Made by a program: the position numbers and the translations under genes. The notes beneath the pieces are model-generated. The model was not told the DNA's origin. It was given only the letters and a program-made list of their open reading frames with translations, and did not search any database. Below, piece after piece: positions 1 through 64,000 of a stretch of DNA of 64,000 nucleotides. Positions within the stretch are counted from its first letter, which is position 1; every line of letters starts with the position of its first letter. Origin of the DNA: Candidatus Poribacteria bacterium (GTDB taxonomy: Bacteria; Poribacteria; WGA-4E; WGA-3G); NCBI GenBank assembly GCA_022827185.1, contig JAJDTM010000046.1, positions 68,644-132,643 of the forward strand. The letters run 5' to 3'.

Positions 1-145
1 TAAGACAGGCACCGTCAACGGCGATACTATCACCGACTGTCGCATCGGCGAGGGTGTCACTCGCCTGAATTTCGAGGATGACGCCTTGCGATAGCCGCTG
101 GATATTTCGGATTGTTCCGAGTTCTTCGACGATCCCGGTGAACAT
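1..145 (-). CDS. ribE: Riboflavin synthase alpha subunit, N-terminal part (gene continues beyond window start)
   Basis: The reverse complement of 1-145 translates from ATG at 145 as MFTGIVEELGTIRNIQRLSQGVILEIQASDTLADATVGDSIAVDGACL, matching the canonical RibE N-terminus (MFTGI[IV]EE.G). It lies directly downstream of ribD on the same strand. The ORF track missed it because it is truncated by the window edge. Confidence 0.6.
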   Translation of the reverse strand, partial: MFTGIVEELGTIRNIQRLSQGVILEIQASDTLADATVGDSIAVDGACL

Positions 146-164
146 ACTGTAGATACCTCTGTGA

Positions 165-199
165 GTTTTCAGTTTTCAGTTATCAGTTTTCAGTTAAAG
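165..199 (-). promoter_or_regulatory. Tandem heptamer repeat (AGTTTTC x ~4.7 on + strand; GAAAACU on the mRNA) in the ribE 5' leader
   Basis: Units AGTTTTC/AGTTTTC/AGTTATC/AGTTTTC/AGTTAAA are read directly from the sequence, immediately upstream of the ribE RBS and start. A similar GT(T/C)(G/T)TCA heptad array sits upstream of the thrC-like gene at 12245-12272. Confidence 0.4.
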
Positions 200-374
200 A
201 AGTTTGTAGAGTGTTCTGAAGTTAGGGAAGTCCGTAAAGTTTTCAACTTTGAAACTTTAGCACACTTCACAACTTTCTTACTGACCACTCTCATTGCGAG
301 GCAAACTGCTGATTGACAATTACTTTATCTGATTGTTGTTTCTGTGTGGTCGGTGCTTCAGTTGTACCTACCTT

Positions 375-480
375 ATAAACCCCCTAAATCCCCCTTATCA
401 GGTGGACTTTGATAGGTACCCTTCAATATAAACCCCCTAAATCCCTCTTATCAGGGGGACTTTGATAGGTACCCTTCAAT
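375..480. repeat. 53-bp tandem duplication (375-427, 428-480); each unit holds a family-A hairpin element plus 17 bp matching the ribD 3' end
   Basis: Two near-identical units ATAAACCCCCTAAATCCC(C/T)CTTATCAGG(T/G)GGACTTTGATAGGTACCCTTCAAT. Copy 2 supplies the last codons (IEGYLSKSP) and the TGA stop of ribD. Confidence 0.7.
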
Positions 481-1566
481 TAGGAAATCGGCATCGGGCA
501 TTGGCGTGATGCTAATCCTTTGCAAATGCGGTACGTCCTTCAAGCTGGAGACCCCTTCGCCGCCGATGGGTCCCGGTGCGTTCCGTCCACCGATGAGTTT
601 AGGTGCCACGAAGCACATAACCTTATCAACGATTCCGGCTGCAATGGCGGAGGCGTTGATTTCGCCGCCGCCTTCTATCAACACGCTTGTTATCTCACGT
701 TTTCCCAATATTTCCATCAAGCTTTTAAAACAGACTTGGTTTCCGTGTGCTGCTGGCGTGGTTACCACTTCCGCGCCTGCCTTTTCGAGTGCTTTAACAT
801 TCGCCATCGGTGCGTCAGGTGTTACAGCAACGATAACATCGGCACTGCTTTCGACGTTGAAAATGCGTGCGTCCGTCGGTGTCCTTCCGTGTGAATCCAG
901 CACAATCCGGGTTGCGTCTTGGCCTTCTCTATCCTGAAGCCGCGTCGTTAGTGCGGGATTATCACGTGCAACTGTGCCTCTGCCGACGAGGATCGCATCT
1001 ACTACGTCTCGGATTTCATGTCCGCGCTGTCGTGATGCTTCAGATGTAATCCATTGCGATTCGCCGGAGGTGGTCGCTATCTTCCCGTCAAGACTCATCG
1101 CAGTTTTGAGGATGACAAACGGCGTACCGGTTTGGATGTATTTCCTATGGACTTCGTTTAGTTCTGCTGCTGCCTGCGTACAGATACCTGCTTGGACGCG
1201 GATACCTGCCTTCTGAAGTTGGCGAATACCTTTGCCTGCGACGCTCGGATTCGGATCGACTTCTGCGATGTAGACGTTCGCGATGCCAGCCTGAATCACT
1301 GCCGCTGTGCAGGGCGGTGTGCGTCCCCAATGGCAACACGGCTCAAGGTTCGTGTAGAGTGTCGCACCTTTGGCATTTTCGCCTGCGGCGTTCAGGGCAT
1401 GGATTTCGGCGTGCGGGGTTCCCGCTTTTTGATGGTAACCTTCACCGATAACCTTACCGTCTTTTACGATGACTGCACCGACGAGTGGATTGGGACTAGT
1501 GCGTCCGTTTGCTTGTTTTGCCAATGCCAGTGCGCGTTGCATGAAGGTTATATGTACTTCGTTCAT
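451..1566 (-). CDS. ribD: Bifunctional diaminohydroxyphosphoribosylaminopyrimidine deaminase / 5-amino-6-(5-phosphoribosylamino)uracil reductase
   Basis: 371 aa. The N-terminal CMP/dCMP-type deaminase motifs HAEIHAL and PCxxC(LEPCCHWGRTPPC) are followed by a C-terminal RibD reductase domain. It is followed by ribE. Confidence 0.9.
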   Translation of the reverse strand: MNEVHITFMQRALALAKQANGRTSPNPLVGAVIVKDGKVIGEGYHQKAGTPHAEIHALNAAGENAKGATLYTNLEPCCHWGRTPPCTAAVIQAGIANVYIAEVDPNPSVAGKGIRQLQKAGIRVQAGICTQAAAELNEVHRKYIQTGTPFVILKTAMSLDGKIATTSGESQWITSEASRQRGHEIRDVVDAILVGRGTVARDNPALTTRLQDREGQDATRIVLDSHGRTPTDARIFNVESSADVIVAVTPDAPMANVKALEKAGAEVVTTPAAHGNQVCFKSLMEILGKREITSVLIEGGGEINASAIAAGIVDKVMCFVAPKLIGGRNAPGPIGGEGVSSLKDVPHLQRISITPMPDADFLIEGYLSKSP

Positions 1567-1634
1567 GCTGAAAACCGAAAACCTTTGCTTGTATAGTATA
1601 TCATATTTTTTTTGGAAATCAAATCATTTATTCA

Positions 1635-1721
1635 GGACTTACGCATTTTTCCCTGATAACGGACATCCTATGCCCTGCGTTCGGGGTTTCAAACCCCGCC
1701 TGCAAGGGTGCTGCGTAAGTC
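1635..1721. repeat. Family-B palindromic MITE/REP-like element (GGACTTACGCA ... TGCGTAAGTC termini, internal GGGGTTTCAAACCCC hairpin)
   Basis: One of at least 6 copies with 11-bp inverted termini and an internal hairpin; the other full copies are at 26184, 36949, 54146 and 57472. It lies in the 3' flank of the prx-like gene. Confidence 0.6.
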
Positions 1722-1727
1722 TTATTA

Positions 1728-2225
1728 TTAAGGTTTCGCTGTTGCTTTCAAGGATTCGAGGATTTCTGACTGATTGACGAGATCGAATTGATGTGTGCCG
1801 ATGTACATGTATCTGATAATCCCTGTTTTGTCAATGATAAACGTTGACGGACGTGCGATGTTGTAAGCCTCAAGGCTGAGCCAGTGATAGACACCGTAGT
1901 TTTTGATGACACTCCGCGTTTTGTCTACCAATAACGGGAATGTGATACCGTTTTTATCGGCATAGCCGCGGAGTTCACGGGGCCACTGCCCGGCAATGGC
2001 AAGCGGTGTCGCTGTGTACTCGGCGTAGGTGTCAACATTTTCTTGGACAGCCGACAACTGACGGCGACTGTTCGGTCACCATGTCCCTCGGAAGAAGGTT
2101 AAGACGACGTGTTGGGTGTCTCGGTACGTTTCAAGCGAGACCTCTTCTCGCTGGTGCGATGGCAGCGTGAAGAGGGGTGCGGTATCGCCGATGTTGAGAA
2201 TTTTGTTTTTACGCGGCATGTGCAT
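1728..2225 (-). CDS. Peroxiredoxin-like (AhpC/TSA-redoxin, PRX_like2-type) thiol peroxidase with in-frame TGA at the catalytic Cys position; candidate selenoprotein
   Basis: A single minus-strand frame reads MHMPRKNKILNIGDTAPLFTLPSHQREEVSLETYRDTQHVVLTFFRGTW-[TGA at 2076-2078]-PNSRRQLSAVQENVDTYAEY...KATAKP*. The segment FFRGxW(U)Pxxrrql aligns to the FYRGxWCPxC active site of Prx-like proteins. The ORF track splits it at the TGA (its 1728..2057 ORF uses a TTG start just downstream of the TGA). A modest hairpin follows the TGA. Confidence 0.5.
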
Positions 2226-2463
2226 ATTGTACGAGATATTTCGTTTGATGTCAAGTTTTTAGGAATTGGCGGTCGGTAGTCGGCTGTCGGGGGTCAGCCA
2301 TCATCGGTGGGCAGTTGGTGGGCGTGGTTTTATGTCTTCTATTTACGAGTGGCTTGAATAGCTGCATAATGCAGCAGAGGTAGATTGGATTGAGGATCTC
2401 ACACATACCGTCATTCCCCTCTTTGATAACACCATAGGTGGCGAGTTCACTGATGATGTCATT

Positions 2464-2490
2464 CCCCGCCCCTTATCAGGGGGACTTTAA
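2464..2490. repeat. Family-A element, degenerate copy (CCCCGCCCCTTATCAGGGGGACTTTAA)
   Basis: It shares the CCCCTTATCAGGGGGACTTTAA core with the copies at 14322, 18494, 19765 and 30544. Confidence 0.55.
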
Positions 2491-2514
2491 TCAGACGCGT
2501 TTTTACAATAGCCT

Positions 2515-5500
2515 TTACTTTTGCTTCTGCTTGGTTGAAGAGGGGAGTGCGTACATGCTTCGGCGAACTTTCACAATTTCATCGGTATTGACGAGCCGCT
2601 TGAGTTCATTTTTTATTGAGCCTGGATGTCCTTTAATGGTGTCAATGAGTTCAGATGTTTTTTTCTCGCCTGTGGCGAGTAGGGCGAAGATCTGATCACG
2701 GAGTGGGACCCGGAGAGGTTTCCCGCCTCTAAGCTTCATCAATATCCGGTTTGCTTGGCTTCTGGAGATACCTAAGACCTGTTCTACTTTTTCTCTACTG
2801 GATTCGGCAGTGAGGTTGTCGCGTTCTGTCTCAAACTGCTCACGTATGGCGATGGTTTCAGGGAGTTTATCTAACCCGCCAGCGACCTCAAAATCTTCCC
2901 AATCAAAAAACGAGGTTTCAGGTCGATCGGTGATGTTAGGCAGTGATAGACTTGTGAGCAAGACTATTGTCTTGTTTGACAAGCTGTTCAATCTGGCTCG
3001 CCCGATAATCTGTGAAAGTAAGCCTATAGCGTTCTGTTCATACACATACCGGATGCGTTCGTCTTTGTAGATGCCGAATTCTGCTTCTCCATCATAACAG
3101 ATCGGTTTTTCGTCGTTTCCGAAGAGAATCTGTGTCTTTCGCCAAGTGATGGCTGGTGACCAGTAGGGTGCGCCGACGATCCAAATGATATTTGCTGCTT
3201 CAAAATCGGCATCTTTTAACGCTTCGGTCCGTTTGAAACCCTCCACGAAACAGACATTCTCCTTTGCTGCGATGTTCTGCAGATGTCCTATTATTGGTGC
3301 GCTGGTGATAATAGCGTGCTGAACGTTTGGATTCTTGTCAATTTCGGTTTGGATACCGAGAAAAATGCGCTGTCCTATTTCGGACATGCCGAGTGCCCGC
3401 CAGTCAGTGTCGTAGTTTAAAATTGATTGTCGCGGATAGATACCTGTGCGAATCTGAAAGACCCGATTCCCCGTGATCCATGCTGTCGGTTTGATGTTAT
3501 GGACTTCAATCTCCTCATCTGGGAAGGCTCGGCGTAAATCCTGCTCAGAGAGCGTTGACGACATAAACAAGAGTCGTTTGACGCTTGGATGCAACACCGG
3601 CGGTACCCAGAACCGCATTTCTTTGCCGGTCCATAATATCGGTGCGTCGGCATCCCGTGTGTAATATTCAAAGAAACGCGTGAGTTGATGCCAAAGCGTC
3701 CAGTTCGGATTTGGATAGGCAGTTGGAAGTGCTCGAATTTTCGGGACAGTTGATGTATCCAAGATGCCCAATTCAATGGCTTGTGTCATTGACATCGGGA
3801 TTTTCATGTCTTGGTTCAATTCAAGAGCCTCAAGTTGAAAAACAGGGAGTCCTTTTGCCGTGAGTCTATCCGCGGTGTCAGTATCCATAGGAATGTAGGC
3901 ATCGGCACCGCCTTCAAATTCAATAGCAAAATGTGCCAACACTTTTTCGGTTTCATCATCTACAAACTCGCGCGGTACCACTCTACCGATTATATTAACT
4001 TGACCCATCTGCTGGATAAGTGTTGCTTCTTGCGCTTGAAATGCTTGCACAGCTGCACGGATCCGTCTGACAGGATTATCATCAACGCCGCCTTTGGTTT
4101 CTAATGCGTTTAGTAAGGCGTTGGCAAAATTCCCTAAGGTACTTTCGTGCCAGTTCACGCGCCATTCCTCTAAGATGTCTTTTGATACCTCACATTTTAC
4201 AAACAGTTTATCTGCTTCTGCTCTATCAACGATACAAAGTCGCTCAGTGCCGTCCGCGGCTTCAAGTGTTTCTGCTGCCACTTTTGCGTGTTGTGGATCC
4301 AAAAACAATCTAACAGGATTTAATATTTGTGCCTTAGTACTTTTTAATGTGGCGAATTGCGACAGATACCCACGCTGCTGACATTCTGTATAGACGGGAC
4401 ACTGTGGACAAATACTCTCGCTCGGATTTCCACCCTTTTTTTCAAGTGCATCACACCGCTTTGGATCCTCACAGACATTACCGTGTTGAAAGGGGTTCGC
4501 CATCCGTACCTCAACGGGTATTTCTTTCACCTGTTCCCATAAGTAGTGCCGAGGTCTCCTGGGTGCGACAGATGACACGTTTCGATTTTGAAAGCGTTGT
4601 TCTGTGTCTTTAGTTAGCAAGGATTTCGCAGCTAAACTGATTACGCCGCCGTTGATAACATAGGATTCTGCTGCATAACTCTTTCCGGCACCTGCTTCAG
4701 CAATGAGTCCGAGAATTCGTGCATCCCGGTTGAAAACCTGCTGCATCTGAACAGCATTTTCTTCAGGTGTTCGGTAACGGCTGTTTTCGCCTTCCAGTTT
4801 GTGTAGCACCGAAGCTGGACGTTTAATTCCCAATGGACTCAGTTCAGCTTCCCGCACGGCAAGGATCTCATCCGTTACAGGCAATCCAGTCGTCGGTACT
4901 GGTGGCAGAATACCGGTATCATCCCAGATATCTGTTATATGCGTTGCTTCGGTTGGGAGTCCAGTATCAGGTATAGCAGCGCGAACCCGGACCTCTCCGT
5001 CTTGCTCCCATAGCAAAACGTCTCCATCAGCAACGTTTCTGTCGGGGTGAGCCCAATGGTGAATGCCATCTTTTTCTTGTAGATAGGAAAACCCGCGCTT
5101 CAAGAACGCCACTCTTGCGAGATTAAGGTTGCTTGAACCGAGCGATGTCTGCAGAATAGACGTAGTTTGCGTAGCGGGTTCCGATGCCGTTTCTCCGGAG
5201 GGTGCGGGTTGGTGAAGCGTATCCCGAAGCGTGTCAATGGCGGCAAAGAGGACCTCTTTGGCAATGATCGGCGGATTTAGTAGATTTCCGATCAAAATTT
5301 CGTAACGCGCGTCCCAACGGCTATATCCTTTGTCCCCCAAGATTTCGAGATACACATCGCGATGGTGTAGATTTTCGGGAGTCGGTGTATGTTTATAGGT
5401 ATACTGCTTCGCTTCATTGGTGTTGGGATGGAGATAATTTTGAACTCTACAGGAAAAACGCAACCCACCAGACTTTGTCAGGGTCAACAAGGGGTTTGCT

Positions 5501-5943
5501 ACAGCGTTAGCGAGTGCCTCGATACAGGTTAGAACAACATCAGGTGCGTCGCAAATAGCAGCATACTTAAAATTGATGTCGTGCCATTGGGCGCCATCAC
5601 ACTCTGAAGGGACACCTGTATACACCTGAACACCCCAGGATCTGTGCCATATAGCACTGTGCCAGTCTTCTGTGCTTTGGCGTTTCAAAAACCGTTCACC
5701 TTCAAAATCCCACGGGCCGTGGTCGTGATAAGGTGCGTGTCCTATCGGCATGAAAGAGATGTCCGCCTGCTCAAGTTCATAAAGCCTTATAGGATATCTC
5801 CACGCGCAATAGGCCCTGAAATGATAAGGGAGCCCTTTGTAGAGTGCTGGTGTTATCTTTGTCTTCCGCTGCCGAAGCGGCTTTTCGTGTCGTTGGTGAC
5901 AACGCTGAATAATATCTTTTAAGGAATTCATAATTATACTCAT
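2515..5943 (-). CDS. Large multidomain replication-type protein: N-terminal Prim-Pol (bifunctional primase-polymerase)-like domain, central P-loop NTPase (GLIAEAGAGKSYA), Cys4 zinc-ribbon, C-terminal HTH; probable relic of a plasmid/phage/integrative element
   Basis: 1142 aa. The N-terminus has Prim-Pol-like motifs (..VYTGVPSE..HDINF..TKSGGLRFSCRV, cf. T.sGG.H.yf). A Walker A motif (AGAGKS) and a CxxC...CPQCP Zn-ribbon follow. The C-terminus has a winged-helix-like GISRSQANRILMKL. Confidence 0.5.
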   Translation of the reverse strand: MSIIMNSLKDIIQRCHQRHEKPLRQRKTKITPALYKGLPYHFRAYCAWRYPIRLYELEQADISFMPIGHAPYHDHGPWDFEGERFLKRQSTEDWHSAIWHRSWGVQVYTGVPSECDGAQWHDINFKYAAICDAPDVVLTCIEALANAVANPLLTLTKSGGLRFSCRVQNYLHPNTNEAKQYTYKHTPTPENLHHRDVYLEILGDKGYSRWDARYEILIGNLLNPPIIAKEVLFAAIDTLRDTLHQPAPSGETASEPATQTTSILQTSLGSSNLNLARVAFLKRGFSYLQEKDGIHHWAHPDRNVADGDVLLWEQDGEVRVRAAIPDTGLPTEATHITDIWDDTGILPPVPTTGLPVTDEILAVREAELSPLGIKRPASVLHKLEGENSRYRTPEENAVQMQQVFNRDARILGLIAEAGAGKSYAAESYVINGGVISLAAKSLLTKDTEQRFQNRNVSSVAPRRPRHYLWEQVKEIPVEVRMANPFQHGNVCEDPKRCDALEKKGGNPSESICPQCPVYTECQQRGYLSQFATLKSTKAQILNPVRLFLDPQHAKVAAETLEAADGTERLCIVDRAEADKLFVKCEVSKDILEEWRVNWHESTLGNFANALLNALETKGGVDDNPVRRIRAAVQAFQAQEATLIQQMGQVNIIGRVVPREFVDDETEKVLAHFAIEFEGGADAYIPMDTDTADRLTAKGLPVFQLEALELNQDMKIPMSMTQAIELGILDTSTVPKIRALPTAYPNPNWTLWHQLTRFFEYYTRDADAPILWTGKEMRFWVPPVLHPSVKRLLFMSSTLSEQDLRRAFPDEEIEVHNIKPTAWITGNRVFQIRTGIYPRQSILNYDTDWRALGMSEIGQRIFLGIQTEIDKNPNVQHAIITSAPIIGHLQNIAAKENVCFVEGFKRTEALKDADFEAANIIWIVGAPYWSPAITWRKTQILFGNDEKPICYDGEAEFGIYKDERIRYVYEQNAIGLLSQIIGRARLNSLSNKTIVLLTSLSLPNITDRPETSFFDWEDFEVAGGLDKLPETIAIREQFETERDNLTAESSREKVEQVLGISRSQANRILMKLRGGKPLRVPLRDQIFALLATGEKKTSELIDTIKGHPGSIKNELKRLVNTDEIVKVRRSMYALPSSTKQKQK

Positions 5944-6031
5944 AACCGAAAAAGTATTAATTAAGCCTTTCGTACCATATCACAAATTTTTCTTTTTTGT
6001 CAAGTTTTTATACGGAGGCTGTCTACTACTT

Positions 6032-7156
6032 TCACATCAATTCGACGAAGACTTCGTTTGCGAGGAAAAGTCCACGGCGGGTGAGTCGGAGATGGGTGGC
6101 GGTGCGTTCAAGTAATTGAAGGTCTATCCATTTTTTGAGGATGTCTCCGAACGCAGCTTCAATTTCTTCACCGAAGCGGTTTTGGTAATCTTCAAGAGAG
6201 ATGCCTTCCCGTTTGCGGAGGGCGAGCATGAGGGTTTCTGCCTTTTCCGCGTTTCCGGTCAGGTGTTCTGTGTTGGCGATGGGTTTGTTGCGTTTGGAGA
6301 GTTTGTTAATGTAAGGGGCGATGCCTCGAATATTGGTGTAGCGCACGCCGTTGATATACCCACACGCGCCCGCACCGAGTCCTATGCACGGTTGGTTGTT
6401 CCAGTAGACGAGATTGTGTTTTGCATAATGGTCGGGTCTGGCGAAGTTACAGATCTCGTAGTGGGTGTACCCGTGCGCGGTGAGTGTCTTAATAGTATAT
6501 TGGAACATATCCGCTTCAGTGTCCTCAGTCGGGATGTGAAGTTCACCGGCTTGCCACCATTCATAAAATGGGGTATCCTGCTCCATGACGAGATTATAGG
6601 CTGAAATGTGGGCGGGGTTGAGAGAGATGACTTCATTGAGTGTGTGGTGCCATGCTTCCATCTTCTGGTCGGGCAGCGCGAAGATGAGATCGATGTTGAT
6701 GTTCTCAAATCCGCTTTCGCGGGCGAGATAGTAACTTTCAAGGAACTCGGTAACGGTGTGGGTTCTGCCTAACTGTTTCAGGGTCTCATCTTGCATCGCT
6801 TGCAAACCGAAACTGAGCCGATTCACACCGTTGTTTTTCATCACGTTAAGCTTCTCGTTGTCAACGGTGCCCGGATTACATTCTACGGTGATTTCAGCGT
6901 CCGGTGTTATTTGGAAATGCTGCTGGATGTCGATGAAAAGCTGTGCTAAGGCATTAGTAGAGAGGATGGAAGGGGTGCCGCCGCCGATGAAAACCGTTTG
7001 TAGGGGTTCGGTCTCTGAGGCGTAGAGTTCCATCTCTGTGCGAAGTGCTTGTAGGTATGCTTTCGCCTGTTCTTTGTGAAAAGTGTATGTATTGAAGGCG
7101 CAATAATAGCATTTCGTGGCGCAAAATGGGATATGGATGTATACGGAAGATGCCAT
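6032..7156 (-). CDS. hemW: Radical-SAM heme chaperone HemW / coproporphyrinogen-III oxidase-like protein
   Basis: The CxxxCxxC radical-SAM motif (FCATKCYYCAF) and the HemN/HemW C-terminal domain are present. I trimmed the start to ATG at 7156 (MASSVYIHIPFC); the ORF-track start at 7333 would overlap the upstream ADH by 176 nt. Confidence 0.8.
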   Translation of the reverse strand: MASSVYIHIPFCATKCYYCAFNTYTFHKEQAKAYLQALRTEMELYASETEPLQTVFIGGGTPSILSTNALAQLFIDIQQHFQITPDAEITVECNPGTVDNEKLNVMKNNGVNRLSFGLQAMQDETLKQLGRTHTVTEFLESYYLARESGFENINIDLIFALPDQKMEAWHHTLNEVISLNPAHISAYNLVMEQDTPFYEWWQAGELHIPTEDTEADMFQYTIKTLTAHGYTHYEICNFARPDHYAKHNLVYWNNQPCIGLGAGACGYINGVRYTNIRGIAPYINKLSKRNKPIANTEHLTGNAEKAETLMLALRKREGISLEDYQNRFGEEIEAAFGDILKKWIDLQLLERTATHLRLTRRGLFLANEVFVELM

Positions 7157-7157
7157 A

Positions 7158-8261
7158 TTATTCTGTAAATTCCAATCCGATTCGGATGGCTGAGCCTGTG
7201 TCTGCGTAGGAGAAGGCTTCGTTAATGTCGCTGAATGGGAAGGTGTCCGAGATGATTTTGTGGAACGGATATTTGTCGCGTGTACGCACGAGAAAATCGA
7301 GGGCGCGCGGGATAACCCACGGTTCGTAGACAATCACGCCGCGAATTGCTTTGCTACAGCGGACGATGTTGCCCGGGTCAATCTCTGTGGGGAATCCGAG
7401 GTTGATGTTTCCGATCCAGAGGTAGCGTCCACCCCAACGGAGCATTTCTATGCCTTCCGCAAGGACACGCGGCGAACCGACAAACTCCGCGACGAGATCC
7501 GCGCCGATGCTACTTGTCTGATCGAGTACGTATTCCACCCGTGATTTCATATCGATTTCGTCAACGTTGAGCGTCTCATCCGCACCGAACTCCCGTGCCA
7601 GAGATAGGCGTGCGGGCAACCGGTCGAAAACGATGATTTTTCCTGCACCCATCTCGCGTGCGACGGCTGTTGCGTAGAGCCCGAGTCCACCCGCCCCTTG
7701 GATAACGACGGTATCGCCGAGGGTAATGCCGATCTGATTGAGTCCGTAGATGACTTCGGATAAGGCGCAGTTGATCGGGGATACCAGCGCGTCTGAAAGT
7801 TCGTCGGGGACCTTGAACACCCAATGCCCGGGTTTCATGTAGTAGTATTCGCCGTAGGCACCGTGGAAATGCGGCGGTTGCTCGCTGGAGACACCGAGCC
7901 AATCTCTGTAGCGGTTCGGGCACCCGGGTTTCCCGTTGAGGCACATCCAGCAGTGCTGACACGGTTTGAAATAGGAGTAGGCGATCCGATCGCCTTCGGT
8001 AAGCGGTTGTCCGATGCTATCGGTTGTGATGTTACGTCCCATCGCTTCAATCGTGCCGATCATTTCATGTCCCAACACTTGCGGGATACCGCTCTCGATT
8101 TTGGGTCCGTGTCCGCGCCAGAAATGCAGGTCGGAGCCGCAGATATTCGCCATACGGATTCGCACAAGCATGTCGTCGGGTGTGACGGCTGGGACTGGGT
8201 ACTCCCGGAATTCCATCGGGGTTTGCGGTTGTGTGAAGATGGCGACTTTTCCGGTTTTCAT
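7158..8261 (-). CDS. Zinc-dependent alcohol dehydrogenase family (MDR; threonine/sorbitol dehydrogenase-like)
   Basis: Catalytic Zn motif GHEMIG, a structural Zn Cys cluster (CQHCWMCLNGKPGC) and a Rossmann GAGGLG. I trimmed the start to ATG at 8261 (MKTGKVAIF), which is preceded by AAGGAAAT RBS. Confidence 0.8.
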   Translation of the reverse strand: MKTGKVAIFTQPQTPMEFREYPVPAVTPDDMLVRIRMANICGSDLHFWRGHGPKIESGIPQVLGHEMIGTIEAMGRNITTDSIGQPLTEGDRIAYSYFKPCQHCWMCLNGKPGCPNRYRDWLGVSSEQPPHFHGAYGEYYYMKPGHWVFKVPDELSDALVSPINCALSEVIYGLNQIGITLGDTVVIQGAGGLGLYATAVAREMGAGKIIVFDRLPARLSLAREFGADETLNVDEIDMKSRVEYVLDQTSSIGADLVAEFVGSPRVLAEGIEMLRWGGRYLWIGNINLGFPTEIDPGNIVRCSKAIRGVIVYEPWVIPRALDFLVRTRDKYPFHKIISDTFPFSDINEAFSYADTGSAIRIGLEFTE

Positions 8262-8452
8262 TTTTTTAGATTTCCTTGCGGTTCGGTTAGATACGTCTGG
8301 AATTTGAGGGGCTGTTCCGTAGACCCGCTTTCCACTTCGTTTCAAGCTACATCCTTCTCCCGAAAATTTGATGTTCAACTCCGTAGATTCGTCACAAACA
8401 TTGTTTTGGAATTCGCAACTGTGCCTTTGATGATGAACTTTTCCTTCAAGAA

Positions 8453-8776
8453 CTAAACAGTGACGACTCGTTGTTGTCCCTTCCTATTTTCTGAGGGAAT
8501 AATACGGATTTCAATATCGCGGTTCAATTGGTTCAGAAACGTCAACAATCGCTCTACACTATAATGATTAAACCTTCCCTGTTTTAGCCGGGAGATCTCA
8601 GGCTGCTTCACACCTAAAATCTTTGCCGCTTCAGCCTGGGTTAACTTGCGATCTTCTATAATTTGGAACACCTCAAATCCAAGTTTCGCTTTAAGAAATA
8701 GTTCCTCCGCGTCCGGCAAATCTAAATCCTTAAAGACATTGCCTGAGCTCTTTTCAAATTTAATCTTCTTGCTCAT
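8453..8776 (-). CDS. higA: HigA-like XRE-family HTH antitoxin
   Basis: 107 aa with an HTH LTQAEAAKILGVKQPEISRL. It overlaps the upstream toxin ORF by 17 nt, the typical HigB-HigA order. Confidence 0.7.
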   Translation of the reverse strand: MSKKIKFEKSSGNVFKDLDLPDAEELFLKAKLGFEVFQIIEDRKLTQAEAAKILGVKQPEISRLKQGRFNHYSVERLLTFLNQLNRDIEIRIIPSENRKGQQRVVTV

Positions 8777-9134
8777 AGTTTTCCTCCAGTTCTTGCGCCA
8801 TTTTGAGGCGTCTCTTGATAAGGTCCACCTCTTTCTTGGGAGTTTTAATTCCGCGCTTCGATTTTTTTTGAAAACAATGCAGCACGTAAACTCGCTCTCC
8901 GATTTTCACCGCATATACGGCGCGATAAGTATTGGTCCGATAATCCGATCGTATCTCGAAAACCCCTGAGCCAGCGCCTTTAAATGGTTTAGCTGCTGGA
9001 GACATGCTTCCGGCCTGGACAATAAATAAAGCGTCCCCAATGTCTTTTTGGACAGGCGGCGGAAATTCCTTTAGTCTTGCCTTGGAGTCTCCGATCCATA
9101 CGGCTTCTCTTAAGTTTATCCTCTTATGATCCAT
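8760..9134 (-). CDS. higB: HigB/RelE-superfamily (Gp49-like) type II toxin
   Basis: 124 aa. The segment VYVLHCFQKKSKRGIKTPKKEVDLIKRRLK is typical of the Gp49/HigB addiction-module killer family. Confidence 0.65.
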   Translation of the reverse strand: MDHKRINLREAVWIGDSKARLKEFPPPVQKDIGDALFIVQAGSMSPAAKPFKGAGSGVFEIRSDYRTNTYRAVYAVKIGERVYVLHCFQKKSKRGIKTPKKEVDLIKRRLKMAQELEENYEQED

Positions 9135-9220
9135 GATATATTATAACCAAATGGATATAATTTTTTCAAGGATAATGATCTCCATGAAGCCCAATGATTG
9201 TATATTTACGTATAGGCTTC

Positions 9221-9610
9221 TTAATATTCATCAAAATTGATAACTTTCCAGCGTCCATCAATTTCTTCGGTGTGGATTACGACTTTTCGGGTGTGGGTTG
9301 TTGTGCCACGGATTTCGATAGTAAGTTTGTAGTTAAAGAGTACGTGCGTTGCCTCTTCTTTACCGGTGAGCTCGTATTCAATCTTTGGCATTTCGTCAAA
9401 TTGTTGCCCTGGGACGCGGACTTCACTGACGCGTTCGATTTCGTCTTTGAGTTTTTCTGCGGCGAGACCGTGGCAGAGTTGTAGGGCTGCCGTTTGGTCT
9501 GCGCGCTGGTAATAGTTATAGATAAAGTCTTCACAAACTGCTTGCGGGGTATTCCTATTTGAACACGCGAGTATTAACAAAATAGACAGTAGGAGATATT
9601 GTGGTTTCAT
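9221..9610 (-). CDS. Small lipoprotein of unknown function
   Basis: A signal peptide with a lipobox (LILACS). I see no recognisable catalytic motif. Confidence 0.45.
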   Translation of the reverse strand: MKPQYLLLSILLILACSNRNTPQAVCEDFIYNYYQRADQTAALQLCHGLAAEKLKDEIERVSEVRVPGQQFDEMPKIEYELTGKEEATHVLFNYKLTIEIRGTTTHTRKVVIHTEEIDGRWKVINFDEY

Positions 9611-10926
9611 CTCTTTTTTCCGCGAACCATTGCAATGTTGAAGATGCGGCGCTCATGGCCGTGAGCGGGGCTGTTCACAACATCGCCTAATGCCCAGAGT
9701 GTTGAGGAGCTTCCGCCGTCGAAATTGATAGCGTGTTTGATACCGAGTTCACTGAAAAATTTCCCCATATCGTAGAGGGTCATCCCCATGCTATACCCGT
9801 GCTGCCTACCGTCGATAGCGATGAGGAAGAGTTTGTCGTCGTTGAATCCTAATGCGCTGCGGGGGTGGCGCGAGGCACCGTTGCTATGTGCGGATGCGCT
9901 GCGGCCTCGTGATTTTCCGAACCTAATTAATTCGTGTTCAATCTTCCCATTTCTGACGAGCCTTAGATTTCCGCCAATCCCTTGCTGAACGCGTTGCCAT
10001 TTTGTAGGTGTGAGCGCGATCTCCAAAGTGCCTTTTGTGGATGTTGCGATTTTCTTTGCCCAATTGCGTCCCCTGCGAGATTCTATTGCGATGACGACAC
10101 CGTCAGACGGGATAACGCTGTTGCCGCGCGGGTTGACCTCAGTAACAATAAATCGGCTTGTGTATTTTCCGGTGATTGGGAGTTTGAGTTTCTTAAGCGT
10201 GAATTCGTAGCATCGGCGCGTCAGCGTCCTGTGTCCGAAGCGTGGCGTGAAAAGTACGACGGGACACGACGAGCCACAGATTTGGTTGATGGCATCAATT
10301 GAGAGTGTATCGGTGTTTCTGTTGCCGATACGGAGTTCTCCATTAAGTTGTACTCTTTCCAAGAGAAACTCGCCTTCAGGGGTTACGCCGAAACTCGTCT
10401 CGCCCCATGGCGATGGCGGCGAATATCCCCATCTATCAAGTGCTATGGGGATGCTGACGAGTTCGCCGTTTTGAATGTGTAGATTAAAAGTCATACCGCC
10501 GCGTCCATAAGAGTCGCCTCGGATGCCGAAACTTCCGTTAACACCCGCGAGCGGTAATATCTTTTTTCTCTTGAGTCGTCGGGTAGCGTTTGTGACGGTT
10601 TCACGTCCTATGATCTGATTGTTGGCGAGTTCGACATCGAATTGGAGATTTTTCGCTGTGCGATCCATTTCTGCTATATAAACGGCAGCCCCGCCAGTCC
10701 ACCAGTAGCGGTGGAGTCGAAACCCTTCTGGCCAACGTTTGCGATTGATTTCGTCGCGCCGTATGACGGTGTCAGGGAGTTTCTCTCGTGATTTGCTGGT
10801 AGCGGCATTGCTGTAGGAGAATGGGTGTTCAACACCGCGGAGCGCGCTGATGACCAAAATAGATAGCAGAATAAGCACGCATACTATCGCTAAGCGTGTG
10901 AGGTAAGATCTGTTTTCTTGAACCAT
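9607..10926 (-). CDS. Phosphodiester glycosidase family protein (DUF2233/NAGPA-like), membrane-anchored
   Basis: An N-terminal TM helix. The C-terminal IAIDGRQHGYSMGMTLYDMGKFFSELGIKHAINFDGGSSSTL is characteristic of the phosphodiester glycosidase family. Confidence 0.6.
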   Translation of the reverse strand: MVQENRSYLTRLAIVCVLILLSILVISALRGVEHPFSYSNAATSKSREKLPDTVIRRDEINRKRWPEGFRLHRYWWTGGAAVYIAEMDRTAKNLQFDVELANNQIIGRETVTNATRRLKRKKILPLAGVNGSFGIRGDSYGRGGMTFNLHIQNGELVSIPIALDRWGYSPPSPWGETSFGVTPEGEFLLERVQLNGELRIGNRNTDTLSIDAINQICGSSCPVVLFTPRFGHRTLTRRCYEFTLKKLKLPITGKYTSRFIVTEVNPRGNSVIPSDGVVIAIESRRGRNWAKKIATSTKGTLEIALTPTKWQRVQQGIGGNLRLVRNGKIEHELIRFGKSRGRSASAHSNGASRHPRSALGFNDDKLFLIAIDGRQHGYSMGMTLYDMGKFFSELGIKHAINFDGGSSSTLWALGDVVNSPAHGHERRIFNIAMVRGKKR

Positions 10927-10934
10927 CTTTTAAA

Positions 10935-11130
10935 CTTTCCTTACGGTTCGGTGAAGTGGGTCTGTAATTTCGGAGTGCCTCTCCGTAGAGTCGCATGCGC
11001 CGTTGTTGCATGCTGCTTTTTCTGAATTGGAGCAAAAATCCATAACTTTCCTTACGGTTCGGTGAAGTGGGTCTGTAATTTCGGAGTGCCTCTGTTGCAT
11101 GCTGCTTTTTCTGAATTGGAGCAGAAACCC
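10935..11130. repeat. Tandem direct duplication (~111 bp + ~85 bp units) in the upstream region of the glycosidase gene
   Basis: Two copies of CTTTCCTTACGGTTCGGTGAAGTGGGTCTGTAATTTCGGAGTGCCTCT...GTTGCATGCTGCTTTTTCTGAATTGGAGCA(A/G)AAA. Copy 1 carries a 22-bp insertion (CCGTAGAGTCGCATGCGCCGTT). Confidence 0.75.
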
Positions 11131-11135
11131 AATAT

Positions 11136-12239
11136 TTAAAAACTTGCTTTTAAGCCGATGCCTGTGAGGATTGATACCACTTGGTCCCCTGATGTTATGA
11201 TGCCTGCTTGTAGAAACTTTTGATATGCTTTGACAACTACAGCTGAAGTCGGTTCGACATAGATGCCTTTGGCTGCGAGCGTTGCCAATCCTGTTTTAAT
11301 GTCTGTATCCTCAACAGTGGTAAATGCGCCGTTTGTGGCACTGATAGCCTCCAAAATCATCTGCCCTCGGATCGGGAGTTCGGCGGTAATTCCTTCGGCG
11401 AGTGTTTTATCGGTTTGCGGCATTCTTGAGACGGCTTCTGTTTTATTAACGTGGGCATTGTAAATCGGGCAACAGACATTGGGTTGAACGCCAAGAAGGC
11501 GCGGGACGTTTACGATGATCCCTTGTGCTTGTAATTCGCGGAAGCCGATAAAGAGGCCTAAATAGATACTTCCGAATCCGACGGGACAGATAACATGTGT
11601 GGGTGCGCGCCAACCGAGTTGTTCAACGATTTCATAGGCAAGCGTTTTTGTGCCTTCCAAGAAAAACGGGTGCCAATTGTGAGATGCATAACAGGTGGTC
11701 TCTGCTGCGAGTTTCACTGCCTCCGTTGTCGCCATTCGGTTTCCGGGTACCAATTTTAACTCGGCACCGTAAGCGGAAATTTGTTTTAGTTTGCCTTGTG
11801 AGGTAGACTCAGGGCAATAGATGGTACAATGGATGCCTGCTCTCGCACTATAAGCGGCTATTGCGGCGCCCGCATTGCCCGATGAATCTTCAACGATTTC
11901 CTCAACACCGAGTGCTTTGAGATGGGTGAGGAGAACGGACGCACCTCTATCCTTATAGGAGCCGGTTGGACAGAGGTAGTCCAATTTTAGAAAATGTTCC
12001 GGTGTATCAACATCAATCGGAACAAGCGGGGTCATGCCTTCACCGAGGGTAACAATATCTGTATCCGCGTCGATTGGCAGTGCCTCTCGATACCGCCATA
12101 ATGACATCGCTGCCGGAACTTGTGCGTTCGGCAAGATATGCGAATTCTTGATGAGATTCAGCGCGTTGCCGCAGTCGCACTTATAGCGTAACGGCGAGAT
12201 TTTATAGGTTTTGTTACATTTGTTACACAGATAATTCAT
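11136..12239 (-). CDS. thrC: Threonine synthase-like PLP-dependent enzyme (short ThrC/cysteate synthase type) with N-terminal zinc ribbon
   Basis: PLP-lysine motif GSYKDRG, glycine-rich SSGNAGAA, and an N-terminal CNKCNK...KCDCG. Confidence 0.55.
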   Translation of the reverse strand: MNYLCNKCNKTYKISPLRYKCDCGNALNLIKNSHILPNAQVPAAMSLWRYREALPIDADTDIVTLGEGMTPLVPIDVDTPEHFLKLDYLCPTGSYKDRGASVLLTHLKALGVEEIVEDSSGNAGAAIAAYSARAGIHCTIYCPESTSQGKLKQISAYGAELKLVPGNRMATTEAVKLAAETTCYASHNWHPFFLEGTKTLAYEIVEQLGWRAPTHVICPVGFGSIYLGLFIGFRELQAQGIIVNVPRLLGVQPNVCCPIYNAHVNKTEAVSRMPQTDKTLAEGITAELPIRGQMILEAISATNGAFTTVEDTDIKTGLATLAAKGIYVEPTSAVVVKAYQKFLQAGIITSGDQVVSILTGIGLKASF

Positions 12240-12244
12240 TATTG

Positions 12245-12272
12245 GTTGTCAGTCGTCAGTTTTCAGTTGTCA
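12245..12272 (-). promoter_or_regulatory. Tandem heptamer repeat GT(T/C)(G/T)TCA x4 in the thrC-like 5' leader
   Basis: GTTGTCA/GTCGTCA/GTTTTCA/GTTGTCA lies immediately upstream of the thrC-like start at 12239. It is the same repeat type as at 165-199. Confidence 0.4.
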
Positions 12273-12320
12273 GTTCGCTATTTGAGAGGATGATTGTTCG
12301 TAGTAAGAATGATATAAATG

Positions 12321-14123
12321 CTATTTCAAAATAAGCATCCGTCTTGTTTGTTGGAAAGATGGCGTTACCAATTGAAAGAAATAAACTCCACTTGCCACAG
12401 GTTCACCTAAGGTATTACGTCCGTCCCAATACGCCGCACGTTCGCGACTATTATAGAAACCTGCGGATTGGAAACCGAGTGAAAGGGTACGAATCAACTT
12501 ACCTGCTGTATCATAAATGGATATCGATACCAAACTATCTTTGGAAAGTTGGTACGGGATCCATGTTTCAGGGTTAAATGGGTTCGGATAGTTCTGAAGC
12601 AGACGGTTCCGTTTTGGGGTGCCGATGCTATTAAGCGTTACGTTCATAACAGCGTTTTCAAGATCAGCAGTGTTCACCGTGAAGTTGAATTTTTCTGAGA
12701 CAATATTTCCATTTGTATCGGTGACAATTAATTCCATCGTGTCCCCGATTGCTACGACGCTGCGGTAGTTGAGATTGGCGGTGGCAGCGGCGAAATAATT
12801 ATCGCGAACTTGAGAGGTCATGACGGTATTTGTCCGGAGGTTTCGGACTTGGACGCTGTAACCGTTAAAGTGCTGCAAACTTTCTAAGTGTCCGCTGACA
12901 ACGAATGCCCACATCTGGTTGGCGTTAGTGCCCGGTGCTGCAGCGACCTGTGTCTGATTCGTCCATCCTGTCCCGGTGAAGACGATGTCGCGTGCCGTTG
13001 GTAGATTGACGATGTACCCTTTTGCCCCTTCTATGGGAAATCCATCGTCAGGTGCGTTTGGTGTCCATGCCAAAAACTCCTGGTTTGCGGCATCAAGCGT
13101 AATGACGGTTGTCGCCCCCGTCTTGATTGCGAGCGAGCGTGCTGTCGTATGGACAGTCGGTTTCAACGGTACGGACAACATGTTCAAACCTGTAGAAAGG
13201 TGCATGAAGAAAATATTGCCGAAACCTTCTCCGTTAGGTCTACCGAGGAAACCGTGTCTCCGTCCATCTGGTAGGTCATAATAACCGATAATACTTCCAT
13301 CCTGATTAACATTTCGGACGACGGTACTCACACTGCCTGGGAGCCGCACTTCATAGAGGGTGCCATCTGGCAGGAGGATATAGGAGCGCAGAATATCATT
13401 TACAGCTTTGGCTCTGAAGCCGATCACACCGGCATCGGTGATAGTGTTCACAAATAGGAATTGAAGATTCGGCATCTCTGGAAGGTCAATAGTGGTGAAA
13501 CTGCCGTCGGGGTTCCGTATGAACCCATGGGGCATTCCATCAGCATCCACGTAGCTGCCGACGACAGCACCTGCAGCGTTGACAAAGTCCCCATAAGTAT
13601 TGATTGCGCCTGGGAATGTAATTGTCAGTTCCCCTGAGAAGGCGTGGGTGACTCCTGCTGCATCGACGATGTTCCCACTCAGTGCCCCTGTTTCATCGCT
13701 AATACCGTAGATGTGGGTTTCGGCTGCCCCAGGGAAATCATATTGCCGTAGTTCGCCATTTTCTAAGATGACACCATGATACAGACCGTTGCTATCCTTG
13801 TAGTGTCCAGCAGCGTTCCCGTTATTACCGAGCGCGTAGAAATAAGTGTTCTGTGAGCCGGGGAAGTCATACGCGCTGAAGACACCATCTATCAATGTGA
13901 AGCCGATGGTTTTCTCGCCATTGGGGCTCCGGGTGTTCCCCGCATAATCCCCGAAGTCGTTACTGGCAGCCACCTCCAGAAAATCGACACCGGGAACTTC
14001 GATAGTCTCAAAGGTGTAATCTGCAATTGGTGTTTCGGGACTAACTTGTGCAACGGCGTGCCCTGTGAAACAGATGGTTAGACCTATAGACAGAATAAGT
14101 GCGATTTTTATGTAATGATGCAT
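12321..14123 (-). CDS. Secreted repeat protein (YDFPG.../GHY repeats) with C-terminal Por_Secre_tail/FlgD-Ig-like sorting domain
   Basis: Signal peptide, then repeated ...YDFPGSQNTYFYALGNNG.AAGHY.DS.GL.HGV.LE.GELRQYDFPGA.. units. The C-terminus QNYPNPFNPETWIPYQL...IYD..GKL.RTL..G....G.Y.....AAYWDGRN..GE.VASGVYF.QL matches the TIGR04183-like consensus. Confidence 0.6.
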   Translation of the reverse strand: MHHYIKIALILSIGLTICFTGHAVAQVSPETPIADYTFETIEVPGVDFLEVAASNDFGDYAGNTRSPNGEKTIGFTLIDGVFSAYDFPGSQNTYFYALGNNGNAAGHYKDSNGLYHGVILENGELRQYDFPGAAETHIYGISDETGALSGNIVDAAGVTHAFSGELTITFPGAINTYGDFVNAAGAVVGSYVDADGMPHGFIRNPDGSFTTIDLPEMPNLQFLFVNTITDAGVIGFRAKAVNDILRSYILLPDGTLYEVRLPGSVSTVVRNVNQDGSIIGYYDLPDGRRHGFLGRPNGEGFGNIFFMHLSTGLNMLSVPLKPTVHTTARSLAIKTGATTVITLDAANQEFLAWTPNAPDDGFPIEGAKGYIVNLPTARDIVFTGTGWTNQTQVAAAPGTNANQMWAFVVSGHLESLQHFNGYSVQVRNLRTNTVMTSQVRDNYFAAATANLNYRSVVAIGDTMELIVTDTNGNIVSEKFNFTVNTADLENAVMNVTLNSIGTPKRNRLLQNYPNPFNPETWIPYQLSKDSLVSISIYDTAGKLIRTLSLGFQSAGFYNSRERAAYWDGRNTLGEPVASGVYFFQLVTPSFQQTRRMLILK

Positions 14124-14321
14124 AGCTATCCTTTTTTCATGTGTATTTGGAAATCGTGAGTCAACGGTTTTTGTTCAAATGAACTATCCAAACCGATACC
14201 AAGATGAATTCTCTATGGATATTATAGCACTTTTTTTTGATATTGACCATTTTTAATTTTTTGAGGACACGGACATTTATGGTAGATTTTAGAATTACTT
14301 GGACACTCTTAAGGCAAAATC

Positions 14322-14356
14322 AACCCCCTAAATCCCCCTTATCAGGGGGACTTTAA
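14322..14356. repeat. Family-A hairpin element (AACCCCCTAAATCCCCCTTATCAGGGGGACTTTAA)
   Basis: A perfect 6-bp stem CCCCCT/AGGGGG with a 4-nt loop. It is intergenic, between the two paralogous secreted-protein genes. Confidence 0.7.
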
Positions 14357-14434
14357 AAAGATAGGCTTAAAAAAGATGTCACAGTTATACCGATGGCATA
14401 ACTGTGACACTTGTAAGTTTTATACGGATTGACG

Positions 14435-17164
14435 CTATTTTACGATGACGAGTCGTCGTGTTTGCTGGAAGGTGGGTGTCGTCAATTGGTAAAAATAGGT
14501 ACCACTCGCAACGCGTTCACCGAGGGCATTGCGTCCATCCCAATAAGCGGCACGTTCGCGACTGTTATAGAAGCCTGCGGATTGGAAACCGAGCGAAAGT
14601 GTGCGAACCAACTTCCCAGTTGTATCGTAAATGGATACGGATACAGAACTGTCTTGTGCGAGTTGATAGGGAATCCATGTTTCAGGGTTAAACGGATTCG
14701 GGTAGTTCTGGAGCAACAGATTCTGATTCGGTTTACCGATCCCATCAAGCTTGACAGATAAAACGGCGTTTGCCAAGTGTTCAGGTGTCACTGTGAAACT
14801 AACGGTTTGTGATTCAACATTGCCATCGGGACCGATGACGCGTACTTCAACGACATCTCCGGCTTGGACGACGCTGCGTCGCGTCAAGTCGGCAGTTGCA
14901 GCGGCGAAGTAATCCCCTTGCACTGGTGCGGTTATGACGGTGTTTGTTCTCAGGTTGCGGACGCTGACCTGATAACCGTCTGATGTGGGTTTGCCTTCCA
15001 AGTGTCCACTGACCACGAACGCCCATGCTTCTTGGGTAACCCCCCTATCCCCCCTTATCAAGGGGGTAATAGCAGAAGGTGCTGCAGGTGTTTCATCGGC
15101 TGGATCTGTCCAAGGTGCGCCGATGAATGCGAAGTTGCGTGCTTCTGGGACATTGACGATATAGCCGTTGCCCCCTTCAATTGGAAAGCCGTCATCGGGT
15201 GCGCTGGGTGTCCATGCGACGAACTGCTGACTTGCCCTATCAAGTGTGATGACGGTTGTCGCGCCTGTCAAAGCAACAAGCGTCTTGGCAGTCATCGGTT
15301 TTGGTGGTGCCAAAGGCACAGCGAGCATGTTCAACCCTTTCGTGAGTGTAGCAGTGTAGAAGTTGCTAAAATGTGTGCTTTCTGCTTTGGTAGAGAGTTT
15401 TGCGATAAACCCGTGTCTGCGTCCATCGGGTGAGTCGTAGTGTCCGACGACAGAACCGTCCTGATTGATATTCCATCCCTCCGTGCCAACGCTGCCTGGA
15501 AAGTCCAACTCATGTAGCCCGTATAGGTATGAGCCGACATAAGAGCGCGGACGGTCCCCGGCTGCTTTGGCACGGGCAATCACAAACACCCCGCTACCTT
15601 CTGCATCGTTAATCCCGTGCAAAAAAAAGTATTCCAGATTGGACGGATCCAGATAGTCCAGAATGATAAACCTGCCACTCGGGGTACGCGCGAATGCATG
15701 ATATAGGCCGTCAGCATCTACGAAGCTGCCTATGATAGAGCCTGCTGCATTCACAAAATCAGCGTATGTTGCTGTTGCCTCGGGTGCCTCAATTATTTCG
15801 TCTCCTGAGAAGCCGCGGCGAACGCCAGAAGCGTCAATAAAATTCCCCGTCATAGCACCCGTCGCATCGCTAAAACCGTATATGAAGGTTTCGACGGCAC
15901 CCGGAAAATCGTATTGGCGCAACTCGCCATTTTCTAAGACGACACCGTGGAACAGCCCCTCGCTATCTTGATAGTGTCCGGCAGCTATTCCATTATTGCC
16001 AAGTGCATAGAAATAAGTGCCTTGTGATCCGGGGAAATCGTGGCGCGTAAAAACGCCATCAATGAGTGTAAATCCGACAATTTTTTCGCCATCAGCACTC
16101 CGCGTGTTTCCGGCGTAATCCTCGAAGTCGCTACTCGCTGCCAACTCTAAAAAGTCTACGCCCGGAACATCAATACTCTCATAAGTATAGTTGAATTCAG
16201 GGGGTGGGAGATAAGCGATATTTCTGAATTTTGTAGCGGTTTCCGCGGTGGGTTTTGCGATAAACCCGTGTCTACGTCCATCGGATAAGTCGTAGTACCC
16301 GACGGCAGAACCGTCCTGATTGATATTGTAGCCTTCTGTGCTAACGCTGCCTGGGAACTCCAATTCAGATAATCCGTGCTGGGATGTGCCGACATAGGAG
16401 CGCGGAATGTCACCTTTCGCTTTAGCGCGGGCGACGATAATCCTCGTATCAGTGATACCGTGCACAAAAAAGTATTCCAGCATTGATGAGTCCAGATATT
16501 CATGAAATACAAATGTGCCATTTGAGGTGCGCACATAAGAATAATATAGGCCGTCAGCGTCTATGTAGCTTCCTGTAACAGCACCACTTGCGTTCACAAA
16601 ATCAGCATAAGTTGCGGTTGCATCAGGTACTTCAATGATTATGTCCCCTGAGAATCCACGTCGAATGCCGGAGGCATCTATAAAATTACCTGTTAATACG
16701 CCTCTCGAATCACTGTACCCGTATATCTCTGTTTGAACGGCTCCTGGAAAATCGTATTGGCGCAACTCACCATCTTCTAAGATGACACCGTGGAACAGCC
16801 CCTCGCTATCTTCGTAGTGTCCCGCGGCTAATCCATTATTACCGAATGCATAGAAGTAAGTGTTCTGTGAACCGGGGAAGTCATAGGTTGTAAAAACGCC
16901 ATCAATGAGTGTAAATCCGACGATTTTTTCGCCATCAGCACTCCGCGTGTTTCCGGCGTAATCCTCAAAATCGCTACTCGCCGTCAACTCTAAAAAGTCC
17001 ACGCCCGGAACCTCGATACTCTCGTAAGTGTAGGTGAATTCAGCGGATGGGGGAGTTGGGGCATTATCGGTTTGTGCATCGGTGTTGCTTAGGAAAAAGG
17101 AATTGAGACATACAAACAACGTGAAGGTATAAAACAAAAAACTGGTTTTAATATGAGTGTGCAT
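14435..17164 (-). CDS. Secreted repeat protein, paralog of 12321..14123 with an internal ~285-aa tandem duplication and the same C-terminal sorting domain
   Basis: 909 aa with a signal peptide. Two ~855-bp near-identical modules lie at approximately 16190-17044 and 15335-16189. The C-terminal 300 aa are ~85% identical to the upstream paralog. It contains an in-frame family-A repeat insertion at 15038-15072. Confidence 0.6.
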   Translation of the reverse strand: MHTHIKTSFLFYTFTLFVCLNSFFLSNTDAQTDNAPTPPSAEFTYTYESIEVPGVDFLELTASSDFEDYAGNTRSADGEKIVGFTLIDGVFTTYDFPGSQNTYFYAFGNNGLAAGHYEDSEGLFHGVILEDGELRQYDFPGAVQTEIYGYSDSRGVLTGNFIDASGIRRGFSGDIIIEVPDATATYADFVNASGAVTGSYIDADGLYYSYVRTSNGTFVFHEYLDSSMLEYFFVHGITDTRIIVARAKAKGDIPRSYVGTSQHGLSELEFPGSVSTEGYNINQDGSAVGYYDLSDGRRHGFIAKPTAETATKFRNIAYLPPPEFNYTYESIDVPGVDFLELAASSDFEDYAGNTRSADGEKIVGFTLIDGVFTRHDFPGSQGTYFYALGNNGIAAGHYQDSEGLFHGVVLENGELRQYDFPGAVETFIYGFSDATGAMTGNFIDASGVRRGFSGDEIIEAPEATATYADFVNAAGSIIGSFVDADGLYHAFARTPSGRFIILDYLDPSNLEYFFLHGINDAEGSGVFVIARAKAAGDRPRSYVGSYLYGLHELDFPGSVGTEGWNINQDGSVVGHYDSPDGRRHGFIAKLSTKAESTHFSNFYTATLTKGLNMLAVPLAPPKPMTAKTLVALTGATTVITLDRASQQFVAWTPSAPDDGFPIEGGNGYIVNVPEARNFAFIGAPWTDPADETPAAPSAITPLIRGDRGVTQEAWAFVVSGHLEGKPTSDGYQVSVRNLRTNTVITAPVQGDYFAAATADLTRRSVVQAGDVVEVRVIGPDGNVESQTVSFTVTPEHLANAVLSVKLDGIGKPNQNLLLQNYPNPFNPETWIPYQLAQDSSVSVSIYDTTGKLVRTLSLGFQSAGFYNSRERAAYWDGRNALGERVASGTYFYQLTTPTFQQTRRLVIVK

Positions 17165-17183
17165 AACGAAACCTTTCTTAAAT

Positions 17184-17244
17184 GGGACTTACGCAGTCCC
17201 CGTGCAGTCGGGGTTTGAAACTCTTCGCGACGCATCGCGAGGCG
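17184..17244. repeat. Family-B element, partial/degenerate copy
   Basis: GGGACTTACGCAGTCCCCGTGCAGTCGGGGTTTGAAAC... retains the left terminus and the hairpin left arm. Confidence 0.4.
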
Positions 17245-17415
17245 ATTGACACATCTATTCAGTTAGAATGGGTCAAATCTTATTTTTATTTGAAAAAAAA
17301 TAAAAAGGCTTATATCTGACTATGAATTATAAGATACTTTCGGGGAAAAAGCAAATTATATCGCTTGAAAATACCTTTGGGCTAAGGGATTGGTTAGGAA
17401 ACGGCGGCGTGAAAG

Positions 17416-18417
17416 TTATTCGTCCCAAGGCAATGGCACGCCTAATCGTTCACTGACTTCGCGTGCGGATTCCTGTTCTGCTTCCCCGTAGCGGATACCT
17501 TCGCGGCGATGCTGTTCTGTACGTTCCGTTTCAATTGCACCCGGTAGTAACGCCTTCTCGGTGCCAGGCAGCGGTTCGTAGGTTTCACGAACATCATGCA
17601 CCATGCGGTCGACTTCAGTGTGGAAAACATCAGGTGGCACAACGGATTCGATATTTATTGCGAGTACCATGCTGCCTTGTGGCGGTTGCCATTTTGCGGT
17701 GTCCTCCGGTGGGGGTTCGGTGAAGCCGGTCAATGCCCCACCGAGCAGATGTGCTATAGCGGTATAGCCGATGCTCTTGAAGAAAGCAGCGGGGATCATT
17801 GAAAGCAGCGCGTCGAAATCAGGACCGCGTTGGTAATCCGCCATAATACAGGTCGCTGCGTCGAGTACAACCGGTGGTTCATCGCCGGAGGGGATCGCGA
17901 AACAGATGGGTGGATTGCCGAAATAACCGAGCTGGGGTTTAGGGTCTCGGTTTCCGGCGTTGCCGTGGTTCCGTGATCCCTGTACCGAGAAACCGATACA
18001 TCCAGCCTCGTTGCACAAACGCGCGTAGTGACCTGCAGACCCGTAGTGTCCGATGTAACGCACCAGCCCCATCCCAATGCCTACTTCTTTCGCTTTGGCG
18101 ATGGCGTGTTCAGTGGCACGCACCATCGGCAGGTAGCCGAGGGTGCCGTTTCCGTCAAGCACGACGGCGGTTGGTGTTTCATGGATGACGCGGATATTCG
18201 GGTTTGGGTTGAGACCTCCGTTTTCAAAGCCTCTACAATATCGGTTAACAGTCTGTGTGCCGTGACTACGGACCCCGCGTAAGTCGGAGTTGACGAGTAA
18301 TCGGCTGATGAGTGTGGCGTGTTCGTGTGTGAGGCCGGCTTTCTCAAAGCAAGCGGTAGAGAAGTTGAGAAGCCTTTCCTCATCTACTAAGACGAAATTT
18401 TCTGGTGGTCTGTTCAT
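17416..18417 (-). CDS. Ldh_2 family oxidoreductase (malate/L-lactate/ureidoglycolate/sulfolactate dehydrogenase family)
   Basis: Contains GVRSHG and GMGLVRYIGHYGSAGHY, typical of the Ldh_2 family. It is a tandem paralog of 18585..19589. Confidence 0.7.
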   Translation of the reverse strand: MNRPPENFVLVDEERLLNFSTACFEKAGLTHEHATLISRLLVNSDLRGVRSHGTQTVNRYCRGFENGGLNPNPNIRVIHETPTAVVLDGNGTLGYLPMVRATEHAIAKAKEVGIGMGLVRYIGHYGSAGHYARLCNEAGCIGFSVQGSRNHGNAGNRDPKPQLGYFGNPPICFAIPSGDEPPVVLDAATCIMADYQRGPDFDALLSMIPAAFFKSIGYTAIAHLLGGALTGFTEPPPEDTAKWQPPQGSMVLAINIESVVPPDVFHTEVDRMVHDVRETYEPLPGTEKALLPGAIETERTEQHRREGIRYGEAEQESAREVSERLGVPLPWDE

Positions 18418-18493
18418 GTTTTTTCCTTTAAGAATGTGAGTTTTAAAAAAGTATTAGAAGTCAGGACAGGTGCAAATTAAATTTTAGTGATTT

Positions 18494-18528
18494 AACCCCC
18501 TAAATCCCCCTTATCAGAGGGACTTTAA
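18494..18528. repeat. Family-A hairpin element
   Basis: AACCCCCTAAATCCCCCTTATCAGAGGGACTTTAA lies between the tandem Ldh_2 genes. Confidence 0.65.
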
Positions 18529-18584
18529 GCGATAGTGTGTCCGCCCCAAGTATTTATCAAACTCACATTTTAAGAATGTAGTGG

Positions 18585-19589
18585 CTATTCGTCCCAAGGG
18601 AGTGGTACGCCTAATCGTTCACTGACCCCGCGTGCTGATTCCTGTTCCATTTCCCCGTAACGGATGCCTTCGCGGCGGTGATGTTCTGTGCGTTCCGTTT
18701 CAATTGCACCCGGCAGTAGTGCCCTATCGGTTCCCGGCAACGGTTCATAAGTTTCGCGGACATCGTGCGCCATGCGATCGACTTCTGCGTTGAAAACAGC
18801 GGTTGGTACAACGGATTCAATGTCTATTGCGAGTACCATCCCGCCCATTCTACTGCCGCTCCATTTTGCGGTGTCTTCCGGTGGTGGTTCAGTAAATCCT
18901 GTCAATGCGCCGCCGAGTAGGCTTGCCACGGCGGTATAGCCGATACTCTTGAAGAAAGCAGCAGGTATCACTGAAAGGAGCGCATCGAAATCAGGACCGC
19001 GCTGGTAGTCTGCCATAATACAGGTCGCTGCATCGAGTACAACCGGCGGTTCCTCACCGGAAGGAATCGCGAAACAGATGGGTGGGTTGCCGTAGTAGCC
19101 GAGCTGGGGTTTGGGATCTTGGTTTCCAGCGTTGCCTTGGTTCTGGTATCCTTGCACTGAAAAACCGATGCAACCGTTTTCGTTACAGAGACGCGCATAA
19201 TGTCCTGCGGATCCGTAGTGTCCGATATAACGGACGAGTCCCATCCCGATGCCGACCTCTTTCGCTTTGGCAATTGCGTGCTCAGTCGCACGTACCGTCG
19301 GAAGGTAGCCGAGGGTACCGTTTCCGTCAAGTACGACAGCGGTCGGTGTTTCGTGGATGATTCGGATATCCGGATTAGGGTTAAAACTCCCGTTTTCAAA
19401 GCCGCCGCAATATCCGTTGACGGTCCGAGTGCCGTGGCTGCGGACACCGCGTAGGTCGGAATTGACGAGCAGTCGGCTGATGAGTGCGGCGTGCTCGTGT
19501 GTGATACCGGCTTTCTCAAAGCAGGCGGTAGAGAAGTTAAGAAGCCGTTCTTCGTCTACAAGGACGAAATCTTCTGGCGGTCGATTCAT
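18585..19589 (-). CDS. Ldh_2 family oxidoreductase (tandem paralog)
   Basis: Roughly 85-90% amino-acid identity to 17416..18417, with the same motifs. Confidence 0.7.
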   Translation of the reverse strand: MNRPPEDFVLVDEERLLNFSTACFEKAGITHEHAALISRLLVNSDLRGVRSHGTRTVNGYCGGFENGSFNPNPDIRIIHETPTAVVLDGNGTLGYLPTVRATEHAIAKAKEVGIGMGLVRYIGHYGSAGHYARLCNENGCIGFSVQGYQNQGNAGNQDPKPQLGYYGNPPICFAIPSGEEPPVVLDAATCIMADYQRGPDFDALLSVIPAAFFKSIGYTAVASLLGGALTGFTEPPPEDTAKWSGSRMGGMVLAIDIESVVPTAVFNAEVDRMAHDVRETYEPLPGTDRALLPGAIETERTEHHRREGIRYGEMEQESARGVSERLGVPLPWDE

Positions 19590-19698
19590 ATTTTACTCCT
19601 TCGCAGCGAAATCCGACAGGTGTCTGAGTCGTAAATGGATTTGTTGGCCTGATTCACGGGACCCTGCCCAACAAGATTGTGTTTAGGCGATAGATTTA

Positions 19699-19818
19699 GG
19701 ACTTACGCAAATTTAGCAGAAAACGGATATTTTGCACATAAAAAGTAAATATTCAAACGTTTTTAACCCCCTAAATCCCGCTTATCAGGGGGACTTTAAG
19801 AGGAGATGCGTAAATTCT
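19699..19818. repeat. Composite element: family-B left terminus (GGACTTACGCA) + family-A hairpin (19765-19799) + degenerate right terminus (GATGCGTAAATTC)
   Basis: Read directly from the sequence. The nesting is analogous to the composite at 30524-30596. Confidence 0.5.
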
Positions 19819-19900
19819 AAGATTTTATTTAATAAATATATCACAAAACTTGTTGGATGTCACGTTTTTTTAATTACTGCGTTTCGGTAAAGATTTCGAT

Positions 19901-21871
19901 TCATTCGTTCTTTAGAATGGGTGGAATCTCCCAAAGTAGCACTGTGTGATCGAAATTTTCACTTGCGAGCGTGCGTCCATCGGGTGAATAGATGAGAGAA
20001 GTGACGCTGGAGTATCCTGTGAAAGTTGTTTTGTGTTTTCCGGTGTCAGCATCCCACAACCGGATCGTGCGATCGATGCTTCCTGTAGCAATCGTGTTGC
20101 CATCGAGTGAATAGGCGATAGCAGTAACCCCATCGCTATGTCCGGTCAATGTAATATTATTTTTCCGTGTGTTAATATCCCACAAACGGACAATATTGTT
20201 ATTTCTTCTGCTGGTAGCGAGCGTCCTTCCATCAGGCGAGTATACTAATGCTCTGACATCGCTTGTGTGCTGAGTTGTGATTGTACTTTCGAGCTCGCCC
20301 GTCACAGGATTCCAGAACCGGATCTTACCGCCCAAATCGCCACTGGCGATTGTTCTGCCATCCGGCGAGAAGATCACAGCGGAGCGATAATTGTGGCCTT
20401 CGTATATAACTTTACGTTTCCCCGTTCGGACGTGCCACAAATAGATCGTCCCTTCATCGTGTGTGTAGTATTCTCCAACGGTAACGAGCGTGTTTCCATC
20501 GGGCGAGAACACCACCCGGGATATATCGTATTCGCGATCTGTGAACAGCAGATGCATCCAGTTCGTATGCTTAAGTGTCGTTTTTCGTTTGCCTGTTTTC
20601 GCGTCCCCTAACTGCACGGTGTCGTTCCAATAATTTTCGATAGCGAAAGTATTCGCTTCCGGGGAATAGGCAATCGGCGTGCCTTTGACAGTAAGCGTGG
20701 TTTTTCGTTTGCCTGTCCTTGCGTCCCACACTCCGAAACCTCCTGATTCTCCTGTGGCAAGCGTGTTTCCATCGGGTGAATATGCAAGCAGTTCGATACG
20801 GTTGTGCTTTATGATGGTGGCTTTAGGTGTGCCGGTCTGTGCGTCCCATAACTCAGCTGTGCCGTCCCGACTTACAGTGGCAAACGTATTTCCATCGGGT
20901 GAATATGCTATGGAGGAGACACCCGCCGCGTGTGCGGTGAGCTGCGTTTTGCGTCGCATCGTCCGCGCATCCCACAACCGAACCTTACCGTTCCGGGTTC
21001 CGGTAGCGAGCGTCCTTCCATCGGGTGAGTATGCTATGGACGTAACAGCGTTATGATACCTACTCCAAGGGAGTGCGGCGTTAATCCCTTGTGTATGTTT
21101 CAGAGTGGATTTATGTTTTCCGGTGTCAGTGTGCCACAACCGCACAGTGCTGTCCCGACTTGCAGTGGCGATGGTATTTCCATCAGGTGAATACGCTATA
21201 GCAGTGATCCGCTTCGTGTGTCCCGCGAGCTTGGCTTTGCGTTTCCCTGTGAATGCATCCCACAATTGGACAGTGTTATCTTTATCATCTCTCCGACCGG
21301 TTATCCAACCGCCGCCGGTAGCGATAGTTGTGCCATCGGGTGCGTATGCTACAGCGGTGACACCGCTTGTATGAGGTCCGCTGAGTGTACCGATGCGTTG
21401 GTATGTTTCAGCGTCCCAGACCCGTACGCCACCGTCCGTATTTCCACTAACAATTGTGGTGCCATCCGGTGAATAAGCGATAGAAGTAACCCTGTGTCCA
21501 TACTTTGTAAGCGTGCCTCTGCGTTGCTTTGTGGAAACATCCGATAACAGCACCTTGCTGTCGCTGATTGCTCTGGCGATTATGGTCCCATCGGGTGAAT
21601 ATGCGAATGTAAAAGTAGAAGTACAGTCGGTTTGCGGTAGCAGATCGAGTGCTTTGCCGGTATCTGGATCATAGAACCAAATCCCGACAGAACTGGAAAT
21701 TGCGAGCCGACTGCCATCGGGAGAGAATTGAACTTCACCTATATCTCCCTTACCGAGCCGTGCTTTCGCACCTTCGGGTAGACTGAATTCTGTGTAGTCT
21801 TGGGCGACGCTTGGAAGGCAGCAGATTGAGATTATCAGGAACATCCGTATTAAGAGAACGGAAATTTTCAT
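19901..21871 (-). CDS. Secreted WD40-repeat beta-propeller protein
   Basis: A signal peptide (start trimmed to ATG at 21871, MKISVLLIRMFLIIS) and more than 12 WD40 units (..AYSPDG.T.A.....T.RLWD..TG...). Confidence 0.75.
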   Translation of the reverse strand: MKISVLLIRMFLIISICCLPSVAQDYTEFSLPEGAKARLGKGDIGEVQFSPDGSRLAISSSVGIWFYDPDTGKALDLLPQTDCTSTFTFAYSPDGTIIARAISDSKVLLSDVSTKQRRGTLTKYGHRVTSIAYSPDGTTIVSGNTDGGVRVWDAETYQRIGTLSGPHTSGVTAVAYAPDGTTIATGGGWITGRRDDKDNTVQLWDAFTGKRKAKLAGHTKRITAIAYSPDGNTIATASRDSTVRLWHTDTGKHKSTLKHTQGINAALPWSRYHNAVTSIAYSPDGRTLATGTRNGKVRLWDARTMRRKTQLTAHAAGVSSIAYSPDGNTFATVSRDGTAELWDAQTGTPKATIIKHNRIELLAYSPDGNTLATGESGGFGVWDARTGKRKTTLTVKGTPIAYSPEANTFAIENYWNDTVQLGDAKTGKRKTTLKHTNWMHLLFTDREYDISRVVFSPDGNTLVTVGEYYTHDEGTIYLWHVRTGKRKVIYEGHNYRSAVIFSPDGRTIASGDLGGKIRFWNPVTGELESTITTQHTSDVRALVYSPDGRTLATSRRNNNIVRLWDINTRKNNITLTGHSDGVTAIAYSLDGNTIATGSIDRTIRLWDADTGKHKTTFTGYSSVTSLIYSPDGRTLASENFDHTVLLWEIPPILKNE

Positions 21872-21902
21872 GATGGCTTTTATTCCTTTTTCGTGTTTAG
21901 GT

Positions 21903-23618
21903 CTACTCTTTCTGTAAAGTTGCTTTTCTTTCCATGATGAGCACAGTGCCATTTTGATGCACCTGTGCAGTCGTCGTACCATCGGGGGAATGCAACAATC
22001 TCTTGGAACCCCTTGGGATGTCAGCAGGGGTTGGGGTAAGTTTCCGCCCTGTCTCGGCATCCCACACGCGCACCTTATTTTTCCAATCTCCGGTAGCGAT
22101 TATTCTTTTCCCATCTTTTGAAAATACCACAGTCCGAACAGCCCCTGGTCCTTTAAATATGACCCTTTTGCGTATTCCTGTCCTTGCATCCCACAAATAC
22201 ACCGTTCCTTTTTCGACGGTATAATAATCTCCACCCGTAACGATGGTCTTACCATCGGGAGAATAAGCGATAGGCCCTATATCATACTCACGATTTTGAA
22301 GTATCAAAAAGATGGTGTCAATCAAACCAAAATGCTCGAGTGTTACTTTATGTTTGCCTGTTTTCGCATCCCGTAACAGCACTCGATCATTGTATGAACT
22401 CACCACAGCGATCGTTTTGCCATCGGGAGCATACGTGATGTTAAAGATGATACCTCTATCTCCAGTAAAAGTGTTTTTAAGTTCTCCAGTGGACACATCC
22501 CAAAAGTGTACCTTTCCGGCTTGATTTCCCGTGACAATTGTTTGACTGTCGGGAGAATATGCGGCGGTGTTGATGCGCTTATATCCTGTGAGTATCGCTT
22601 TGGATTTACCTGTGGTGGCATCCCACAATCGCACTGTACCATCTGAACTGGCGGTAGCGATGGTCTTTCCATCGGGTGAATATATAACGGATTTGGTTCT
22701 CTTTGTATGTCCAGTGAAAGTGGATTTAAGTTTCGTTGTCCGTGTGTCCCACAATTGTACGTCACCGTTCCCCGTTCCACAGACGATGGTGTTTCCATTC
22801 GGAGAATATCCGATAGATGTTACACTTTCTTTGTCTGACGTGAGTGTCGTTTTGTGAGTTCCGGTGGTAGCATCCGACAACCGAATTGTCCCATCGTAGC
22901 TGCCAGTCGCGATGGTCTTACTATCTGGAGAATATGCTGCGCAAGAAACTTGTTCTGAATGTCCAGTAAGCGTGATTTTGTGCTTGCCAGTTTTTCCATC
23001 CGCCAAGTGTACCGTGTTATCCGCTGCAGGGGCAGCGTAAGTTGTCCCATCCGGAGAGAATATAACAAAAGTATCCCATGGCATCTGCATTCTACTTGTG
23101 AAAATATTTTGTCCTGTTTGTGTGTCCCATAATCGGATTGTATTGTCACGATGCCATCCACTGGCAGCGATGGTCTCTCCATCTGGAGAGTACGCGATTG
23201 AATTAACACGCGTTGTGTGCCCCATGAGTATTGCTTTATCTTCTCCAGTAGCGACATCCCATACCTCTACTGCAAACATACCACCTCCACGCGTCCGTTT
23301 AGGTTTACCCCAACTTGTACTCGCAATTGTTTTGCCGTCAGGGGCATACGCGAAAGTGTAAGGACGCGTAATGTGTGAACGCTTTAATAATTCCAACGTT
23401 TTTCCTGTTTCGGGATCGTGGAGCCAGATACCGATAGAAGTTGAAATCGCCAGTTTACTCCCATCTGGAGAGAAGTGGACTTCACCGAGGGTGCCTTTGC
23501 CAATACGTGCTATGAGACCTTCCGGTAAGCCGATTTGTGGGTTATCTTGTGCGGTTAATGGGGAACAGCAGACTAAAGCGATAATTATCGTGAATATGAA
23601 AGAAAAGGAAGTTTTCAT
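21903..23618 (-). CDS. Secreted WD40-repeat beta-propeller protein
   Basis: A signal peptide (MKTSFSFIFTIIIALVCCSPLTAQ) and multiple WD40 units. Confidence 0.75.
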   Translation of the reverse strand: MKTSFSFIFTIIIALVCCSPLTAQDNPQIGLPEGLIARIGKGTLGEVHFSPDGSKLAISTSIGIWLHDPETGKTLELLKRSHITRPYTFAYAPDGKTIASTSWGKPKRTRGGGMFAVEVWDVATGEDKAILMGHTTRVNSIAYSPDGETIAASGWHRDNTIRLWDTQTGQNIFTSRMQMPWDTFVIFSPDGTTYAAPAADNTVHLADGKTGKHKITLTGHSEQVSCAAYSPDSKTIATGSYDGTIRLSDATTGTHKTTLTSDKESVTSIGYSPNGNTIVCGTGNGDVQLWDTRTTKLKSTFTGHTKRTKSVIYSPDGKTIATASSDGTVRLWDATTGKSKAILTGYKRINTAAYSPDSQTIVTGNQAGKVHFWDVSTGELKNTFTGDRGIIFNITYAPDGKTIAVVSSYNDRVLLRDAKTGKHKVTLEHFGLIDTIFLILQNREYDIGPIAYSPDGKTIVTGGDYYTVEKGTVYLWDARTGIRKRVIFKGPGAVRTVVFSKDGKRIIATGDWKNKVRVWDAETGRKLTPTPADIPRGSKRLLHSPDGTTTAQVHQNGTVLIMERKATLQKE

Positions 23619-23789
23619 GGTGAGGTATCTCCTTTTTGGAATCGCAAACAGTTCATTTCAAAAAGCCCGTTGGTTCGCTTCCTAACGTTACTTTTGTTGT
23701 AATATGTTTCGGCTTCTTTCAGAAAAATCAAGCTTGCTAAACATTGGAGACTAAACACGCATAAAAACTTCCTATTATATCTACTACTT

Positions 23790-24947
23790 TTATGGGGCAA
23801 TTTGCTTAAAGAACTGCTTTTGACCATCTTTGATGGTGAAGATTACCGCGCTTTTGGTGGGATGGCGGTTTTCGTCATAACTGGCGACCCGCGTTGCACC
23901 GATGTAGTTCTCAGTAGCAGCGAGTTGATCGCGTATTTCTTCTGGATCCAGGCTGCCGGCGCGTTCAACGGCTTCAAAGAGCAGTTTGACTGCGTCATAA
24001 CTGACAGCAACACCGCCAGTCGGTGTGGATTCATAGATGGATTCATAGGTGTTGACGAATGCTTGCGCGTTCGGTTCATCTGTGTCTGGCGAGAAGTGTC
24101 CACTGAAAAAACTGCCTTCTATTTCGGCGTTTTCGTTATCAAATAGGAGTTCGCTGTCCCATGAATCTGCACCGAGGAAGATCGTAGGGTCTCCCTCAGT
24201 GCTTTGCAATGGAATTGCCCGTGCCTGTTGTGTTATTAACGCGATGTCTTGAACAAAACCGGATGTGAAAAGGACATCGGGCTTTGCGGCTGCAATGTTT
24301 GTAAGTTGTGCTGTAAAGTCTGAGGTATCTCCTTCGTAAAATTCGTGGGCGACGATTTCGCCACCAAATTTGCTGAAATTGCGTGCGAAGAATTCGGAAA
24401 TACCTTCCGTGTAAAGATCACCGCTTCGTGTGATGAGAGCAGCGGTGGAAGTACCGAGGTCCGATTTGGCAAACTGTGCCATGACTGCCCCTTGAAAACT
24501 ATCTGTGAAAGATGCCATAAAGACGAAGTTGCCAGCATTGGTTACATTCGGGTTCGTAGCGGTTGTCGTAATCATCGGGATTCCGTGGCGTTGTGCGATT
24601 GGACCGACCTCAACAGCGTGGGAAGAGCGGTTGGGTCCGATGAGCGCGATAATTTTCTCTTCAACGATGAGTTGCTCCGCGATTTGGATGGAGACTTCCG
24701 GTCCGGCTTCTTTGTTAATATGTCCAATCAATTCGACGGGTGTGCCGAGCAGGCCGCCGCGTTGATTAATTTCTGTGACAGCCATCTCTGCGCCGTTTGG
24801 ATAGGTAACGCGTTCACCAGCGACGACGAAACCGATCTTGAGGGTTTCTTGTTGTTGTTGAGGCGTAACAATCTTTCCGACCCTGTCACACCCGATGGAC
24901 GCTACAAGTAATACGCTAAAACTGATGAGTGCTAAGAATTTATACAT
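23790..24947 (-). CDS. ABC transporter substrate-binding lipoprotein, branched-chain amino-acid (Liv/Peripla_BP_6) family
   Basis: A lipobox (ASIGC) and a type-I periplasmic binding fold (..LKIGFVVAGERV..). I trimmed the start to ATG at 24947. Confidence 0.65.
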   Translation of the reverse strand: MYKFLALISFSVLLVASIGCDRVGKIVTPQQQQETLKIGFVVAGERVTYPNGAEMAVTEINQRGGLLGTPVELIGHINKEAGPEVSIQIAEQLIVEEKIIALIGPNRSSHAVEVGPIAQRHGIPMITTTATNPNVTNAGNFVFMASFTDSFQGAVMAQFAKSDLGTSTAALITRSGDLYTEGISEFFARNFSKFGGEIVAHEFYEGDTSDFTAQLTNIAAAKPDVLFTSGFVQDIALITQQARAIPLQSTEGDPTIFLGADSWDSELLFDNENAEIEGSFFSGHFSPDTDEPNAQAFVNTYESIYESTPTGGVAVSYDAVKLLFEAVERAGSLDPEEIRDQLAATENYIGATRVASYDENRHPTKSAVIFTIKDGQKQFFKQIAP

Positions 24948-25250
24948 GGTGATAAAGTCCTTGTAAAAAATGGTTTCCTTTGTTTTAGATATTTGATACA
25001 ATGTTTTGAATCGCATGGGAAACTGCCATAGGTGGCAATGACATCTCAATGCGAATAGAAGTTATGTAATGCGACATCTTAGGTTCGCATATGTATATAA
25101 TATAATATTAAATATTGAAAATAAACAAGTCAATTTGATAGGACTATTTAGTTATACATAAATTACCGGATTTTCTAAATTTTTGAATCTTCTTTTTCAG
25201 GTTTCCCGGTGCGGTTCATGAAGATTAATTTTTTAATTCGGTAATTTCTT

Positions 25251-25295
25251 GGGGCAGTCCGGTGCGGTTCCAAACCGCACCTACCGGACCTGGGG
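25251..25295. repeat. Family-C palindrome (GGGGCAGTCCGGTGCGGTTCCAAACCGCACCTACCGGACCTGGGG)
   Basis: Near-perfect inverted repeat CCGGTGCGGTT/AACCGCACC(TA)CCGG. Related copies are at 50423-50465 (inverted orientation) and 50704-50741. It lies in the divergent promoter region between 24947 and 25417. Confidence 0.6.
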
Positions 25296-25416
25296 AAAAT
25301 ATAGAATTACCGAGAAAACACCAGACACGGCTCGTGTTACAGTCTGTTTTAGGACTTGAAATGTTTCTTTAAGTGAATATGTAAAACTAAATGACCCTGT
25401 GTAACACACATTTATT

Positions 25417-26175
25417 ATGGAAAATTTAATCACAGTGATTGGTCGCGGGCACTCTGGGACGCGTGCTATTTCGCATACGTTATACGCCAGTGGTGTTTTC
25501 ATGGGGAGTCAACTGAACCCTTCTGGCGATAAGATACCACCACACGCGATGTATGATGCTTGCCGAGTGATGGCGCAATATGTCAAATGGGAGGGTGGAC
25601 TCTCGTGGGATTTTGATCCGCTTTGGACGATGCCGATTGATCCAGAGTTTGAACGGCTTATTAATACCTACCTTGAGGATGTACTGAAGGATCCGGCATC
25701 TCACAAAGGTTGGAAGATTCCAGAGACGACGCTCGTCTATCCATGGATAATTCGGATGTTCCCTGATATAAAATATATCCACTGGATTCGGGATCCGCGA
25801 GATTGTATTCGGGGCAGCCACAAAACGGACGACCTTCGGGATTTTGGGGTCCCGTATCCTGAAACGGACGACATCTATGAGAGACGCGCCATTTCTTGGA
25901 TCTATCAATATAAACTCATGCAAGCGACACCGATGCCTAAGCATGTTATCCAGATCCGTTTTGAGGATTTTGTTTTGGGACAGGAGCGGATACTCAAGGC
26001 GCTTGAGGCGTTTTTAGGTATCCCGTTAGGTAGGATTATCGTGCGTCCTGACGCAGTGGATCGGTGGAAGAAAGATGTCGCGGCATTGGAACCGGGTGCG
26101 TCGTTACCGCACTACGAATTTGAGTTTCTGAAAAGAGCAATCGTTGAAAACGGTTATCCTTTAACAGCAACCTAA
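25417..26175 (+). CDS. Sulfotransferase-family protein
   Basis: An N-terminal PAPS 5'-PSB-like loop VIGRGHSGTRAIS and a sulfotransferase-like size and fold signature. Moderate confidence only. Confidence 0.45.
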   Translation: MENLITVIGRGHSGTRAISHTLYASGVFMGSQLNPSGDKIPPHAMYDACRVMAQYVKWEGGLSWDFDPLWTMPIDPEFERLINTYLEDVLKDPASHKGWKIPETTLVYPWIIRMFPDIKYIHWIRDPRDCIRGSHKTDDLRDFGVPYPETDDIYERRAISWIYQYKLMQATPMPKHVIQIRFEDFVLGQERILKALEAFLGIPLGRIIVRPDAVDRWKKDVAALEPGASLPHYEFEFLKRAIVENGYPLTAT

Positions 26176-26183
26176 CAGAGACA

Positions 26184-26272
26184 GGACTTATGCATTTTTC
26201 TATGATGATAACTATAGATTACGCACTGCAGGGGGGTTTAAAACCCCCCCTGCAAGGGGAGCTGCGTAAGTC
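26184..26272. repeat. Family-B element, full copy
   Basis: GGACTTATGCATTTTTCTATGATGATAACTATAGATTACGCACTGCAGGGGGGTTTAAAACCCCCCTGCAAGGGGAGCTGCGTAAGTCC: 11-bp inverted termini and a perfect 11-bp internal stem. Confidence 0.7.
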
Positions 26273-26291
26273 CTAAAAAAAAGGAACTATT

Positions 26292-27311
26292 ATGTCAACT
26301 ACTTATCGTGTTGGACTTGTTGGAACAGGTGGAATTGCAAATGCACACGGCAATGCGTGTCAACAAGCACCGAGTGCTGAATTGGCGGCGATCTGTGATG
26401 TGTCTGAAGGTGCGTTAGCCAATTTCGGTGAACGGTTTGATGTAGCACCTGAGCACCGGTATCTCTCTTTAGACGAGATGTTAGAGACTGAAAACTTGGA
26501 CATCGCTATTATCTGTACGTGGGGTGCGTTCCACGCTGAGGTTGGTATCCAGCTTTCTGAATCTCGCCAGGTCAAGGCGATCTTGTGTGAGAAGCCGTTC
26601 ACGTCAACCGCAGCGGAGGCGGAAGCGTTCGTGGGTGCAGCACAAGCGAACGGTGTTCTCGTAGCGGAAGCGTTTAAATTCCGGCATCATCCGATGCACC
26701 TCAAGGCGAAAGAATTAATTGATTCGGGAGCTATCGGGGAGTTTAAGGCACTCCGTAGCACCTTCTGCACGGGTGGTGGCGGCGGTGGACCAGAAACACG
26801 TAAACCTGAGGCGAATTGGCGGTTTAATAAAGCGAAGGGTGGCGGCAGTATCTACGATTTGGCGTGTTACAATATCCACCATGCGCGGTTTATGTTCGGT
26901 GCTGAACCGATTCGGGTATCGGGAATGTCTCAAGCAGGATTAGAAGTAGATGACGGTTCCTACCTACAGTTAGTATTTCCCGGTGAACGGGTCGCCCAGA
27001 TTTCCACCGGTTTTAATTGTGCTGGTGGACAGTACGCTGAAATGGCTGGGTTGGGGGGTATGCTTAGAATTGAGACGGCGTGGAATAATGAGAATTCAGC
27101 TGTCAATATTGTGCTTACCACACGAGAGGGCAGAGAAGTTATCGAGTTTGAACCGTGTTTCCAGTTCGCATTACAATTGGAACATATGTGCGAAGTTTTA
27201 ACAACTGGTGAACCGCATCGGATCTCACCGGAGAGCTGCGTGAATCAGATGCGCACCATTGATGCCGCCTTTGAAGCGATGGCGACGGGACGGACGGTCG
27301 AATTAGGATAG
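26292..27311 (+). CDS. Gfo/Idh/MocA family NAD(P)-dependent oxidoreductase
   Basis: An N-terminal Rossmann VGLVGTGGIANAH and the EKP motif (CEKPF). Confidence 0.8.
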   Translation: MSTTYRVGLVGTGGIANAHGNACQQAPSAELAAICDVSEGALANFGERFDVAPEHRYLSLDEMLETENLDIAIICTWGAFHAEVGIQLSESRQVKAILCEKPFTSTAAEAEAFVGAAQANGVLVAEAFKFRHHPMHLKAKELIDSGAIGEFKALRSTFCTGGGGGGPETRKPEANWRFNKAKGGGSIYDLACYNIHHARFMFGAEPIRVSGMSQAGLEVDDGSYLQLVFPGERVAQISTGFNCAGGQYAEMAGLGGMLRIETAWNNENSAVNIVLTTREGREVIEFEPCFQFALQLEHMCEVLTTGEPHRISPESCVNQMRTIDAAFEAMATGRTVELG

Positions 27312-27425
27312 CAGGTTTAAATGGCTTTCGGCTGTCGGCTATCGGCTTTCAGCAAAGACGCAAGCGTTACATAAACGTTTCTTTGCTGACGGCTGATGGC
27401 TAATCTGCTGACAGCCGACGGCTGA

Positions 27426-28148
27426 TTGCTGACTGCTATTATAATTATTATGGCGAATTTTGCAGAGACGAAAGCACTTACGTTTGACCTATTCGGCACA
27501 ATTTTGGATTTAGGTGGCAGTCTTACGCCGTTCATTAGTGAATCGCTGGATGCCCACGCTGCGGTGGATGTGTCTGCGGACGAATTTTGGGCGCAGTGGC
27601 GTTACAGGCAGCGAATTGAGCAGTATCAGGACACAATTACAATGCTTGGGCATAGCGGTTATTTGGAAACGGTGCGGCGCGCTTTGCACTACACGCTGAG
27701 ACGCAACGGTATTGATGCCGCATCCGATACCGTGCAAGCGTTTATGCGCGGGTGGCAGCAGCTTTCTCCCTTTCCAGAGGTTTTGGCTGCGCTTTCGCGG
27801 CTACAGGCTCGGTATCAGTTAGTGGTGTTGTCTAATGGGGATCCATCGTTTTTAGAATATCTCGTTACAGAACGGGTCGTCTGGGATTTTGACGATGTGA
27901 TCTCGGTTACATCAGTCGGTGCGTTTAAACCACATCCGGCGGTCTATCGTGGTGCTGCGGGCAAGTTAGGACTTGAGGTCAACGAGTGTCTGATGGTGTC
28001 AGCGAATTCGTTTGACATCATGGGAGCGCGGGCGTGTGGCTATAAAGGTGCTTTTGTCAATCGTTATGAATTGCCGTATGAGGATACCTCGTACCAACCT
28101 GATGTAACGGTGCTCGATTTTACGGCGTTGGCGGAGGCATTGCTGTGA
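27426..28148 (+). CDS. HAD-superfamily hydrolase (haloacid dehalogenase type II-like)
   Basis: Motif I FDLFGTILD, plus motif III/IV-like residues. Confidence 0.7.
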   Translation: MLTAIIIIMANFAETKALTFDLFGTILDLGGSLTPFISESLDAHAAVDVSADEFWAQWRYRQRIEQYQDTITMLGHSGYLETVRRALHYTLRRNGIDAASDTVQAFMRGWQQLSPFPEVLAALSRLQARYQLVVLSNGDPSFLEYLVTERVVWDFDDVISVTSVGAFKPHPAVYRGAAGKLGLEVNECLMVSANSFDIMGARACGYKGAFVNRYELPYEDTSYQPDVTVLDFTALAEALL

Positions 28149-28170
28149 CGGCGGTTGCAGTGTGAGGGTG

Positions 28171-29520
28171 CTACCGATCCTTTTCAACCCGCGGACGAAA
28201 ACTGTGTCCCTTACTGTCAGTTAGGATCATCTCGGATAAATGCACTTTTATGGGTTTGACATCAATAACCTCAAAAGTGAGAGTGGCTAATCTACGGTTC
28301 GCGTTGCCGGCATGTGAAAGCGTGTAAGCGGCAAGTTTCACACGATTTGCAGACACAACTGGCGGTGTAAAAGATGATCTATCCGGTGGATAGTTGTCTT
28401 TATAGTTGACATATCGGAGAACTGTGGCATCAAACTCTACAGTTGCTTGATACGCCACCACGCTCGTTTTGCCTGAAGCGTTAAGAGTGAAAGTTAATAG
28501 TTCACCGACTTTTGGGGATTGAAGTGGGGTTGGTGAAATGCTCACAAGGGTCTGTTTTGCGGGGACAAGTGCCCACAATCCTACCGTGCCATCATCTCCT
28601 GCACTGGCAAGAGTTTTCCCATCTGGACTGAATGCAACATATTCAACCAGTGATGTATGTCCTGTGAAGGTTTTCAAGTGTGTGCTGTTAGCGGTATCCC
28701 ATAACCGAATCGTTTTATCTTTCTTGCCGCCTGTACTGGCAAGAGTTTTTCCGTCTGGACTGAATGCGACACTCAAAACATCAGATGTGTGTCCTTTGAG
28801 GGTCTTCAGATGTTTGCCAGTGGCGACATCCCACAGGCGGATGGTCCAGTCCCAACTGCCACTTGCGATTGTTTTTCCATCTGGACTGAATGCGATACTG
28901 GTGACACTTAATGTATGCCCTTCAAGGGTTTTCAACTGCACACCTGTGGCAATATCCCACACACGAATTATTTTATTCTTACCTCCGCTTGCAAGAATTT
29001 TACTATCTGGACTGAACGCTATTCCCCTAATATCATCCTTGTGTCCGATGAGAGTTTTCAAGTATTTACCTGTGGTAGTATCCCATAGGCGAATTGTAGC
29101 ATCCCAGCTGCCACTTGCGATTGTTTTCCCATCCGGGCTGAACGCAACGTGCCAGACCCTTGCCGTGTGTCCTTTGAGGATTTTCAGTAACTCGCCTGTG
29201 TCAGCGTCCCACAAACGGACGGTATTATCGCCACTACTACTCGCAATTATTTGCCCGTTGGGACTAAAAGCAACACTATAAACTGTATCTGTATGTCCTT
29301 TAAATCTTCTCGGTTGAGTGCCCGCGACAAGATTCCATACCCAAATTCTTTGGTCCCATCCACCACTTACGATTGTATTTCCATCTGGACTGAACGCAAC
29401 ACTCCTCACCCAAGACGTGTGTCCAAAAAGGAAATGTTGGTTTGTGGAATGTTGGCTGAATGCACATGGCGGGAAGGAGAGGATTGTTATCACCAAGATA
29501 CAAAGAAGTGTTGTTTTCAT
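28171..29520 (-). CDS. Secreted WD40-repeat protein with C-terminal cohesin-like beta-sandwich domain
   Basis: A signal peptide (start trimmed to ATG at 29520), seven canonical WD40 units (GHT..V.SVAFSPDG.TIASGS.D.TIRLWD), and a C-terminal domain homologous to the cohesin-like region of 30808..33687. Confidence 0.7.
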   Translation of the reverse strand: MKTTLLCILVITILSFPPCAFSQHSTNQHFLFGHTSWVRSVAFSPDGNTIVSGGWDQRIWVWNLVAGTQPRRFKGHTDTVYSVAFSPNGQIIASSSGDNTVRLWDADTGELLKILKGHTARVWHVAFSPDGKTIASGSWDATIRLWDTTTGKYLKTLIGHKDDIRGIAFSPDSKILASGGKNKIIRVWDIATGVQLKTLEGHTLSVTSIAFSPDGKTIASGSWDWTIRLWDVATGKHLKTLKGHTSDVLSVAFSPDGKTLASTGGKKDKTIRLWDTANSTHLKTFTGHTSLVEYVAFSPDGKTLASAGDDGTVGLWALVPAKQTLVSISPTPLQSPKVGELLTFTLNASGKTSVVAYQATVEFDATVLRYVNYKDNYPPDRSSFTPPVVSANRVKLAAYTLSHAGNANRRLATLTFEVIDVKPIKVHLSEMILTDSKGHSFRPRVEKDR

Positions 29521-29543
29521 GTTTGATTGTTTTCTTACTTGGT

Positions 29544-30509
29544 TCAAGGCTTCGTCTCGGTTTTCATCTTACCCCACGACGTAGTTAAGAGTTGTAGCGA
29601 GGGAGAGACAGGTAACTGCCTCGGATCGAACCAATTGCCGGAATGATTACCGCCATCTTTTGTGAGTTGTATGACCTTATGACGCTTCAAGTCGATTTTG
29701 AAGATTTGTGAATTGTTTCCAACGACACCCTCTGTATAAATAAGTTCATCGCCAGCGGGTGCCCAAGCAGGTGTGTTTGCGATCAACGATGTCATCCGGC
29801 TGAGATAACTCCCATCGCGATTAACAATGAATACGGACTGTTGCTGTTCTGCGGGTCGAAACCAGACGAAGGCGATTCTATTGTCAACGGGTGACCAGGC
29901 GGGATGAAACATTCTGGGGAAATCGTCGCGAAGCAGCGTCTCTTGTTTGTAGGTTTCTAAGTCGATAAATCGGATTTGGCGGCTTGCCCAGTGAATCTCA
30001 TCTGCTACAACAAAAGCGATTTCTGTTCCATCTGACGACCACGTTGGATACCCACTATGGACGTTCTTTAGATGTACAATCGGCTTTGCTGAAGTAGCGT
30101 CTGCCTTGGCAATATAAATGTTTATACTGCCTAAGTTGTGCTGTGAATAGGCAATACTTTTTCCATCTGGTGACCATGCAGGGTGGGTTCTATATGCCCG
30201 CGCGTTAGGGAAGAGTGGACGCACATTTCTTCCGTCCACGTCCATTAGATGAAGGTCCTGCGTTCCGTCGCGGTCGGATGTAAAGAGAATCTTATCGCCA
30301 GTTGGTGAGATGACGGGTTCTCGATCGACAGCACGGTCATAGGTTAATCTCTCCTGTCGAGTGCCATCGGGGTTCATCATGTAGATTTCCCAATTCCCAT
30401 CGCGATTTGATGAAAACACAATCTTTTCGGTCCTGAGCTGCTTGGCTGAAACAGGACATAGCAATCCGAGGATGAGGCAACAACAGATGAAAATGTTTCG
30501 CAATTTCAT
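29544..30509 (-). CDS. TolB-like periplasmic beta-propeller (PD40 repeat) protein
   Basis: A signal peptide and PD40 repeats (..PAWSPDGKSIAYS.. / ..PTWSSDGTEIAFV..). Confidence 0.65.
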   Translation of the reverse strand: MKLRNIFICCCLILGLLCPVSAKQLRTEKIVFSSNRDGNWEIYMMNPDGTRQERLTYDRAVDREPVISPTGDKILFTSDRDGTQDLHLMDVDGRNVRPLFPNARAYRTHPAWSPDGKSIAYSQHNLGSINIYIAKADATSAKPIVHLKNVHSGYPTWSSDGTEIAFVVADEIHWASRQIRFIDLETYKQETLLRDDFPRMFHPAWSPVDNRIAFVWFRPAEQQQSVFIVNRDGSYLSRMTSLIANTPAWAPAGDELIYTEGVVGNNSQIFKIDLKRHKVIQLTKDGGNHSGNWFDPRQLPVSPSLQLLTTSWGKMKTETKP

Positions 30510-30523
30510 GAGAGAACCCTTTA

Positions 30524-30596
30524 GGACTTACGCAAATTTATTTAACCCCCTAAATCCCGCTTATCAGGGGGACTTTAAGAGGCAATGCGTAAGTCC
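30524..30596. repeat. Composite element: family-A hairpin (30544-30578) nested between family-B inverted termini (GGACTTACGCA ... TGCGTAAGTCC)
   Basis: Read directly from the sequence. It is intergenic, between the TolB-like and the large WD40 gene. Confidence 0.65.
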
Positions 30597-30807
30597 TATC
30601 CTTTATATCACTTATTCTGTTGATGTTCAAGTACGTTTGGTAGGTAGGTATTGAGAAATGGATAGGTGCCGCTTGAAAATAAGGTTTATGCCCTCAATTG
30701 CGAAGATAATAACATATTCGTCAAAAAAAAGTCAAGAAAAAGTCAAATAATTCTTTTTCTTGACGGATTCTACTGAAAAACATATCTTTGGTTGTCGCTA
30801 ATGGACG

Positions 30808-33687
30808 TTACTTCATAATCAACATCTTTCGGGTTGCTGTGAAGTCTCCTGCTGTTAATGTATAGAAATATATACCGCTCGCAACGGGTTCACCGAGTTC
30901 ATTTTTGCCATCCCAATACGCTGCACGTGTCCGATCGTGATAGATACCTAACGGTTGATGTCCGAGAGTTAAGGTTCGCACGAGTTTTCCGTCTGCTGCA
31001 TGGATCGTAAGCGTGACATCCGCGGGTGCTGCCAACTGGTAGGGTATCCATGTCTCTGGATTGAATGGATTTGGATAGTTTGGGAGCAGTGTGGTCTCTT
31101 CTGGAGTTAGTGCTGCGAGGAGTTGTTGGAGGATTAAAATGCCGCGTTGGAAGGTTGGGTTTACAAGTCCGACCTGTTGTGCTTCACGTAGCCACTGTTG
31201 TACATCTTTTCCTGTGAACGGAATTGTCGTATTGCTTCTCCACGCTGCCGGCGCGCCTGCGGTGTCGGTTATTGCACCTGCGACCAAAGTGAGGTCAACG
31301 ATATTGACGATTCCATCTCCATTGACATCTGCTAAATTTTCACCTGTCTGCGAAAAGTTTGAGGCAACGAGTACTAAGTCTTGGATGTCAACCACACCAT
31401 TGCCATCCACATCGCCTACTGCAAGCGACGGTTCCGTTATTTGTCCGGTTTTAACGCGCGCGTACGAGATCCGACTTGTGCTATCAGTGAGAAGCACATC
31501 AGATAAGGTTAGCATAGATGCTTTAGGGGCGATGACCTCAAACGTAATGGTGGCGAGTGTCCCGGAACCGCTGACTTCGCCAGCAAAAGATGTTGCCGCG
31601 AGTGTCACTCTATTCTCTGTAGCAAGAACGGGTATAGCGAACGCGTCCGATAGCAGATAGTCGCCATTCGTACTTTCAAGATAACGGATGGCAGCGGGAT
31701 CAAACCGGATGGTTAATTGATAACCTGCCACAGCACTTCCGTCTGCGATATTGAGGGAAAAAGTTAATTGTTCGCCGATAGCGGGTGATTGTACTGGAGC
31801 TGGTGAAAAACTCACGGTTGCGTACATATTGGTTGGCGGCGTAAAGTTCCAAAGAAGCACTGTGCCATCTAAACTCCCACTTGCGAGCGTGTTTCCATCT
31901 GGACTGAAGGCGATGCTCAGGATACGATTTGTGTGTCCGGTGAGTGTTTGAACCTGTTCACCAGAAATCGTATCCCACAGCCCAATGGTGTCATCCCAGC
32001 TGGCACTTGCGAGCGTGTTCCCATCTGGACTGAAGGCGATATTAAGGACATAGTCCGTATGTCCAGTGAGGGTTCGCTTGTGTTCGCCGAAGACGGCATC
32101 CCATAGGCGGATGGTGCCGTCGTCACTCCCACTTGCGAGTGTATTCCCATCAGGGCTGAACGCAATGCTTCTGACATAATCCGTGTGTCCAATGAGTGTC
32201 TGCTGATGCTGCCCGGAGACAACATTCCATAGATGAATGATGCCATCAGCGTTGCTGCTTGCGAGTGTATTTCCATCAAGGCTGAATGCGATGCCTAAGA
32301 TGGCATTTGTATCCCTAACGAGTGTCCGCTGATATTCACCTGTGGTAGCATTCCATAAGCGGATTGTGTTATCTGAACTGCCACTTGCGAGCGTCCTACC
32401 ATCAGGGCTGAACGCGATATCTCTGACGGTATCTGTATGTCCGGTGAGTATTTGCGGGTCCTGCCCGGCGGTAATATTCCATAGACGAATAGTGCCGTCG
32501 TCACTTGCACTTGCGAGTGTATTTCCATCAGAGTTGAACGCAACTGCCCCGACCCAATCGGTATGTCCGGTCAGGATCTGCTGAGATACACCGGAGGTAG
32601 CATCCCACAGATGCACAGTGCCGTCCACGCTCCCACTTGCGAGCGTTTCTCCATCCGTACTAAATGCGACGCTACTGATATAATCCGTATATCCTGTGAG
32701 TGTTTGTCTGATACTTCCAAAGACAGCATCCCGCAGGAAGATTGTTCCATCTGCCCCAGCACTCGCAAGTGTTCCGCCGCTCGAGTTGAATGCAACGCTC
32801 AGTACAGTATCCGTATGTCCGGTGAGTGTTTGCTGACGCTGCCCCGAGGTTGTATCCCACAAATGGATAGTGGTATCAGCACTCCCGCTTGCGAGTGTAT
32901 TTCCATCAGGGCTGAATACGATGCTTAGGACAGCACGCGTATGTCCAGGCAACGCTCTCTGAAGCACGCCAAACGTAGCGTTCCATAAACGAATATTGCC
33001 ATCTCTGCTCCCGCTTGCGAGGTTCCCGCCAGTAGCATTGAAAGTGACACTATAAACCTCGTCCGTATGTCCTGGTAATACCCGGTGTTCCCCGGTGGTG
33101 ACGTTCCACAGACGGACAGTGCTGTCAGCACTTCCACTGGCAAGTGTTCCACCGGTTGCATTGAAAGCGATGCTGTAAACAGCATCCGTGTGTCCTGAGA
33201 ATGTCTGGTATTCACCTGTAGTAGTATTCCATAAGCGAATAGTGCTATCAGCACTTCCACTGGCAAGTGTCAGATTATCCGTGCCAAAAGCGACGCTATA
33301 AACCGCGCCCGTGTGTCCTGAGAATGCCTGTTGATGTTCACCTGTGGCGGCATTCCACAGATGGACGGTACCATCCCGACTACCACTTGCGAGCGTGGTG
33401 TTATCAGTGCTGAATGCGATGCTGCTGGCATCCTCTGTATGCCTCGTGAGCAGTGCGACTTCCTCATAAGTCTGTGTATTATAGAGCCAAATACCGATAG
33501 AGGTTGCGATTGCCAAACGCGTACTATCTGGCGAATACTTTAGTTCGTTGATCCACCCTTTACCGAGGCGTACTTTGGCACCTTGCGGTAAATTAAATGT
33601 TGAAGCCTCTTGGGCAAAACTGTTCAGTGGGTATGTGCTTAAACAGATCAATAACATCAAAAAAATCGAAAATAATATTTTTTTCAT
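30808..33687 (-). CDS. Secreted multi-WD40 (~14 repeats) protein with cohesin-like domain, dockerin (double Ca-binding loop) and Por_Secre_tail/FlgD-Ig-like C-terminal domain
   Basis: A signal peptide and repeated LTGHTD.V.SVAFS.DG.TLASGS.D.TIRLW units. The cohesin-like segment is G.QLTFSLNIADGSAVAGYQLTIRFDPAAI. The dockerin is DVDGNGVVDIQDLVLVA...DVNGDGIVNIVDLTLVAG. The C-terminus is LPNYPNPFNPETWIPYQL....YWDGKNELGEPVASGIYFY. Confidence 0.75.
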   Translation of the reverse strand: MKKILFSIFLMLLICLSTYPLNSFAQEASTFNLPQGAKVRLGKGWINELKYSPDSTRLAIATSIGIWLYNTQTYEEVALLTRHTEDASSIAFSTDNTTLASGSRDGTVHLWNAATGEHQQAFSGHTGAVYSVAFGTDNLTLASGSADSTIRLWNTTTGEYQTFSGHTDAVYSIAFNATGGTLASGSADSTVRLWNVTTGEHRVLPGHTDEVYSVTFNATGGNLASGSRDGNIRLWNATFGVLQRALPGHTRAVLSIVFSPDGNTLASGSADTTIHLWDTTSGQRQQTLTGHTDTVLSVAFNSSGGTLASAGADGTIFLRDAVFGSIRQTLTGYTDYISSVAFSTDGETLASGSVDGTVHLWDATSGVSQQILTGHTDWVGAVAFNSDGNTLASASDDGTIRLWNITAGQDPQILTGHTDTVRDIAFSPDGRTLASGSSDNTIRLWNATTGEYQRTLVRDTNAILGIAFSLDGNTLASSNADGIIHLWNVVSGQHQQTLIGHTDYVRSIAFSPDGNTLASGSDDGTIRLWDAVFGEHKRTLTGHTDYVLNIAFSPDGNTLASASWDDTIGLWDTISGEQVQTLTGHTNRILSIAFSPDGNTLASGSLDGTVLLWNFTPPTNMYATVSFSPAPVQSPAIGEQLTFSLNIADGSAVAGYQLTIRFDPAAIRYLESTNGDYLLSDAFAIPVLATENRVTLAATSFAGEVSGSGTLATITFEVIAPKASMLTLSDVLLTDSTSRISYARVKTGQITEPSLAVGDVDGNGVVDIQDLVLVASNFSQTGENLADVNGDGIVNIVDLTLVAGAITDTAGAPAAWRSNTTIPFTGKDVQQWLREAQQVGLVNPTFQRGILILQQLLAALTPEETTLLPNYPNPFNPETWIPYQLAAPADVTLTIHAADGKLVRTLTLGHQPLGIYHDRTRAAYWDGKNELGEPVASGIYFYTLTAGDFTATRKMLIMK

Positions 33688-33807
33688 TATGAGGTATAGA
33701 TGCTCCTATGTTTGGCTGCCGTGGTGTGTTGGCATACAAATTATAGACTCTTTTTCTAAGTGTGGCACGAAAGATAGTGTGGTATCAATTTTTGGTTTGA
33801 GGTAGAT

Positions 33808-34659
33808 TCAGGACCAGACGAACACTTCGTTATCGTCGGGAGAATATCCGATAAAAACCGCCAAGACGATTCGGGCGCGCGTGCCTTGCACAGGTGGTAC
33901 TTCATGGATACATCGCGTGTTGAAAAAGTAGAGATCGCCTTGCTGTAGATCGACCTGATAGTTCTCTATCCCATTTTCAGCGGCGTACCTGTCAAAGGTT
34001 TCCTCGGCGATATGGGGTTGAATTTCCTCGGACCAGAGGCACCGATGTAGGATGGCTTGTGTGCCTTTTCCGTTTTCGTCGGCGTTTTGGACGCATAGTA
34101 CGCCAGCAAACTGGTGTTCAAAACGATAAACTTCATAATTAGTGCGCTGCTCGCGGTACTTGACGTGATCGATGTGTGGCTTATAACTATGCGTTTCGTA
34201 ATGGACTCTGAAGATGGCGGGCCCGTAGCGTGCGCCATCGGGTTCACGCGCAGTTTTTACCTCTTTTCCCGGTGAAAGTGCTGTGAGCGAGTTGTAGATG
34301 AGATCGACTGGATCATCAAATCCATCAAATAGGAAGCTAAAGAGGTGTTCTGTTGCTTGCGCGTGTGCCAAAAATTTTGCCTTATCACTGCCACGATTAC
34401 CGAGGCTGGTGCCGATGTCAATGCGGGTGCGGTTATCAACGGAGTTGGTATCGGCTTCGTCGCGCATCAAGCCCATATTTGTGAACCGATGGATAAGCCC
34501 TTGGCACTGTGTCGGTGAATATGCATTTCGGAGAATGATGGCTGGCACTTCGGCTTGGGAGAGCGCGTAAATTGGATCGCTATAGGTTTGGCAAACTGTT
34601 TCAAGATCAGGCTCCGCTGGGAGCCAATTGCTTTGGGTACTCATGGGAACCTCCGTCAT
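33808..34659 (-). CDS. 2-oxoglutarate/Fe(II)-dependent oxygenase superfamily protein (putative)
   Basis: An HxD...H facial triad candidate (HIDHV ... IHEV). Otherwise there is little similarity I can name. Confidence 0.4.
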   Translation of the reverse strand: MTEVPMSTQSNWLPAEPDLETVCQTYSDPIYALSQAEVPAIILRNAYSPTQCQGLIHRFTNMGLMRDEADTNSVDNRTRIDIGTSLGNRGSDKAKFLAHAQATEHLFSFLFDGFDDPVDLIYNSLTALSPGKEVKTAREPDGARYGPAIFRVHYETHSYKPHIDHVKYREQRTNYEVYRFEHQFAGVLCVQNADENGKGTQAILHRCLWSEEIQPHIAEETFDRYAAENGIENYQVDLQQGDLYFFNTRCIHEVPPVQGTRARIVLAVFIGYSPDDNEVFVWS

Positions 34660-34714
34660 GAACTCCGTAGTAGGGTCGAGGTAACCTCGCCCCTACAGGT
34701 GCCGCTGCATACAT

Positions 34715-35554
34715 TTAGAAGCGCGGGTTGAAGAGATAATCGTAATCGTCTATTTTTTCTTTAGCGAAGTCAATAAACTCGGCATTATGGTCGAGATCAC
34801 TATTTTCAAAGGCGGCTTCGCATCCAGTTTTATACTTCAGTTTACGGTTGGATCCGAGCCAAGAGACACGGTGAATCATTGCTATCATGTGGCGAGGCTT
34901 GTCGGACGGGTTGGGGACACCTCGGTGCCAGAGTCGCATGTCTCGAATCAGGATGCTTCCCTTCTTCGCATTTCCACGAATGGGTGGCGCGATTTTACGG
35001 CGTGCCTCCTCTTCTTCAGCCTCTATGCCGCGCCCACTGACCACCAGATGTGAGCCTGGCCAGAGTTCAACACTGCCATTCTCCTCCGCTGTATCCTGAG
35101 GTGAAATATTAACAACGACCTCTGTGGTCGGGTGTGCGACCTCCTGATCTGGCCACAGATGGGCACCGTCTCTGTGGAGTGGTTGGGTTGTGCTACCGGG
35201 ACAGTTCGTATTGCCGTTGTAAAAGTTGTTATAGAGGCCGGGACCGAGAAGTTCTGTCGTTACTTGTATGACATAAGGATTCGCAACGATGTCTCTAAAG
35301 ATATAGGGTGCGAAAGGTGGGGGGCCCTGCTGAAGGTGCCCCTTAAGTCCGCCCGCCCCACCCCATTTTTCGGCTTTAATGAGGATCTGCGAATCTGCGT
35401 CCATCCGTTTGTGGAGAATGTCCAAGTGTTCATGGCTAACGACGTTTTCTAAGACCACATAGCCGTCGACGCGAATCGCCTTGACGGCTTGTTCCACATG
35501 GGCATCTGTCAATTTTTCTGCTTCTAATTCTTTCGGTTGAACGGTTATCTCCAT
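34715..35554 (-). CDS. Phytanoyl-CoA dioxygenase (PhyH) family 2OG/Fe(II) hydroxylase
   Basis: HxD (LHRDGAH) plus a distal His (LWHRG), and a size (~279 aa) consistent with PhyH/EctD-like enzymes. Confidence 0.6.
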   Translation of the reverse strand: MEITVQPKELEAEKLTDAHVEQAVKAIRVDGYVVLENVVSHEHLDILHKRMDADSQILIKAEKWGGAGGLKGHLQQGPPPFAPYIFRDIVANPYVIQVTTELLGPGLYNNFYNGNTNCPGSTTQPLHRDGAHLWPDQEVAHPTTEVVVNISPQDTAEENGSVELWPGSHLVVSGRGIEAEEEEARRKIAPPIRGNAKKGSILIRDMRLWHRGVPNPSDKPRHMIAMIHRVSWLGSNRKLKYKTGCEAAFENSDLDHNAEFIDFAKEKIDDYDYLFNPRF

Positions 35555-35568
35555 AATGTTGTTTTCCT

Positions 35569-36921
35569 TTACCCAAAAAATTCAACATAGAGGGCTTGAA
35601 CAGCGGTCTCCATATCTTCGGATTTTATACCGAACATCATGCTGACTTCGTTGGAACCTTGATTAATCATCTCAATGTTCACATCGGCACCGGCTAACGC
35701 ACTTGTGGCGCGGGAGGCGATGCCGACAGTGTGACGCATGCCTTCACCGACAACCATAATCAGAGCCAGGTTTCGTTCTACGAAGACGTCTTCAGGTGCA
35801 AGTGTTTGTCGAATTTGTTCAATAACCCTTTTTTCTTTCTGCACTGACAGGTTTTCTTCGCGGATAATGACTGACATGTTATCTATACCAGACGGAACGT
35901 GCTCAAAAGAGATTTCTTCGGCTTCCAGTATCTGCAATAATCGTCGGCCGAACCCGATTTGACGGTTCATCAGGTATTTGCTGAGATATATACAGCAGAC
36001 GTTCTCCATTGCAGCGATACCAACGACCGGAATGTCTGTTGATTTGCGGTTCGGGAGGATTCGGGTGCCATCTGCGTCTGGATTGTTAGTGTTTCGGATG
36101 TTAACAGGTACGTGTGCGCGATAGACGGGTTCAAGTGCTTCATCATGGAAGACAGAGAATCCGGCGTAAGAGAGTTCACGCATTTCACGATAGGTTAACT
36201 CGGCGATCGGTGTGGGGTTTTTAACGATAGACGGATTCGCCGCAAACACAGAATCGACATCGGTAAAATTCTCATACACCGCCGCCCGAACAGCACTTGC
36301 AAGGATAGCACCTGTGATGTCTGAACCGCCGCGCGAAAAGGTGACGATGTTTCCCTGTCTTGAGTAACCGAAGAAGCCGGGGAAGATAGTGATACCCGGA
36401 TGTTCTTGCAGCGTCCGCAGGCGATTATACGCTTCCGGTAAGACTTGTGCATTACCGGGTTCATCGGAAAGCAATAAACCCGCGTCCTTCGGATTCACAT
36501 AATGTGCATCTACACCGCGTGCCTGCAGCACTTGTGCGATAAGGCGTGCGCAGTTGTCTTCACCCCCTGCTTTCATTGTGTCCATATAGAGATCCGCATC
36601 AGTTGTACTATGTTCCAACCGTTCCGTCAGATCGCGGGCGATGGGTTCAACAACCTCTGCGGAGAGTCCTAATTCAGCGGCGATGCTTCGGTAACGTTCA
36701 ATCACTTCGGCGCATTCCGAGGCACCAAGTTTTCCAGCGAGACGTTGTGATGCTGCGGCAATGAGCAGATCGGTCACTTTGATGTCTTGGCTGTGCCGTT
36801 TTCCGGGTGCGGAGACGACGATGAGGCGGCGTCCCGGGTCAGCGGTGATGATGTCGCAAACTTGGCGCACTTGTTCCGCTGATGCGAGGGAACTCCCGCC
36901 AAACTTTGATACTTTTAACAA
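35569..36921 (-). CDS. lysC: Aspartate kinase
   Basis: An N-terminal KFGGSS motif, the amino-acid kinase fold and C-terminal ACT-like regions. Confidence 0.85.
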   Translation of the reverse strand: MLKVSKFGGSSLASAEQVRQVCDIITADPGRRLIVVSAPGKRHSQDIKVTDLLIAAASQRLAGKLGASECAEVIERYRSIAAELGLSAEVVEPIARDLTERLEHSTTDADLYMDTMKAGGEDNCARLIAQVLQARGVDAHYVNPKDAGLLLSDEPGNAQVLPEAYNRLRTLQEHPGITIFPGFFGYSRQGNIVTFSRGGSDITGAILASAVRAAVYENFTDVDSVFAANPSIVKNPTPIAELTYREMRELSYAGFSVFHDEALEPVYRAHVPVNIRNTNNPDADGTRILPNRKSTDIPVVGIAAMENVCCIYLSKYLMNRQIGFGRRLLQILEAEEISFEHVPSGIDNMSVIIREENLSVQKEKRVIEQIRQTLAPEDVFVERNLALIMVVGEGMRHTVGIASRATSALAGADVNIEMINQGSNEVSMMFGIKSEDMETAVQALYVEFFG

Positions 36922-36948
36922 TCCGGATCCTCCAATCTTTTATTTTCA

Positions 36949-37036
36949 GGACTTAAGCATTTTTCTATGATAACCTATGTATTACGCACTGCAGGTGGGG
37001 TTTCAAACCTCACCTGCAGTGGGGGCTGCGTAAGTC
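36949..37036. repeat. Family-B element, full copy
   Basis: GGACTTAAGCATTTTTCTATGATAACCTATGTATTACGCACTGCAGGTGGGGTTTCAAACCTCACCTGCAGTGGGGGCTGCGTAAGTCC. The stem is mutated relative to 26184 but complementarity is preserved. Confidence 0.7.
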
Positions 37037-37086
37037 CTAATTTTTTGTGACACCGTGAAGTCGTTTAGGGTTTCAGCGTGAATAAA

Positions 37087-37806
37087 CTATTTTTTTAGAT
37101 GTGAAACATGTGTGCCTTCGGCTGGCTCAAACTGTTGTGAATTTTCGCCTTTGTAATGGCATATAAAACTCCGCCGCCATCGGTCGTGCGTCTTGTTCAT
37201 ATAGGAGCCGTGGATAACCTTACCATCAAAGAAAAGCGCGTCCCCGGGCGACATGTCGATGCCCAATTCTTTAGCGTTCTTCGGTTTGACGGCTTGTACA
37301 TTTGTAAACGAAATAGCGGTATCCGCCGCTTCAACGGAGAACAGTCCATGTTGATGGGAACGTGGAATCAGCACCATACGTCCAACAGCGTCGTCGGATG
37401 TATCCAATGCGACCCAAACGCCGATGAGGGGGTCTATGGTGATGTACTGCTCATCTTGATGGAGTGCCTGACCGCGTGCACCGGGCGGTTTGAAGTAGAT
37501 CATTGTTTGTAACAGCACTGGCGTATCGTCAATGAGTTGTTCCGTAATGTTAAGCAGGTTGGTATCTGCTGCCCATTCTTGGGTGAGTTCGTCCCAGTTG
37601 TGCATATTAATCATGCGTGGGAATTGGTGATTTGGGTCATCGGCGTGGTCGGTTGTGCCGCCGGAGTCGCCGGGTTTCGGACCTTCTGCACGGCGTTTCA
37701 TGTAGTGCTCGCGCATTGACGTTACTGTGGCTGGGTCAAAAAGATTTGGAACGACCACGAAGCCTTGTTCTTTGTAGTGGTTTTGTTGTAGATGGGTTAG
37801 GTGCAT
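37087..37806 (-). CDS. PhyH-family 2OG/Fe(II) dioxygenase (ectoine-hydroxylase-like)
   Basis: HxD (ALHQDEQ) and a distal His (VIHGSY). Confidence 0.55.
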   Translation of the reverse strand: MHLTHLQQNHYKEQGFVVVPNLFDPATVTSMREHYMKRRAEGPKPGDSGGTTDHADDPNHQFPRMINMHNWDELTQEWAADTNLLNITEQLIDDTPVLLQTMIYFKPPGARGQALHQDEQYITIDPLIGVWVALDTSDDAVGRMVLIPRSHQHGLFSVEAADTAISFTNVQAVKPKNAKELGIDMSPGDALFFDGKVIHGSYMNKTHDRWRRSFICHYKGENSQQFEPAEGTHVSHLKK

Positions 37807-37990
37807 GGAAAGTGCTCCCGCAGATTGCCGATCCGTTTTGGATGCTGTTTTCGAGTCTATCTTTTAATTTTATGGTAATTTCGGATATTTGTCAAAGTTT
37901 TTTCTCTCTATGTGTGGAAGGTTTGGTTTCTTGTGATAGCACCCAAACCAATTAACGCTCACCACCCGTGAAATCAACAAACTCTATGCC

Positions 37991-40900
37991 ATGCCAGCAC
38001 TCCTAATTTTTCAGCACGGGCAGTCCTTGACCTTCGCTATTATCAACCGTAGACCGAGTCAGCGAGACGGGGCCCGCTATGTGCTTGAAAAGATGGTACT
38101 TATCAAGGATATTGACGTTGCCACTCCGCACCGCGCACACCTTGACATCTTGGCAGACCTGTCGCTTGATGCCCTCTATCACCGGCACGAATTCACGAAC
38201 TTCTTGGAGCTCCATCAGGCGTGGCAGCGGACGTTGGACACCTCCGAACTCAACAGACGTTTCTTCAAAGAGATTGCCGATTGGTATTTCTGGGCAGTTG
38301 ATAAGGTGACGTTTCCATCGGATGCAGGCGACGACAAGACTGTTCGTAACGCGACCTGCATCATCCGTTTGATTACACGGCTGATCTTCGTCTGGTTTCT
38401 CAAAGAGAAAAACCTTGTGCCGGACGCGCTTTTTAACGAGGAAGCTATTGCGGAACTGCTCACAAGTCTGGATGCTCAGGAAAGCACCTATTACAAAGCC
38501 GTTCTCCAAAACCTATTTTTTGCAACCTTGAATCAGGAGATGAACACACCTGAAAAACCGAACACCCGCAAGTTCCGAGGGGAGGGCCGGCAGCACTATA
38601 ACATCACTTCGCTCTACCGCTATAAGCGTTATTTCAAGGATCCAGACGCGGCACTGCGGCTGTTTGAGACGGTCCCGTTCCTCAACGGTGGTCTGTTTGA
38701 GTGTCTGGATAAATCCGCACCGGATGATGCGAAAACGATCTTGCGTATAGACGGTTTCTCTGATAGAGACGACAACCCGCTCTATGTGCCAAACGAACTC
38801 TTCTTCTCCGAACCACAGGCGGTCAATCTCAACGCCGTCTATGGCACGAAAAATAGCAGGTATACCGTGCGTGGATTAATCCATATCCTCAACCGCTACA
38901 AATTTACGATTGCAGAGAACACACCGATAGAGGAAGAAGTCGCATTGGATCCCGAATTGCTCGGACAGGTCTTTGAAAACCTGCTTGCGGCGTTCAACCC
39001 CGAAACCGGCACGACTGCGCGTAAACAGACGGGTTCGTTCTATACACCCCGCGAAATCGTCAACTACATGGTGGACGAATCCCTCATCGCTTATCTCAAA
39101 AACACAGTTCGTAGTAGGGCAATTCATTGCCCGTCGGAAACCAAACTCCGTCATCTCCTATCCTACAACGACGAACCCCACCAATTCACCGATACTGAAG
39201 TTGAACATCTCATCAACGCCATAGACACACTGAAGATTCTGGATCCCGCCTGCGGCTCTGGTGCGTTCCCGATGGGCATCCTGCACAAACTCGTCTTCCT
39301 GCTCGGTAAACTTGACCCGCGCAACGCTCAGTGGCGACAACGGCAAATTGACCGCGTCCAAGCTGCCATTGCTACATCAGAGAAGATTGACGATAGCACC
39401 TTCCGTGAAAGTGCTATTGCTGAACTGGAACGCGAAATAGAGAGCATCAACGATGCATTTGAACGCAATGCACTCGACTACGGCAGAAAGCTCTATCTCA
39501 TAGAGAACTGCATCTACGGTGTGGACATCCAACCTATCGCGACACAGATCGCTAAACTCCGGTTTTTTATCTCGCTGATCGTTGAGCAGAAAATTGACGA
39601 TACGCGCGAAAACCGCGGGGTGCGTCCGTTGCCGAATTTGGAGACGAAGTTTGTCGCAGCGAATACGCTCCTCGGTGTAGAGAAACCCGAACAGATGATG
39701 CTTCGCAACCCAGGGATAGACAGCAAAGAGAAGGCATTAGCGGAGGTGCGCCGTCGGCACTTCACTGCGCGAACACCACGCACGAAAGATCGCTACAGAC
39801 AACGCGATGCGGAACTCCGCGCCGAAATCAGCGGATTGCTCAAACGGGACGGGTTTCCGAGTGAGACGACTGAAAAGATTGCTCATTGGGATCCATACAA
39901 CCAGAACGCCTCCGCAGATTTCTTTGACCCAGAATGGATGTTCGGTATTACGGAGGGGTTTGATGTCGTGATTGGCAACCCGCCTTACGTCCGTCAAGAG
40001 AAAATCAAGCATCTCAAACCCACGTTGAAAAAGCACTATACCTGTTACACAGGCGCAGCCGACCTCTACGTCTATTTCTATGAGCGCGGGCTGCAACTGC
40101 TGAGTCCAAGCGGTATCCATACGTTTATCTGTTCTAACAGTTGGCTGGATGTCAACTACGGCGCGCCGTTACAGAAGTATCTCTTAGATAACACAGCGGG
40201 TGCGGTTATCTGCCATAGCGAAGCGGAACGCGAATTTGAGAGTGCCGACATCAACACCATCGTTAGCCTTCTCCAAAACGGCACCCCCGATGCCGATTCT
40301 CACTTCCGCTTTCTCACCTTCAAGACGTTCATCGGCGATCCAGATATAGAAAATCGTCGAGAGCGGACACGCACGTATACCGAGTTGGGACAAGCAGGCA
40401 CGCGGGACAACAGATACACAGGCGACAAATGGGGTGGGAAATACCTCCGCGCCCCGGACATCTACTGGACGATTTTAGAGAAAGGCAAAGATAAACTGGT
40501 ACGCCTCGGTGATGTTGCCGAGGTGAGGCGAGGGTTCACAACCGGTGCAAATGAATTTTTCTATCTTGACGCGGATCGGGTTCAGGAATGGGGTATTGAA
40601 TCGGAATATCTGAGGCACGTTATCAAAAGTCCGCGTGAGTGCAAAAGTATCCGTGTGGATCCGAGTCAGTTGCAGTTCAAGTTGTTTATGTGCCATGCAG
40701 ACAAGGCAGCATTGACAGGCACTGCGGCGTTAGAATACATCAAATGGGGTGAATCGCAAGGGTATCATCAGCGACCGAGTTGTAAAGGACGGGTGCGTTG
40801 GTGGGATTTGGGTGAAGAGTCTGGAAATAGTATTTTTGTTAAAGAAGCAGATGAAACTTCGGCGGTATTTTACAACCCTGACAACTATCTCGTTGATTGC

Positions 40901-41275
40901 CGTCTCTACTATGCGAATCTTTCTAATCACGTCCTTTTGTTCTTAAATTCTGTCATTGGCGCAATGTTCTTTGAGCTATACAGCCGTTCAGGACTTGGCA
41001 AAGGTGCAAGAAGTATGATGGTTTCGGATTATGAGGATGTTCCAACTTTAGAGAATATAAATGTAGATAAGAAAGCGACTGAGTTGGTTTTAAGGCAAAT
41101 TTGCCCTTTGTCTCCCCGAAAATTTGCTAATTCTGAATCTGAGTGGTCTACCCTTGACGCAATCATCTTTGATGCCCTTGATCTCACACAAGGTGAACGG
41201 GATGGTGTGTATGAAGCGGTTGTTAATCTGGTGGAATCTCGGTTGCGGAAGGCGCGGAGTTTGAAGGGGAAATAG
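37991..41275 (+). CDS. Eco57I/MmeI/PglX-like gamma-class N6-adenine DNA methyltransferase with its own C-terminal TaqI_C-type target-recognition region; no recognisable nuclease domain
   Basis: 1094 aa. The N-terminal helical region carries PFLNGGLFE. Motif X is GSFYTPREIV, motif I is LDPACGSGAFPMG, and motif IV is VIGNPPYV. The C-terminal TRD-type region reads VRLGDVAEVRRGFTTGANEFFYL ... RWWDLGEE ... LLFLNSVIGAMFFEL. Confidence 0.75.
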   Translation: MPALLIFQHGQSLTFAIINRRPSQRDGARYVLEKMVLIKDIDVATPHRAHLDILADLSLDALYHRHEFTNFLELHQAWQRTLDTSELNRRFFKEIADWYFWAVDKVTFPSDAGDDKTVRNATCIIRLITRLIFVWFLKEKNLVPDALFNEEAIAELLTSLDAQESTYYKAVLQNLFFATLNQEMNTPEKPNTRKFRGEGRQHYNITSLYRYKRYFKDPDAALRLFETVPFLNGGLFECLDKSAPDDAKTILRIDGFSDRDDNPLYVPNELFFSEPQAVNLNAVYGTKNSRYTVRGLIHILNRYKFTIAENTPIEEEVALDPELLGQVFENLLAAFNPETGTTARKQTGSFYTPREIVNYMVDESLIAYLKNTVRSRAIHCPSETKLRHLLSYNDEPHQFTDTEVEHLINAIDTLKILDPACGSGAFPMGILHKLVFLLGKLDPRNAQWRQRQIDRVQAAIATSEKIDDSTFRESAIAELEREIESINDAFERNALDYGRKLYLIENCIYGVDIQPIATQIAKLRFFISLIVEQKIDDTRENRGVRPLPNLETKFVAANTLLGVEKPEQMMLRNPGIDSKEKALAEVRRRHFTARTPRTKDRYRQRDAELRAEISGLLKRDGFPSETTEKIAHWDPYNQNASADFFDPEWMFGITEGFDVVIGNPPYVRQEKIKHLKPTLKKHYTCYTGAADLYVYFYERGLQLLSPSGIHTFICSNSWLDVNYGAPLQKYLLDNTAGAVICHSEAEREFESADINTIVSLLQNGTPDADSHFRFLTFKTFIGDPDIENRRERTRTYTELGQAGTRDNRYTGDKWGGKYLRAPDIYWTILEKGKDKLVRLGDVAEVRRGFTTGANEFFYLDADRVQEWGIESEYLRHVIKSPRECKSIRVDPSQLQFKLFMCHADKAALTGTAALEYIKWGESQGYHQRPSCKGRVRWWDLGEESGNSIFVKEADETSAVFYNPDNYLVDCRLYYANLSNHVLLFLNSVIGAMFFELYSRSGLGKGARSMMVSDYEDVPTLENINVDKKATELVLRQICPLSPRKFANSESEWSTLDAIIFDALDLTQGERDGVYEAVVNLVESRLRKARSLKGK

Positions 41276-41340
41276 ATTAAATTCAGTTGATATTTGTTCA
41301 CCAGATGTGGTATTATTAACCCAAAAGAGAGGATTAGGTA

Positions 41341-43398
41341 ATGGCGAAAAAAATATCAAAGCGTGTTAAAACACTAAGTGGGTTTATGAAATGGGTGGAA
41401 CAATTCAACGATGGGCAATATCTGTTTCGAGGTGTTTCAAAACACACTCACAAATTGGAAGCATCTGCTTATCGTCGTCTGCCAGAAGCGGAAAGAAATA
41501 ATCAAAATAAACTCCTCAAAATCAATCAGGAGTTGATAGATAAAGCACGTCTTCTGGGGCACGATCAGAAAGATGGACATTACCTTTCTGATTTAGAACT
41601 GTTGGCAGAACTTCAGCACTTTGGTGCTGCTACCTGCTTGATAGATTTCACACGTAGCGCGCAGATCGCACTATGGTTTGCTTGCCAACAGAGTTCGACT
41701 GGAGAAGCAAATGGAAAAGTCTTCGCTGTGCGTTCTGACGATCCCGTACTCTTTAGAACCATTACCCCTAAATTGGTAGTCGAAAAAGACATTGGTTACT
41801 TTTTTGAAGAGGATGAGAGCGGGATATCTCCGCTATATCAATGGCAACCCAAGCAACAGAATAATCGTGTTATCGGCCAGCAATCCATTTTTATATTCGG
41901 TGGATCTCAAATTGAGGTGGCAGCAGAATGTGTAATTCTAAAAAGTAGTAAATCAGAAATTCTGGATTCTTTGGACAACTCTGCAGGTATCACTGAAGCG
42001 AGTATATATCCTGATTTTGACGGTTTCGCGCGTCTACATGCCCAAAATAAGCCATACATTGAACCGAATGTTCAAAGTTATCTGCAACGCGGGACCGAAG
42101 CACACTTAGAAGGCAAGCTTGATGATGCAATTGCCTACTACAGTGAAGTTATATCACTACAGCCAAACACTTCTACGCTAACTATAGCTTACCAAGGTCG
42201 TGGTTTTGCGTACTTTTTCAAACGTGAGTTTGACCCCGCTATTAAAGACTTTACCAAGGCAATAAATTCTAATTCCAAAGATGCCGTAACTTATTACAGT
42301 CGTGGGACAGTCTATAGTCTTACACGCGAATTTGATCTCGCTATCGCTGACTATACTAAAGCTATAGAACTTAATCCTGAGTTTGCTGAAGTCTACGTTC
42401 ATCGTGGTGCTGCTTACATTGACAATAACAAAGTTGATTTGGCCCTCAAGGACTATAACAAAGCGATGGAGCTTAAACCCGATGACCCTGTTACTTATGT
42501 CAGGCAAGGTATTGCTTACGGCAAAAAGGGGGAAATTGACACAGCTATTAAAAATCTTGGTAAGGCAATAGAACTCAATCCAAAATTTGCAGAAGCCTAC
42601 GCTACTCGTGGTGCTGCTTACATTGACAAAAAGGAACTTGATTTGGCTATTAGCGACTGTACGAAGGCGATAGAATTAGACCCAACTGATGCTACAGTAT
42701 ATTGCTACCGCGGTCGTGCTTACAACGAAAAAGGCATTTTTAACGAGGCGATTGATGACTTGACTCAAGCGATAGAACTGGATCCACATCTTGCCGAAGC
42801 TTACCTGAACCGTGGTAATGCCTACGATCATAAGAAAGATTTCAACAAGGCGATTGGTGATTATACTAAAGCGATAGAACTGGATCCAGATGACACTGAC
42901 TTCTACTGCTATCGCGGTTTTGCTTACCAACGCAAAGGTGATCTCAATTTGGCAATTGATGACTTTACCGAAGCGATAAAGAGAAATCCGAACTTTGCTG
43001 AAGCTTATCTGGATCGTGGATGTATTTATGGAGAAATAAGAGATTTTGACAAGGCGATTAATGATTTCACCAAATTGGTACAACTCAGACCTGATGATAG
43101 CAGAGCATACACTGCTCGCGGTGTTACTTACCGCAGGAAAGGTAATTTTAACTTAGCGATTAATGACTTTAGTAGAGGAATAAAAGTAGATCCAGATGAT
43201 GCTAAAGCTTATTACCACCGGGCCGATCTACGATTACACTTAAGGGAATTCAAAAAAGCCAAATCAGACCTAACAACTGCCAGAGACATGGGGGTAAATA
43301 TTATCGCTGCATTCCATAATAGCTACGAAAGCATTGAAGATTTTGAGCAGAAAACCGATATTCAGTTACCAGAAGACATCGCCGCGCTCTTGACCTAG
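41341..43398 (+). CDS. FRG-domain protein fused to ~13 TPR repeats and a conserved C-terminal module
   Basis: An N-terminal FRG motif (QYLFRGVSKHTHKLEASAYRR) and 34-aa TPR units (..A..Y..A..LDP..A.AY..RG.AY...). The C-terminal ARDMGVNIIAAFHNSYESIEDFEQKTDIQLPEDIAALL is shared with three neighbouring TPR proteins. Confidence 0.65.
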   Translation: MAKKISKRVKTLSGFMKWVEQFNDGQYLFRGVSKHTHKLEASAYRRLPEAERNNQNKLLKINQELIDKARLLGHDQKDGHYLSDLELLAELQHFGAATCLIDFTRSAQIALWFACQQSSTGEANGKVFAVRSDDPVLFRTITPKLVVEKDIGYFFEEDESGISPLYQWQPKQQNNRVIGQQSIFIFGGSQIEVAAECVILKSSKSEILDSLDNSAGITEASIYPDFDGFARLHAQNKPYIEPNVQSYLQRGTEAHLEGKLDDAIAYYSEVISLQPNTSTLTIAYQGRGFAYFFKREFDPAIKDFTKAINSNSKDAVTYYSRGTVYSLTREFDLAIADYTKAIELNPEFAEVYVHRGAAYIDNNKVDLALKDYNKAMELKPDDPVTYVRQGIAYGKKGEIDTAIKNLGKAIELNPKFAEAYATRGAAYIDKKELDLAISDCTKAIELDPTDATVYCYRGRAYNEKGIFNEAIDDLTQAIELDPHLAEAYLNRGNAYDHKKDFNKAIGDYTKAIELDPDDTDFYCYRGFAYQRKGDLNLAIDDFTEAIKRNPNFAEAYLDRGCIYGEIRDFDKAINDFTKLVQLRPDDSRAYTARGVTYRRKGNFNLAINDFSRGIKVDPDDAKAYYHRADLRLHLREFKKAKSDLTTARDMGVNIIAAFHNSYESIEDFEQKTDIQLPEDIAALLT

Positions 43399-43416
43399 CC
43401 AACGGACGAAAAAGAT

Positions 43417-43697
43417 CAACAAACCAAGAGTTTTCGCAGACTTCCACAACGCAGATGCAAAAGGCAGGGGTCCGATTGAACTGTGCCGGACAGCGGCGGA
43501 CCTTGAACGTCAGAAAATTATGCTGCGAAATGGATAGGCTCTTATTATCTATAGTGAAGAGTTGGAGGTTGAACGCATTGTTTGCTACTCCGAAAAAGAA
43601 AAGTTGTGGACAGGGGTGATTGATTGGGATGCCATTCAAGAGATAAAACCTGTCCCCTCTCAAATAACTCCGCAAATCCGTGACATAGCGCGGTAAT
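43417..43697 (+). pseudogene. Degenerate copy of the small protein gene found intact at 50794..51078 (no start codon, in-frame TAG)
   Basis: Nucleotide homology to 50806-51078 is ~90%, but ...CTGCGAAATGGATAGGCT has a TAG where the intact copy has CAG (Q), and there is no in-frame ATG. Confidence 0.45.
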
Positions 43698-43926
43698 GTG
43701 ATATACGCCTACACCTGATGAGATGGCTTCTTTTCAACTAATGCCTTAAGCATAGCATCGGGACGCGGTATTGTCTCATCGCGGATTGCACAGATTTCGC
43801 AGATTTTTTGAATCTGTATCATCTAGCATTATAGGTGACCGGTATGAAATCCGCGTCATCCGTACTATCTGTGCAAATCCGAGATTCAGACGATTGCGAG
43901 ATTTCATCCTCAAAGAAATTGGGATT

Positions 43927-46581
43927 ATGGAGAAAAAGCCGGTGAGTAAACCGTTAAAAGTGTTTATTACCTATTCACATAAAAATACAGCAGAAAAGGA
44001 CGAATTGATAACACGTCTTGCCCTTCTCAAACGTGAAGGCATAATAAGCATTTGGCATGACAACGAAATTCTGCCAGGTGACAAGTGGCGTGATGCTATC
44101 TTCAGCAATCTTGCGGATTCCGACCTTCTGCTCTATCTTACCTCTGCTGATAGCCTTGAATCTGAAAACTGTAATAAAGAATTAGCAGCGGCGTTAAACA
44201 CAGAGATAAGGGTGATTCCAATTATCCTTGAGCATTGTGATTGGCAAAACTATCAACTTAGTGACTTCCAAGCTCTTCCTGACAGAGGTAATCCTATTGA
44301 CGAATGGCAACCTGAGAGTAAAGGGTGGCAAAATGTAGTGGATGGTGTCCGAAAAGTTGTTGAAAGGCAGTCTGAGAATTGGTTTTCTGAAACCTTTGAG
44401 AAAGAACTTCGTGCTGAATCAGAGTTCCACCGTGGGAATGTTCAACAGCTGCTTGGGCAGCTAGAAATGGCAATAGAAGCCTATTCACAGTCCATTGACC
44501 TTAAACCTCGTGTTGCTAGTTCTTATAACAATCGCGGTGCTGCTTACCAGAAAAAAGGAAATTTTGATCGCGCCATTGAAGATTTTAACATGGCAATTGA
44601 ACTGAAAAACAACTATAGCCAAGCTTATTACAATCGTGGGCTCACTTACGACGAAAACGGTGAAATTGAAAAAGCCCTTGAAAACTATAATAAAGCGATA
44701 AAACTCAAACCTGATTATGCTGAAGCATATAGCAATCGAGGCAATATTTATAAGAAAGAAAGCAAGTTTGATAGAGCTGTCGCAGACTATAACATAGCGA
44801 TAAAACTCAGACCAGACCTTGCCGAGGTTCATTACAATCGCAGTGTAATTTACGAAAATGAAGGCGATTATGATAGGGCCATCCAAGATTGTAACACAGC
44901 GATAAAACTCAAACCCGATTTTCCCGAAGCGTATAACAATCGCGGTAACGCTTACATAGGAAAAGGTGAATTTGGCAATGCTATCGTGGATTATAATACG
45001 GCGATAAAACTCAAACCCGATTTTCCCGAAGCGTATTACAGCCGTGGTACTACTTATGGTATAACTGGCGATTCTAATAGCGCAATTAAAGACTTTGACA
45101 AAGCGATAAAACTCAAACCTGATTTTCCCGAGGCATACAGTAATCGCGGTAACGCTTACGTCTTTGAAGGCAAGTTGGAAAACGCTCTCAAAGACTACAC
45201 TGAAGCAATACAACTTAAACACGACTATGTTGATGCTTACTGTAATCGCGGAGCAGTTTATGGCATAACAGGCAATTATGACAGGGCAATCAAAGATTAT
45301 ACCGAAGCGATAAAACTCAATCCACACCATGCCAACGCCTATAATAATCGTGGAATGGCTTGGTTACACCTGCAAGAGTGGGATAGAGCCAAAACCGACT
45401 TCACAACTGCTAAACAGTTAGGCGTTGACATCATTGCAATGTTCCATAATTCCTACAAGGATGTTGAGACGTATCAAAAGAATCGGCTCGTCAAATTGCC
45501 GGAGGACCTTGCACTGCTGCTGACGCAACGCAGGCGGGATCGCTATCCGAAGCTGCAGAAAGTGTTGGATGCTGACGGCAATCCGCTGGAATTGCCGGAC
45601 GTGGTGAATTTACGCGAGCAGCTACGCAATGCTGGTCCCCAGCTAAGCGAGTACATCAATGCGAAGTCTGCCTTCGGTATTAATACGACCCCAACCGAGG
45701 TATTTGTGGTAGACAAAACGACACGGGATGAACTCATTGGGGCACATCCCGCATCTGCTGATATTTTGAAGCCGTTTTTGCACGGACAGGATATCAGACG
45801 TTGGTACGTTGATACACCGCAGCACTGGTTAATTTTTACCCACCGCGGTATAGCAATAGACGACTACCCGGCAATTTTGAAGTATTTGGAGAGTCATAAG
45901 GAGAGCCTACAGAAAAGAAAGGGTAAACAAGCATGGTACGAGTTACCGGCGTCTCTTGACCATGCGGAACGTTTTGCACAACCGAAACTGGTTTGTCCAA
46001 ACACCTATAACCATCACACTTTTGCGGTTGATACAGAGAGTTTTTATTACGGGAATACGTCTTACCTTATCCCAACCGAGGAAAAATGGCTTTGTGGGCT
46101 TCTCAATTCCCGGACTGTAGAGTGGTTCTATTCACAGGTGTCGAACCAATTGACGATTGATCCGCTTCGGGCGCGCAGCGGGTATATCCAACAGATTCCG
46201 ATTCCCGACATCACGCCAGTTCACAAAGCACTCATTGCTAAAATCGTTGACTACCTGATCTCTCTGCAGCAGCAACCGGAGATAAACAGCAAAGATTTGA
46301 AGTACGCCCGCGACCATGTGATGCTTGGATACTTTGAGCGCGTTATTGATGGATTGATTTATGAGGCTTACCTACCTGCGGAACTTCATAAGAGCGATAA
46401 AGTCTTCTTGCAACCGTTATTGGACGAAGGGTTGCCACTCATTGAAGAGATTCAGGGCAATAAAATGACTGCTTTCCGGGACATCTTTGAGCGGCTATAT
46501 GACAGGATGCATCTTGTCCGACGCCACCTTTATTATCTGGATGTTATAAAACCTATCCGCATTATTCAGGGGAAACTGTGA
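43927..46581 (+). CDS. TIR-domain protein fused to TPR array, the shared post-TPR module, and a C-terminal TaqI_C/Eco57I-C-like DNA target-recognition domain
   Basis: The TIR reads KVFITYSHKNTAEKDELITRL...ISIWHDNEILPGDKW...SENCNKEL. About nine TPR units follow. The shared module is AKQLGVDIIAMFHNSYKDVETYQKNRLVKLPEDLALLL. The C-terminus has GINTTPTEVFVV...GQDIRRWYV...HWLIFTHRG..YPAILKYLESHKESLQKRK..QAWYELP...KLVCPNTYNHHTFAVD..YY.NTSYLIP...LCGLLNSRTVEWFY...IQQIPIPD. I trimmed the start to ATG at 43927 (MEKKPVSKPLKVFITYSHKN). Confidence 0.65.
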   Translation: MEKKPVSKPLKVFITYSHKNTAEKDELITRLALLKREGIISIWHDNEILPGDKWRDAIFSNLADSDLLLYLTSADSLESENCNKELAAALNTEIRVIPIILEHCDWQNYQLSDFQALPDRGNPIDEWQPESKGWQNVVDGVRKVVERQSENWFSETFEKELRAESEFHRGNVQQLLGQLEMAIEAYSQSIDLKPRVASSYNNRGAAYQKKGNFDRAIEDFNMAIELKNNYSQAYYNRGLTYDENGEIEKALENYNKAIKLKPDYAEAYSNRGNIYKKESKFDRAVADYNIAIKLRPDLAEVHYNRSVIYENEGDYDRAIQDCNTAIKLKPDFPEAYNNRGNAYIGKGEFGNAIVDYNTAIKLKPDFPEAYYSRGTTYGITGDSNSAIKDFDKAIKLKPDFPEAYSNRGNAYVFEGKLENALKDYTEAIQLKHDYVDAYCNRGAVYGITGNYDRAIKDYTEAIKLNPHHANAYNNRGMAWLHLQEWDRAKTDFTTAKQLGVDIIAMFHNSYKDVETYQKNRLVKLPEDLALLLTQRRRDRYPKLQKVLDADGNPLELPDVVNLREQLRNAGPQLSEYINAKSAFGINTTPTEVFVVDKTTRDELIGAHPASADILKPFLHGQDIRRWYVDTPQHWLIFTHRGIAIDDYPAILKYLESHKESLQKRKGKQAWYELPASLDHAERFAQPKLVCPNTYNHHTFAVDTESFYYGNTSYLIPTEEKWLCGLLNSRTVEWFYSQVSNQLTIDPLRARSGYIQQIPIPDITPVHKALIAKIVDYLISLQQQPEINSKDLKYARDHVMLGYFERVIDGLIYEAYLPAELHKSDKVFLQPLLDEGLPLIEEIQGNKMTAFRDIFERLYDRMHLVRRHLYYLDVIKPIRIIQGKL

Positions 46582-48017
46582 AAATAACCAATATTAAGAT
46601 TAAAAATTTCAGAGCTTTTCCGCAAATCTATCACATCAATCTTCATAATGCGGGGAAGAACTTACTTGTTTATGGAGAAAATGGGAGCGGAAAATCGTCA
46701 CTGTATCTCGCCCTAAAGTATTTTCTTGAATCCGGTGTGCCCGAAAATAGCGAGGATGACAGGAACCGGGCGTTTGAAACCCATCAAAATATCTTTACCG
46801 AGGATCTTGGTCATATCAAACTTCATTTCCGTTCAGAGCCTCAACGAGAGAAAGATACCTATGAGTGGTCAAGAGATGTTAAACAGACAACTGACGAGCT
46901 GATTATTGAAACGTCAAAGGCGAAAGGCTTTCTGGACTACAAGGTGCTATTGGAAACACACTATCTTCATCGTGAAAACGATATTGTGAATTTGTTCGAT
47001 CTGTTGGTTGAAGTGCTGCTGGCAAACACTATCAACCCCAGGACAGATAGACCTCTCACAGCGGACTGGAACGCCATTCAGCCTCCGTTTCCTCGCAGAG
47101 GTGCAAAACACCAAATTGCGGACCTGGAAAGACAGATAGTCAACTTCAACAGGGAGTTAGCAAACAGGTTAGCAGAATTAAGTCCGAAGGTGTCCGAAAT
47201 TCTCAACAAGTTTGGATACAAAGTCGCGCTTGACTTTGATTTTCAAGGCGTTACGTACAACCAGGGTGAGAAAACGCTTGATAACCGAGAGATTCTCTTA
47301 AAAGTTGAATTTTTTGATACAGATATACCTTCACATCACCGATTCCTGAACGAGGCAAAGCTGTCAGCAATTGCGATTGCTATCTATCTTTCGTCAATCT
47401 TGTGCTTGCCAGAACCAAAAGAAGGCATGAAAATTCTTGCGCTTGACGATGTGCTGATAGGTTTGGATATGTCAAACCGTCTGCCGGTTCTTGACATTCT
47501 GAACGAGTACTTCTCAGATTACCAAATCTTCTTGACGACTTACGATAAGGCGTGGTATGAGATTGCTAAACAACGGACAGACCAAAAAGACTGGAAATAT
47601 GCTGAATTCTATTTCTCCCAAACCGATGAGTATGAAATTCCGGTCTATGCAGAAGATAAGGCATACCTTGAAAAGGCGCGGGAATATCTTGATTTGAATG
47701 ACTACAAAGCCTGTGCAATTTACGTCCGAACCGCTTTTGAAGCGGTAATCAAACGATACTGTGAGAAAAGGAATCTTGCCATTAAGTATCGTGAAAATCC
47801 GAAAGACTTGAGAAGTGAAGATTTTTGGGTACCGATAAAAATGGAAATGGACGAAGCGGGCGACCTCCTTTTAGATCTAAGAGTTGTTGACAAAATTGAA
47901 TTGGCACGAAAATTTATCCTAAATGAACTCAGTCATGATACCTTCGTGAATATCTACAGAAAGGAACTTGAGGATGCAATTGACGCGGTTGCGGAACTTG
48001 AAGCTGCTTTAGCATAG
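46578..48017 (+). CDS. SMC/RecF-like ABC ATPase (AAA_15/AAA_21-type), translationally coupled to the TIR gene
   Basis: A GTG start overlaps the TIR-gene TGA (GTGA). The N-terminus reads IKIKNFRAF..., Walker A is GENGSGKSS, the D-loop/Walker B is ILALDDVLIGLD, and the signature/His region reads QIFLTTYD. Confidence 0.7.
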   Translation: MKITNIKIKNFRAFPQIYHINLHNAGKNLLVYGENGSGKSSLYLALKYFLESGVPENSEDDRNRAFETHQNIFTEDLGHIKLHFRSEPQREKDTYEWSRDVKQTTDELIIETSKAKGFLDYKVLLETHYLHRENDIVNLFDLLVEVLLANTINPRTDRPLTADWNAIQPPFPRRGAKHQIADLERQIVNFNRELANRLAELSPKVSEILNKFGYKVALDFDFQGVTYNQGEKTLDNREILLKVEFFDTDIPSHHRFLNEAKLSAIAIAIYLSSILCLPEPKEGMKILALDDVLIGLDMSNRLPVLDILNEYFSDYQIFLTTYDKAWYEIAKQRTDQKDWKYAEFYFSQTDEYEIPVYAEDKAYLEKAREYLDLNDYKACAIYVRTAFEAVIKRYCEKRNLAIKYRENPKDLRSEDFWVPIKMEMDEAGDLLLDLRVVDKIELARKFILNELSHDTFVNIYRKELEDAIDAVAELEAALA

Positions 48018-48044
48018 AGCTAAGCCGCGCTAAGATAATTCATA

Positions 48045-48266
48045 ATGATTCAGAATAATCAAGAACTTGAAACAACGTTGGAACGCATTGAACGCTTTCA
48101 AAAGATAGTTGAGAAACTCAAAGCGTCTGAAACAAATCCACGGAATTATGAGTTATCCACGGGCGGTTTCCTTGCGGAAATCGACCGGATGAAACTGGAA
48201 GTGAGAAAGTATCTATCCATTCATTCGAGCGAATTGATAGAACAAATTGCTGAAGGCAGTACCTAA
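48045..48266 (+). CDS. Small coiled-coil protein of unknown function
   Basis: A 73-aa ORF between the ATPase and the next TPR gene with no clear SD. It may be a real small adaptor or may be spurious. Confidence 0.3.
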   Translation: MIQNNQELETTLERIERFQKIVEKLKASETNPRNYELSTGGFLAEIDRMKLEVRKYLSIHSSELIEQIAEGST

Positions 48267-48337
48267 AAATAAGCAAAATCAATCCGCGTCATCCGTGAAA
48301 TCCGCGAAAATTCGCGATTTGCGGCGTACTCGCCCAA

Positions 48338-49663
48338 ATGCGACCTGCATTCAGACAAGCAAAAAGTCAAATTCCTCAAGTCACTTGCATCTTGGAGAAA
48401 AACATGGGAAAAAAACACAGTCAAAAACGCGCCGAGATGTATTACAAGCACGGGTTCGCTCAAAGGAAAAAAGCGGATTATGAGCGTGCTATTGTAGACT
48501 TTACCAAAGCGATAGAACACAATCCAGAAGATGTCTTTGCCTATACGAATCGGGGTGTAGTTTATTACAACAAGGGTAAGTTTTACCGTGCAGTCGATGA
48601 CTTTAGCAAAGTCATAAGCCTCACACCTGATGATGCATTTGCCTACTATGGCCGCGGGATGGCTTACCGCAATCTGCTGATTTTTGAGAAAGCCATCCAA
48701 GACTTTAGCACGGCGATACGTCTTAAACCCGATACGGCTGCTGATGCCTATACCGAGCGCGGTGTAACTTATCACACCAAAGGTGATGTAGACCATGAAG
48801 GTGATGTAGACCATGCTATTGAAGACTATAATGCTGCGATAGCACTGGATCCAGCGTTTGCACAGGCTTGGACGGCGCGCGGTAAAGCTTATCGTGATAA
48901 AGGCGAGATTGACAAGGCAATTGAAAATTACAACAAGGCGATTGAACTCAACCCAGAACTCGCTGAGCCTTATACCTACCGCGGTCTTATCTACACCGAA
49001 CAAGGCGCGGTAGACAAAGCGATTGAAGATCATAGCAAAGCGATCACGTGCAACCCAGAGTTTGCCGAAGCGTACGTTAATCGAGGGCAGGCTTACTACG
49101 CCAAAAACGAATTGGACCAGGCGATAGCAGATTATGACAAAGCCATAGAGATCGATTCAGAACTTGTGGAGGCATACACGTATCGGGGCAACGCGTATCG
49201 CGCTAAAGTCGAGTTAGACAGCGCAATTGCGGATTATACCGAGGCACTAAAACTCAGACCAAAGATTGCTGAATTCTATTACACACGGGGTGAGGCTTGG
49301 TTGCTTGCGAAAGGTTGGGAAGAGGCGAAGACCGACTTGACAGCTGCGCTCCTACAAGACATGGATGTCGCCGCTGCGTTTCACAATATCCACGGGAGCA
49401 TTGCTGCCTTTGAGGAGAAGATAGGGAGTCGTTTGCCGAGAGAGATTGTAGTATTATTGACACCGCGGAGCGAACCGTTTGAAATTGATAAAGATGCGCG
49501 GATCGCGTTGGGAATGAAGTATTATGGAAACGACGAACTCAGCAGTGGACTCGCAGCGCGCCTTGCAGGTGTCCCACGCGAAGATTTCTGGTACCTAATG
49601 GGGGATTACGGTCTCTCTCTCCTTACCCTTGATGAAGAAGAGCACGCCAAGAGCGGATTTTAA
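48338..49663 (+). CDS. TPR-repeat protein with shared post-TPR module and C-terminal UPF0175-type antitoxin domain
   Basis: TPR units are followed by AAFHNIHGSIAAFEEKIGSRLPREIVVLL. The C-terminal ALGMKYYGNDELSSGLAARLAGVPREDFWYLMGDYGLSL matches the UPF0175 antitoxin fold pattern. An alternative start is ATG at 48404. Confidence 0.6.
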   Translation: MRPAFRQAKSQIPQVTCILEKNMGKKHSQKRAEMYYKHGFAQRKKADYERAIVDFTKAIEHNPEDVFAYTNRGVVYYNKGKFYRAVDDFSKVISLTPDDAFAYYGRGMAYRNLLIFEKAIQDFSTAIRLKPDTAADAYTERGVTYHTKGDVDHEGDVDHAIEDYNAAIALDPAFAQAWTARGKAYRDKGEIDKAIENYNKAIELNPELAEPYTYRGLIYTEQGAVDKAIEDHSKAITCNPEFAEAYVNRGQAYYAKNELDQAIADYDKAIEIDSELVEAYTYRGNAYRAKVELDSAIADYTEALKLRPKIAEFYYTRGEAWLLAKGWEEAKTDLTAALLQDMDVAAAFHNIHGSIAAFEEKIGSRLPREIVVLLTPRSEPFEIDKDARIALGMKYYGNDELSSGLAARLAGVPREDFWYLMGDYGLSLLTLDEEEHAKSGF

Positions 49664-49666
49664 AGA

Positions 49667-50158
49667 ATGCCGATACAACCAGTTGTTAGCAATAACAGTC
49701 CGCTTGTGGGACTTTTGGGGATCAATCTGCTTTCTCTGTTGCGAGATCTTTATACAGAGGTATGGATTCCACGAAAAGTTGAAAAGGAGTTTCTCAGAAA
49801 GGATCCGATAGTCCGCCGGGAGGCACTCGAAAATGCTCCCTGGATTAAAACTGTTGATTTAACGGATCCGCGAACCGCTGCGGTTCATGCGGAACTTGAT
49901 GAGGGTGAAGCCGAGGCATTGGCTCTTGCTAATGAACATGACGCTCGTCTCGTTCTTCTTGATGAAAAGAAAGGAAGACAGAAAGCCAAGCAAATTGGAT
50001 TAACGGCTATGGGGATAGTAGGCGTTTTGCAAGAGGCGAAGGAAGAAGGCTTGATTGATGCCATCAAGCCGCTTTTAATTCGGTTGCAGGATAACGGAAT
50101 CCACCTGAGCGAATCGCTCATCAATAACGCCCTACAAGACGCAGGTGAGGCAGATTAG
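49667..50158 (+). CDS. DUF3368-type PIN-domain protein (toxin partner of UPF0175)
   Basis: The conserved acidic residues of the DUF3368/PIN fold are present (VVSNNSPLVGLLGI..., ...DEGEAEALALA..., LVLLDEKKGRQKA). It starts 3 nt after the TPR-UPF0175 stop. Confidence 0.65.
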   Translation: MPIQPVVSNNSPLVGLLGINLLSLLRDLYTEVWIPRKVEKEFLRKDPIVRREALENAPWIKTVDLTDPRTAAVHAELDEGEAEALALANEHDARLVLLDEKKGRQKAKQIGLTAMGIVGVLQEAKEEGLIDAIKPLLIRLQDNGIHLSESLINNALQDAGEAD

Positions 50159-50397
50159 CAGGCGGGTTTACAACGCACACTCACGTTGTATGGAAGTGAC
50201 AGAATAAATTAATTGCTACCAGATATTGCCGAAATGTTGACGTAGTAGTAGGAGCAAAGCCTAATCCACCGCTTCAAAACCGCTGCCAGTTTCAAGTAGG
50301 AGAGCATTCTGTCTGCACGATTTATCCCAGCAATCCTTTAATCCTGATTCAGACAATATTATACATACCGCTCTGCTGGAGGAGAAGGAAAAACGAC

Positions 50398-50790
50398 CAT
50401 AGTTGTCAATTTAGGGATCCGCCAGGTCCGGTAGGTTCGGTTTCCCAACCGAACCGGACTGCCCCAAGACCGGCGGATGCTTTCTCTCAAGGGATGTGTC
50501 GGTTGAGTTTGTGTGTATAACCCGGGGCAGTTAGGAAACTACACCATAGGTGTCAATTTAGGGTTTTTTCACGGCATTTGGGAATGGTTAATAAACATGC
50601 CGCCCTTACAGGGCTTGGTTTTTGCTTGAACATGCTGCTATAAACATATCGTCCCTCCGGGACTAAAGAGGGTTATGAAGTCTTCAAGGTTTTCGCGTCG
50701 TATCCGGTTCGGTTAGTAAACCGAACCTACCGGGTCCGGGGCTGAGGTGGTTATTTTTTTAAAATTGACACTTATGGGTCAGAAGAAAAA
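50398..50790. repeat. Repeat-rich intergenic block: family-C palindromes (50423-50465 and 50704-50741, mutually inverted), 21-bp direct repeats ACCATAG(T/G)TGTCAATTTAGGG (50398-50418, 50543-50563) and an inverted partial copy (50765-50780)
   Basis: Read directly from the sequence. It separates the two TPR-UPF0175/PIN modules. Confidence 0.6.
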
Positions 50791-50793
50791 ACG

Positions 50794-51078
50794 ATGATGA
50801 ATAAACCAAGAGTTTTCACAGACTTCCACAACGCGGATGCAAAAGGTAGGGTCCGATTGAATTGTGCTGAAACTGCGGCGGACCTTGAACGTCAGAAAAT
50901 TATGCTGCGAAATGGACAGGTTCTTATTATCTATAGCGAAGAGTTAGAGGTTGAAGGCATTGTTTGCTACTCCGAAGAGGAAAAGTTGTGGACAGCGGTA
51001 ATTGATTGGAATGCTATTCAAGAGATAGAACCTGTCGCCTCCCAAATAACTCCGCAAATCCGTGACATAGCGGGGTAA
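50794..51078 (+). CDS. Small conserved hypothetical protein (94 aa); intact copy of the pseudogene at 43417..43697
   Basis: The ORF is MMNKPRVFTDFHNADAKGRVRLNCAETAADLERQKIMLRNGQVLIIYSEELEVEGIVCYSEEEKLWTAVIDW... Both copies immediately precede a TPR-module gene. Confidence 0.4.
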   Translation: MMNKPRVFTDFHNADAKGRVRLNCAETAADLERQKIMLRNGQVLIIYSEELEVEGIVCYSEEEKLWTAVIDWNAIQEIEPVASQITPQIRDIAG

Positions 51079-51133
51079 TGTGATATACTTCTACACTACC
51101 TTTGAGAAACCTGCCTTGTGAAGGAGAGAACTG

Positions 51134-52543
51134 ATGCAAGAACTGATCCAGGGTTCTGTGGATACTTATTACAACAGCGATTTTGCCGAGGTGAAAAGAG
51201 AAGACGACGCAGCAAGACATAACACCCAAGGCATCGCTTATAGTAAAAACGGTGAGCACGCACGCGCAATCGCAGCCTTCAACAAGGCGGTAAAACTGGA
51301 TCTACATTTTGCCGAGGCTTATTACAATCGCGGATGCGCTTATGACGGCAAAGGCGATTATGAAAAAGCAATTGAAGACTATTGCGCAGCGATCAAGCAC
51401 AATCCCAATTTTGCTGAGGCATACAACAACCGCCGTAACACATATAAGAAAAAAGGCACCGCATATAAAACCTACGGAGATTATAGTATAGCGATAAAGT
51501 TGGCTCCACAACTGACTGAGGCATATTACAATCGAGGGACCGACTCTCTCAAAGAAGGTTCCTATAACGATGCGATTAGAGATTATGACACGGCAATAGA
51601 ACGCCAGCCAAAGTTTCCGCAATTTTATAATGCTCGCGGTGTCGCTTACGAAAATGACAGCGAGATTTTGGCTGTGCTTTCACGCTATAAGGTAGCAGTA
51701 GGGCTGGAGGCGAGAGTCCCTAAAGTCCGTATATCTTACGGAGAGGAATACTACAGTGAAGCGGAACTCCGTGCTGCTATTGAAGACTATAGCACAGCGA
51801 TCGATTTGAAACCGAATTATGCCGAGGCGTATTTCAATCGTGGGAGAGCACACTTCAAAAAAGGTGAGAGTGATGCCGCTATCAAAGACTATAGTACAGC
51901 AATCGCTTTGAAATCAGATTACGCCGAGGCGTATCTCAACCTTGGTGTGGCTTATGACAGCAGAGATGAGTTTGACGCTGCACTCGAAAACTATAATATA
52001 TCCGTATCCCTCGCCTCTGATCTCCCGATTGCTTACAGTCATCGAGGTGCTGCTTCCCTCCGTAAAGGTAAAGTAAAATCAGCGATTGAAGACTATAACA
52101 CAGTCCTATCTCTCAATCCCGATTACACAGCGGTGTATTACAAGCGCGGGATAGCATGGTTATATGTGAGAGAGTGGGAGAAAGCGAAAACCGACCTGAT
52201 TGCCGCCAAAGATAGAGGTATGGCTATCATGCAGACGTTCCATGACGATTACAGAAACGTGGTAACGTTTGAACAGAAAACGGGTGTTCATTTACCTGAA
52301 GACATAACGGGATTGCTAATTCCACAAAAAGGGCTTGCCGAACTGGAAAAGGAAACTCGGCTGGCGTTGGCATTGAAATATTATAAAAGCGGCGCGATCA
52401 GTACCGGACTCGCTGCGCAATTGGTAGGTATATCCCGCGAAGCGTTCTGGTATCTTATGGGGGATTACGGGCTCTCTCTGTTTGAGCTAACTGAAGATCT
52501 ACTTGCGGAGCTCGATAATGCCTCCAAGACCAATTATCAGTAA
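51134..52543 (+). CDS. TPR-repeat protein with shared post-TPR module and C-terminal UPF0175-type antitoxin domain (second copy)
   Basis: A good RBS (GAAGGAGAG) precedes the start. The module reads TFHDDYRNVVTFEQKTGVHLPEDITGLL and the C-terminus reads ALALKYYKSGAISTGLAAQLVGISREAFWYLMGDYGLSL. Confidence 0.6.
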   Translation: MQELIQGSVDTYYNSDFAEVKREDDAARHNTQGIAYSKNGEHARAIAAFNKAVKLDLHFAEAYYNRGCAYDGKGDYEKAIEDYCAAIKHNPNFAEAYNNRRNTYKKKGTAYKTYGDYSIAIKLAPQLTEAYYNRGTDSLKEGSYNDAIRDYDTAIERQPKFPQFYNARGVAYENDSEILAVLSRYKVAVGLEARVPKVRISYGEEYYSEAELRAAIEDYSTAIDLKPNYAEAYFNRGRAHFKKGESDAAIKDYSTAIALKSDYAEAYLNLGVAYDSRDEFDAALENYNISVSLASDLPIAYSHRGAASLRKGKVKSAIEDYNTVLSLNPDYTAVYYKRGIAWLYVREWEKAKTDLIAAKDRGMAIMQTFHDDYRNVVTFEQKTGVHLPEDITGLLIPQKGLAELEKETRLALALKYYKSGAISTGLAAQLVGISREAFWYLMGDYGLSLFELTEDLLAELDNASKTNYQ

Positions 52544-53015
52544 TAATAGTCCGCTCGTTGCACTTTTAGGACTTGACCTTCTTTCTTTATTACGCGAACT
52601 TTACACTGAGGTATGGATTCCTGAAGAGGTCAAAGCGGAGTTTCTTGGGGTAGAAAGAATGCACCGCCTGCAGGCACTTAACGATGCTCCATGGATTAAA
52701 ACCGTTCATTTGACAGATGTAACGGACGTATCAACTTATGTGAGAAGCGGACTTGATCTTGGTGAAGCCGCCGTATTCGCGCTTGCCAAAGAACACGATG
52801 CTCAATTTGTCATTATTGATGAACTCAAGGCGCGACAGCATGCTGCGAGAATCGGATTATCTTTTAAAGGCACGCTTGGCATTTTGCTTGAGGCGAAGGA
52901 AGAAGGCTTGATTGATGCCATCAAGCCGCTTTTAATTCGGTTGCAGGATAACGGAATCCACCTGAGCGAATCGCTCATCAATAATGCCCTACAGGACGCG
53001 GGTGAGGTGGATTAA
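52518..53015 (+). CDS. DUF3368-type PIN-domain protein (second copy)
   Basis: It is paralogous to 49667..50158; the C-terminal 60 aa are nearly identical. I trimmed the start to ATG at 52518 (MPPRPIISNNSPLVALLG), which overlaps the upstream TPR gene end. Confidence 0.65.
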   Translation: MPPRPIISNNSPLVALLGLDLLSLLRELYTEVWIPEEVKAEFLGVERMHRLQALNDAPWIKTVHLTDVTDVSTYVRSGLDLGEAAVFALAKEHDAQFVIIDELKARQHAARIGLSFKGTLGILLEAKEEGLIDAIKPLLIRLQDNGIHLSESLINNALQDAGEVD

Positions 53016-53171
53016 CGGGCATGTTTACACAATCCTATAAATCTTGATTTAGAACAATAGAATATGCAATATGCCGCGGTTGTAGACCCACGTTATCGTT
53101 GGCAATTTAAGGTGACTTGAAAAGAAAGGTATGCTATACTTAGGCAAAATTTTATTGATGGAGTTTATTTT

Positions 53172-54110
53172 TTGATGAATAACGAATGGGTTGTTTACGA
53201 AGGGAACGAGGGGCCCGGGCAAGGTAAACATATTGTCCTTGTCAGTGGCGATGAAGAGTATCGCTCTGAAGAGGCGTTACCGATGTTGGGGAAGGTGTTA
53301 GCTACACATCACGGGTTTAAATGCACAGTGCTGTTTGCTATTAATCCCGATACAGGCGAGATTGATCCGGAAGTGCAGACCAATATTCCCGGACTTCATA
53401 ACTTAGAATCAGCAGATATGATGGTACTGTTCACGCGTTTCCGTGAACTGCCCGATGAACAGATGAAATATGTCGTTGACTATACGAATGCTGGTAAACC
53501 TGTGATGGGACTCCGGACAGCGACACACGCTTTTAGTTATAGCCGCGATCTTGAGAGTCCGTATGCAAAATATAGTTTCAATAGCAAAGATTTTGAAGGC
53601 GGCTACGGCAGACAGGTGCTCGGTGAGACGTGGGTTAATCACCATGGACATCACGGGAAAGAGAGCGCGCGCGGTGTCATTGATGAAGCCATGCAGGACC
53701 ATCCGATCCTCAAAGGTGTTGACGATGTTTGGGGTCCGTCCGATGTCTACGGCATTAATGATTTGACAGGCGATTCCGAAGTGCTTATCCACGGGCAGGT
53801 ACTGGTCGGTATGGATCCGACAGATGCGCCAAAACCGGATACTATCACAATGCCGATGGTGTGGATTAAAACCTATACAGGTGATGAAGGCAACACCTCA
53901 CGTGTCCTTAACACAACGATGGGTGCCTCTGTTGATTTGGAAAGCGAAGGACTTCGCCGTCTGCTTGTCAATGGTTGCTATTGGTGTATGGGAATGGAGG
54001 ACGCAATTCCTGATAAGAGTGTTGTCGATTATGTCGGCGATTATGAACCGACGTTCTTCGGTTTCGGCACTTTTACAAAAGGTGTCTGTCCGGGAGACCA
54101 TGCCTTGTAG
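53172..54110 (+). CDS. ThuA-like (class-I glutamine amidotransferase-like fold) protein
   Basis: ...GKPVMGLRTATHAF... and ...HPILKGV... resemble ThuA-family conserved blocks. Moderate confidence. Confidence 0.45.
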   Translation: MMNNEWVVYEGNEGPGQGKHIVLVSGDEEYRSEEALPMLGKVLATHHGFKCTVLFAINPDTGEIDPEVQTNIPGLHNLESADMMVLFTRFRELPDEQMKYVVDYTNAGKPVMGLRTATHAFSYSRDLESPYAKYSFNSKDFEGGYGRQVLGETWVNHHGHHGKESARGVIDEAMQDHPILKGVDDVWGPSDVYGINDLTGDSEVLIHGQVLVGMDPTDAPKPDTITMPMVWIKTYTGDEGNTSRVLNTTMGASVDLESEGLRRLLVNGCYWCMGMEDAIPDKSVVDYVGDYEPTFFGFGTFTKGVCPGDHAL

Positions 54111-54145
54111 TCCGATCTTTCGTCAGATATTAAATCGTGAAGGGT

Positions 54146-54235
54146 GGAACTCACGCAAATTACTTTGCAGGCGAGGTTTTAAACCTCGCCTGCGGCGTAT
54201 GGGCCGCAGGTTCTCATTAGAAAATGCGTAAGTCC
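54146..54235. repeat. Family-B element (degenerate left terminus, intact hairpin GGCGAGGTTTTAAACCTCGCC and right terminus)
   Basis: Read directly from the sequence. Confidence 0.55.
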
Positions 54236-54239
54236 TAAT

Positions 54240-57200
54240 CTATTCTTCTGCAAGCGCGATGTGAAATATCCCGCGATCTTTGATAGAACTATAGAGTTTA
54301 TCGTTAATAACGACGAGGGAAACGACTTCACCCAGAACTTCTGAAGAGATTCGCTCCCATCGACTCTTGGTATCCAAGCGATAGATTCCAATATCGCCAG
54401 CCCCATAAACTGTGGGACCATCCACAGCAAATCTGTCTATGATAGGAGGCGTACCGACACTATCGGTTAGCACGCGCCAGTGTGCGCCGGTTTCTGAACT
54501 CAAGACCCCTTCGTCTGTTGCGACATAAACTGTTGTATCTGCAAAGGTTATCTCGTTGAAACGGGTAAAGTGAAGCGGTAGACTGGGTGTAACATCTCTC
54601 CAGCTGCTTCCTCCATCAAACGACTGAAACAGTTTACCATCGCGTTTGCCGACATAGATGGTTTCGCCTGAAACCGCTAATTTGAGATCTTGGCTGTCAT
54701 CGTCATAAGACGCTTGGCTCATGTCTGTTAATCCTGTGCTTGTCCATTCCAGATCACCAAGTCTCCTCTTAAAAAGCCTACGTCCGTATTCAGCATAGAA
54801 CACATCGTCACAGACTACGACTGTTGTGCCTTTCACGTCACAGGCTACGACTGTTGTAGCTTCCTCGTCCTTTCCAAGGACAGGAGGTGGAATGATTGAT
54901 ACAATTGATTGATGCTCTTTTTCAGAACCGTCAGATAAGTAGGGCTCTTTCGCTTCATTGCTACCTGTCGGTAACTGATGGAGTGATGCTTCATCAAAAG
55001 TGGGTATGCTTTGAACTGGAGCGAGTATATTCCGGTCTGTAGATAAGCCGAAAATTTGCAAGCTGTTTTGCAAGTTGTCATCTATATCTACATGTGAAAG
55101 AAGATAAAGATTGTTGTCATCAGTTATCAATTTTGAGTTAAAGAAGTGAGAGATATGAGCACTGTCCGGTTTTGATTCTTCATTTGTAATTGTAGACACC
55201 TTCCCTAAAGACCCCTCGGCAATTGAGAGTTTTTTCCAAGACACACCTTCGTCAGTTGATTGATACACCGCATAACCATTATGCGCGTATAACCTGTCGT
55301 TGAACGCAACCAAATTCTCCAATCTTGTTCCCACCATTCCATCTATAAGTAATTGCCACGATTTCCCGCCATCAGTCGTACGATGAATTCCAAAGAGACC
55401 AACTTTGTAGAACGTCATCTCGTTTACTGCTACAGATGGAAGACTATTGGTCATGAACAGCTCCGAATCCCCCAAAAGTTCTGTCCAAGTTTTTCCGTTA
55501 TCTGTTGAGCGATGGCGTTGGTCGCCAGTTGACGCTAAAAGCACTTCACCAACAGCCAAAATCTTCATACCAGATGGTATGTATCGATCGTAAGATTTAT
55601 AACTGGGTGTTATTTCCGTCCATGATGTTCCCAAGTTAGCCGAATGGAAAATTTTGAGAACATGCGACTCATTTCTTGGCACTTCTTGTTCTACCTCGAT
55701 TGGCGTGAGTCCCAACAGATTGGGACCTGTTCCAACATAAAGATTATTCTCAGACGCTGCCAAGGCGTAGATGGCTCTGGATGTTTCCACCGGCAACTTT
55801 TTCCAAGTGCCTGAATCGAGACGATAGAGACCGCGTGCTGTGCCAGCAAACACTGTTTTTTCGACAGTAGCGACTGTGGAAATCGTTTTGTTTGCTAATC
55901 CGTCATTAAATAGGTGCCATTGTGTCCCACTGTCTGTAGATCGATAAATTCCTTCATCTCTGAGGGCAAGATACATCGTAGAACGGGCGTGTGTTGTTTC
56001 ATCCGTGATGATGAGACCAACAGCGTGTCCCTTGGGTCTGTGACCAATCGTCCGCCACGTTTCGCCGCTATCACCTGAAGCAAATATTTCATCAGTGGAT
56101 ACTATGTAAAGCGTACCACCATACTCTGCCATTGGCATTAGCGATTCACCGATTGGAATATCTGTGTTGATGCGTGTCCACACCGTCGCATCTGTTCCTA
56201 ATTTGTGTATTCCTGCCGGAGCAACAGCATAGACGGTCCCTTCAGATGTAGCGAAAATATCGCGGACGTGCCCACCTGGTGGTGCGCTGCCCTGCGTCCA
56301 CTGCGAAGTAGAAAATTTGGCGGAATCCTCCAATGTAGCAGATGTTGTGGTAGTTGTAGAGACTTGTGTGCTAGTTCCGCTGCTTTTACCTACGGAAGCA
56401 GCCCGACCCGCTTGATTTCGCACAGCTGGTTTCACCGCAATATCGAGAATGATAGGTGTGTCAATGATCTCAATGGTAGGTTCGGATTGTGCTTCAAAAC
56501 TGTACGGCTTCTGAAAACGCGCAAGGTACGCGTTGCTCACACCGAGCAGCAGTATAACCAAAACAGCGGCAGTTCCAAAAGCCGCCCACGGTAGCAAAGG
56601 TTTGCCAACCGGAGGCGATATCGGTTTGATATTAGCCACTTCCTGCATAATGCGCTCAGTTACTTGGGCGGGGAATGGGATGCTCCCAAGTGTTTCGCTG
56701 ACCAATAGTTCTTCCTGCCGTTCCTGTAAACGCTCGCGTCCGCGGTGAAGTCGACTTTTAACTGTGTTGACTGACACACCTAAGAATTTCCCAATTTCCT
56801 TCGCCGTCATTTCTCCGAGATAAAAGAGTGTCACCACCGTGCGTTCGCTCTCCGGCAGCTTTGCCAAAAGTTTTTTGACGAGTTCATGGCGATTCTCAGT
56901 GATCTCTGTCTGCCGTTGTTCAGATAGGTGACGCGTATAAGAGAGTTTCTCAATTTCTTCTATAGGTGTGGCTTCCAGTGATTGCCTCACGATTTTATTT
57001 TTTTGAAGCCATTTACTGCAAAGTCGATCGGCAATTACATAAATCCATCCTGCAAACTGGTTCGGATTTTTTAGCTGAGCGAGGTTCTTGTATACTGAAA
57101 GGAAAGTGTCTTGCGTAATCTCTTCAGCAATGTGAAAATCGCCCACTTTTCGCCACGCCAGCGCGTGAATACTCTTTTGGTGTTTTTGGACTAAAACACT

Positions 57201-57263
57201 GAATGCTTCATCGTTACCTGATAAAATTCTACGAATCAATTGAACATCGTTTTCTCGTTCCAT
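54240..57263 (-). CDS. ECF (group 4) sigma-70 factor fused via a single TM helix to a large extracytoplasmic BNR/Asp-box (Sortilin/Ycf48-like) beta-propeller domain
   Basis: Sigma region 2 is ...DFHIAEEITQDTFLSVYKNL... and region 4 is ...LFYLGEMTAKEIGKFLGVSVNTVKSRLHRGR... The hydrophobic segment is LLPWAAFGTAAVLVILLLGV. More than eight S/T-x-D-x-G-x-T/S-W BNR motifs follow (STDSGTQW, STDNGKTW, TTDGGKSW, STDEGVSW, SFDGGSSW...). Confidence 0.75.
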   Translation of the reverse strand: MERENDVQLIRRILSGNDEAFSVLVQKHQKSIHALAWRKVGDFHIAEEITQDTFLSVYKNLAQLKNPNQFAGWIYVIADRLCSKWLQKNKIVRQSLEATPIEEIEKLSYTRHLSEQRQTEITENRHELVKKLLAKLPESERTVVTLFYLGEMTAKEIGKFLGVSVNTVKSRLHRGRERLQERQEELLVSETLGSIPFPAQVTERIMQEVANIKPISPPVGKPLLPWAAFGTAAVLVILLLGVSNAYLARFQKPYSFEAQSEPTIEIIDTPIILDIAVKPAVRNQAGRAASVGKSSGTSTQVSTTTTTSATLEDSAKFSTSQWTQGSAPPGGHVRDIFATSEGTVYAVAPAGIHKLGTDATVWTRINTDIPIGESLMPMAEYGGTLYIVSTDEIFASGDSGETWRTIGHRPKGHAVGLIITDETTHARSTMYLALRDEGIYRSTDSGTQWHLFNDGLANKTISTVATVEKTVFAGTARGLYRLDSGTWKKLPVETSRAIYALAASENNLYVGTGPNLLGLTPIEVEQEVPRNESHVLKIFHSANLGTSWTEITPSYKSYDRYIPSGMKILAVGEVLLASTGDQRHRSTDNGKTWTELLGDSELFMTNSLPSVAVNEMTFYKVGLFGIHRTTDGGKSWQLLIDGMVGTRLENLVAFNDRLYAHNGYAVYQSTDEGVSWKKLSIAEGSLGKVSTITNEESKPDSAHISHFFNSKLITDDNNLYLLSHVDIDDNLQNSLQIFGLSTDRNILAPVQSIPTFDEASLHQLPTGSNEAKEPYLSDGSEKEHQSIVSIIPPPVLGKDEEATTVVACDVKGTTVVVCDDVFYAEYGRRLFKRRLGDLEWTSTGLTDMSQASYDDDSQDLKLAVSGETIYVGKRDGKLFQSFDGGSSWRDVTPSLPLHFTRFNEITFADTTVYVATDEGVLSSETGAHWRVLTDSVGTPPIIDRFAVDGPTVYGAGDIGIYRLDTKSRWERISSEVLGEVVSLVVINDKLYSSIKDRGIFHIALAEE

Positions 57264-57471
57264 CAGAATACTCCGTGATTATGATCCGCCGAGTTTGGAT
57301 AGACACAGCGGTAGATAGACAAGTTCTCTCAATATCAAGGCACTTTCCTATTGGAAAGTATACCAAACACAACAGTAAAATGAAACCCATAAATTTGAAA
57401 CATTATTTGGGCTGTCTATAATTATTAAAGATACGATTTTGAGGCGGAAAGGGTGCATAATCTGAAAAATA

Positions 57472-57559
57472 GGACTTACGCAATTTTCCTACGAATAGCG
57501 ATTATCATGCGCCGCTGGCAAGGTTTGAAACCTCGCCAGCGATGAAGCTGCGTAAGTCC
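57472..57559. repeat. Family-B element, full copy
   Basis: GGACTTACGCAATTTTCC...GCTGGCAAGGTTTGAAACCTCGCCAGCGATGAAGCTGCGTAAGTCC. Confidence 0.65.
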
Positions 57560-57561
57560 CG

Positions 57562-58290
57562 CTAATTTGGCGGCATCGGCTCTTTGAGGTGTTCTAAAGC
57601 CGCTTGTGCGCTCACAATCTGTTTCCTTGCGTGTTCAAAGTTTTTCTTACTGTATTCGATCTGCACTTTGGCGCGTTCGACTTGTTCCTTACTGCGTTCA
57701 ATGGTGCGTTCAATTTCCACTTTGGTGCCTTCAATCTCCGCTTTGGTGCCTTCAATGTCTACCAGCATGTTGATGTAAGCCGCTTTATAGGTTTCCCAGT
57801 CATCCGTCGGTGGAATATCAAGAACGCCTGACTGCCACAGATTCGGATTGTCTTCCAGCAATGCCAAAGCATGCCGTTGTGACAGATTGGACACATACTC
57901 GTAGAGGGTTCCTATGATGATGCCTCTGTCCAAAAGCAGCTGAAGCCACTCCGCCCGTGGATACCTTGCATCTATCTCACTTATTGTAAGGTTACTGCTA
58001 TAACTTTCAGTTTCTGTCCCGTTGCCCTTGCGCGATAGGCGGACTTCGGTTTTTGCGTGTCCCTTATTGTAATCCGCATCTAAAGCTTTCATCAGTTCCT
58101 TGGCATCTTGGGGACCGGTGTATTTCTTGTCGCTGGGCGGTGCTTTCTCGTTGAATTCAATGCTTACACGGAACCGCATACTCGGTGATATAATTTCAAG
58201 TTCAGTGGTTGTCATTGAAGATGTCCCGGATACCGAATGTACACAGAACCGCATTTCAAGAGCGTTTGCACTGTGAGAAGTCCTTTTCAT
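57562..58290 (-). CDS. Hypothetical protein with C-terminal coiled-coil heptad repeats
   Basis: 242 aa with repeated EGTKAEIEGTKVEIERTIERSKEQVERAKVQIE. No recognisable domain. Confidence 0.4.
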   Translation of the reverse strand: MKRTSHSANALEMRFCVHSVSGTSSMTTTELEIISPSMRFRVSIEFNEKAPPSDKKYTGPQDAKELMKALDADYNKGHAKTEVRLSRKGNGTETESYSSNLTISEIDARYPRAEWLQLLLDRGIIIGTLYEYVSNLSQRHALALLEDNPNLWQSGVLDIPPTDDWETYKAAYINMLVDIEGTKAEIEGTKVEIERTIERSKEQVERAKVQIEYSKKNFEHARKQIVSAQAALEHLKEPMPPN

Positions 58291-58439
58291 TTTCTTTCTC
58301 CTTCAGAGGCGTTATGTTGCCTCGTGTTTGAAGTTTAACCTTTGAACAATATTCGCCAAAAAAAGGCGAGGTATTTGCGTAACTCAATGAACGTTGCTGA
58401 TAATTCGGCGCTCATTAGTATGTCGTGTCGTACTTCGCG

Positions 58440-59855
58440 TCAAATATCTGACCGGAAGAATTTCAGAAACGCCAAAGTCGTCAACACCACCGCAAAGAAG
58501 CATAGGAAGAGCACATCCACCAGTGAGTGCCTTAACGTTTCATCTAAAGAAGGGACTGCTATAGGCGGTGGCTGCGCAATTGTGTCGAGATCATCCGGAT
58601 GGTAACTTCTTACGGAAGCGTGATCTACTATTTTACTGAACAGATCCGCGTGAAGTGCGCCATAATAACGATCCGCTGCTTCAAAGTAGTTGTGTTTCTT
58701 AACCTTTCCGGTCTGTGTCAAGTTCGTGGTGAGATAAATTAGGGAAGCGGTCGGTGTGATTCGTGAGAGGGTCTCGCCGACCTTTTCCTGTCGCGCTTTC
58801 TCGCGCTGATAGTTCCGATCTATCTGGTCGGTGCGATCCGCGAATTTCTGCTTATATGTGCCTTCAAGCGGTTGCACCAGTTTATCGAACTCCGCTCCTA
58901 CTGCAAACATCTGTTCATAGGAAGCTTTCGGACGATCTTTCCAGAATTCTTGGTGTATCTCCTTTTTTCTTTCTTCAAGTTCAGCATTGAAATTCTCGCG
59001 GAGTGCGGTCTTTTCGAGATAAACGCTCTGCGAGGTTTTTGTGGGTACGATTAATTTCGCCGCGACAAACCCGATGCGTGGCACAATCAGCACAGCGAAT
59101 ACCCAGACAGTGAAGGCGACGATGAGTGCTGTTTTAGCGTTATCTAAATAGGTGGAAATCACCGTGCCAATGGCGAAAAATACGCCGATGTAGAGCAGCG
59201 CGGCGAGCATCAGACTCATGACGCGTGGGAAAACCTCTGGCTCACCGAGGGGAAACCCTTGCCAGACGATGACGAGTAAACCGAAGAGAAACGCTACCAA
59301 AAACGGCACCACGAACACGATGTATCCGCCAATGAGTTTGCTCCATAAAAAGAGGTCGCGTGGGAGGGCGTTCGCTAAATTAATCCGCAACGTGCCGGCT
59401 TCTCTTTCCCCAGCAACTGCATCGAAGGTAAACAACAGCGCAAGCAAACTGAAGACGGTGCCGACGACAAACAGAAAATCGAGATGCCCTAAAAGGTGGG
59501 CAATAGAGTCGGAAACGGTCGCCGGTGGCCCTTGGGTAATCCCATTACGCGTCATCCCAAGATAACTTGGCAGTGCGTCCCCCAATCCATTTGCGAAAAC
59601 GCTCAAGGGTGTCGGTTTGAAGAAGAGTTTAGAGACTTCCAGCTCCGGTTCCAGTTCCATACTCGGATTTATGATCTTTTCTTCGACGTTTGACAGTTTA
59701 ATGGATTCTTGGTAATCCAAAAGGTTTTTACGATAGTTTTGATGATTGATAGAGAGGGTTAACGGAACAAGCAATAGACACATCAAAAGGAGCATAACGA
59801 ACCGGACGCTCAGAATATGATGCATCATCTCTTTTTGAATTAACGTCATTAACAT
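58440..59855 (-). CDS. ABC-2 family transporter permease-like membrane protein
   Basis: Multiple TM helices and the ABC-2 hallmark DAVAGEREAGTL after TM1, with a long soluble insertion. No cognate ATPase is adjacent. Confidence 0.5.
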   Translation of the reverse strand: MLMTLIQKEMMHHILSVRFVMLLLMCLLLVPLTLSINHQNYRKNLLDYQESIKLSNVEEKIINPSMELEPELEVSKLFFKPTPLSVFANGLGDALPSYLGMTRNGITQGPPATVSDSIAHLLGHLDFLFVVGTVFSLLALLFTFDAVAGEREAGTLRINLANALPRDLFLWSKLIGGYIVFVVPFLVAFLFGLLVIVWQGFPLGEPEVFPRVMSLMLAALLYIGVFFAIGTVISTYLDNAKTALIVAFTVWVFAVLIVPRIGFVAAKLIVPTKTSQSVYLEKTALRENFNAELEERKKEIHQEFWKDRPKASYEQMFAVGAEFDKLVQPLEGTYKQKFADRTDQIDRNYQREKARQEKVGETLSRITPTASLIYLTTNLTQTGKVKKHNYFEAADRYYGALHADLFSKIVDHASVRSYHPDDLDTIAQPPPIAVPSLDETLRHSLVDVLFLCFFAVVLTTLAFLKFFRSDI

Positions 59856-59945
59856 GTTGAATTCTCCTTATAGTTGCTCTTTCATTAGTCCTGTATAATT
59901 ATTAATGATCCGATTTGAAAGTGGAAAGGGTGCATAAAGTGAAAA

Positions 59946-60070
59946 ATTTGGGGCATGGAGAAGGAGGGGATTGTTCCTGATAACAGTATTGTCGATTATG
60001 TGGGAGATTATTCATCGACTTTCATTGGTTTTGGCACTTTCCAGAAGACGATACCTTGTTATAGGACGAT
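59946..60070 (+). pseudogene. Remnant of the 3' end of a ThuA-like gene (duplicate of 53995-54120)
   Basis: GGGCATGGAGAAGGAGGGGATTGTTCCTGATAACAGTATTGTCGATTATGTGGGAGATTATTCATCGACTTTCATTGGTTTTGGCACTTTCCAGAAG parallels ...GGAATGGAGGACGCAATTCCTGATAAGAGTGTTGTCGATTATGTCGGCGATTATGAACCGACGTTCTTCGGTTTCGGCACTTTTACAAAAGG. The reading frame is broken. Confidence 0.5.
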
Positions 60071-60188
60071 CTTTCGTGAGATATTAAATTATGAAGGGCG
60101 GATTTCGCATCCGCCCTATGCTATTGTCAGATAAACCTGAGGTTCGTACCAACCAAAGATGGAGTTTGTTTCTCCAACGTGGTGTTGC

Positions 60189-63182
60189 CTATTCTTCTTC
60201 AAGCGCGATATGAAATATTCCGCGATCTTCTATAGCACTATAGAGTTTATCGTTAATGACGGCGAGTGCAACAGTTTCGCCGAGTGCTTCTGAAGACATT
60301 TTTTTCCATTGATTACCGGTATCCAAGCGGTAGGCTCCGGTATCGCTAACACCATAGATTGTGGGACCATCCACAGCAAATCTGTCTATGATAGGACGCG
60401 TACCCGCATTATCGGTTAGCACGCGCCAGTGTACACCGGTTTCTGAACTCAAGACCCCTTCGTCTGTTGCGACATAAACTGTTGAATCTGCAAAGGTTAT
60501 CTCGTTGAAACGGGTAAAGTGAAGCGGTAGACTTGGCGTAACGTCTCTCCAGCTGCTCCCGCCATCAAGCGACTGAAACAGTTTACCATCGCGTTTCCCG
60601 ACATAGACGGTTTCTTCCAAAGCCGCTAATTTGAGTTCCATCCTGAGGTCTTCATAAGACCGTTGGTCCCTGTCCGTTAATCCTGTGTTTGTCCATTTCG
60701 GATCACCAAGTCTCCACTTAAAAAGCCTACGTCCCTGCTCAGCATAGAACACATCGTTACAGACTGCGACCATTCTGGCTTTCGCGTCCTTCTCACGTAT
60801 AGGCGGTGGAACGATTGGGACGACTGCGTGATGCGCTTTTTCGGGGCCCTCAGATAAGTGCGTCTCTTTCGCTGTCTCGCTACTTGTCTCTAACTTACGG
60901 AACAGTGCTTCATCATCAGAAGGGGGTATGCTTTGAACGGGACTGCGTATATCGACCTCTGTGGATAAACGGGCAATTTGCAAGTTGTCATCTTTAGGTG
61001 AAACAAAATAAAGATTGTTGTTATCAACTGCCAATTTTGAATGAAAAGAGGTGTAGACGCGAGCCTTGTCCGGCTTTGATGATTCAGTTGCAGTCGCCTT
61101 CATGAAAGATAGTTCGGCACTTGAGAGGTTTTTCCAAGACACACCTTCGTCAGTTGATTGATAGAGCGCGAAGCCAGTATGCGCGTATAATCTGTTGTTG
61201 AAGGCAACCAAATCCTGTAGCCTTGTTCCCACCATTCCATCTATAAGTAGGTGCCCCGACTCCCCACCATCAGTTGTGCGGAAAACACCGAAGGGGCCCG
61301 CTTTGTAAAATGTATTCTCATTCACCACCACGGCTGGCAGCCTATTCACCATGAGCATATCCGTATCTCCTATCATTTCTGTCCAAGTTTGTCCGTTATC
61401 TGTTGAACGATATCGGTGCTCGGCAGTCGAAGCTAAGAGGATGTCACGTCCAGCCGAAATCATCATGCCAGCGGGTACCACTCGATCATAGGCTTTATAA
61501 TTGGGTGTTATTTCAGTCCACGACGCGCCGAAGTCAGCCGAGTGGAAGATCTTGACCGCATACGCCTCAATTTTTGGTACTTCTCGTTCTGTTCCTATTG
61601 GCGTGAATCCCAACAGCTCCGGCCCTGTCCCAATGTAGAGGTTATTCTCAAACACCGCCAAGGCGTAGATGGCTCTTGATGTCTCCACCGGCAGCTTTTT
61701 CCAGGTGTCTGAATTGAGGTGATAGAGACCGCGCGCTGTACCCGCAAACACTGTTTTTCCAACAGCAGCGACTATAGAAATCTCTTTACTTGCTAATCCG
61801 TCGTTAAATGCGTCCCAATGTATTCCACCGTCTGTAGATCGATAAATTCCTTCATCTCTGAGGGCAAGATACATCGTCCGATGTGCTTGTGCGTAAGAGC
61901 GAGGTGCCCTCGCCGCTACTTCTTCATCCGTGATGATGAGACCGACAGCATCTCCCTTTGGTCTGGTACCGATTGTCCGCCATGTTTCACCCCTATCGCC
62001 CGACGTAAATATTTCATCGGTGGATACTATGTAAAGGGTGCCACTATGTTCTGCCATCGGCATTAGCGATTTACCAATTGGAATATCCGTGTTGATGCGT
62101 GTCCACGTGGTCGTATCTGTTCCTAATCTGTATATGCCTGTCGGAGCAATAGCATAGAGAGTCCCTTCAGATGTAGCGAAGATATCGCGGACGTGTCCAC
62201 CTGGTGGTGCGCCTCCCAGCGTCCACCGCCCGGTAGAAAATTTGGCAGGGTCCTCCACCGATGCTGTTGTAGTTGTAGCGACTTGTGTGCCGGTGCCGCT
62301 GCTTTTACCGGCGGTAGCAGCCTGTCCAACTCGGTTTCGTACTGCTGGTTTTGCCGTAGTATTGAGAATGATGGGTGTGTCAATGATTTCAATAGTCCGT
62401 TCAGATTGTGCTTCAAAACTGTACGGCTTCTGAAAACGGACAAGATATTGAGCGATCGCACCGAACAGCAATATGACCAAAACGGTAGCAGTTCCAAGAG
62501 CCACCCACGGTAGCAAAGGTTTGCCAACCGGAGGCGCGGTCGGGTTAATGTCAGCGACTTGCCGCATGATACGTTCGGTTACTTGGGCAGGGAATGGGAT
62601 ATTCCCGAGTGTTTCGCGTACTAACGGTTCTACCTGCTGTTCCTGTAAACGCTTGCGTCCCCTGCGAAGTCGGCTTTTAATCGTATTTACTGACACACCT
62701 AAAAATTTTCCGATCTCCTTCGCTGTCATTTCTCCGAGGTAGTGGAGGGACACTACCGTGCGTTCACTCTCAGGCAGTTTTGATAGCAGTTTTTTGACGA
62801 GTTCATGCCGATCCTCGGCGACCTCTGCCTGCCGTTGGTCTGCTACGTGATGCGTATAAGAGGATTTCTCGATTTCTTCCATAGGTGTGTCTTCCAATGA
62901 TTGCGTCGTGAATTTATTTTTTTGAAGCCACTTTAGACAGAACCGATTGGCAATTACATAAACCCAACCCGAAAACTGGTTCGGATTTTTCAGCTGCGCG
63001 AGGTTCTTGTATACCGAGAGGAAAGTGTCTTGTGTAATCTCTTCAGCGATGTGAAAATCGCCGACTTTCCGCCACACCAGCGCGTGAATACCCTTTTGGT
63101 GCCTACGGACTAAAACACTAAATGCCTCATCGTTGCCTGATAAAATTCTGCGAATCAGTTGAACATCGTTTTCTTTTTCCAT
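60189..63182 (-). CDS. ECF sigma factor-TM-BNR beta-propeller fusion (paralog of 54240..57263)
   Basis: 997 aa, ~85% identical to the first copy, with the same domain order and BNR motifs. Confidence 0.75.
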   Translation of the reverse strand: MEKENDVQLIRRILSGNDEAFSVLVRRHQKGIHALVWRKVGDFHIAEEITQDTFLSVYKNLAQLKNPNQFSGWVYVIANRFCLKWLQKNKFTTQSLEDTPMEEIEKSSYTHHVADQRQAEVAEDRHELVKKLLSKLPESERTVVSLHYLGEMTAKEIGKFLGVSVNTIKSRLRRGRKRLQEQQVEPLVRETLGNIPFPAQVTERIMRQVADINPTAPPVGKPLLPWVALGTATVLVILLFGAIAQYLVRFQKPYSFEAQSERTIEIIDTPIILNTTAKPAVRNRVGQAATAGKSSGTGTQVATTTTASVEDPAKFSTGRWTLGGAPPGGHVRDIFATSEGTLYAIAPTGIYRLGTDTTTWTRINTDIPIGKSLMPMAEHSGTLYIVSTDEIFTSGDRGETWRTIGTRPKGDAVGLIITDEEVAARAPRSYAQAHRTMYLALRDEGIYRSTDGGIHWDAFNDGLASKEISIVAAVGKTVFAGTARGLYHLNSDTWKKLPVETSRAIYALAVFENNLYIGTGPELLGFTPIGTEREVPKIEAYAVKIFHSADFGASWTEITPNYKAYDRVVPAGMMISAGRDILLASTAEHRYRSTDNGQTWTEMIGDTDMLMVNRLPAVVVNENTFYKAGPFGVFRTTDGGESGHLLIDGMVGTRLQDLVAFNNRLYAHTGFALYQSTDEGVSWKNLSSAELSFMKATATESSKPDKARVYTSFHSKLAVDNNNLYFVSPKDDNLQIARLSTEVDIRSPVQSIPPSDDEALFRKLETSSETAKETHLSEGPEKAHHAVVPIVPPPIREKDAKARMVAVCNDVFYAEQGRRLFKWRLGDPKWTNTGLTDRDQRSYEDLRMELKLAALEETVYVGKRDGKLFQSLDGGSSWRDVTPSLPLHFTRFNEITFADSTVYVATDEGVLSSETGVHWRVLTDNAGTRPIIDRFAVDGPTIYGVSDTGAYRLDTGNQWKKMSSEALGETVALAVINDKLYSAIEDRGIFHIALEEE

Positions 63183-63296
63183 CAGAATGCTCCATGATTA
63201 TACAGTAGTAAGTAGACGAATTCTCTCAATATCAAGTCACTTTCCTACCGGAAAGTATACCAAACACAACAGTAAAATGAAACCTTTAATATACCC

Positions 63297-64000
63297 TTAA
63301 AACTGCTTCAAGTTTCCCCAAGTGGTTGCAAGTTTTGTTCTCGGTGTTACAGATTTTGGAATATCGTCCCCGGTGGTGATGCTAAAGTTATCAAAAAGCA
63401 CGGAGTAATTTGAGACCCCGAAACCGACTTTACCCTTCGGATAGTCAGGAAACTCGACCTCCACGTGTTCAAATTTTTTCGCTTCTAAAATTACGGGTCC
63501 GAGAACTTGCTTGCCATTAATCCAAAAAGTCAAGTGTTTTCCATGAACGCTCAACTTCAGGTGAGACCATTTTTTGACGCTTAAGGAGCGATAAGGTTTC
63601 GTTTCATAGTCCAGAACAGCATTTCCATTCGGCAAGCGACGCCCAGAACAACGAGCCATGGATTTAGGTTCGGGTACCGGCATGTCTCCAATTGTACAGA
63701 GGACTCCCCATGTCTGATCTTTTTTGGTCTGATGAATCCGCGATGCAATCACAATATGGGCAGGTCCATGTTTTCGGAGCGGTTTAACGTCAACTTCAAT
63801 ATCGTAATCTTGCCACTCTTCATCCCCGATCACAAATAAACGCGTCACACGATCAGCACCAATTACTAAAGACTCGAGTTGACCGCCAGCAATTTTCCAA
63901 GAATGGACACCGGGAGGTCCATGAAATATTGTCAGTTCCTGCCACTGTTTTATAATATCTCTATCATCAAAAGTTTCCAGAAACACCTCTGCCCCTGCGG
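63297..64000 (-). CDS. DUF1080 (3-keto-disaccharide hydrolase / laminin-G-like) family protein; 5' end runs off the window
   Basis: ...HSWKIAGGQLESL... and ...HLKLSVHGKHLTFWINGKQVLG... match the DUF1080 pattern. The reading frame is open to position 64000. Confidence 0.5.
   Translation of the reverse strand, partial: AGAEVFLETFDDRDIIKQWQELTIFHGPPGVHSWKIAGGQLESLVIGADRVTRLFVIGDEEWQDYDIEVDVKPLRKHGPAHIVIASRIHQTKKDQTWGVLCTIGDMPVPEPKSMARCSGRRLPNGNAVLDYETKPYRSLSVKKWSHLKLSVHGKHLTFWINGKQVLGPVILEAKKFEHVEVEFPDYPKGKVGFGVSNYSVLFDNFSITTGDDIPKSVTPRTKLATTWGNLKQF

Follow-up and report, generated by a model that had tools for sequence, protein, structure and literature searches.

The locus described here raises the question of how cells read a TGA codon that lies in frame within a peroxiredoxin (Prx)-like gene of Candidatus Poribacteria. 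The comparisons set out below lead us to conclude that UGA48 very probably encodes selenocysteine (Sec) in a 163-residue Prx-like, thioredoxin-fold protein of the AhpC/TSA fold. Features of the gene and its surroundings in the window (the whole 64-kb stretch of DNA that was analysed) are listed in Table 1. Translation of the minus-strand frame from 2225 to 1728 gives MHMPRKNKILNIGD...VVLTFFRGTW-TGA-PNSRRQLSAVQEN...ATAKP-TAA; read from the ATG at 2225, the protein begins MHMPRKNK, and the TGA is flanked as TFFRGTW-TGA-PNSRRQL. With Cys placed at the TGA, the Pfam domain AhpC-TSA (PF00578) runs across that codon, covering residues 12-140 with an E value of 6.9e-29 and a score of 100.7 bits against a cut-off of 26, and the same substituted protein matches Redoxin at 5.6e-15. 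An AhpC-TSA match of this kind across the TGA is far beyond chance. The frame translation and the Pfam match thus bear out the reading of the first-pass annotation, which had described a single minus-strand AhpC/TSA frame broken only by the TGA (2078..2076). As it had also reported, the ORF track holds only the downstream 109 aa from a TTG, which we find at 2057; the ORF lister splits the gene into this piece and a 49-aa piece (2225..2076). When the 64-kb window was scanned for pairs of ORFs bridged by a TGA, only this gene qualified. (The other bridged pairs in the window were set aside, each being overlapped by a longer ORF in a different frame or on the opposite strand.)

Table 1. Features of the Prx-like locus in the window.
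Feature	Position	Strand	Details
ribD, downstream neighbour	451..1566	minus	TIGR00326 full length, 378.8 bits; stop is TGA
Prx-like selenoprotein CDS (predicted)	1728..2219	minus	ATG at 2219; Sec codon 48; stop TAA 1730..1728; 163 codons
Candidate bacterial SECIS hairpin	2047..2071	minus	core stem 2065..2050, GCCGUC/GUCGGC; apical CAGUU 2060..2056
In-frame TGA, predicted Sec codon 48	2076..2078	minus	motif R-G-T-W-U-P-N-S
Sigma-70-type promoter (TTGACA-17 nt-TACAAT)	2226..2254	minus	consensus at 11 of 12 positions; ATG 2219 is 6 nt from the end of the -10 box

The product had been given as a protein of 165 aa. The frame stands, but the start and the length do not, the conserved ATG being the one at 2219 (MPRKNK in 51 of 51 orthologues), which yields a protein of 163 aa and 18 kDa. 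The ATG at 2225 directly adjoins a conserved promoter at its -10 box and likely lies upstream of the transcription start. Boxes of the TTGACA and TAnAAT types occur upstream in most of the orthologous loci, and 36 of 50 loci have a TAnnnT hexamer whose end is exactly 6 nt from the ATG. Because the -10 box comes this close to ATG 2219 and leaves no space for a Shine-Dalgarno sequence, the mRNA is probably leaderless or near-leaderless, judging from the predicted transcription start. The ribD gene follows directly downstream in 47 of 51 loci. (Note that ribD has a promoter-like site of its own at 1622..1595. The upstream side varies among loci, and in the window hemW and the gene are separated by an ORF of 1142 aa that matches no family.)

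Orthologues were collected from one genome per species with peptide patterns that leave out the TGA site, and many of the 50 genomes are complete chromosomes, OZ253447.1, OZ241378.1 and OZ220722.1 among them. A TGA is present at codon 48 in all 51 of the orthologous loci, which come from 50 species-level genomes of Poribacteria. In the same 51 loci the TGG before the TGA is invariant, the ATG of M-P-R-K-N-K is kept and there are no frameshifts, and codons 1-150 align without gaps. Mean pairwise dS among the orthologues is ~1.3-1.4, and dN/dS is 0.082 for codons 1-47 versus 0.067 for codons 49-150; purifying selection is equally strong on both sides of the TGA. Moreover, P49, N50, S51, R52 and Q54 are invariant as residues across the 51 orthologues and are encoded by several synonymous codons. 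R44, W47, Q78, W79, H112, W113 and R123 are likewise invariant. Codons 49-54, the stretch from the TGA to the first codon at which translation could restart, show synonymous variation only, and since they are invariant as protein and change synonymously, translation must run through the TGA in frame. The true stop of the 51 orthologues is TAA in 34, TGA in 14 and TAG in 3. Cysteine is absent altogether from 34 of the 51 proteins, and no Cys position is conserved.

Public records contain the gene only as fragments of 47 aa and of 106-120 aa. When 5.8 billion proteins were searched, 156 homologues came up; among the 120 matches listed, nearly all are fragments of ~100-120 aa that begin after the TGA, and they are named either 'peroxiredoxin family protein' or 'hypothetical protein', several coming from Candidatus Poribacteria. 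About 150 database clusters contain fragments only, because gene callers stop at the TGA. Only three full-length entries were found among the matches listed, each with W at the TGA site (FFRGTWWPNSRRQL), and this W is an artefact of translation with code 4 on short contigs. A search of representative sequences, for which these code-4 full-length entries served as queries, recovered 50%-identity clusters of N-terminal fragments that end exactly in ...RGTW, together with C-terminal fragments that start a few codons later. The DNA of five of these relatives, from outside Poribacteria, has the same layout of 47 codons followed by a TGA.

As to the position that the TGA occupies in the fold, full-length homologues have Cys in the same column. 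A CxxC motif (F-x-R-G-x-W-C-P-x-C) whose first Cys aligns with the U is present in 53 of 80 such homologues (140-260 aa long); the nearest form with Cys (P0123) reads C-P-H-A. The first-pass annotation had gone further and equated the TGA with the peroxidatic Cys of peroxiredoxins, and this assignment does not survive comparison with solved structures. The best relatives of solved structure are peroxiredoxins, namely AhpE (Rv2238c; E value 1.9e-15) and BCP (8.4e-15), and in both alignments Arg44 is opposite Pro, the TGA is opposite the conserved Thr/Ser, and Ser51 is opposite the peroxidatic Cys of the PxxxT/SxxC signature. The predicted Sec therefore occupies the place of the first Cys of a thioredoxin-type CxxC, not the peroxidatic position of a peroxiredoxin. 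Accordingly, the canonical signature is lacking, with Arg44 in place of Pro, the predicted Sec48 in place of Thr and Ser51 in place of Cys; Ser51 is invariant in 51 of 51 orthologues.

Comparison with family models places the protein in the same way. The PrxU model NF040737 gave 30.4 bits against a cut-off of 270, with the predicted Sec three residues upstream of the TxxU position, and the SelL-related model NF040769 gave 39 bits against a cut-off of 120. The protein shares with the UxxC thiol:disulfide oxidoreductase class a (predicted) Sec in the first thioredoxin-like position on PF00578 and lacks the Cys at +3. Pfam returned no GSHPx match for the protein, the only matches being AhpC-TSA and Redoxin. 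(An AlphaFold2 model built from a 3-sequence alignment had a pLDDT of 36.5 and was unusable.)

A hairpin shortly after the TGA had been proposed, with a GCCG/CGGC stem extended by ACA/UGU. The GCCG/CGGC stem is real; the ACA/UGU extension can be formed in the window as well, yet only 5 of 51 orthologues keep the A:U pair at its centre. If the U of the UGA is numbered 1, the segment can pair in two ways. In register A, positions 14-19 pair with 24-29 (2065..2050) and close a loop of A20-G21-U22-U23, with 88% of cells paired. In register B, positions 8-17 pair with 23-32 (2071..2062 with 2056..2047) around a loop of Y-C-A-G-U, with 81% of cells paired. G21 and U22 lie in the apical loop of both registers, and the CAGUU apex is invariant. 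The hairpin is weak, and the two registers compete.

The codons beneath the hairpin are unusually constrained. In 6-codon windows, the synonymous-diversity minimum of the gene falls on codons 52-57, 13-30 nt after the TGA, where diversity is 0.24 versus a median of 0.72. All 51 orthologues encode Gln54 with CAG, although CAA is the prevailing codon at most other Gln positions (36, 59 and 144); 50 of 51 encode Leu55 with TTG, although other Leu positions use 5-6 codons. Arg52 and Arg53 are nearly always encoded by CGC or CGT. Folded in register B, the 29-nt segment reaches -9.2 kcal/mol (z = -2.9), a value that only 1 of 200 shuffled sequences equalled; the fold of the whole 75-nt region is no better than that of shuffles (z = -0.7).

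According to the published consensus, a bacterial SECIS element has a stem of 4-16 bp and a loop of 3-9 nt that carries G at its first or second position, the loop lying 16-37 nt from the UGA, and has a minimum free energy of -7.5 kcal/mol or lower (PMC13188914). Register A fits this geometry with its AGUU loop, its spacing of 16 nt and its stem of 5-6 bp, but is energetically marginal, its core in the window reaching only -7.0 kcal/mol against the threshold of -7.5. Register B reaches -9.2 kcal/mol and has its G only in the fourth position of the loop. Of the 56 sequences that were scanned, 51 from Poribacteria and 5 from relatives outside the phylum, 47 have an AGUU loop at a spacing of 16 nt. 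Among the 51 poribacterial sequences, covariation in registers A and B was not above that of shuffles, and RNAalifold returned no consensus structure; a search of Rfam at gathering and at permissive thresholds matched neither SECIS nor any other family. The candidate SECIS is thus supported by its position, its loop content and the synonymous constraint, not by covariation.

The relatives outside Poribacteria keep the UGA and carry differing candidate hairpins at the same place. Two metagenome-assembled genomes of Actinomycetota (L052 and L053) have U-P-N-A and an 8-bp stem, GCGUACAUG-GGC-CAUGUACG, with its GGC loop 21 nt after the UGA; a sequence from a metagenomic run (L057), also U-P-N-A, has the same stem with a compensatory double change of C-G to U-A that keeps the pairing. 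On a 4.85-Mb metagenomic contig (L054) the motif is U-P-N-S and the register-A hairpin is perfect (GUCGCC-AGUU-GGCGAC), with U15:A28 where the commonest poribacterial sequence has C15:G28, so that pairing is again kept. Weak candidates are seen on two other metagenomic contigs: L056 (U-P-N-S) has 5 bp and a loop of CGGGC 20 nt after the UGA (-5.2 kcal/mol), and L055 (U-P-N-C) has a loop of GUU 21 nt after the UGA (-4.6 kcal/mol). Bacterial Sec decoding is expected to leave just such a pattern, in which the UGA is kept and the putative hairpins that follow it in one and the same place differ.

With respect to the machinery for Sec synthesis and insertion, ARAGORN found no tRNA-Sec in the 64-kb window or in 50 loci, and tblastn with E. 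coli queries, which are approximate, found no selA, selB or selD in the window and ~1 Mb of poribacterial loci. Nor is Sec machinery present among the 16 other proteins of the window as judged with NCBIfam and Pfam. (The sole tblastn match, a SelA-like ORF beside the gene in locus L049, was rejected; NCBIfam assigns it to the DgaE ammonia-lyase family, not to SelA.) At the level of whole genomes, Slaby et al. 2017 (Table S4, PMC5649159) report for Ca. Poribacteria WGA-3G two counts of COG1921 (SelA), one of COG3276 (SelB) and one of COG0709 (SelD), and similar counts for the poribacterial bins 44 and 70. The WGA-3G genome is also the source of one of our loci (L025), which carries the TGA gene. 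Note that part of the COG1921 'SelA' count in that table may come from DgaE-type paralogues. In addition, a Sec-type group 4 hydrogenase has been reported in Poribacteria in a 2026 survey.

We considered four other explanations of the TGA. Had only the single window been available, a pseudogene, or an assembly or sequencing error at the TGA, could not have been excluded. The first-pass annotation had itself named sequencing error and an upstream pseudogene as dangers, and both are excluded by the comparative data: the same TGA occurs in 51 independent assemblies, complete long-read chromosomes included, with no frameshifts and under strong purifying selection. Genome-wide reassignment of TGA to Trp (code 4) or Gly (code 25) could appeal to the three database entries that translate the codon as W, but those calls come from short contigs for which the caller chose code 4. 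TGA ends ribD, the TIR/TPR gene, 9 of the window's 37 ORFs that reach 150 aa or more, and 14 of the 51 orthologues of the gene itself, in keeping with the earlier statement that it is a normal stop here and that global recoding is unlikely. Each of these two explanations is already refuted, and we attach practically no weight to either.

A third explanation is that translation ends at the TGA, the functional product being the 109-aa C-terminal protein that starts at TTG 2057, with or without the 47-aa peptide. The TTG (codon 55) is indeed kept in 50 of 51 orthologues, and every gene caller predicts the 109-aa ORF. The invariance of the TTG, however, is accounted for by the hairpin, the CAGUUG apex of which covers it, and no Shine-Dalgarno-like sequence precedes it. 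Moreover, codons 49-54 are invariant as protein and vary synonymously, dN/dS of the upstream 47 codons is the same as that of the rest, and the AhpC-TSA domain spans both parts, which would leave a fragment without the first strands and the active site. We therefore judge restart at the TTG to be very improbable. Alternatively, the UGA may be read through as Cys, by a tRNA of the SelC*/tRNA-ReC type together with SelB, or as Trp or Cys by a near-cognate tRNA, so that the Prx-like protein would contain Cys or Trp. The UGA is invariably followed by C, and termination at UGA-C is leaky. Furthermore, tRNAs that decode UGA as Cys given a SECIS element have been described, and were sought in genomes with Sec-type hydrogenases (PMC13582414). 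Against this stand the reports from poribacterial genomes of SelA and SelD, which are needed only for the synthesis of Sec, and the fact that Trp at the position of the CxxC nucleophile would inactivate the site. In addition, the TGA is kept in 51 of 51 loci at a dS of ~1.3 although TGC and TGT are one substitution away, and it follows that the UGA must give what a Cys codon cannot. Insertion of Cys or Trp thus seems quite improbable, if marginally less so than a restart. The original proposal that the gene encodes a selenoprotein is supported by the TGA found throughout the phylum, the selection on both of its sides, the synonymous minimum over the hairpin, the Cys column, the use of TGA as a stop elsewhere and the reported SelA, SelB and SelD COGs.

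If UGA48 is read as Sec during translation, conservation of the region suggests that the GC-rich hairpin starting 5-11 nt after the UGA would recruit Sec-tRNA(Sec) bound to SelB, presenting the invariant G-U in an apical loop ~18-20 nt downstream of the UGA. The product would carry U-P-N-S at the start of its first helix, with Sec where thioredoxin-like CxxC proteins have their attacking Cys and true peroxiredoxins their Thr, and Ser where the former have their second Cys and the latter the peroxidatic Cys. As most orthologues have no cysteine, the selenolate would be the only redox-active residue; from the likely chemistry of such a site, it may attack a hydroperoxide, or a disulfide or sulfenate. 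For the same reason, the oxidised selenium, as a selenenic acid or a selenenyl-sulfide, would then presumably be resolved by an external thiol. The motif points to a likely cycle of the glutathione peroxidase (GPx), 1-Cys-Prx or monothiol kind, and to a catalytic role as a peroxidase-like enzyme or a thiol-disulfide oxidoreductase that works with one selenol and an external thiol.

A more specific possibility, which we regard as doubtful, is that the protein is a cysteine-free peroxidase with a single Sec in which the Prx roles are swapped (Sec for Thr and Ser for the peroxidatic Cys), GPx-like on a peroxiredoxin scaffold, found in every sampled member of Poribacteria, made from a leaderless mRNA and perhaps acting on a substrate or with a partner not common to known Prx-like selenoproteins. 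Were such a swapped-role peroxidase to exist, the constant place of the gene before ribD would hint at a link to flavin metabolism. Note that the neighbours of the gene differ outside Poribacteria, and a functional link to riboflavin synthesis is therefore not supported.

How does a Sec-containing protein of this kind relate to known systems? That Prx-like selenoproteins are a known bacterial family, as had been stated at the outset, is well documented, such proteins having been catalogued since 2004-2008 and a UxxS family on the AhpC/TSA fold appearing in reviews. In particular, a 2026 review of prokaryotic selenoproteomes lists a Peroxiredoxin-like family (cd02970) with a UxxS motif as 'predicted with high confidence', with MDX2448127.1 as its representative and Zhang & Gladyshev 2007 as its source (PMC13188914). 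The poribacterial protein, with U-P-N-S on PF00578, has the same UxxS motif on the AhpC/TSA fold and the same single predicted Sec, the likeness being drawn from the description of that family. Prx-like selenoproteins of the thiol:disulfide oxidoreductase type, in which UxxC forms a thioredoxin-like motif, entered the literature in 2004-2005 (PMC1088965; Kryukov & Gladyshev 2004), and 'Prx-like 1', known from the Sargasso Sea and GOS surveys, is abundant in ocean metagenomes (PMC2398784). With the UxxC/UxxU proteins (PMC1088965; PMC2398784) the poribacterial protein has in common a distant homology to peroxiredoxins and a Sec in the first, thioredoxin-like position rather than in TxxU. It differs in having Ser at +3 from the Sec and usually no Cys, so that an intramolecular selenenyl-sulfide would be impossible, whereas the outside relative L055 does show U-P-N-C.

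With glutathione peroxidase (UxxT), and with thioredoxin-fold enzymes of the monothiol or 1-Cys type, it probably shares, to judge from the motif and general knowledge, a Sec at the N terminus of helix 1, a hydroxyl residue at +3 and resolution by an external thiol; by sequence, however, the poribacterial protein is not a member of the glutathione peroxidases, given that its Pfam matches are confined to AhpC-TSA and Redoxin. PrxU (TxxU), AhpE and BCP/PrxQ have the fold in common with it, but the predicted poribacterial Sec lies three residues earlier, with R-G-T-W-U-P-N-S for PxxxTxxC. A search of the literature found no mention of the poribacterial gene, of its conservation in 50 species or of the ribD link. 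The gene extends a known class of Sec-containing Prx-like proteins and does not form a new category.

Taken as a selenoprotein gene, the locus means that a conserved redox enzyme of a whole phylum of sponge symbionts is invisible to functional surveys, because all public records examined show the gene either split or cut short. It also means that Poribacteria use Sec in a core, vertically inherited gene, which agrees with the enrichment of selA and selB in sponge symbionts. Finally, the UxxS, UxxA and UxxC forms of the predicted Sec protein, together with the Cys homologues, are found on one scaffold and make up a natural set for the study of the role of Sec without a resolving cysteine.

The selenoprotein gene is preceded by a near-consensus promoter, and similar boxes are visible at the equivalent site in most of the orthologous loci L002-L051. 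No Shine-Dalgarno sequence was found between the -10 box and the start codon in the window, nor at the same place in L002-L051. This arrangement, in which the -10 box lies so close to the start codon, suggests that the selenoprotein mRNA is probably leaderless and that the candidate SECIS is probably only ~150 nt from the 5' end of the predicted transcript. The nucleotide immediately 3' of the UGA (window position 2075; column 4 of the orthologue alignment A2) is C in 51 of 51 orthologues, a consequence of the invariance of Pro49. Of the contexts in which bacteria terminate at UGA, UGA-C is the weakest, and in the selenoprotein gene it would favour recoding.

Coordinates of the features described, in the window unless another locus is named.
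Feature	Position	Strand	Remark
Near-consensus promoter up to start codon	2219-2254	minus	-10 box ends 6 nt 5' of start codon
1142-aa ORF	2515-5943	minus	between hemW (6032-7333) and selenoprotein gene
SelA-related PLP enzyme, DgaE ammonia-lyase family	L049 8403-9596		directly upstream of selenoprotein gene
Ldh_2 (malate/L-lactate dehydrogenase family) pair	17416-18417 / 18585-19589	minus	adjacent
Eco57I-type restriction-modification methylase	37991-41275	plus	
FRG-domain TPR protein	41341-43398	plus	
TIR-TPR protein with TaqI_C domain	43771-46581	plus	
SMC/AAA ATPase	46578-48017	plus	
Further TPR-UPF0175 genes	48338-49663 and 51134-52543		3' of SMC/AAA ATPase
ECF sigma factor-beta-propeller fusion pair	54240-57263 / 60189-63182	minus	~1000 aa each

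The 1142-aa ORF upstream of the selenoprotein gene has no family match in Pfam or NCBIfam, and because a relative of it is present in only 6 of the 51 orthologous loci, this flank looks like a variable insertion spot. At L049, from one divergent Poribacteria genome, the gene that adjoins the selenoprotein gene encodes a SelA-related protein of the DgaE family; paralogues of this kind may be inflating the counts of "SelA" (COG1921) in published tables.

Elsewhere in the window, the plus-strand genes at 37991-48017 look like a defence-island cluster. There are also two pairs of near-identical paralogues; two other ORFs separate the members of the ECF sigma factor pair.

Other Prx-like proteins recovered in the representative search differ at the redox site. 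In P0218, P0251 and P0263 tryptophan was called at the redox positions (motifs W-P-Y-C and W-x-x-W), and these proteins are probably hidden UxxC and UxxU (SelL-like, two-Sec) selenoproteins that were translated with code 4, which reads TGA as Trp. In the family members P0173, P0168 and P0233, Asp replaces Sec/Cys (motifs D-P-N-S, D-P-D-A and D-P-D-G); these Asp forms appear to share the Prx-like scaffold but to be redox-inactive.

Follow-up and report, generated by a model that had tools for sequence, protein, structure and literature searches.

What are the short palindromic repeats that recur between the genes of this Candidatus Poribacteria contig, and what keeps the arms of their hairpins complementary while their sequence changes? 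A first-pass annotation of the window—the whole 64-kb stretch of DNA analysed here—described these family-B repeats as palindromic elements of ~88 bp and offered a REP/MITE-like family or a small structured RNA as readings. The repeats are very probably non-autonomous DNA transposons (MITEs) of ~93 bp that are gene-free and share their ends with an IS701-family insertion sequence (IS). Their 13-bp terminal inverted repeats (TIRs), 5-bp duplications, and IS701 partner make them MITEs, neither REP/RAYT elements nor an RNA gene family. Hence, the MITE part of the initial proposal is retained, whereas its REP part falls to the TIRs, the duplications, and the DDE-type partner, and its RNA part to the Rfam search, the occurrence of both orientations, and the balance of stem mismatches.

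As such, family B is an ordinary kind of element: a MITE family without earlier description, in a phylum of sponge symbionts. No description of MITEs in Poribacteria, or of IS701 tied to such a MITE family, was found in the literature, and the paper on ISPlag1 is the only publication found that prints these TIRs (PMC2464740). In genome annotation, masking such repeats as IS701-derived MITEs is preferable to reporting them as RNA genes or REPs.

Copies in the window

An nhmmer profile built from the window copies themselves returns five full copies and one half copy (Table 1). The five full copies are found where they had been annotated; of the partial copy placed at 17184-17244, the half copy is real but ends near 17235. 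The loop reported as conserved is indeed constant, since the centre GGTTTNAAAC[C/T] is present in six of six family-B copies and nowhere else in the window. Altogether, eight elements with these ends lie within the 64 kb, and the 11-mer GGACTTACGCA (with at most one mismatch) is found at 13 places in the window where 1.0 would be expected—a count of at least 13 being reached in none of 100 shuffles. All copies lie between ORFs, in line with their initial description as intergenic. They do not, however, share one orientation as had been claimed for the full copies: the element at 54144-54237, and likewise the half copy, is reverse-complemented relative to the other four.

The elements are 92-94 bp long and lack coding capacity; neither nhmmer nor a tblastn search of the window with the transposase as query detected a transposase-derived part in them. 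An exact-protein look-up of the gene beside the focal copy showed that its 116-nt spacer is identical in both other assemblies, which hence carry the MITE as well.

Table 1 Elements interpreted as MITEs, their parts and related sites in the window (positions count from its first nucleotide)
Feature	Position	Strand	nhmmer match	Remarks
Family-B MITE, 92 bp	1633-1724	+ (canonical)	1635-1721	perfect duplication TTATT (1628-1632, 1725-1729); uncompensated 3-nt change in the left hairpin arm
Truncated family-B copy	17183-17235	- (inverted)	17185-17235	right TIR and half of the hairpin
123-bp MITE, second cargo (...AACCCCCTAAATCCCGCTTATCAGGGGGACTTTAAG...)	19697-19819			same TIRs, the right one degenerate (TGCGTAAATTCTA); perfect duplication AGATT (19692-19696, 19820-19824)
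Empty target site AAAGG	21885-21889	-		short spacer between two WD40-repeat genes
Sulfotransferase-like gene	25417-26175			neighbour of the focal MITE
Focal family-B MITE, 94 bp	26182-26275	+ (canonical)	26184-26273	flanking 5-mers AGAGA/AAAAA, a decayed target-site duplication with 2 mismatches
Focal left TIR, 13 bp, CAGGACTTATGCA	26182-26194	+		1 mismatch to the consensus YAGGACTTACGCA
Focal inner palindrome/hairpin, TGCAGGGGGG-TTTAAAA-CCCCCCCTGCA	26227-26254			covarying part of the element
Focal right TIR, 13 bp, TGCGTAAGTCCTA	26263-26275	+		equivalent repeat in the autonomous IS contains the transposase stop TAA
Gfo/Idh/MocA gene	26292-27311			neighbour of the focal MITE
77-bp MITE, short form of the second cargo	30522-30598			same TIRs; duplication CCCTT/TCCTT with 1 mismatch
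Family-B MITE, 93 bp	36947-37039	+ (canonical)	36949-37037	perfect duplication ATTTT (36942-36946, 37040-37044)
Family-B MITE	54144-54237	- (inverted)	54148-54235	one TIR degenerate (GGAACTCACGCA); between convergent genes, 2 nt off the stop codon of 54240-57263 (-)
Family-B MITE, 92 bp	57470-57561	+ (canonical)	57472-57559	GCTGGC(A/G)AGG-stem subfamily; recognisable target-site duplication absent; adjoins the stop codon of gene 57562-58290 (-)

Ends, target-site duplications, and empty sites

The inverted termini had been taken as 11 bp long. The copies do share their termini, but the true ends are 13-bp TIRs (YAGGACTTACGCA...TGCGTAAGTCCTR, i.e., YA followed by GGACTTACGCA) that are >90% conserved at each position and lengthen each element by 2 bp per end. 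In the Poribacteria loci and the window, 5-bp direct repeats abut these TIRs perfectly in 48 of 88 elements and with one mismatch in 17 more, where a match by chance is expected in about 1 in 1000 elements. Metagenome elements, gathered with a TIR-only pattern, show a perfect 5-bp duplication in 92 of 120 cases among the matches listed. About a quarter of the copies bear no recognisable target-site duplication, which fits their age. The target sites themselves are variable, AT-rich, and roughly symmetric 5-mers.

Precise insertion is seen in two orthologous filled/empty pairs, located by simulated-empty-site blastn among all loci. In one of them, another Poribacteria genome carries a 93-bp family-B MITE with AAAGG on both sides (L085, 2906-2998), while the corresponding site of the window is empty (Table 1); the flanks of this pair are 91% identical. 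In the other, the filled site belongs to L077 and the empty one to L057, the duplication reads AGAAC, and the MITE sits between the ribosome-binding site and the start codon. Both empty sites retain one copy of the 5-mer. As insertion at such a position is possible, these MITEs may affect gene expression.

A pattern of hairpin plus TIR matched at least 102 stretches, nearly all in genomes of Candidatus Poribacteria among the matches listed, complete chromosomes such as OZ253447.1, OZ220722.1, and OZ242029.1 included. Since the pattern by which the Poribacteria copies were gathered fixes the GGTTTNAAACC centre and the right TIR, the conservation of these two parts is partly ascertainment. Family B occupies short spacers between the genes of no fewer than 20 Poribacteria species, and this spread over at least 20 species-level genomes makes the elements handy markers of strain history, as the filled/empty pairs show.

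An IS701-family autonomous partner

The locus L106 contains a 1094-bp IS (2942-4035) with the ends TAGGACTTACGCA/TGCGTAAGTCCTA, a perfect duplication ATAAA, and an intact transposase ORF of 342 aa, whose TAA stop lies within the right TIR; a deleted copy of 991 bp, flanked by the duplication TTAAT, is present in L105. Two protein queries with C-terminal fragments had returned only fragments of at most 243 aa, and the intact 342-aa protein was recovered after both frames of L103 had been joined into a conceptual protein. The transposase matches the NCBIfam model NF049921 (transpos_IS701_2) with 363 bits at a cut-off of 250, over positions 2-317 of 318, as well as Pfam DDE_Tnp_1. Judged by these profile matches, the cognate enzyme is an IS701-family DDE transposase; members of this family carry a C1 motif of the Y-R-E-K type.

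Identical TIRs and an identical duplication length suggest that this transposase mobilises the 93-bp elements. Both 13-bp ends—YAGGACTTACGCA and its inverse—would then serve as its binding and cleavage sites, with the enzyme supplied in trans from the 1094-bp IS that bears the same ends. Integration, presumably by cut-and-paste chemistry, would take place at AT-rich sites by a 5-bp staggered cut, the repair of which would leave the 5-bp duplication. In Poribacteria-type DNA, intermediates of decay occur: L073 holds a C-terminal remnant of the transposase adjoining a TIR, and L229 a TIR-bounded internal-deletion derivative of 470 bp. A tblastn search for transposases of this family in the window and 102 Poribacteria loci (780 kb) yielded the L073 remnant only, all Poribacteria-type transposase homologues that were recovered are fragments of at most 146 aa, and no intact IS was found in the sampled Poribacteria DNA. 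Hence, we infer mobilisation in trans within Poribacteria, which may be historical only. Two long-range TIR pairs (L073 4812-5891 and L083 240-1502) were rejected as full-length ISs, as they combine a solo end with a MITE and have ordinary genes in between.

The inner hairpin and its covariation

Between the ends, family B carries an asymmetric spacer and a GC-rich perfect palindrome of 12-14 bp with a TTTNAAA centre, and this cargo bears no relation to the IS. Compared with its shuffles, the focal copy has a much more stable fold, as DNA (-21.3 kcal/mol, z = -5.6) and as RNA read from the opposite strand (-38.1 kcal/mol, z = -5.5). In the left spacer, a small third hairpin was discarded, as it is not conserved between copies.

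The stems were described as differing between the copies while staying complementary, and this also holds beyond the window: the covariation persists when 70 copies drawn from 20 or more species are compared. Of the 14 pairs in the inner helix, 11 show two-sided change; none of 500 shuffles attains the observed value of any measure, and the signal collapses in slid controls. Within the TIR helix, two-sided change is confined to the outermost Y/R position. Counted by cells, the ratio of compensated to unpaired ones is 72:37 for the inner helix and 0:47 for the TIR helix; the inner helix without its two subfamily-defining pairs still gives 11:29 (Fisher p = 8e-5). Covariation is real, and it is limited to the inner hairpin, whereas the TIRs keep only their sequence, presumably because they are recognised by a protein.

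Perfectly paired stems exist in nine distinct versions, and complementarity has lasted through four subfamilies and at least 20 species. Among the rarer two-sided changes, many require both partners of a pair to undergo a transversion (G-C to U-A, C-G to U-A), and L055 and L077 display a 2-nt block change from GG/CC to TT/AA. About 5% of the stem cells are mismatched, a level equal to that of the TIRs. The mismatches of the inner stem divide into 12 G:T and 12 A:C, which points to a strand-symmetric DNA palindrome and not to a one-strand RNA. As a lesson for method, a covarying stem with as many G:T as A:C mismatches warns that covariation alone does not prove RNA. For transposition, the hairpin is dispensable; large sister families with the same ends lack one.

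Genomic setting and orientation

Family-B copies lie at a median of 23-29 nt past a stop codon and ~30 nt ahead of the next start codon. Their orientation had been called independent of the strand of the flanking genes, which the larger sample contradicts: relative to same-strand flanking genes—defined by crude longest-ORF calls—34 copies are antisense and 12 are sense (p = 0.0016). Relative to the local GC skew, the ratio is 32:36, by which a replication-linked orientation such as the lagging-strand bias of IS200-like elements was rejected. An asymmetric target motif was likewise discarded as a source of the bias, the target being roughly symmetric.

A 34:12 bias would not be expected of a parasite that acts at the DNA level only and has symmetric ends, and it hence hints at selection through transcription, be it an RNA-level or a promoter/terminator effect of the asymmetric cargo. 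No intrinsic terminator was found in the element: a U-tract behind the hairpin is absent in either orientation, and one terminator-like match relies on a T-rich duplication. A clear promoter was not found in the element either, where the search gave a weak, flank-dependent TATGAT match resembling a -10 box (9/12).

Alternative identities

A REP/REPIN-type element—in which a RAYT, i.e., an IS200/IS605-like Y1 enzyme, would disperse the hairpin, a repetitive extragenic palindrome, in the form of single-stranded DNA—would also appear as a GC-rich, intergenic, and covarying palindrome. Moreover, many sister cargoes from metagenomes as well as the matches in Anaerolineaceae have stems starting with GTAGGGG...CCCCTAC, and these recall the GTAG-tagged REPs known from Cyanobacteria, Chloroflexi, and the PVC group (PMC3733652). 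However, the stem of the Poribacteria elements mostly begins with CTGCAGG rather than GTAG, and 115 of the 120 GGTTTNAAACC centres in the sample lie within ~100 nt of a TIR, so that the hairpin does not spread by itself. Mobility of the RAYT/IS200 type yields neither TIRs nor target-site duplications. The TIRs and 5-bp duplications that bound family B largely refute this identity, the enzyme found is a DDE transposase of the IS701 family, and a REP/REPIN origin can practically be dismissed. PATEs, which derive from IS200/IS605, typically have subterminal hairpins at both ends, neither TIRs nor a target-site duplication, and insertion 3' of a fixed tetra- or pentanucleotide; the TIRs, duplications, and variable AT-rich 5-mer targets of family B rule them out.

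Small structured RNA genes or cis-regulatory RNA motifs, maintained by selection on RNA secondary structure, would account for the strong predicted fold (z about -5.5), the inner-stem covariation, and the biased orientation toward flanking genes, and most copies are probably co-transcribed, with stop and start codons within a few tens of nucleotides. Against this, Rfam 15 gives no match at the gathering score in the whole window and none at E ≤ 1 in 26100-26360, and transposon hallmarks account for multiplicity and borders of the elements. A one-strand RNA should tolerate G:U but not A:C, which conflicts with the 12 vs 12 balance; changes by double transversion cannot pass via a wobble intermediate; one in four copies flanked by same-strand genes points the opposite way; and promoter-like matches are weak. 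An RNA identity is, hence, very improbable, and we regard family B as MITEs in what follows.

Why the arms stay matched

The first-pass annotation equated covariation with selection on structure. The covariation stands; selection is one of two routes, beside templated correction. In either case, the palindrome would be a DNA-level feature, its arms being kept matched by selection on a hairpin or cruciform or by hairpin-templated correction during replication. The hairpin might be upheld by host-level selection on the transcribed MITE copy as a protector of mRNA 3' ends, an attenuator, or an insulator between neighbouring genes—roles that have been proposed for ERIC, Correia elements, and REPs. 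An orientation bias that follows transcription without a bias toward GC skew would agree with such selection, as would the position of copies in very short spacers right behind stop codons and the long-lasting complementarity across species and subfamilies; for other MITEs, transcripts whose stable stem-loops influence the stability of mRNAs are on record (PMC10969869; PMC3733652). Conversely, stem mismatches are strand-symmetric, the hairpin is followed by no U-tract in either orientation, and sister MITE families with the same ends are equally successful without a hairpin, which leaves host-level selection possible but rather doubtful.

Alternatively, the matched arms might be a mutational by-product of intrastrand template switching (quasipalindrome correction), by which a change in one arm of a near-perfect palindrome would be transferred to its partner during replication, without selection on structure. 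The symmetry of G:T and A:C mismatches would be expected from such a process, and transversion pairs and the 2-nt block change would hardly arise by stepwise compensation. In addition, the TIR helix, which is equally complementary and presumably held by protein recognition, has two-sided changes at its outermost Y/R position only. On the other hand, the mechanism is drawn from established mutagenesis knowledge, stem mismatches persist at the level of the TIRs, and the orientation bias is left unexplained. Quasipalindrome correction may be put forward as a tentative explanation, on balance less likely than not, for the upkeep of the palindrome in these MITEs.

Relation to known systems

The closest known relative in its ends is ISPlag1, an IS701-group element of Planktothrix agardhii, whose TIR begins with CAGGACTTACGCAAGC...; its first 13 bases (CAGGACTTACGCA) are identical to the family-B ends, and a 197-bp ISPlag1 remnant with TIRs has been reported (PMC2464740). 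Among the ISPlag1-related IS701 elements (1.09-1.3 kb, NF049921), the relative in L106 shares both the ends and the 5-bp duplication with family B. Unlike ISs of this type, family B has no transposase sequence, and its interior is unrelated to theirs beyond ~13-16 bp per end. It also differs from ISPlag1 by its size of ~93 bp and by its occurrence in Poribacteria, not in Cyanobacteria.

Bacterial MITEs with strong fold-back are known as Correia/NEMIS in Neisseria, ERIC in Enterobacteria and Yersinia, RUP and BOX in Streptococcus, and Nezha in Cyanobacteria (PMC10969869; PMC3733652). Like these, family B is small, non-coding, multicopy, and intergenic, with TIRs, a target-site duplication, and AT-rich targets. 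For these MITEs, stable stem-loops are predicted in the transcripts, and the elements are trans-mobilised by the transposase of an IS (PMC10969869; PMC3733652), which for family B is suggested by the identical ends. The sequence of the TIRs, the IS family (IS701), and the length of the duplication (5 bp) set family B apart, it is shorter than most of these MITEs, and what is conserved of its cargo is one perfect palindrome that changes in sequence but keeps its complementarity. ERIC and Correia elements exert orientation-dependent effects on neighbouring mRNAs.

With the RAYT-mobilised REP/REPIN and GTAG palindromes (PMC3733652), family B has in common an intergenic, GC-rich palindrome, 25-35 nt in length, which is variable in sequence yet paired, and several sister cargoes start with GTAG as well. 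In contrast to REPs, which have neither TIRs nor a target-site duplication and depend on a Y1 (HUH) transposase, the family-B palindrome is carried inside a DDE-type MITE.

Sister cargoes and element lengths

The same 13-bp ends bound many unrelated cargoes, with 47 families among the matches listed. Over a 30-bp range, the lengths of these 47 listed families fall into clusters of 83-85, 92-93, and 102-103 bp and dip at 96-98 bp. For IS50/Tn5, length constraints on very short transposable DNA were reportedly described by Goryshin, Kil & Reznikoff in 1994. In Paramecium, IESs show a 10-bp periodic size distribution, which has been ascribed to helical phasing in the transpososome loop, and IS50 experiments are cited in the same study (PMC3464196). 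The YAGGACTTACGCA-ended families resemble the IESs in clustering ~10 bp apart, within the 30-bp range and the matches listed; unlike IESs and IS50/Tn5, they form a natural bacterial MITE superfamily.

A joint reading of these observations, speculative and on balance unlikely, takes the YAGGACTTACGCA ends as those of a very large cross-phylum superfamily of ~90-bp MITEs with helical-turn-quantised lengths (~83, 93, and 103 bp; in Poribacteria, 93, ~114, and ~135 bp) and adds a co-option in Poribacteria as an orientation-dependent intergenic mRNA element. An IS701-type transpososome would have to synapse two ends on DNA far below the persistence length, and recurrent perfect palindromes might ease this synapsis via cruciform extrusion or flexibility, while co-option in intergenic mRNA would account for the 3:1 antisense bias. 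If true, the elements would report, in nature, on the constraints that twist and bend impose on transposition; the helical-turn clustering, if upheld in a full census, would provide natural evidence on the physical limits of moving very short DNA.

Family-B elements in the window and across genomes

Family B is an undescribed poribacterial family of a familiar element type, the MITE—the searchable literature describes neither it nor any other MITE from Poribacteria. In the window, the 11-mer GGACTTACGCA occurs 13 times with at most one mismatch, against 1.0 occurrence expected by chance. A profile made from the copies reported in the first-pass annotation gives five full copies and one half copy (see table), and these six sites are the only ones in the window that carry the motif GGTTTNAAAC[C/T]. 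Two further MITEs bear family-B termini around a different interior, AACCCCCTAAATCCC(G/C)CTTATCAGGGGGACTTTAAG; the same cargo is present in two loci fetched by the hairpin-plus-terminus pattern (L018 4565-4651 and L067 790-883). The annotation had described the termini, the loop and the variable yet complementary stems correctly, and its view that copies are intergenic agrees with the ORFs for every window element with these termini. Its claim of one orientation for all copies is false: the copy at 54144-54237 has the long spacer on the opposite side of the hairpin and matches the 1634-1705 copy in inverted form in a repeat search, by which the half copy is likewise inverted. The fold of the focal copy is far stronger than that of shuffled sequence on both strands (z ~ -5.5).

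Coordinates of family-B elements, related insertion sequences and coding repeats
Feature	Sequence	Position	Strand	Length	Target-site duplication	Remark
Family-B full copy	window	1635-1721	+		TTATT (element 1633-1724)	profile match
Family-B full copy, focal	window	26184-26273	+			profile match
Family-B full copy	window	36949-37037	+		ATTTT (element 36947-37039)	profile match
Family-B full copy	window	57472-57559	+			profile match
Family-B full copy	window	54148-54235	-			profile match
Family-B half copy	window	17185-17235	-			profile match
MITE, family-B termini, different interior	window	19697-19819			AGATT, perfect
MITE, family-B termini, different interior	window	30522-30598
TIR-bounded IS copy	L105	2215-3205		991 bp	TTAAT	ends TAGGACTTACGCA/TGCGTAAGTCCTA
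TIR-bounded IS copy	L103	252-1344		1093 bp		frameshifted
Intact IS	L106	2942-4035		1094 bp	ATAAA, perfect	same 13-bp ends
Extra-module family-B variant	L059	4724-4832
Extra-module family-B variant	L048	2590-2699
Extra-module family-B variant	L078	638-748
Extra-module family-B variant	L044	5918-6047
Extra-module family-B variant	L016	5937-6043
Extra-module family-B variant	L070	7314-7400
Extra-module family-B variant	L003	5823-5933
Extra-module family-B variant	L032	387-478
Coding-repeat array	window	19900-23620
Coding-repeat array	window	28170-29550
Coding-repeat array	window	30800-33690
Coding-repeat array	window	41340-52540

A scan of one genome per species with the pattern GGTTTNAAACC, 12-32 nt, TGCGTAAGTCC matched at least 102 stretches; about 6 would be expected by chance, given the size of the collection. 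Nearly all are from Candidatus Poribacteria, spread over at least 20 distinct species-level genomes with several complete chromosomes among them, and the window, with its WD40 and TPR repeat genes, is accordingly poribacterial; nhmmer across the fetched loci yields 118 non-overlapping matches, 84 of full length. Outside Poribacteria, the matches listed include an Anaerolineaceae MAG (L029, L046), an unclassified MAG and Methylobacter marinus A45, with locus L052 in the same group. In the two MAGs a GTAGGGG(A/C)GG-GTTTCAAAC-CC..CCCCTAC hairpin adjoins the right terminal inverted repeat (TIR)—in the Anaerolineaceae copies as GTAGGGGAGG-GTTTCAAAC-CCTCCCCTAC—and the M. marinus elements (L011 3957-4050, with the perfect duplication ATAAT, and L060 2080-2224) are TIR-bounded and carry a different hairpin. 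Some family-B variants contain an extra module of at least ~21 bp (GTTTTTG...GTTTCTTC) within one hairpin arm, which can be either arm; in L010, L024 and L099 still longer inserts separate the two halves.

Hallmarks of transposition

A logo of the flanks extends the inverted repeat by two bases (Y-A ... T-R) to a 13-bp TIR. The adjoining 5-bp flanks are identical left and right in 48 of 88 elements and differ at one position in 17 more; two family-B copies in the window retain such a duplication, which is decayed or absent in the others. The target sites reconstructed from the elements are rich in A+T and show approximate symmetry.

When both flanks of every element were joined and searched by blastn against all fetched DNA, two orthologous filled/empty pairs were found. 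In the fetched locus L085, from another Poribacteria genome, a 93-bp family-B copy (2906-2998) lies between AAAGG repeats, and the window itself is the empty allele, with a single AAAGG at 21885-21889 (- strand) and flanks of 91% identity. An internal ATG (~21870) stands a short way downstream of this empty site; hence, the ORF listed as 19901-22060 probably starts at that codon, and its overlap with ORF 21903-23618 is probably only apparent. In the second pair, the copy at L077 1938-2031 is flanked by AGAAC, which is single in the empty L057 (~1245). This insertion parts a GGGAGA ribosome-binding site from its downstream ATG—98 bp apart when filled—making the pair a natural test case for any effect of a MITE on translation.

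An IS701-family partner

In locus L073, a solo terminus lies next to a reading frame ending in ...IKMDFA-stop, with the TAA within the TIR, and the homologues of this frame are fragmentary proteins that carry an IS4 or IS701 transposase annotation. Contigs with longer transposase fragments hold TIR-bounded elements, L105 having lost 109 bp internally relative to L103. The conceptual 342-aa protein matches the IS701-family transposase model NCBIfam NF049921 over the whole profile (363 bits, cut-off 250) as well as Pfam DDE_Tnp_1. As a query it finds 5802 homologues, many of exactly 342 aa on contigs of ~1094 bp; in the intact element of L106 the transposase stop codon (4027-4029) again falls within the right TIR. 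The terminal sequence is printed in the searchable literature only for ISPlag1 of Planktothrix agardhii, an IS701-group element of 1306 bp with the terminal inverted repeat CAGGACTTACGCAAGCACGCTATATATAG (PMC2464740). Family B is a poribacterial MITE family probably derived from, or at least mobilised via the termini of, an ISPlag1-like insertion sequence of the IS701 family.

Within the Poribacteria-type DNA examined, transposase traces are decay products only: the L073 remnant, which is the sole tblastn match to the transposase in 780 kb plus the window, and a 470-bp TIR-bounded derivative (L229 1430-1917). The latter fuses the first 28 codons in frame to the last ~100 and has its right TIR repeated, with the second copy 9 bp downstream.

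Covariation and the nature of the hairpin

Pairing was tallied in alignment A2, which has 70 distinct copies, once for the helix formed by the two TIRs and once for that of the inner hairpin. The covarying stems of the first-pass annotation are real: two-sided change affects 11 of 14 inner pairs, 89.5% of inner cells form pairs, none of 500 shuffles reaches any measure, and slid controls collapse—the loop and the right TIR being fixed by the search pattern. In the TIR helix, two-sided change is confined to the outermost Y/R position; nine pairs show variation on a single side, and three deviate solely via unpaired cells. The inner stem has 72 compensated cells against 37 unpaired ones and the TIRs 0 against 47, counts that overstate independent events since the copies are related. 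Two subfamily-defining pairs (A-T/T-A at columns 57:80 and G-C/A-T at columns 62:75) account for most of the 72; without both, the ratio is 11:29 vs 0:47 (Fisher p = 8e-5). Because of these counts, the ends are seen to be conserved as sequence, as expected for a protein-binding site, and the hairpin as complementarity.

For such a pattern the annotation had offered a small structured RNA beside a REP/MITE-like family. A hairpin acting as RNA from one strand is not supported, as single-sided stem mismatches are symmetric (12 G:T and 12 A:C), and many two-sided changes consist of paired transversions or of a 2-nt block, for which no wobble intermediate is possible. The copies show nine distinct 10-bp stems with perfect pairing. 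The main hint that transcription matters is an antisense bias. Among 88 family-B copies from the fetched loci and the window, with genes called crudely by longest ORF, 46 lie between same-strand genes, and their canonical strand (that of the focal copy) is antisense in 34 and sense in 12 (binomial p = 0.0016); counting only copies whose flanking genes reach 150 aa gives 28:11. Measured against local GC skew, orientation is unbiased (32:36), and no terminator or convincing promoter explaining the antisense bias was found in family-B elements. The median distance of copies from the upstream stop codon is 23-29 nt, and from the next start codon ~30 nt. The best reading of the covariation is upkeep of a DNA palindrome that is symmetric between the strands and rides in the element as cargo.

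The MITE alternative of the annotation was right, and the family a real repeat family; REP elements with a RAYT partner find no support. Among known REP types are GTAG-tagged palindromes, which occur in Cyanobacteria, Chloroflexi and the PVC group (PMC3733652), and hence some MITE cargoes may be captured REP-like sequences.

Other cargoes and element length

A metagenome scan using only the two 12-bp ends with 50-80 nt between them matched at least 120 stretches, with 122 elements among the matches listed; perfect 5-bp duplications flank 92 of the 120 elements with both flanks. Among these matches, the interiors form 47 unrelated clusters, one of them with the poribacterial-like cargo. Many interiors contain a strong perfect hairpin, often GTAGGGG...CCCCTAC; of the larger clusters, three, with 11, 10 and 7 copies, have only weak folds. 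A hairpin is thus frequent in these elements, yet dispensable for their transposition.

Counted by family, the lengths of the 47 clusters peak at 92-93 bp and again at 102-103 bp; a few families measure 82-85 bp, and lengths of 96-98 bp are missing. The Rayleigh statistic is highest for periods of 10-10.5 bp; its value there, R = 0.59, is reached by 0 of 5000 uniform or normal null samples. In Poribacteria, the canonical length is 93 bp, and variants with the extra module in one hairpin arm measure ~114 and ~135 bp. A similar 10-bp periodicity marks the sizes of Paramecium IESs and is ascribed to helical phasing within the excision complex in a study that cites IS50 length, bending and twisting experiments (PMC3464196; Goryshin, Kil and Reznikoff 1994). 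The ~10-bp spacing is suggestive, as the sampled range is narrow (76-106 bp) and the lengths come from the matches listed only.

Further repeats in the window

A second GC-rich hairpin family, GTCCGGTGCGGTT-CCA-AACCGCACCTACCGGAC and variants, occurs in both orientations without GGACTTACGCA termini (25247-25293, 50422-50469, 50703-50733 and ~25200-25215); its stems also vary yet stay complementary (GTGCGGTT/AACCGCAC vs GTTCGGTT/AACCGAAC). Direct repeats are dominated by several large genes in which diverged coding repeats of 126 bp (WD40-like) and 102 bp (TPR-like) form long arrays, as is typical of the repeat proteins of eukaryote-like type in sponge symbionts.

Follow-up and report, generated by a model that had tools for sequence, protein, structure and literature searches.

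Gene Content of the Locus

The window, that is, the whole stretch of 64,000 nucleotides of Candidatus Poribacteria DNA that was analyzed, harbors a DNA methyltransferase gene (the methylase) which is followed on the same strand by an FRG-TPR gene, a gene fusing TIR, TPR and TRD parts, an ABC ATPase gene and two toxin-antitoxin-like cassettes. The features are as follows.

37959..37960, no strand: junction of a 441-bp deletion, from blastn against the syntenic orthologous locus L001
37964..37990, + strand: nine in-frame remnant codons (TREINKLYA) 5' of the ATG, from tblastn with the N-terminus of the ortholog P0002
37991..41275, + strand: gamma-class N6-adenine DNA methyltransferase ORF, 5'-truncated, 1094 aa, from Pfam, motifs and ortholog comparison
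about 40241-41272, + strand: the methylase's own TRD, 'class A', within ORF 37991-41275
41287..41316, + strand: promoter-like site, TTGATA-18-TATTAT with TG, just 5' of the FRG-TPR gene, a consensus match only
41341..43398, + strand: FRG domain and TPR array, 685 aa (Pfam FRG 2.9e-15; PADLOC PDC-S15 1.3e-30)
43927..46581, + strand: TIR-TPR-TRD protein, 884 aa from ATG 43927, from Pfam, profile search and residue conservation
46578..48017, + strand: Rad50/SMC-type ABC ATPase, 479 aa, from Pfam, Foldseek and conservation
48338..50158, + strand: TPR-UPF0175 (441 aa) and DUF3368 (163 aa), toxin-antitoxin-like cassette (PDC-S70 1.2e-44)
51134..53015, + strand: second TPR-UPF0175 (469 aa) and DUF3368-like (170 aa) cassette, context only (PDC-S70 1.1e-43)

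The FRG-TPR protein ends in a conserved tail motif (GVNIIAAFHNSY...LPEDIAALLT), and the cassette at 48338..50158, in which UPF0175 is antitoxin-like and DUF3368 PIN-like, uses the same TPR-and-tail adaptor, although it is context and lies outside the core module. A portable 'TPR array + tail' adaptor underlies the cassettes located 3' of the methylase family.

Domain Organization of the TIR-TPR-TRD Protein and Its ATPase Partner

The probable start of the TIR gene is ATG 43927 rather than TTG 43771, while the source's own gene caller placed the start at 43942. The gene encodes a TIR domain (about 43957-44440), a TPR array (about 44500-45420), the tail motif (45421-45525) and a TaqI_C/MmeI-type TRD with C-terminal helices (45523-46578). 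TIR_2 (5.3e-16), TaqI_C (8.7e-15) and about 10 TPRs were matched by Pfam, and the profile of the C-terminal domain matches the TRD of M.BseCI (7qw5 residues 333-573, E 2.4e-12). The invariant Glu codon of the TIR domain lies at 44179-44181, in CNKEL, and the catalytic Glu is kept in 48 of 48 copies. The TIR-TRD protein that a preliminary description had placed two genes downstream of the methylase is therefore borne out, and the three parts also share a single unbroken ORF in 42 of 80 related loci, many of them on complete long-read chromosomes, for which reason an assembly chimera joined through the TPR repeats was rejected. Among the best 120 protein homologs in one search, none exceeded 604 aa and none carried a TIR domain, which remains a puzzle; in an exhaustive profile search, the TRD profile was matched over its full length at the C-terminal end of proteins 1040-1400 aa long (E 1e-50 to 1e-108), and it was also matched in 13 methylases of the window methylase's family (E 1e-14 to 1e-67). 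Judged from these profile matches, the module TRD is a paralog of the TaqI_C-type TRDs of other members of the same methylase family.

The ATPase gene begins with a GTG that shares bases with the TGA ending the TRD gene (GTGA). Walker A (GENGSGKSS) is located at 46674-46700 and Walker B (ILALDDV) at 47433-47453; AAA_23, SMC_N and AAA_15 of Pfam matched the head, and Foldseek with the ATPase model returned the heads of Rad50, SMC, RecN and RecF. A C-terminal, all-helical HEPN-like domain extends over about 47661-48014, a domain that the preliminary description had overlooked. The tail residues R384/E388 (RxxxE) and R444/N449/H453 (Rx4Nx3H) are invariant in 32 sequences, and the tail gave sub-threshold sequence matches to DUF4145 (E 0.0055), which has been placed in the HEPN clan (PMC3710099), and to HEPN (E 0.22), with Abi_C precomputed for 8 of 120 ATPase homologs. 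Foldseek matched the tail to the HEPN structures 1o3u, 1ufb, 2q00 and 1wol (prob 0.99-1.0, E 0.09-0.25), matches that are supporting evidence only, since the mean pLDDT of the model is 56. Taken with the invariant residues, they suggest that the ATPase may carry a HEPN-like effector domain of its own.

The Window Methylase and Its 5' Deletion

The methylase ORF contains PFLNGGLF (38675-38698), GSFYTPRE (motif X, 39032-39055), LDPACGSGAFP (motif I, 39239-39271) and NPPY (motif IV, 39977-39988), so that the gamma-class motifs reported earlier for this 1094-aa ORF were all located. Motifs X, I and IV follow one another in the gamma-class order shared with type IIG enzymes, and a C-terminal TRD is present as well. 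Pfam gave Eco57I (1.4e-37) and N6_Mtase (2e-11), the best PADLOC model was REase_MTase_IIG (7.3e-78), and the sequence matches in the PDB included CamA, PglX/BrxX and M.TaqI, with the CamA alignment running from the catalytic domain into the TRD (residues 656-940); M_Eco57I_C reached E 0.0024 only, in the full-length ortholog P0002. No nuclease family among the Pfam and PADLOC models matched the window methylase, in agreement with the earlier failure to find a PD-(D/E)xK domain in it.

The orthologs of the window methylase, which are found in Ca. Poribacteria, are about 1240 aa long and 70-92% identical to it. In blastn against L001, positions 6699-9942 of L001 correspond to 34714-37959 of the window (96%) and positions 10384-13726 to 37960-41275 (89%), and the 441 bp lost between the two blocks comprise a 58 bp 5' leader with an AAGGAAA Shine-Dalgarno-like site, the start codon and methylase codons 1-128. 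Homology to the full-length orthologs begins 27 nt upstream of the window ATG, where the TREINKLYA codons correspond to residues 130-138 of P0002, with 94% identity from 37964 on (tblastn). The rear half of a DUF4391-like domain and the helical region bearing PFLNGGLF are retained, whereas no remnant of the missing N-terminus was found by tblastn elsewhere in the window, and consensus matching of the kind that gave the site 5' of the FRG-TPR gene found no promoter-like site on the + strand upstream of 37991. The 5' truncation is a private, strain-specific lesion of this genome. A recurrent N-terminal deletion had been considered for P0040, which begins at the same Met, and was rejected, as P0040 does so by a frameshift with the N-terminus still there. 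Lineage-specific changes gave an N/S of 11/46 on the window methylase branch and of 16/50 and 23/43 in intact orthologs, thus no relaxed selection on the truncated allele was seen in this comparison. With the remaining ORF intact and its constraint not relaxed, the sequence is consistent with either a recent deletion or an active orphan methylase that is still encoded.

In the methylase family, which is conserved in sponge symbionts, a DUF4391-like N-domain is joined by a helical spacer to an Eco57I-type gamma-class N6-adenine methyltransferase domain, after which comes a hypervariable TRD. DUF4391 matched the N-domain in 16 of 20 family members (best E 4e-6), no nuclease family matched any of the 20 N-domains, and a putative D..(E/K)xK in the N-domain is not conserved, being E/D in one subgroup and K in the ortholog group of the window. 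The family has no demonstrable nuclease in cis, and the domain lost in the window is DUF4391-like. Where a restriction-type partner was found, it is a separate HKD(PLD)-SNF2 helicase gene, upstream and translationally coupled (best PADLOC model C3a139 'HKD+Snf2', 7.5e-127), which adjoins or overlaps the methylase start in L002, L021, L040, L045 and L091. In the literature, TaqI_C in a defense context was not found and DUF4391 was mentioned only in unrelated work.

These results speak against the suggestion that the TIR domain takes the place of a nuclease: the nuclease-less state of the window methylase results from a deletion, which weakens the claim of a methylase designed without one, full-length methylases stand alongside TIR-TRD proteins in L026 and L040, and in some loci the separate helicase accompanies the methylase.

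Distribution of the Module and Its Linkage to the Methylase

The survey covered 80 species-level loci with a module TRD ORF, and the methylase was sought within 10 kb. The N-terminal part of the TRD ORF is TIR in 42 loci, FRG in 10 and HNH-like in one (L037); about 27 TRD ORFs are without TIR or FRG, and all of these except L037 are TPR-only. The ABC ATPase with the HEPN-like tail adjoins the TRD ORF, with translational coupling, in 72 of the 80 loci. Gene 1 of the module codes for a TPR-TRD protein headed by TIR, FRG, an HNH-like domain or none, and gene 2 for a translationally coupled ABC ATPase with a putative HEPN-like domain. This conserved two-gene module of sponge-symbiont bacteria is apparently undescribed so far. 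The family occurs in Poribacteria, Latescibacterota, Gemmatimonadota and an alphaproteobacterium, a spread that points to exchange within the sponge microbiome; all the hosts are uncultured.

In 28 of the 80 loci, the TRD ORF is preceded by a methylase gene, which has the same orientation in all 28, and for 11 of the 21 intact methylase genes the distance from their end to the TRD ORF is below 300 nt; L026 presents a methylase-TIR-TPR-TRD-ATPase operon. Viewed from the methylase side, a TIR- or FRG-TPR gene comes next in 8 of 8 sampled loci. Poribacteria are rich in TPR proteins, by which chance adjacency is somewhat inflated. In the other 52 of 80 modules no methylase of the window family occurs within 10 kb, and another amino-methyltransferase-like ORF was present in just 2 of these 52, hence 50 of 80 modules are without a recognizable methylase within this distance. 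An isolated two-gene module is seen in L009.

Relationship Between the Two TRDs

Direct homology of the two TRDs of the window was rejected, as BLASTP (E 0.14, 19% identity) and hhalign (probability 1.2%) were both non-significant. The 'same structural family' to which the preliminary description had assigned them consequently comes only from their separate matches to methyltransferase TRD models; these matches stand, while a direct likeness does not. Differential patterns were also observed across loci: the methylase TRDs are 20-91% identical to that of the window and swap between unrelated classes, whereas the TIR-protein TRD is conserved (56-93%). Among close methylases, no correlation of TRD co-variation was observed (rho 0.04, p 0.74), and cognate TRD pairs were no more similar than non-cognate pairs, contrary to the proposal that both recognize the same motif.

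Comparison with Known Defense Systems

PrrC and RloC are ABC ATPases with HEPN domains that often reside within R-M operons (PMC3710099). The module ATPase resembles them in its Rad50/SbcC-like ABC domain at the N-terminus and in a putative HEPN-like domain at the C-terminus, whose R/E and R..N..H residues are invariant, and, as for PrrC in the EcoprrI type Ic R-M locus, its gene directly follows a specificity-type TRD gene, often downstream of a methylase; by analogy, a back-up abortive-infection logic is plausible for the module. It differs in that the ATPase is not AAA_13 (17 bits vs 36, residues 11-51 only), that its partner is a TPR-TRD protein with TIR, FRG or HNH-like domain instead of HsdMSR, that the methylase is of Eco57I type, that most module copies stand alone and that its RNase activity is putative.

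With the type IIG enzymes of the MmeI/Eco57I/BpuSI kind and with PglX, the window methylase shares the gamma-class motif order, the Eco57I domain, a PFLNGGLF-like helical region and a C-terminal TRD. It differs from type IIG in having no PD-(D/E)xK domain, the N-domain being deleted in the window and DUF4391-like in the orthologs, and from BREX PglX in its NCBIfam scores (BREX_1_MTaseX 68.3 bits vs a cut-off of 500, BREX_6 63 vs 900, BREX_2 42 vs 400); no BREX component, including PglZ, BrxC and BrxL, was present among the 19 large window ORFs scanned against PADLOC. For DISARM class 1, the DrmMI models matched far more weakly (6.8e-21) than the type IIG models, DrmA, DrmB and DrmC were absent from the large window ORFs scanned, and the helicase of the relatives is best matched by C3a139 'HKD+Snf2' and not by DrmD. 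For MADS, MAD2 scored 17.9 bits vs a cut-off of 720, and mad3 (6.1e-13) did not outscore LmuB or AriA.

A precedent for a methyltransferase-type TRD in a defense protein without methylation activity is DndH of DndFGH, in which a TRD, an inactive methyltransferase and a REase form a DNA sensor alongside a P-loop ATPase (PMC10853773). The domain context is different, as DndH has no TIR, TPR or ABC-HEPN part and keeps an inactive methyltransferase domain by its TRDs. The module TIR is of the TIR_2/ThsB type known from Thoeris (PADLOC ThsB 1.2e-29), with the catalytic Glu conserved, but no ThsA-like gene was found among the window ORFs scanned. A pairing of TIR with TPR is reported for BcTir/Tpr; unlike Thoeris, BcTir/Tpr and SpbK, the module fuses TIR, TPR and TRD in one chain and has an ABC ATPase as partner. 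The Lamassu model LmuB matches only residues 1-99 of the ATPase (1.3e-13), which at 479 aa has a short insert, with no LmuA or LmuC match. PARIS AriA/B and HEC in Hma likewise combine an ABC ATPase with swappable effectors beside DNA-modification genes, and sensing of phage anti-defense proteins by ABC-ATPase systems has been put forward (bioRxiv 10.1101/2024.01.29.577857); however, the AriA, LmuB, PtuA, GajA and mad3 models match the ATPase head only (E 1e-13 or weaker), and there is no Toprim partner. Membership in BREX, DISARM, MADS, Hma, Lamassu, PARIS and Thoeris was rejected, all matches being at the domain level only.

Functional Interpretation of the Module

The most likely explanation, which we hold with about even confidence, is that the interval contains two linked but separable things, a methylase and a methylase-linked abortive-infection module on PrrC-like logic. 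As we infer its activities and trigger, the module would act in abortive infection as a back-up defense, in which the TRD-like domain would serve as a sensing or docking surface for invading DNA, the methylase complex or phage anti-restriction proteins aimed at TRDs of this kind. Switching would fall to the ABC ATPase, and the effectors would be TIR, depleting NAD+, and HEPN, cleaving RNA. The link with the methylase would resemble that of PrrC with EcoprrI. Against this explanation stand the 52 of 80 modules with no family methylase within 10 kb, so that any guard role must be optional, the HEPN call, which combines sub-threshold sequence matches with a low-confidence model (pLDDT 56, Foldseek E 0.09-0.25), and the position of the ATPase outside Pfam AAA_13, the PrrC family (17 bits vs a cut-off of 36).

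A real possibility, albeit one that we doubt, is mere co-location, in which the 3' flank of the methylase would be a recombination hot spot of defense islands acting through near-identical TPR repeats, the module would be autonomous and the truncated methylase a dying pseudogene. Consistent with this, L001, a relative 90-96% identical to the window, has different cassettes in a different order, and in other genomes the methylase flank is taken up by unrelated systems, among them PD-T4-4, Fic, HicB and UPF0175/DUF3368. Isolated modules such as L009 also exist, and the window methylase is without its promoter-proximal leader and Shine-Dalgarno site. Chance placement sits poorly with a methylase that precedes the TRD ORF in the same orientation in all 28 cases, with 11 of 21 intact copies lying less than 300 nt from the TRD ORF, with a TIR- or FRG-TPR gene as the next gene in 8 of 8 methylase loci, and with the predicted paralogy of the module TRD to TRDs of the same methylase family.

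Rather unlikely, in our estimate, is an 'integrated decoy', in which the TRD, as a copy of the TaqI_C-type domain of the methylase family, would bait anti-restriction factors or unmodified invader DNA, the ATPase would transmit the signal, and the TIR NADase and the HEPN RNase would fire; DNA mimics or Stp-like peptides would be candidate anti-restriction factors.

The model of the preliminary description, in which the methylase marks host DNA while the TIR-TPR-TRD protein with the ATPase senses the same motif when unmethylated and depletes NAD+, in an RM/BREX-like manner with TIR replacing the nuclease, appears improbable. Its pairing of methylase and TIR protein persists as an oriented, often operonic methylase/TIR-TPR-TRD/ATPase synteny in 28 of 80 loci, and it is further favored by a TRD that is genuinely of methyltransferase type, by a methylase family with no demonstrable nuclease in cis and by the unrelaxed constraint on the truncated methylase. 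Motif matching and dependence on methylation do not persist: the methylase TRDs swap classes while the TIR-protein TRD is conserved, with no correlation between them, the two TRDs of the window are not detectably related, 52 of 80 modules are without a family methylase at up to 10 kb, with another candidate in just 2 of these 52, about 27 of 80 TRD ORFs are without TIR or FRG, and the window methylase is missing both the start codon and the ribosome-binding site. The module probably does not read unmethylated DNA by way of a motif shared with the methylase.

TIR and TPR enrichment in sponge symbionts is commonly taken as a sign of host manipulation, yet the corresponding reading, that these are 'eukaryote-like proteins' manipulating the sponge host and that the neighborhood is irrelevant, is hardly credible here, as the TIR/TPR proteins carry a methyltransferase TRD or a UPF0175 antitoxin-like domain in the same chain, have as partner either a translationally coupled ABC ATPase or a PIN-like DUF3368 protein, and adjoin a DNA methylase.

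If the module is a defense system, its methyltransferase TRD, free of any methyltransferase, would be a sensor of a new type that triggers TIR/HEPN abortive effectors, and the PrrC-style idea of R-M with a suicide back-up would extend beyond type I. Should the decoy reading be true, the TRD would be a bacterial counterpart of the integrated decoys of plant TIR-NLRs, and a bait that reads the methylation state would amount to methylation-dependent immunity that kills by NAD+ depletion and RNA cleavage and not by DNA cutting. A portable TPR adaptor underlies many TIR/TPR proteins of sponge symbionts, linking TIR, FRG and HNH-like effectors with TRD or antitoxin-like domains in defense islands, and the abundant 'eukaryote-like' TIR/TPR proteins of these bacteria would thus have to be read differently.

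Gene Content of the Methylase-TIR Interval

The 37991-48017 interval contains four co-directional genes on the + strand:

37991-41275, +, methyltransferase, 1094 aa
41341-43398, +, FRG and TPR protein
43771/43927-46581, +, TIR, TPR and TaqI_C protein
46578-48017, +, ABC ATPase, its GTG start overlapping the TGA stop of the TIR-TPR-TRD gene

The methylase matched the Pfam families Eco57I (1.4e-37) and N6_Mtase (2e-11), its top PADLOC model was the type IIG REase_MTase (7.3e-78), and the solved structures nearest to it in sequence are those of CamA, BREX PglX/BrxX and M.TaqI. The TIR protein matched TIR_2 (5.3e-16) and TaqI_C (8.7e-15), and the profile of its C-terminal domain matched the target-recognition-type domain (TRD) of M.BseCI at 2.4e-12. 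These matches, with every methylase motif of the preliminary description found at its position, confirm the reported pairing of a gamma-class N6-adenine methylase with a TIR-TRD protein.

Distribution and Architecture of the TRD-ATPase Module

The TIR-TPR-TRD protein and the ATPase constitute a conserved module. A TRD-profile scan of a single genome from each species recovered 80 loci (L007-L086), many of them on complete chromosomes, from 71 Poribacteria, 5 Latescibacterota, 1 Gemmatimonadota, 1 Curvivirga and 2 unclassified hosts; tblastn and ORF analysis gave their architecture.

Architecture of the 80 TRD loci
TIR and TRD in one uninterrupted ORF: 42/80
FRG domain in the TRD ORF: 10/80
HNH-like N-terminus in the TRD ORF: 1/80
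TPR only in the TRD ORF: the rest
ABC ATPase directly 3', stop and start overlapping: 72/80

The TIR glutamate in CNKEL is kept in 48/48 copies, and at one locus, L009, the pair (823 aa and 480 aa) stands cleanly on its own. Among the TRD homologues from a word-indexed protein search, none was longer than 604 aa or carried a TIR; long TRD fusions are common according to the DNA-level ORF analysis and an exhaustive search (homologues P0361, 870 aa; P0363, 936 aa; P0365, 1140 aa). No description of a [TIR/FRG]-TPR-TRD plus ABC-HEPN pair was found in the literature searched, and this conserved pair appears to be undescribed. At L037 (8027-11059), the TRD ORF begins with a CxxC...H...CxxC HNH-like domain in place of TIR or FRG, which may add a third interchangeable effector to this scaffold. 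At 53-94% identity, the module occurs in four or more phyla and is restricted to lineages associated with sponges, suggesting horizontal spread within the sponge microbiome.

The ATPases are 470-487 aa long with at least 70% identity among the best 120 matches, and their C-terminal 120 residues are all-helical in the predicted model, with invariant R384-x3-E388 and R444-x4-N449-x3-H453. Two HEPN-clan families matched this tail at sub-threshold scores (DUF4145, E 0.0055; HEPN, E 0.22), Abi_C was precomputed for eight homologues, and the structure search returned the HEPN structures 1o3u, 1ufb, 2q00 and 1wol together with Rad50/SMC heads; on sequence and model, the tail is likely a HEPN domain. 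In joining an ABC ATPase to a predicted HEPN tail the module resembles PrrC and RloC, ABC ATPase-HEPN proteins typically linked to R-M operons, of which PrrC is kept silent by EcoprrI (PMC3710099; bioRxiv 10.1101/2024.01.29.577857).

Truncation of the Methylase and Affinities of Its Family

Close homologues of the methylase, from Candidatus Poribacteria, share 70-92% identity across the whole query, and nearly all are 1231-1271 aa long, with about 145 aa extra at the N-terminus. Homology to the orthologue P0002 starts 27 nt 5' of the window methylase ATG. Comparison with the syntenic locus L001, which shares the upstream PhyH, amino-acid kinase and PhyH genes, revealed flanks of 96% and 89% nucleotide identity around a clean 441 bp gap, its junction at window 37959/37960. 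Lost with this segment were 58 nt of leader, in which AAGGAAA formed the ribosome-binding site, and also the start codon and 128 codons. The state previously described as nuclease-less is thus, in this genome, a deletion. No promoter-like site was found on the + strand upstream of the surviving ATG. Changes on the window branch number 11 non-synonymous and 46 synonymous, against 16/50 and 23/43 in the intact orthologues of L001 and L076, which indicates either a recent deletion or a shortened methylase still selected for. A short homologue considered as a second N-terminal deletion, P0040, proved to be a frameshift.

A conventional nuclease was probably not lost with this N-terminus. The N-domain of full-length members matched only DUF4391 (16/20 members, best E 4e-6), its AF2 model is confident for residues 1-230 with alternating strands and helices, and a profile search against PDB sequences gave no match. 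One subgroup carries a D-x11-(E/D)-L-K pattern ('VELKD'), the window's orthologue group has Lys in place of the acidic residue ('IKLKG'), and in a third group the final Lys is variable too. In several relatives, an HKD(PLD)-SNF2 helicase gene, missing from the window, lies immediately 5' of the methylase:

L091, 5696-9004, overlapping the methylase start by 4 nt and matching PADLOC 'HKD+Snf2' at 7.5e-127
L040, 602-3877
L021, 3-2030
L045, 1-1683
L002, 5843-9142

This helicase is probably the restriction partner, and from the N-domain and the upstream gene the family resembles one half of a two-gene helicase-methylase system, its modification/specificity subunit, mostly without the helicase. With a DUF4391-like N-domain and a separate helicase gene, it does not resemble the decayed type IIG enzyme proposed as an alternative. 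It differs from BREX PglX and MADS MAD2 in falling below both curated thresholds, and no BREX/DISARM component model (PglZ, BrxC, BrxL, DrmA, DrmB and DrmC included) matched among the window's large ORFs scanned with PADLOC.

Linkage of Methylase and Module and Comparison of Their TRDs

Methylase and module are genetically linked, and the linkage is not obligatory. In 28/80 loci a methylase of the family precedes the module on the same strand within 10 kb, and no locus has it in another orientation; its ORF is intact in 21, 11 of them with less than 300 nt to the TRD ORF, and it forms part of a three-gene operon in L026 and a four-gene operon in L040. Viewed from the methylase side (window, L001, L002, L088-L091 and L005, the last perhaps of another subfamily), the next gene encodes a TIR- or FRG-TPR protein in 8/8 loci; the downstream protein has at its end a TRD (window, L005, L089), an antitoxin-like UPF0175 domain (L001, L090) or no added domain (L002, L088, L091). 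The remaining 52 modules have no such methylase nearby, and two of these 52 have another ORF with amino-methyltransferase motifs.

The proposed link between methylase and TIR protein holds; the suggested read-out, in which the TIR-TRD protein senses the methylase's motif when unmethylated, is not supported. The window's two TRDs show no detectable relation (hhalign probability 1.2%; BLASTP E 0.14). From locus to locus, methylase TRDs vary between 91% identity and essentially no relation and the module TRD stays within 56-93%, with no TRD correlation among methylases of at least 80% core identity (rho 0.04, p 0.74) and with L021 and L076 as clear counter-examples to co-variation. In the exhaustive profile search, the module TRD and its C-terminal helices showed full-length homology to the C-termini of 1040-1400 aa proteins, and also homology to the TRDs of 13 methylases of the same family (1e-14 to 1e-67); the module TRD is thus a paralogue of a 'class B' methylase TRD. 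At class B loci, cognate pairs are no closer than non-cognate pairs (27-41% identity; cognate ranks 2 to 12 of 12). The sequence evidence thus argues against both TRDs reading one motif.

Adaptor-Like Tails and Cassette Order

A tail of about 45 residues, W.xAKxDLxxA..G(V/M)DIIAxFHNxY..V..FE.K....LPEDIxxLLT, closes each of the island's four TPR arrays (window 43300-43398, 45421-45525, ~49400-49500 and ~52250-52350) and is followed by the protein end (FRG-TPR), a TRD or a UPF0175 domain; the tail has the appearance of a portable adaptor between effectors and sensors. Two TPR-UPF0175 plus DUF3368 (PIN-like, PADLOC PDC-S70) pairs occupy window 48338-50158 and 51134-53015. In L001 and L090 the UPF0175 protein has an N-terminal TIR (TIR-TPR-UPF0175), which joins a predicted NADase to a predicted antitoxin-like domain. 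In L001, a relative of 90-96% identity, the slot between PhyH and ThuA (window 41276-53030; L001 13727-21560) holds the same cassettes as in the window, in another order and with other N-termini, consistent with recombination via near-identical TPR repeats. In general, the methylase 3' flank is a hot spot for defence and TA genes, with a PD-T4-4 (PDC-M47) ATPase and partner system in L091 (15063-17032) and Fic and HicB-like genes in L090 and L089. Large repeat proteins matching PADLOC 'HEAT-ARM_XIII' are encoded on the - strand at window 19901-23618 and 30808-33687 (2.2e-52 for the 959-aa ORF), and comparison with L001 brought out strong internal DNA repeats in the 959-aa gene.

Proposed Role of the Module

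On the most likely reading, the module would act as an abortive-infection unit in which the conserved TRD-derived surface would be the sensing or docking part, the ABC ATPase the switch, and the TIR and putative HEPN domains the means of killing or arresting the cell. DndH provides a precedent for a TRD that serves in sensing and not in methylation (PMC10853773), and a decoy for phage anti-restriction factors is a further possibility for the module TRD. The methylase may stand to the module as EcoprrI does to PrrC, or the two may share only their mobility.
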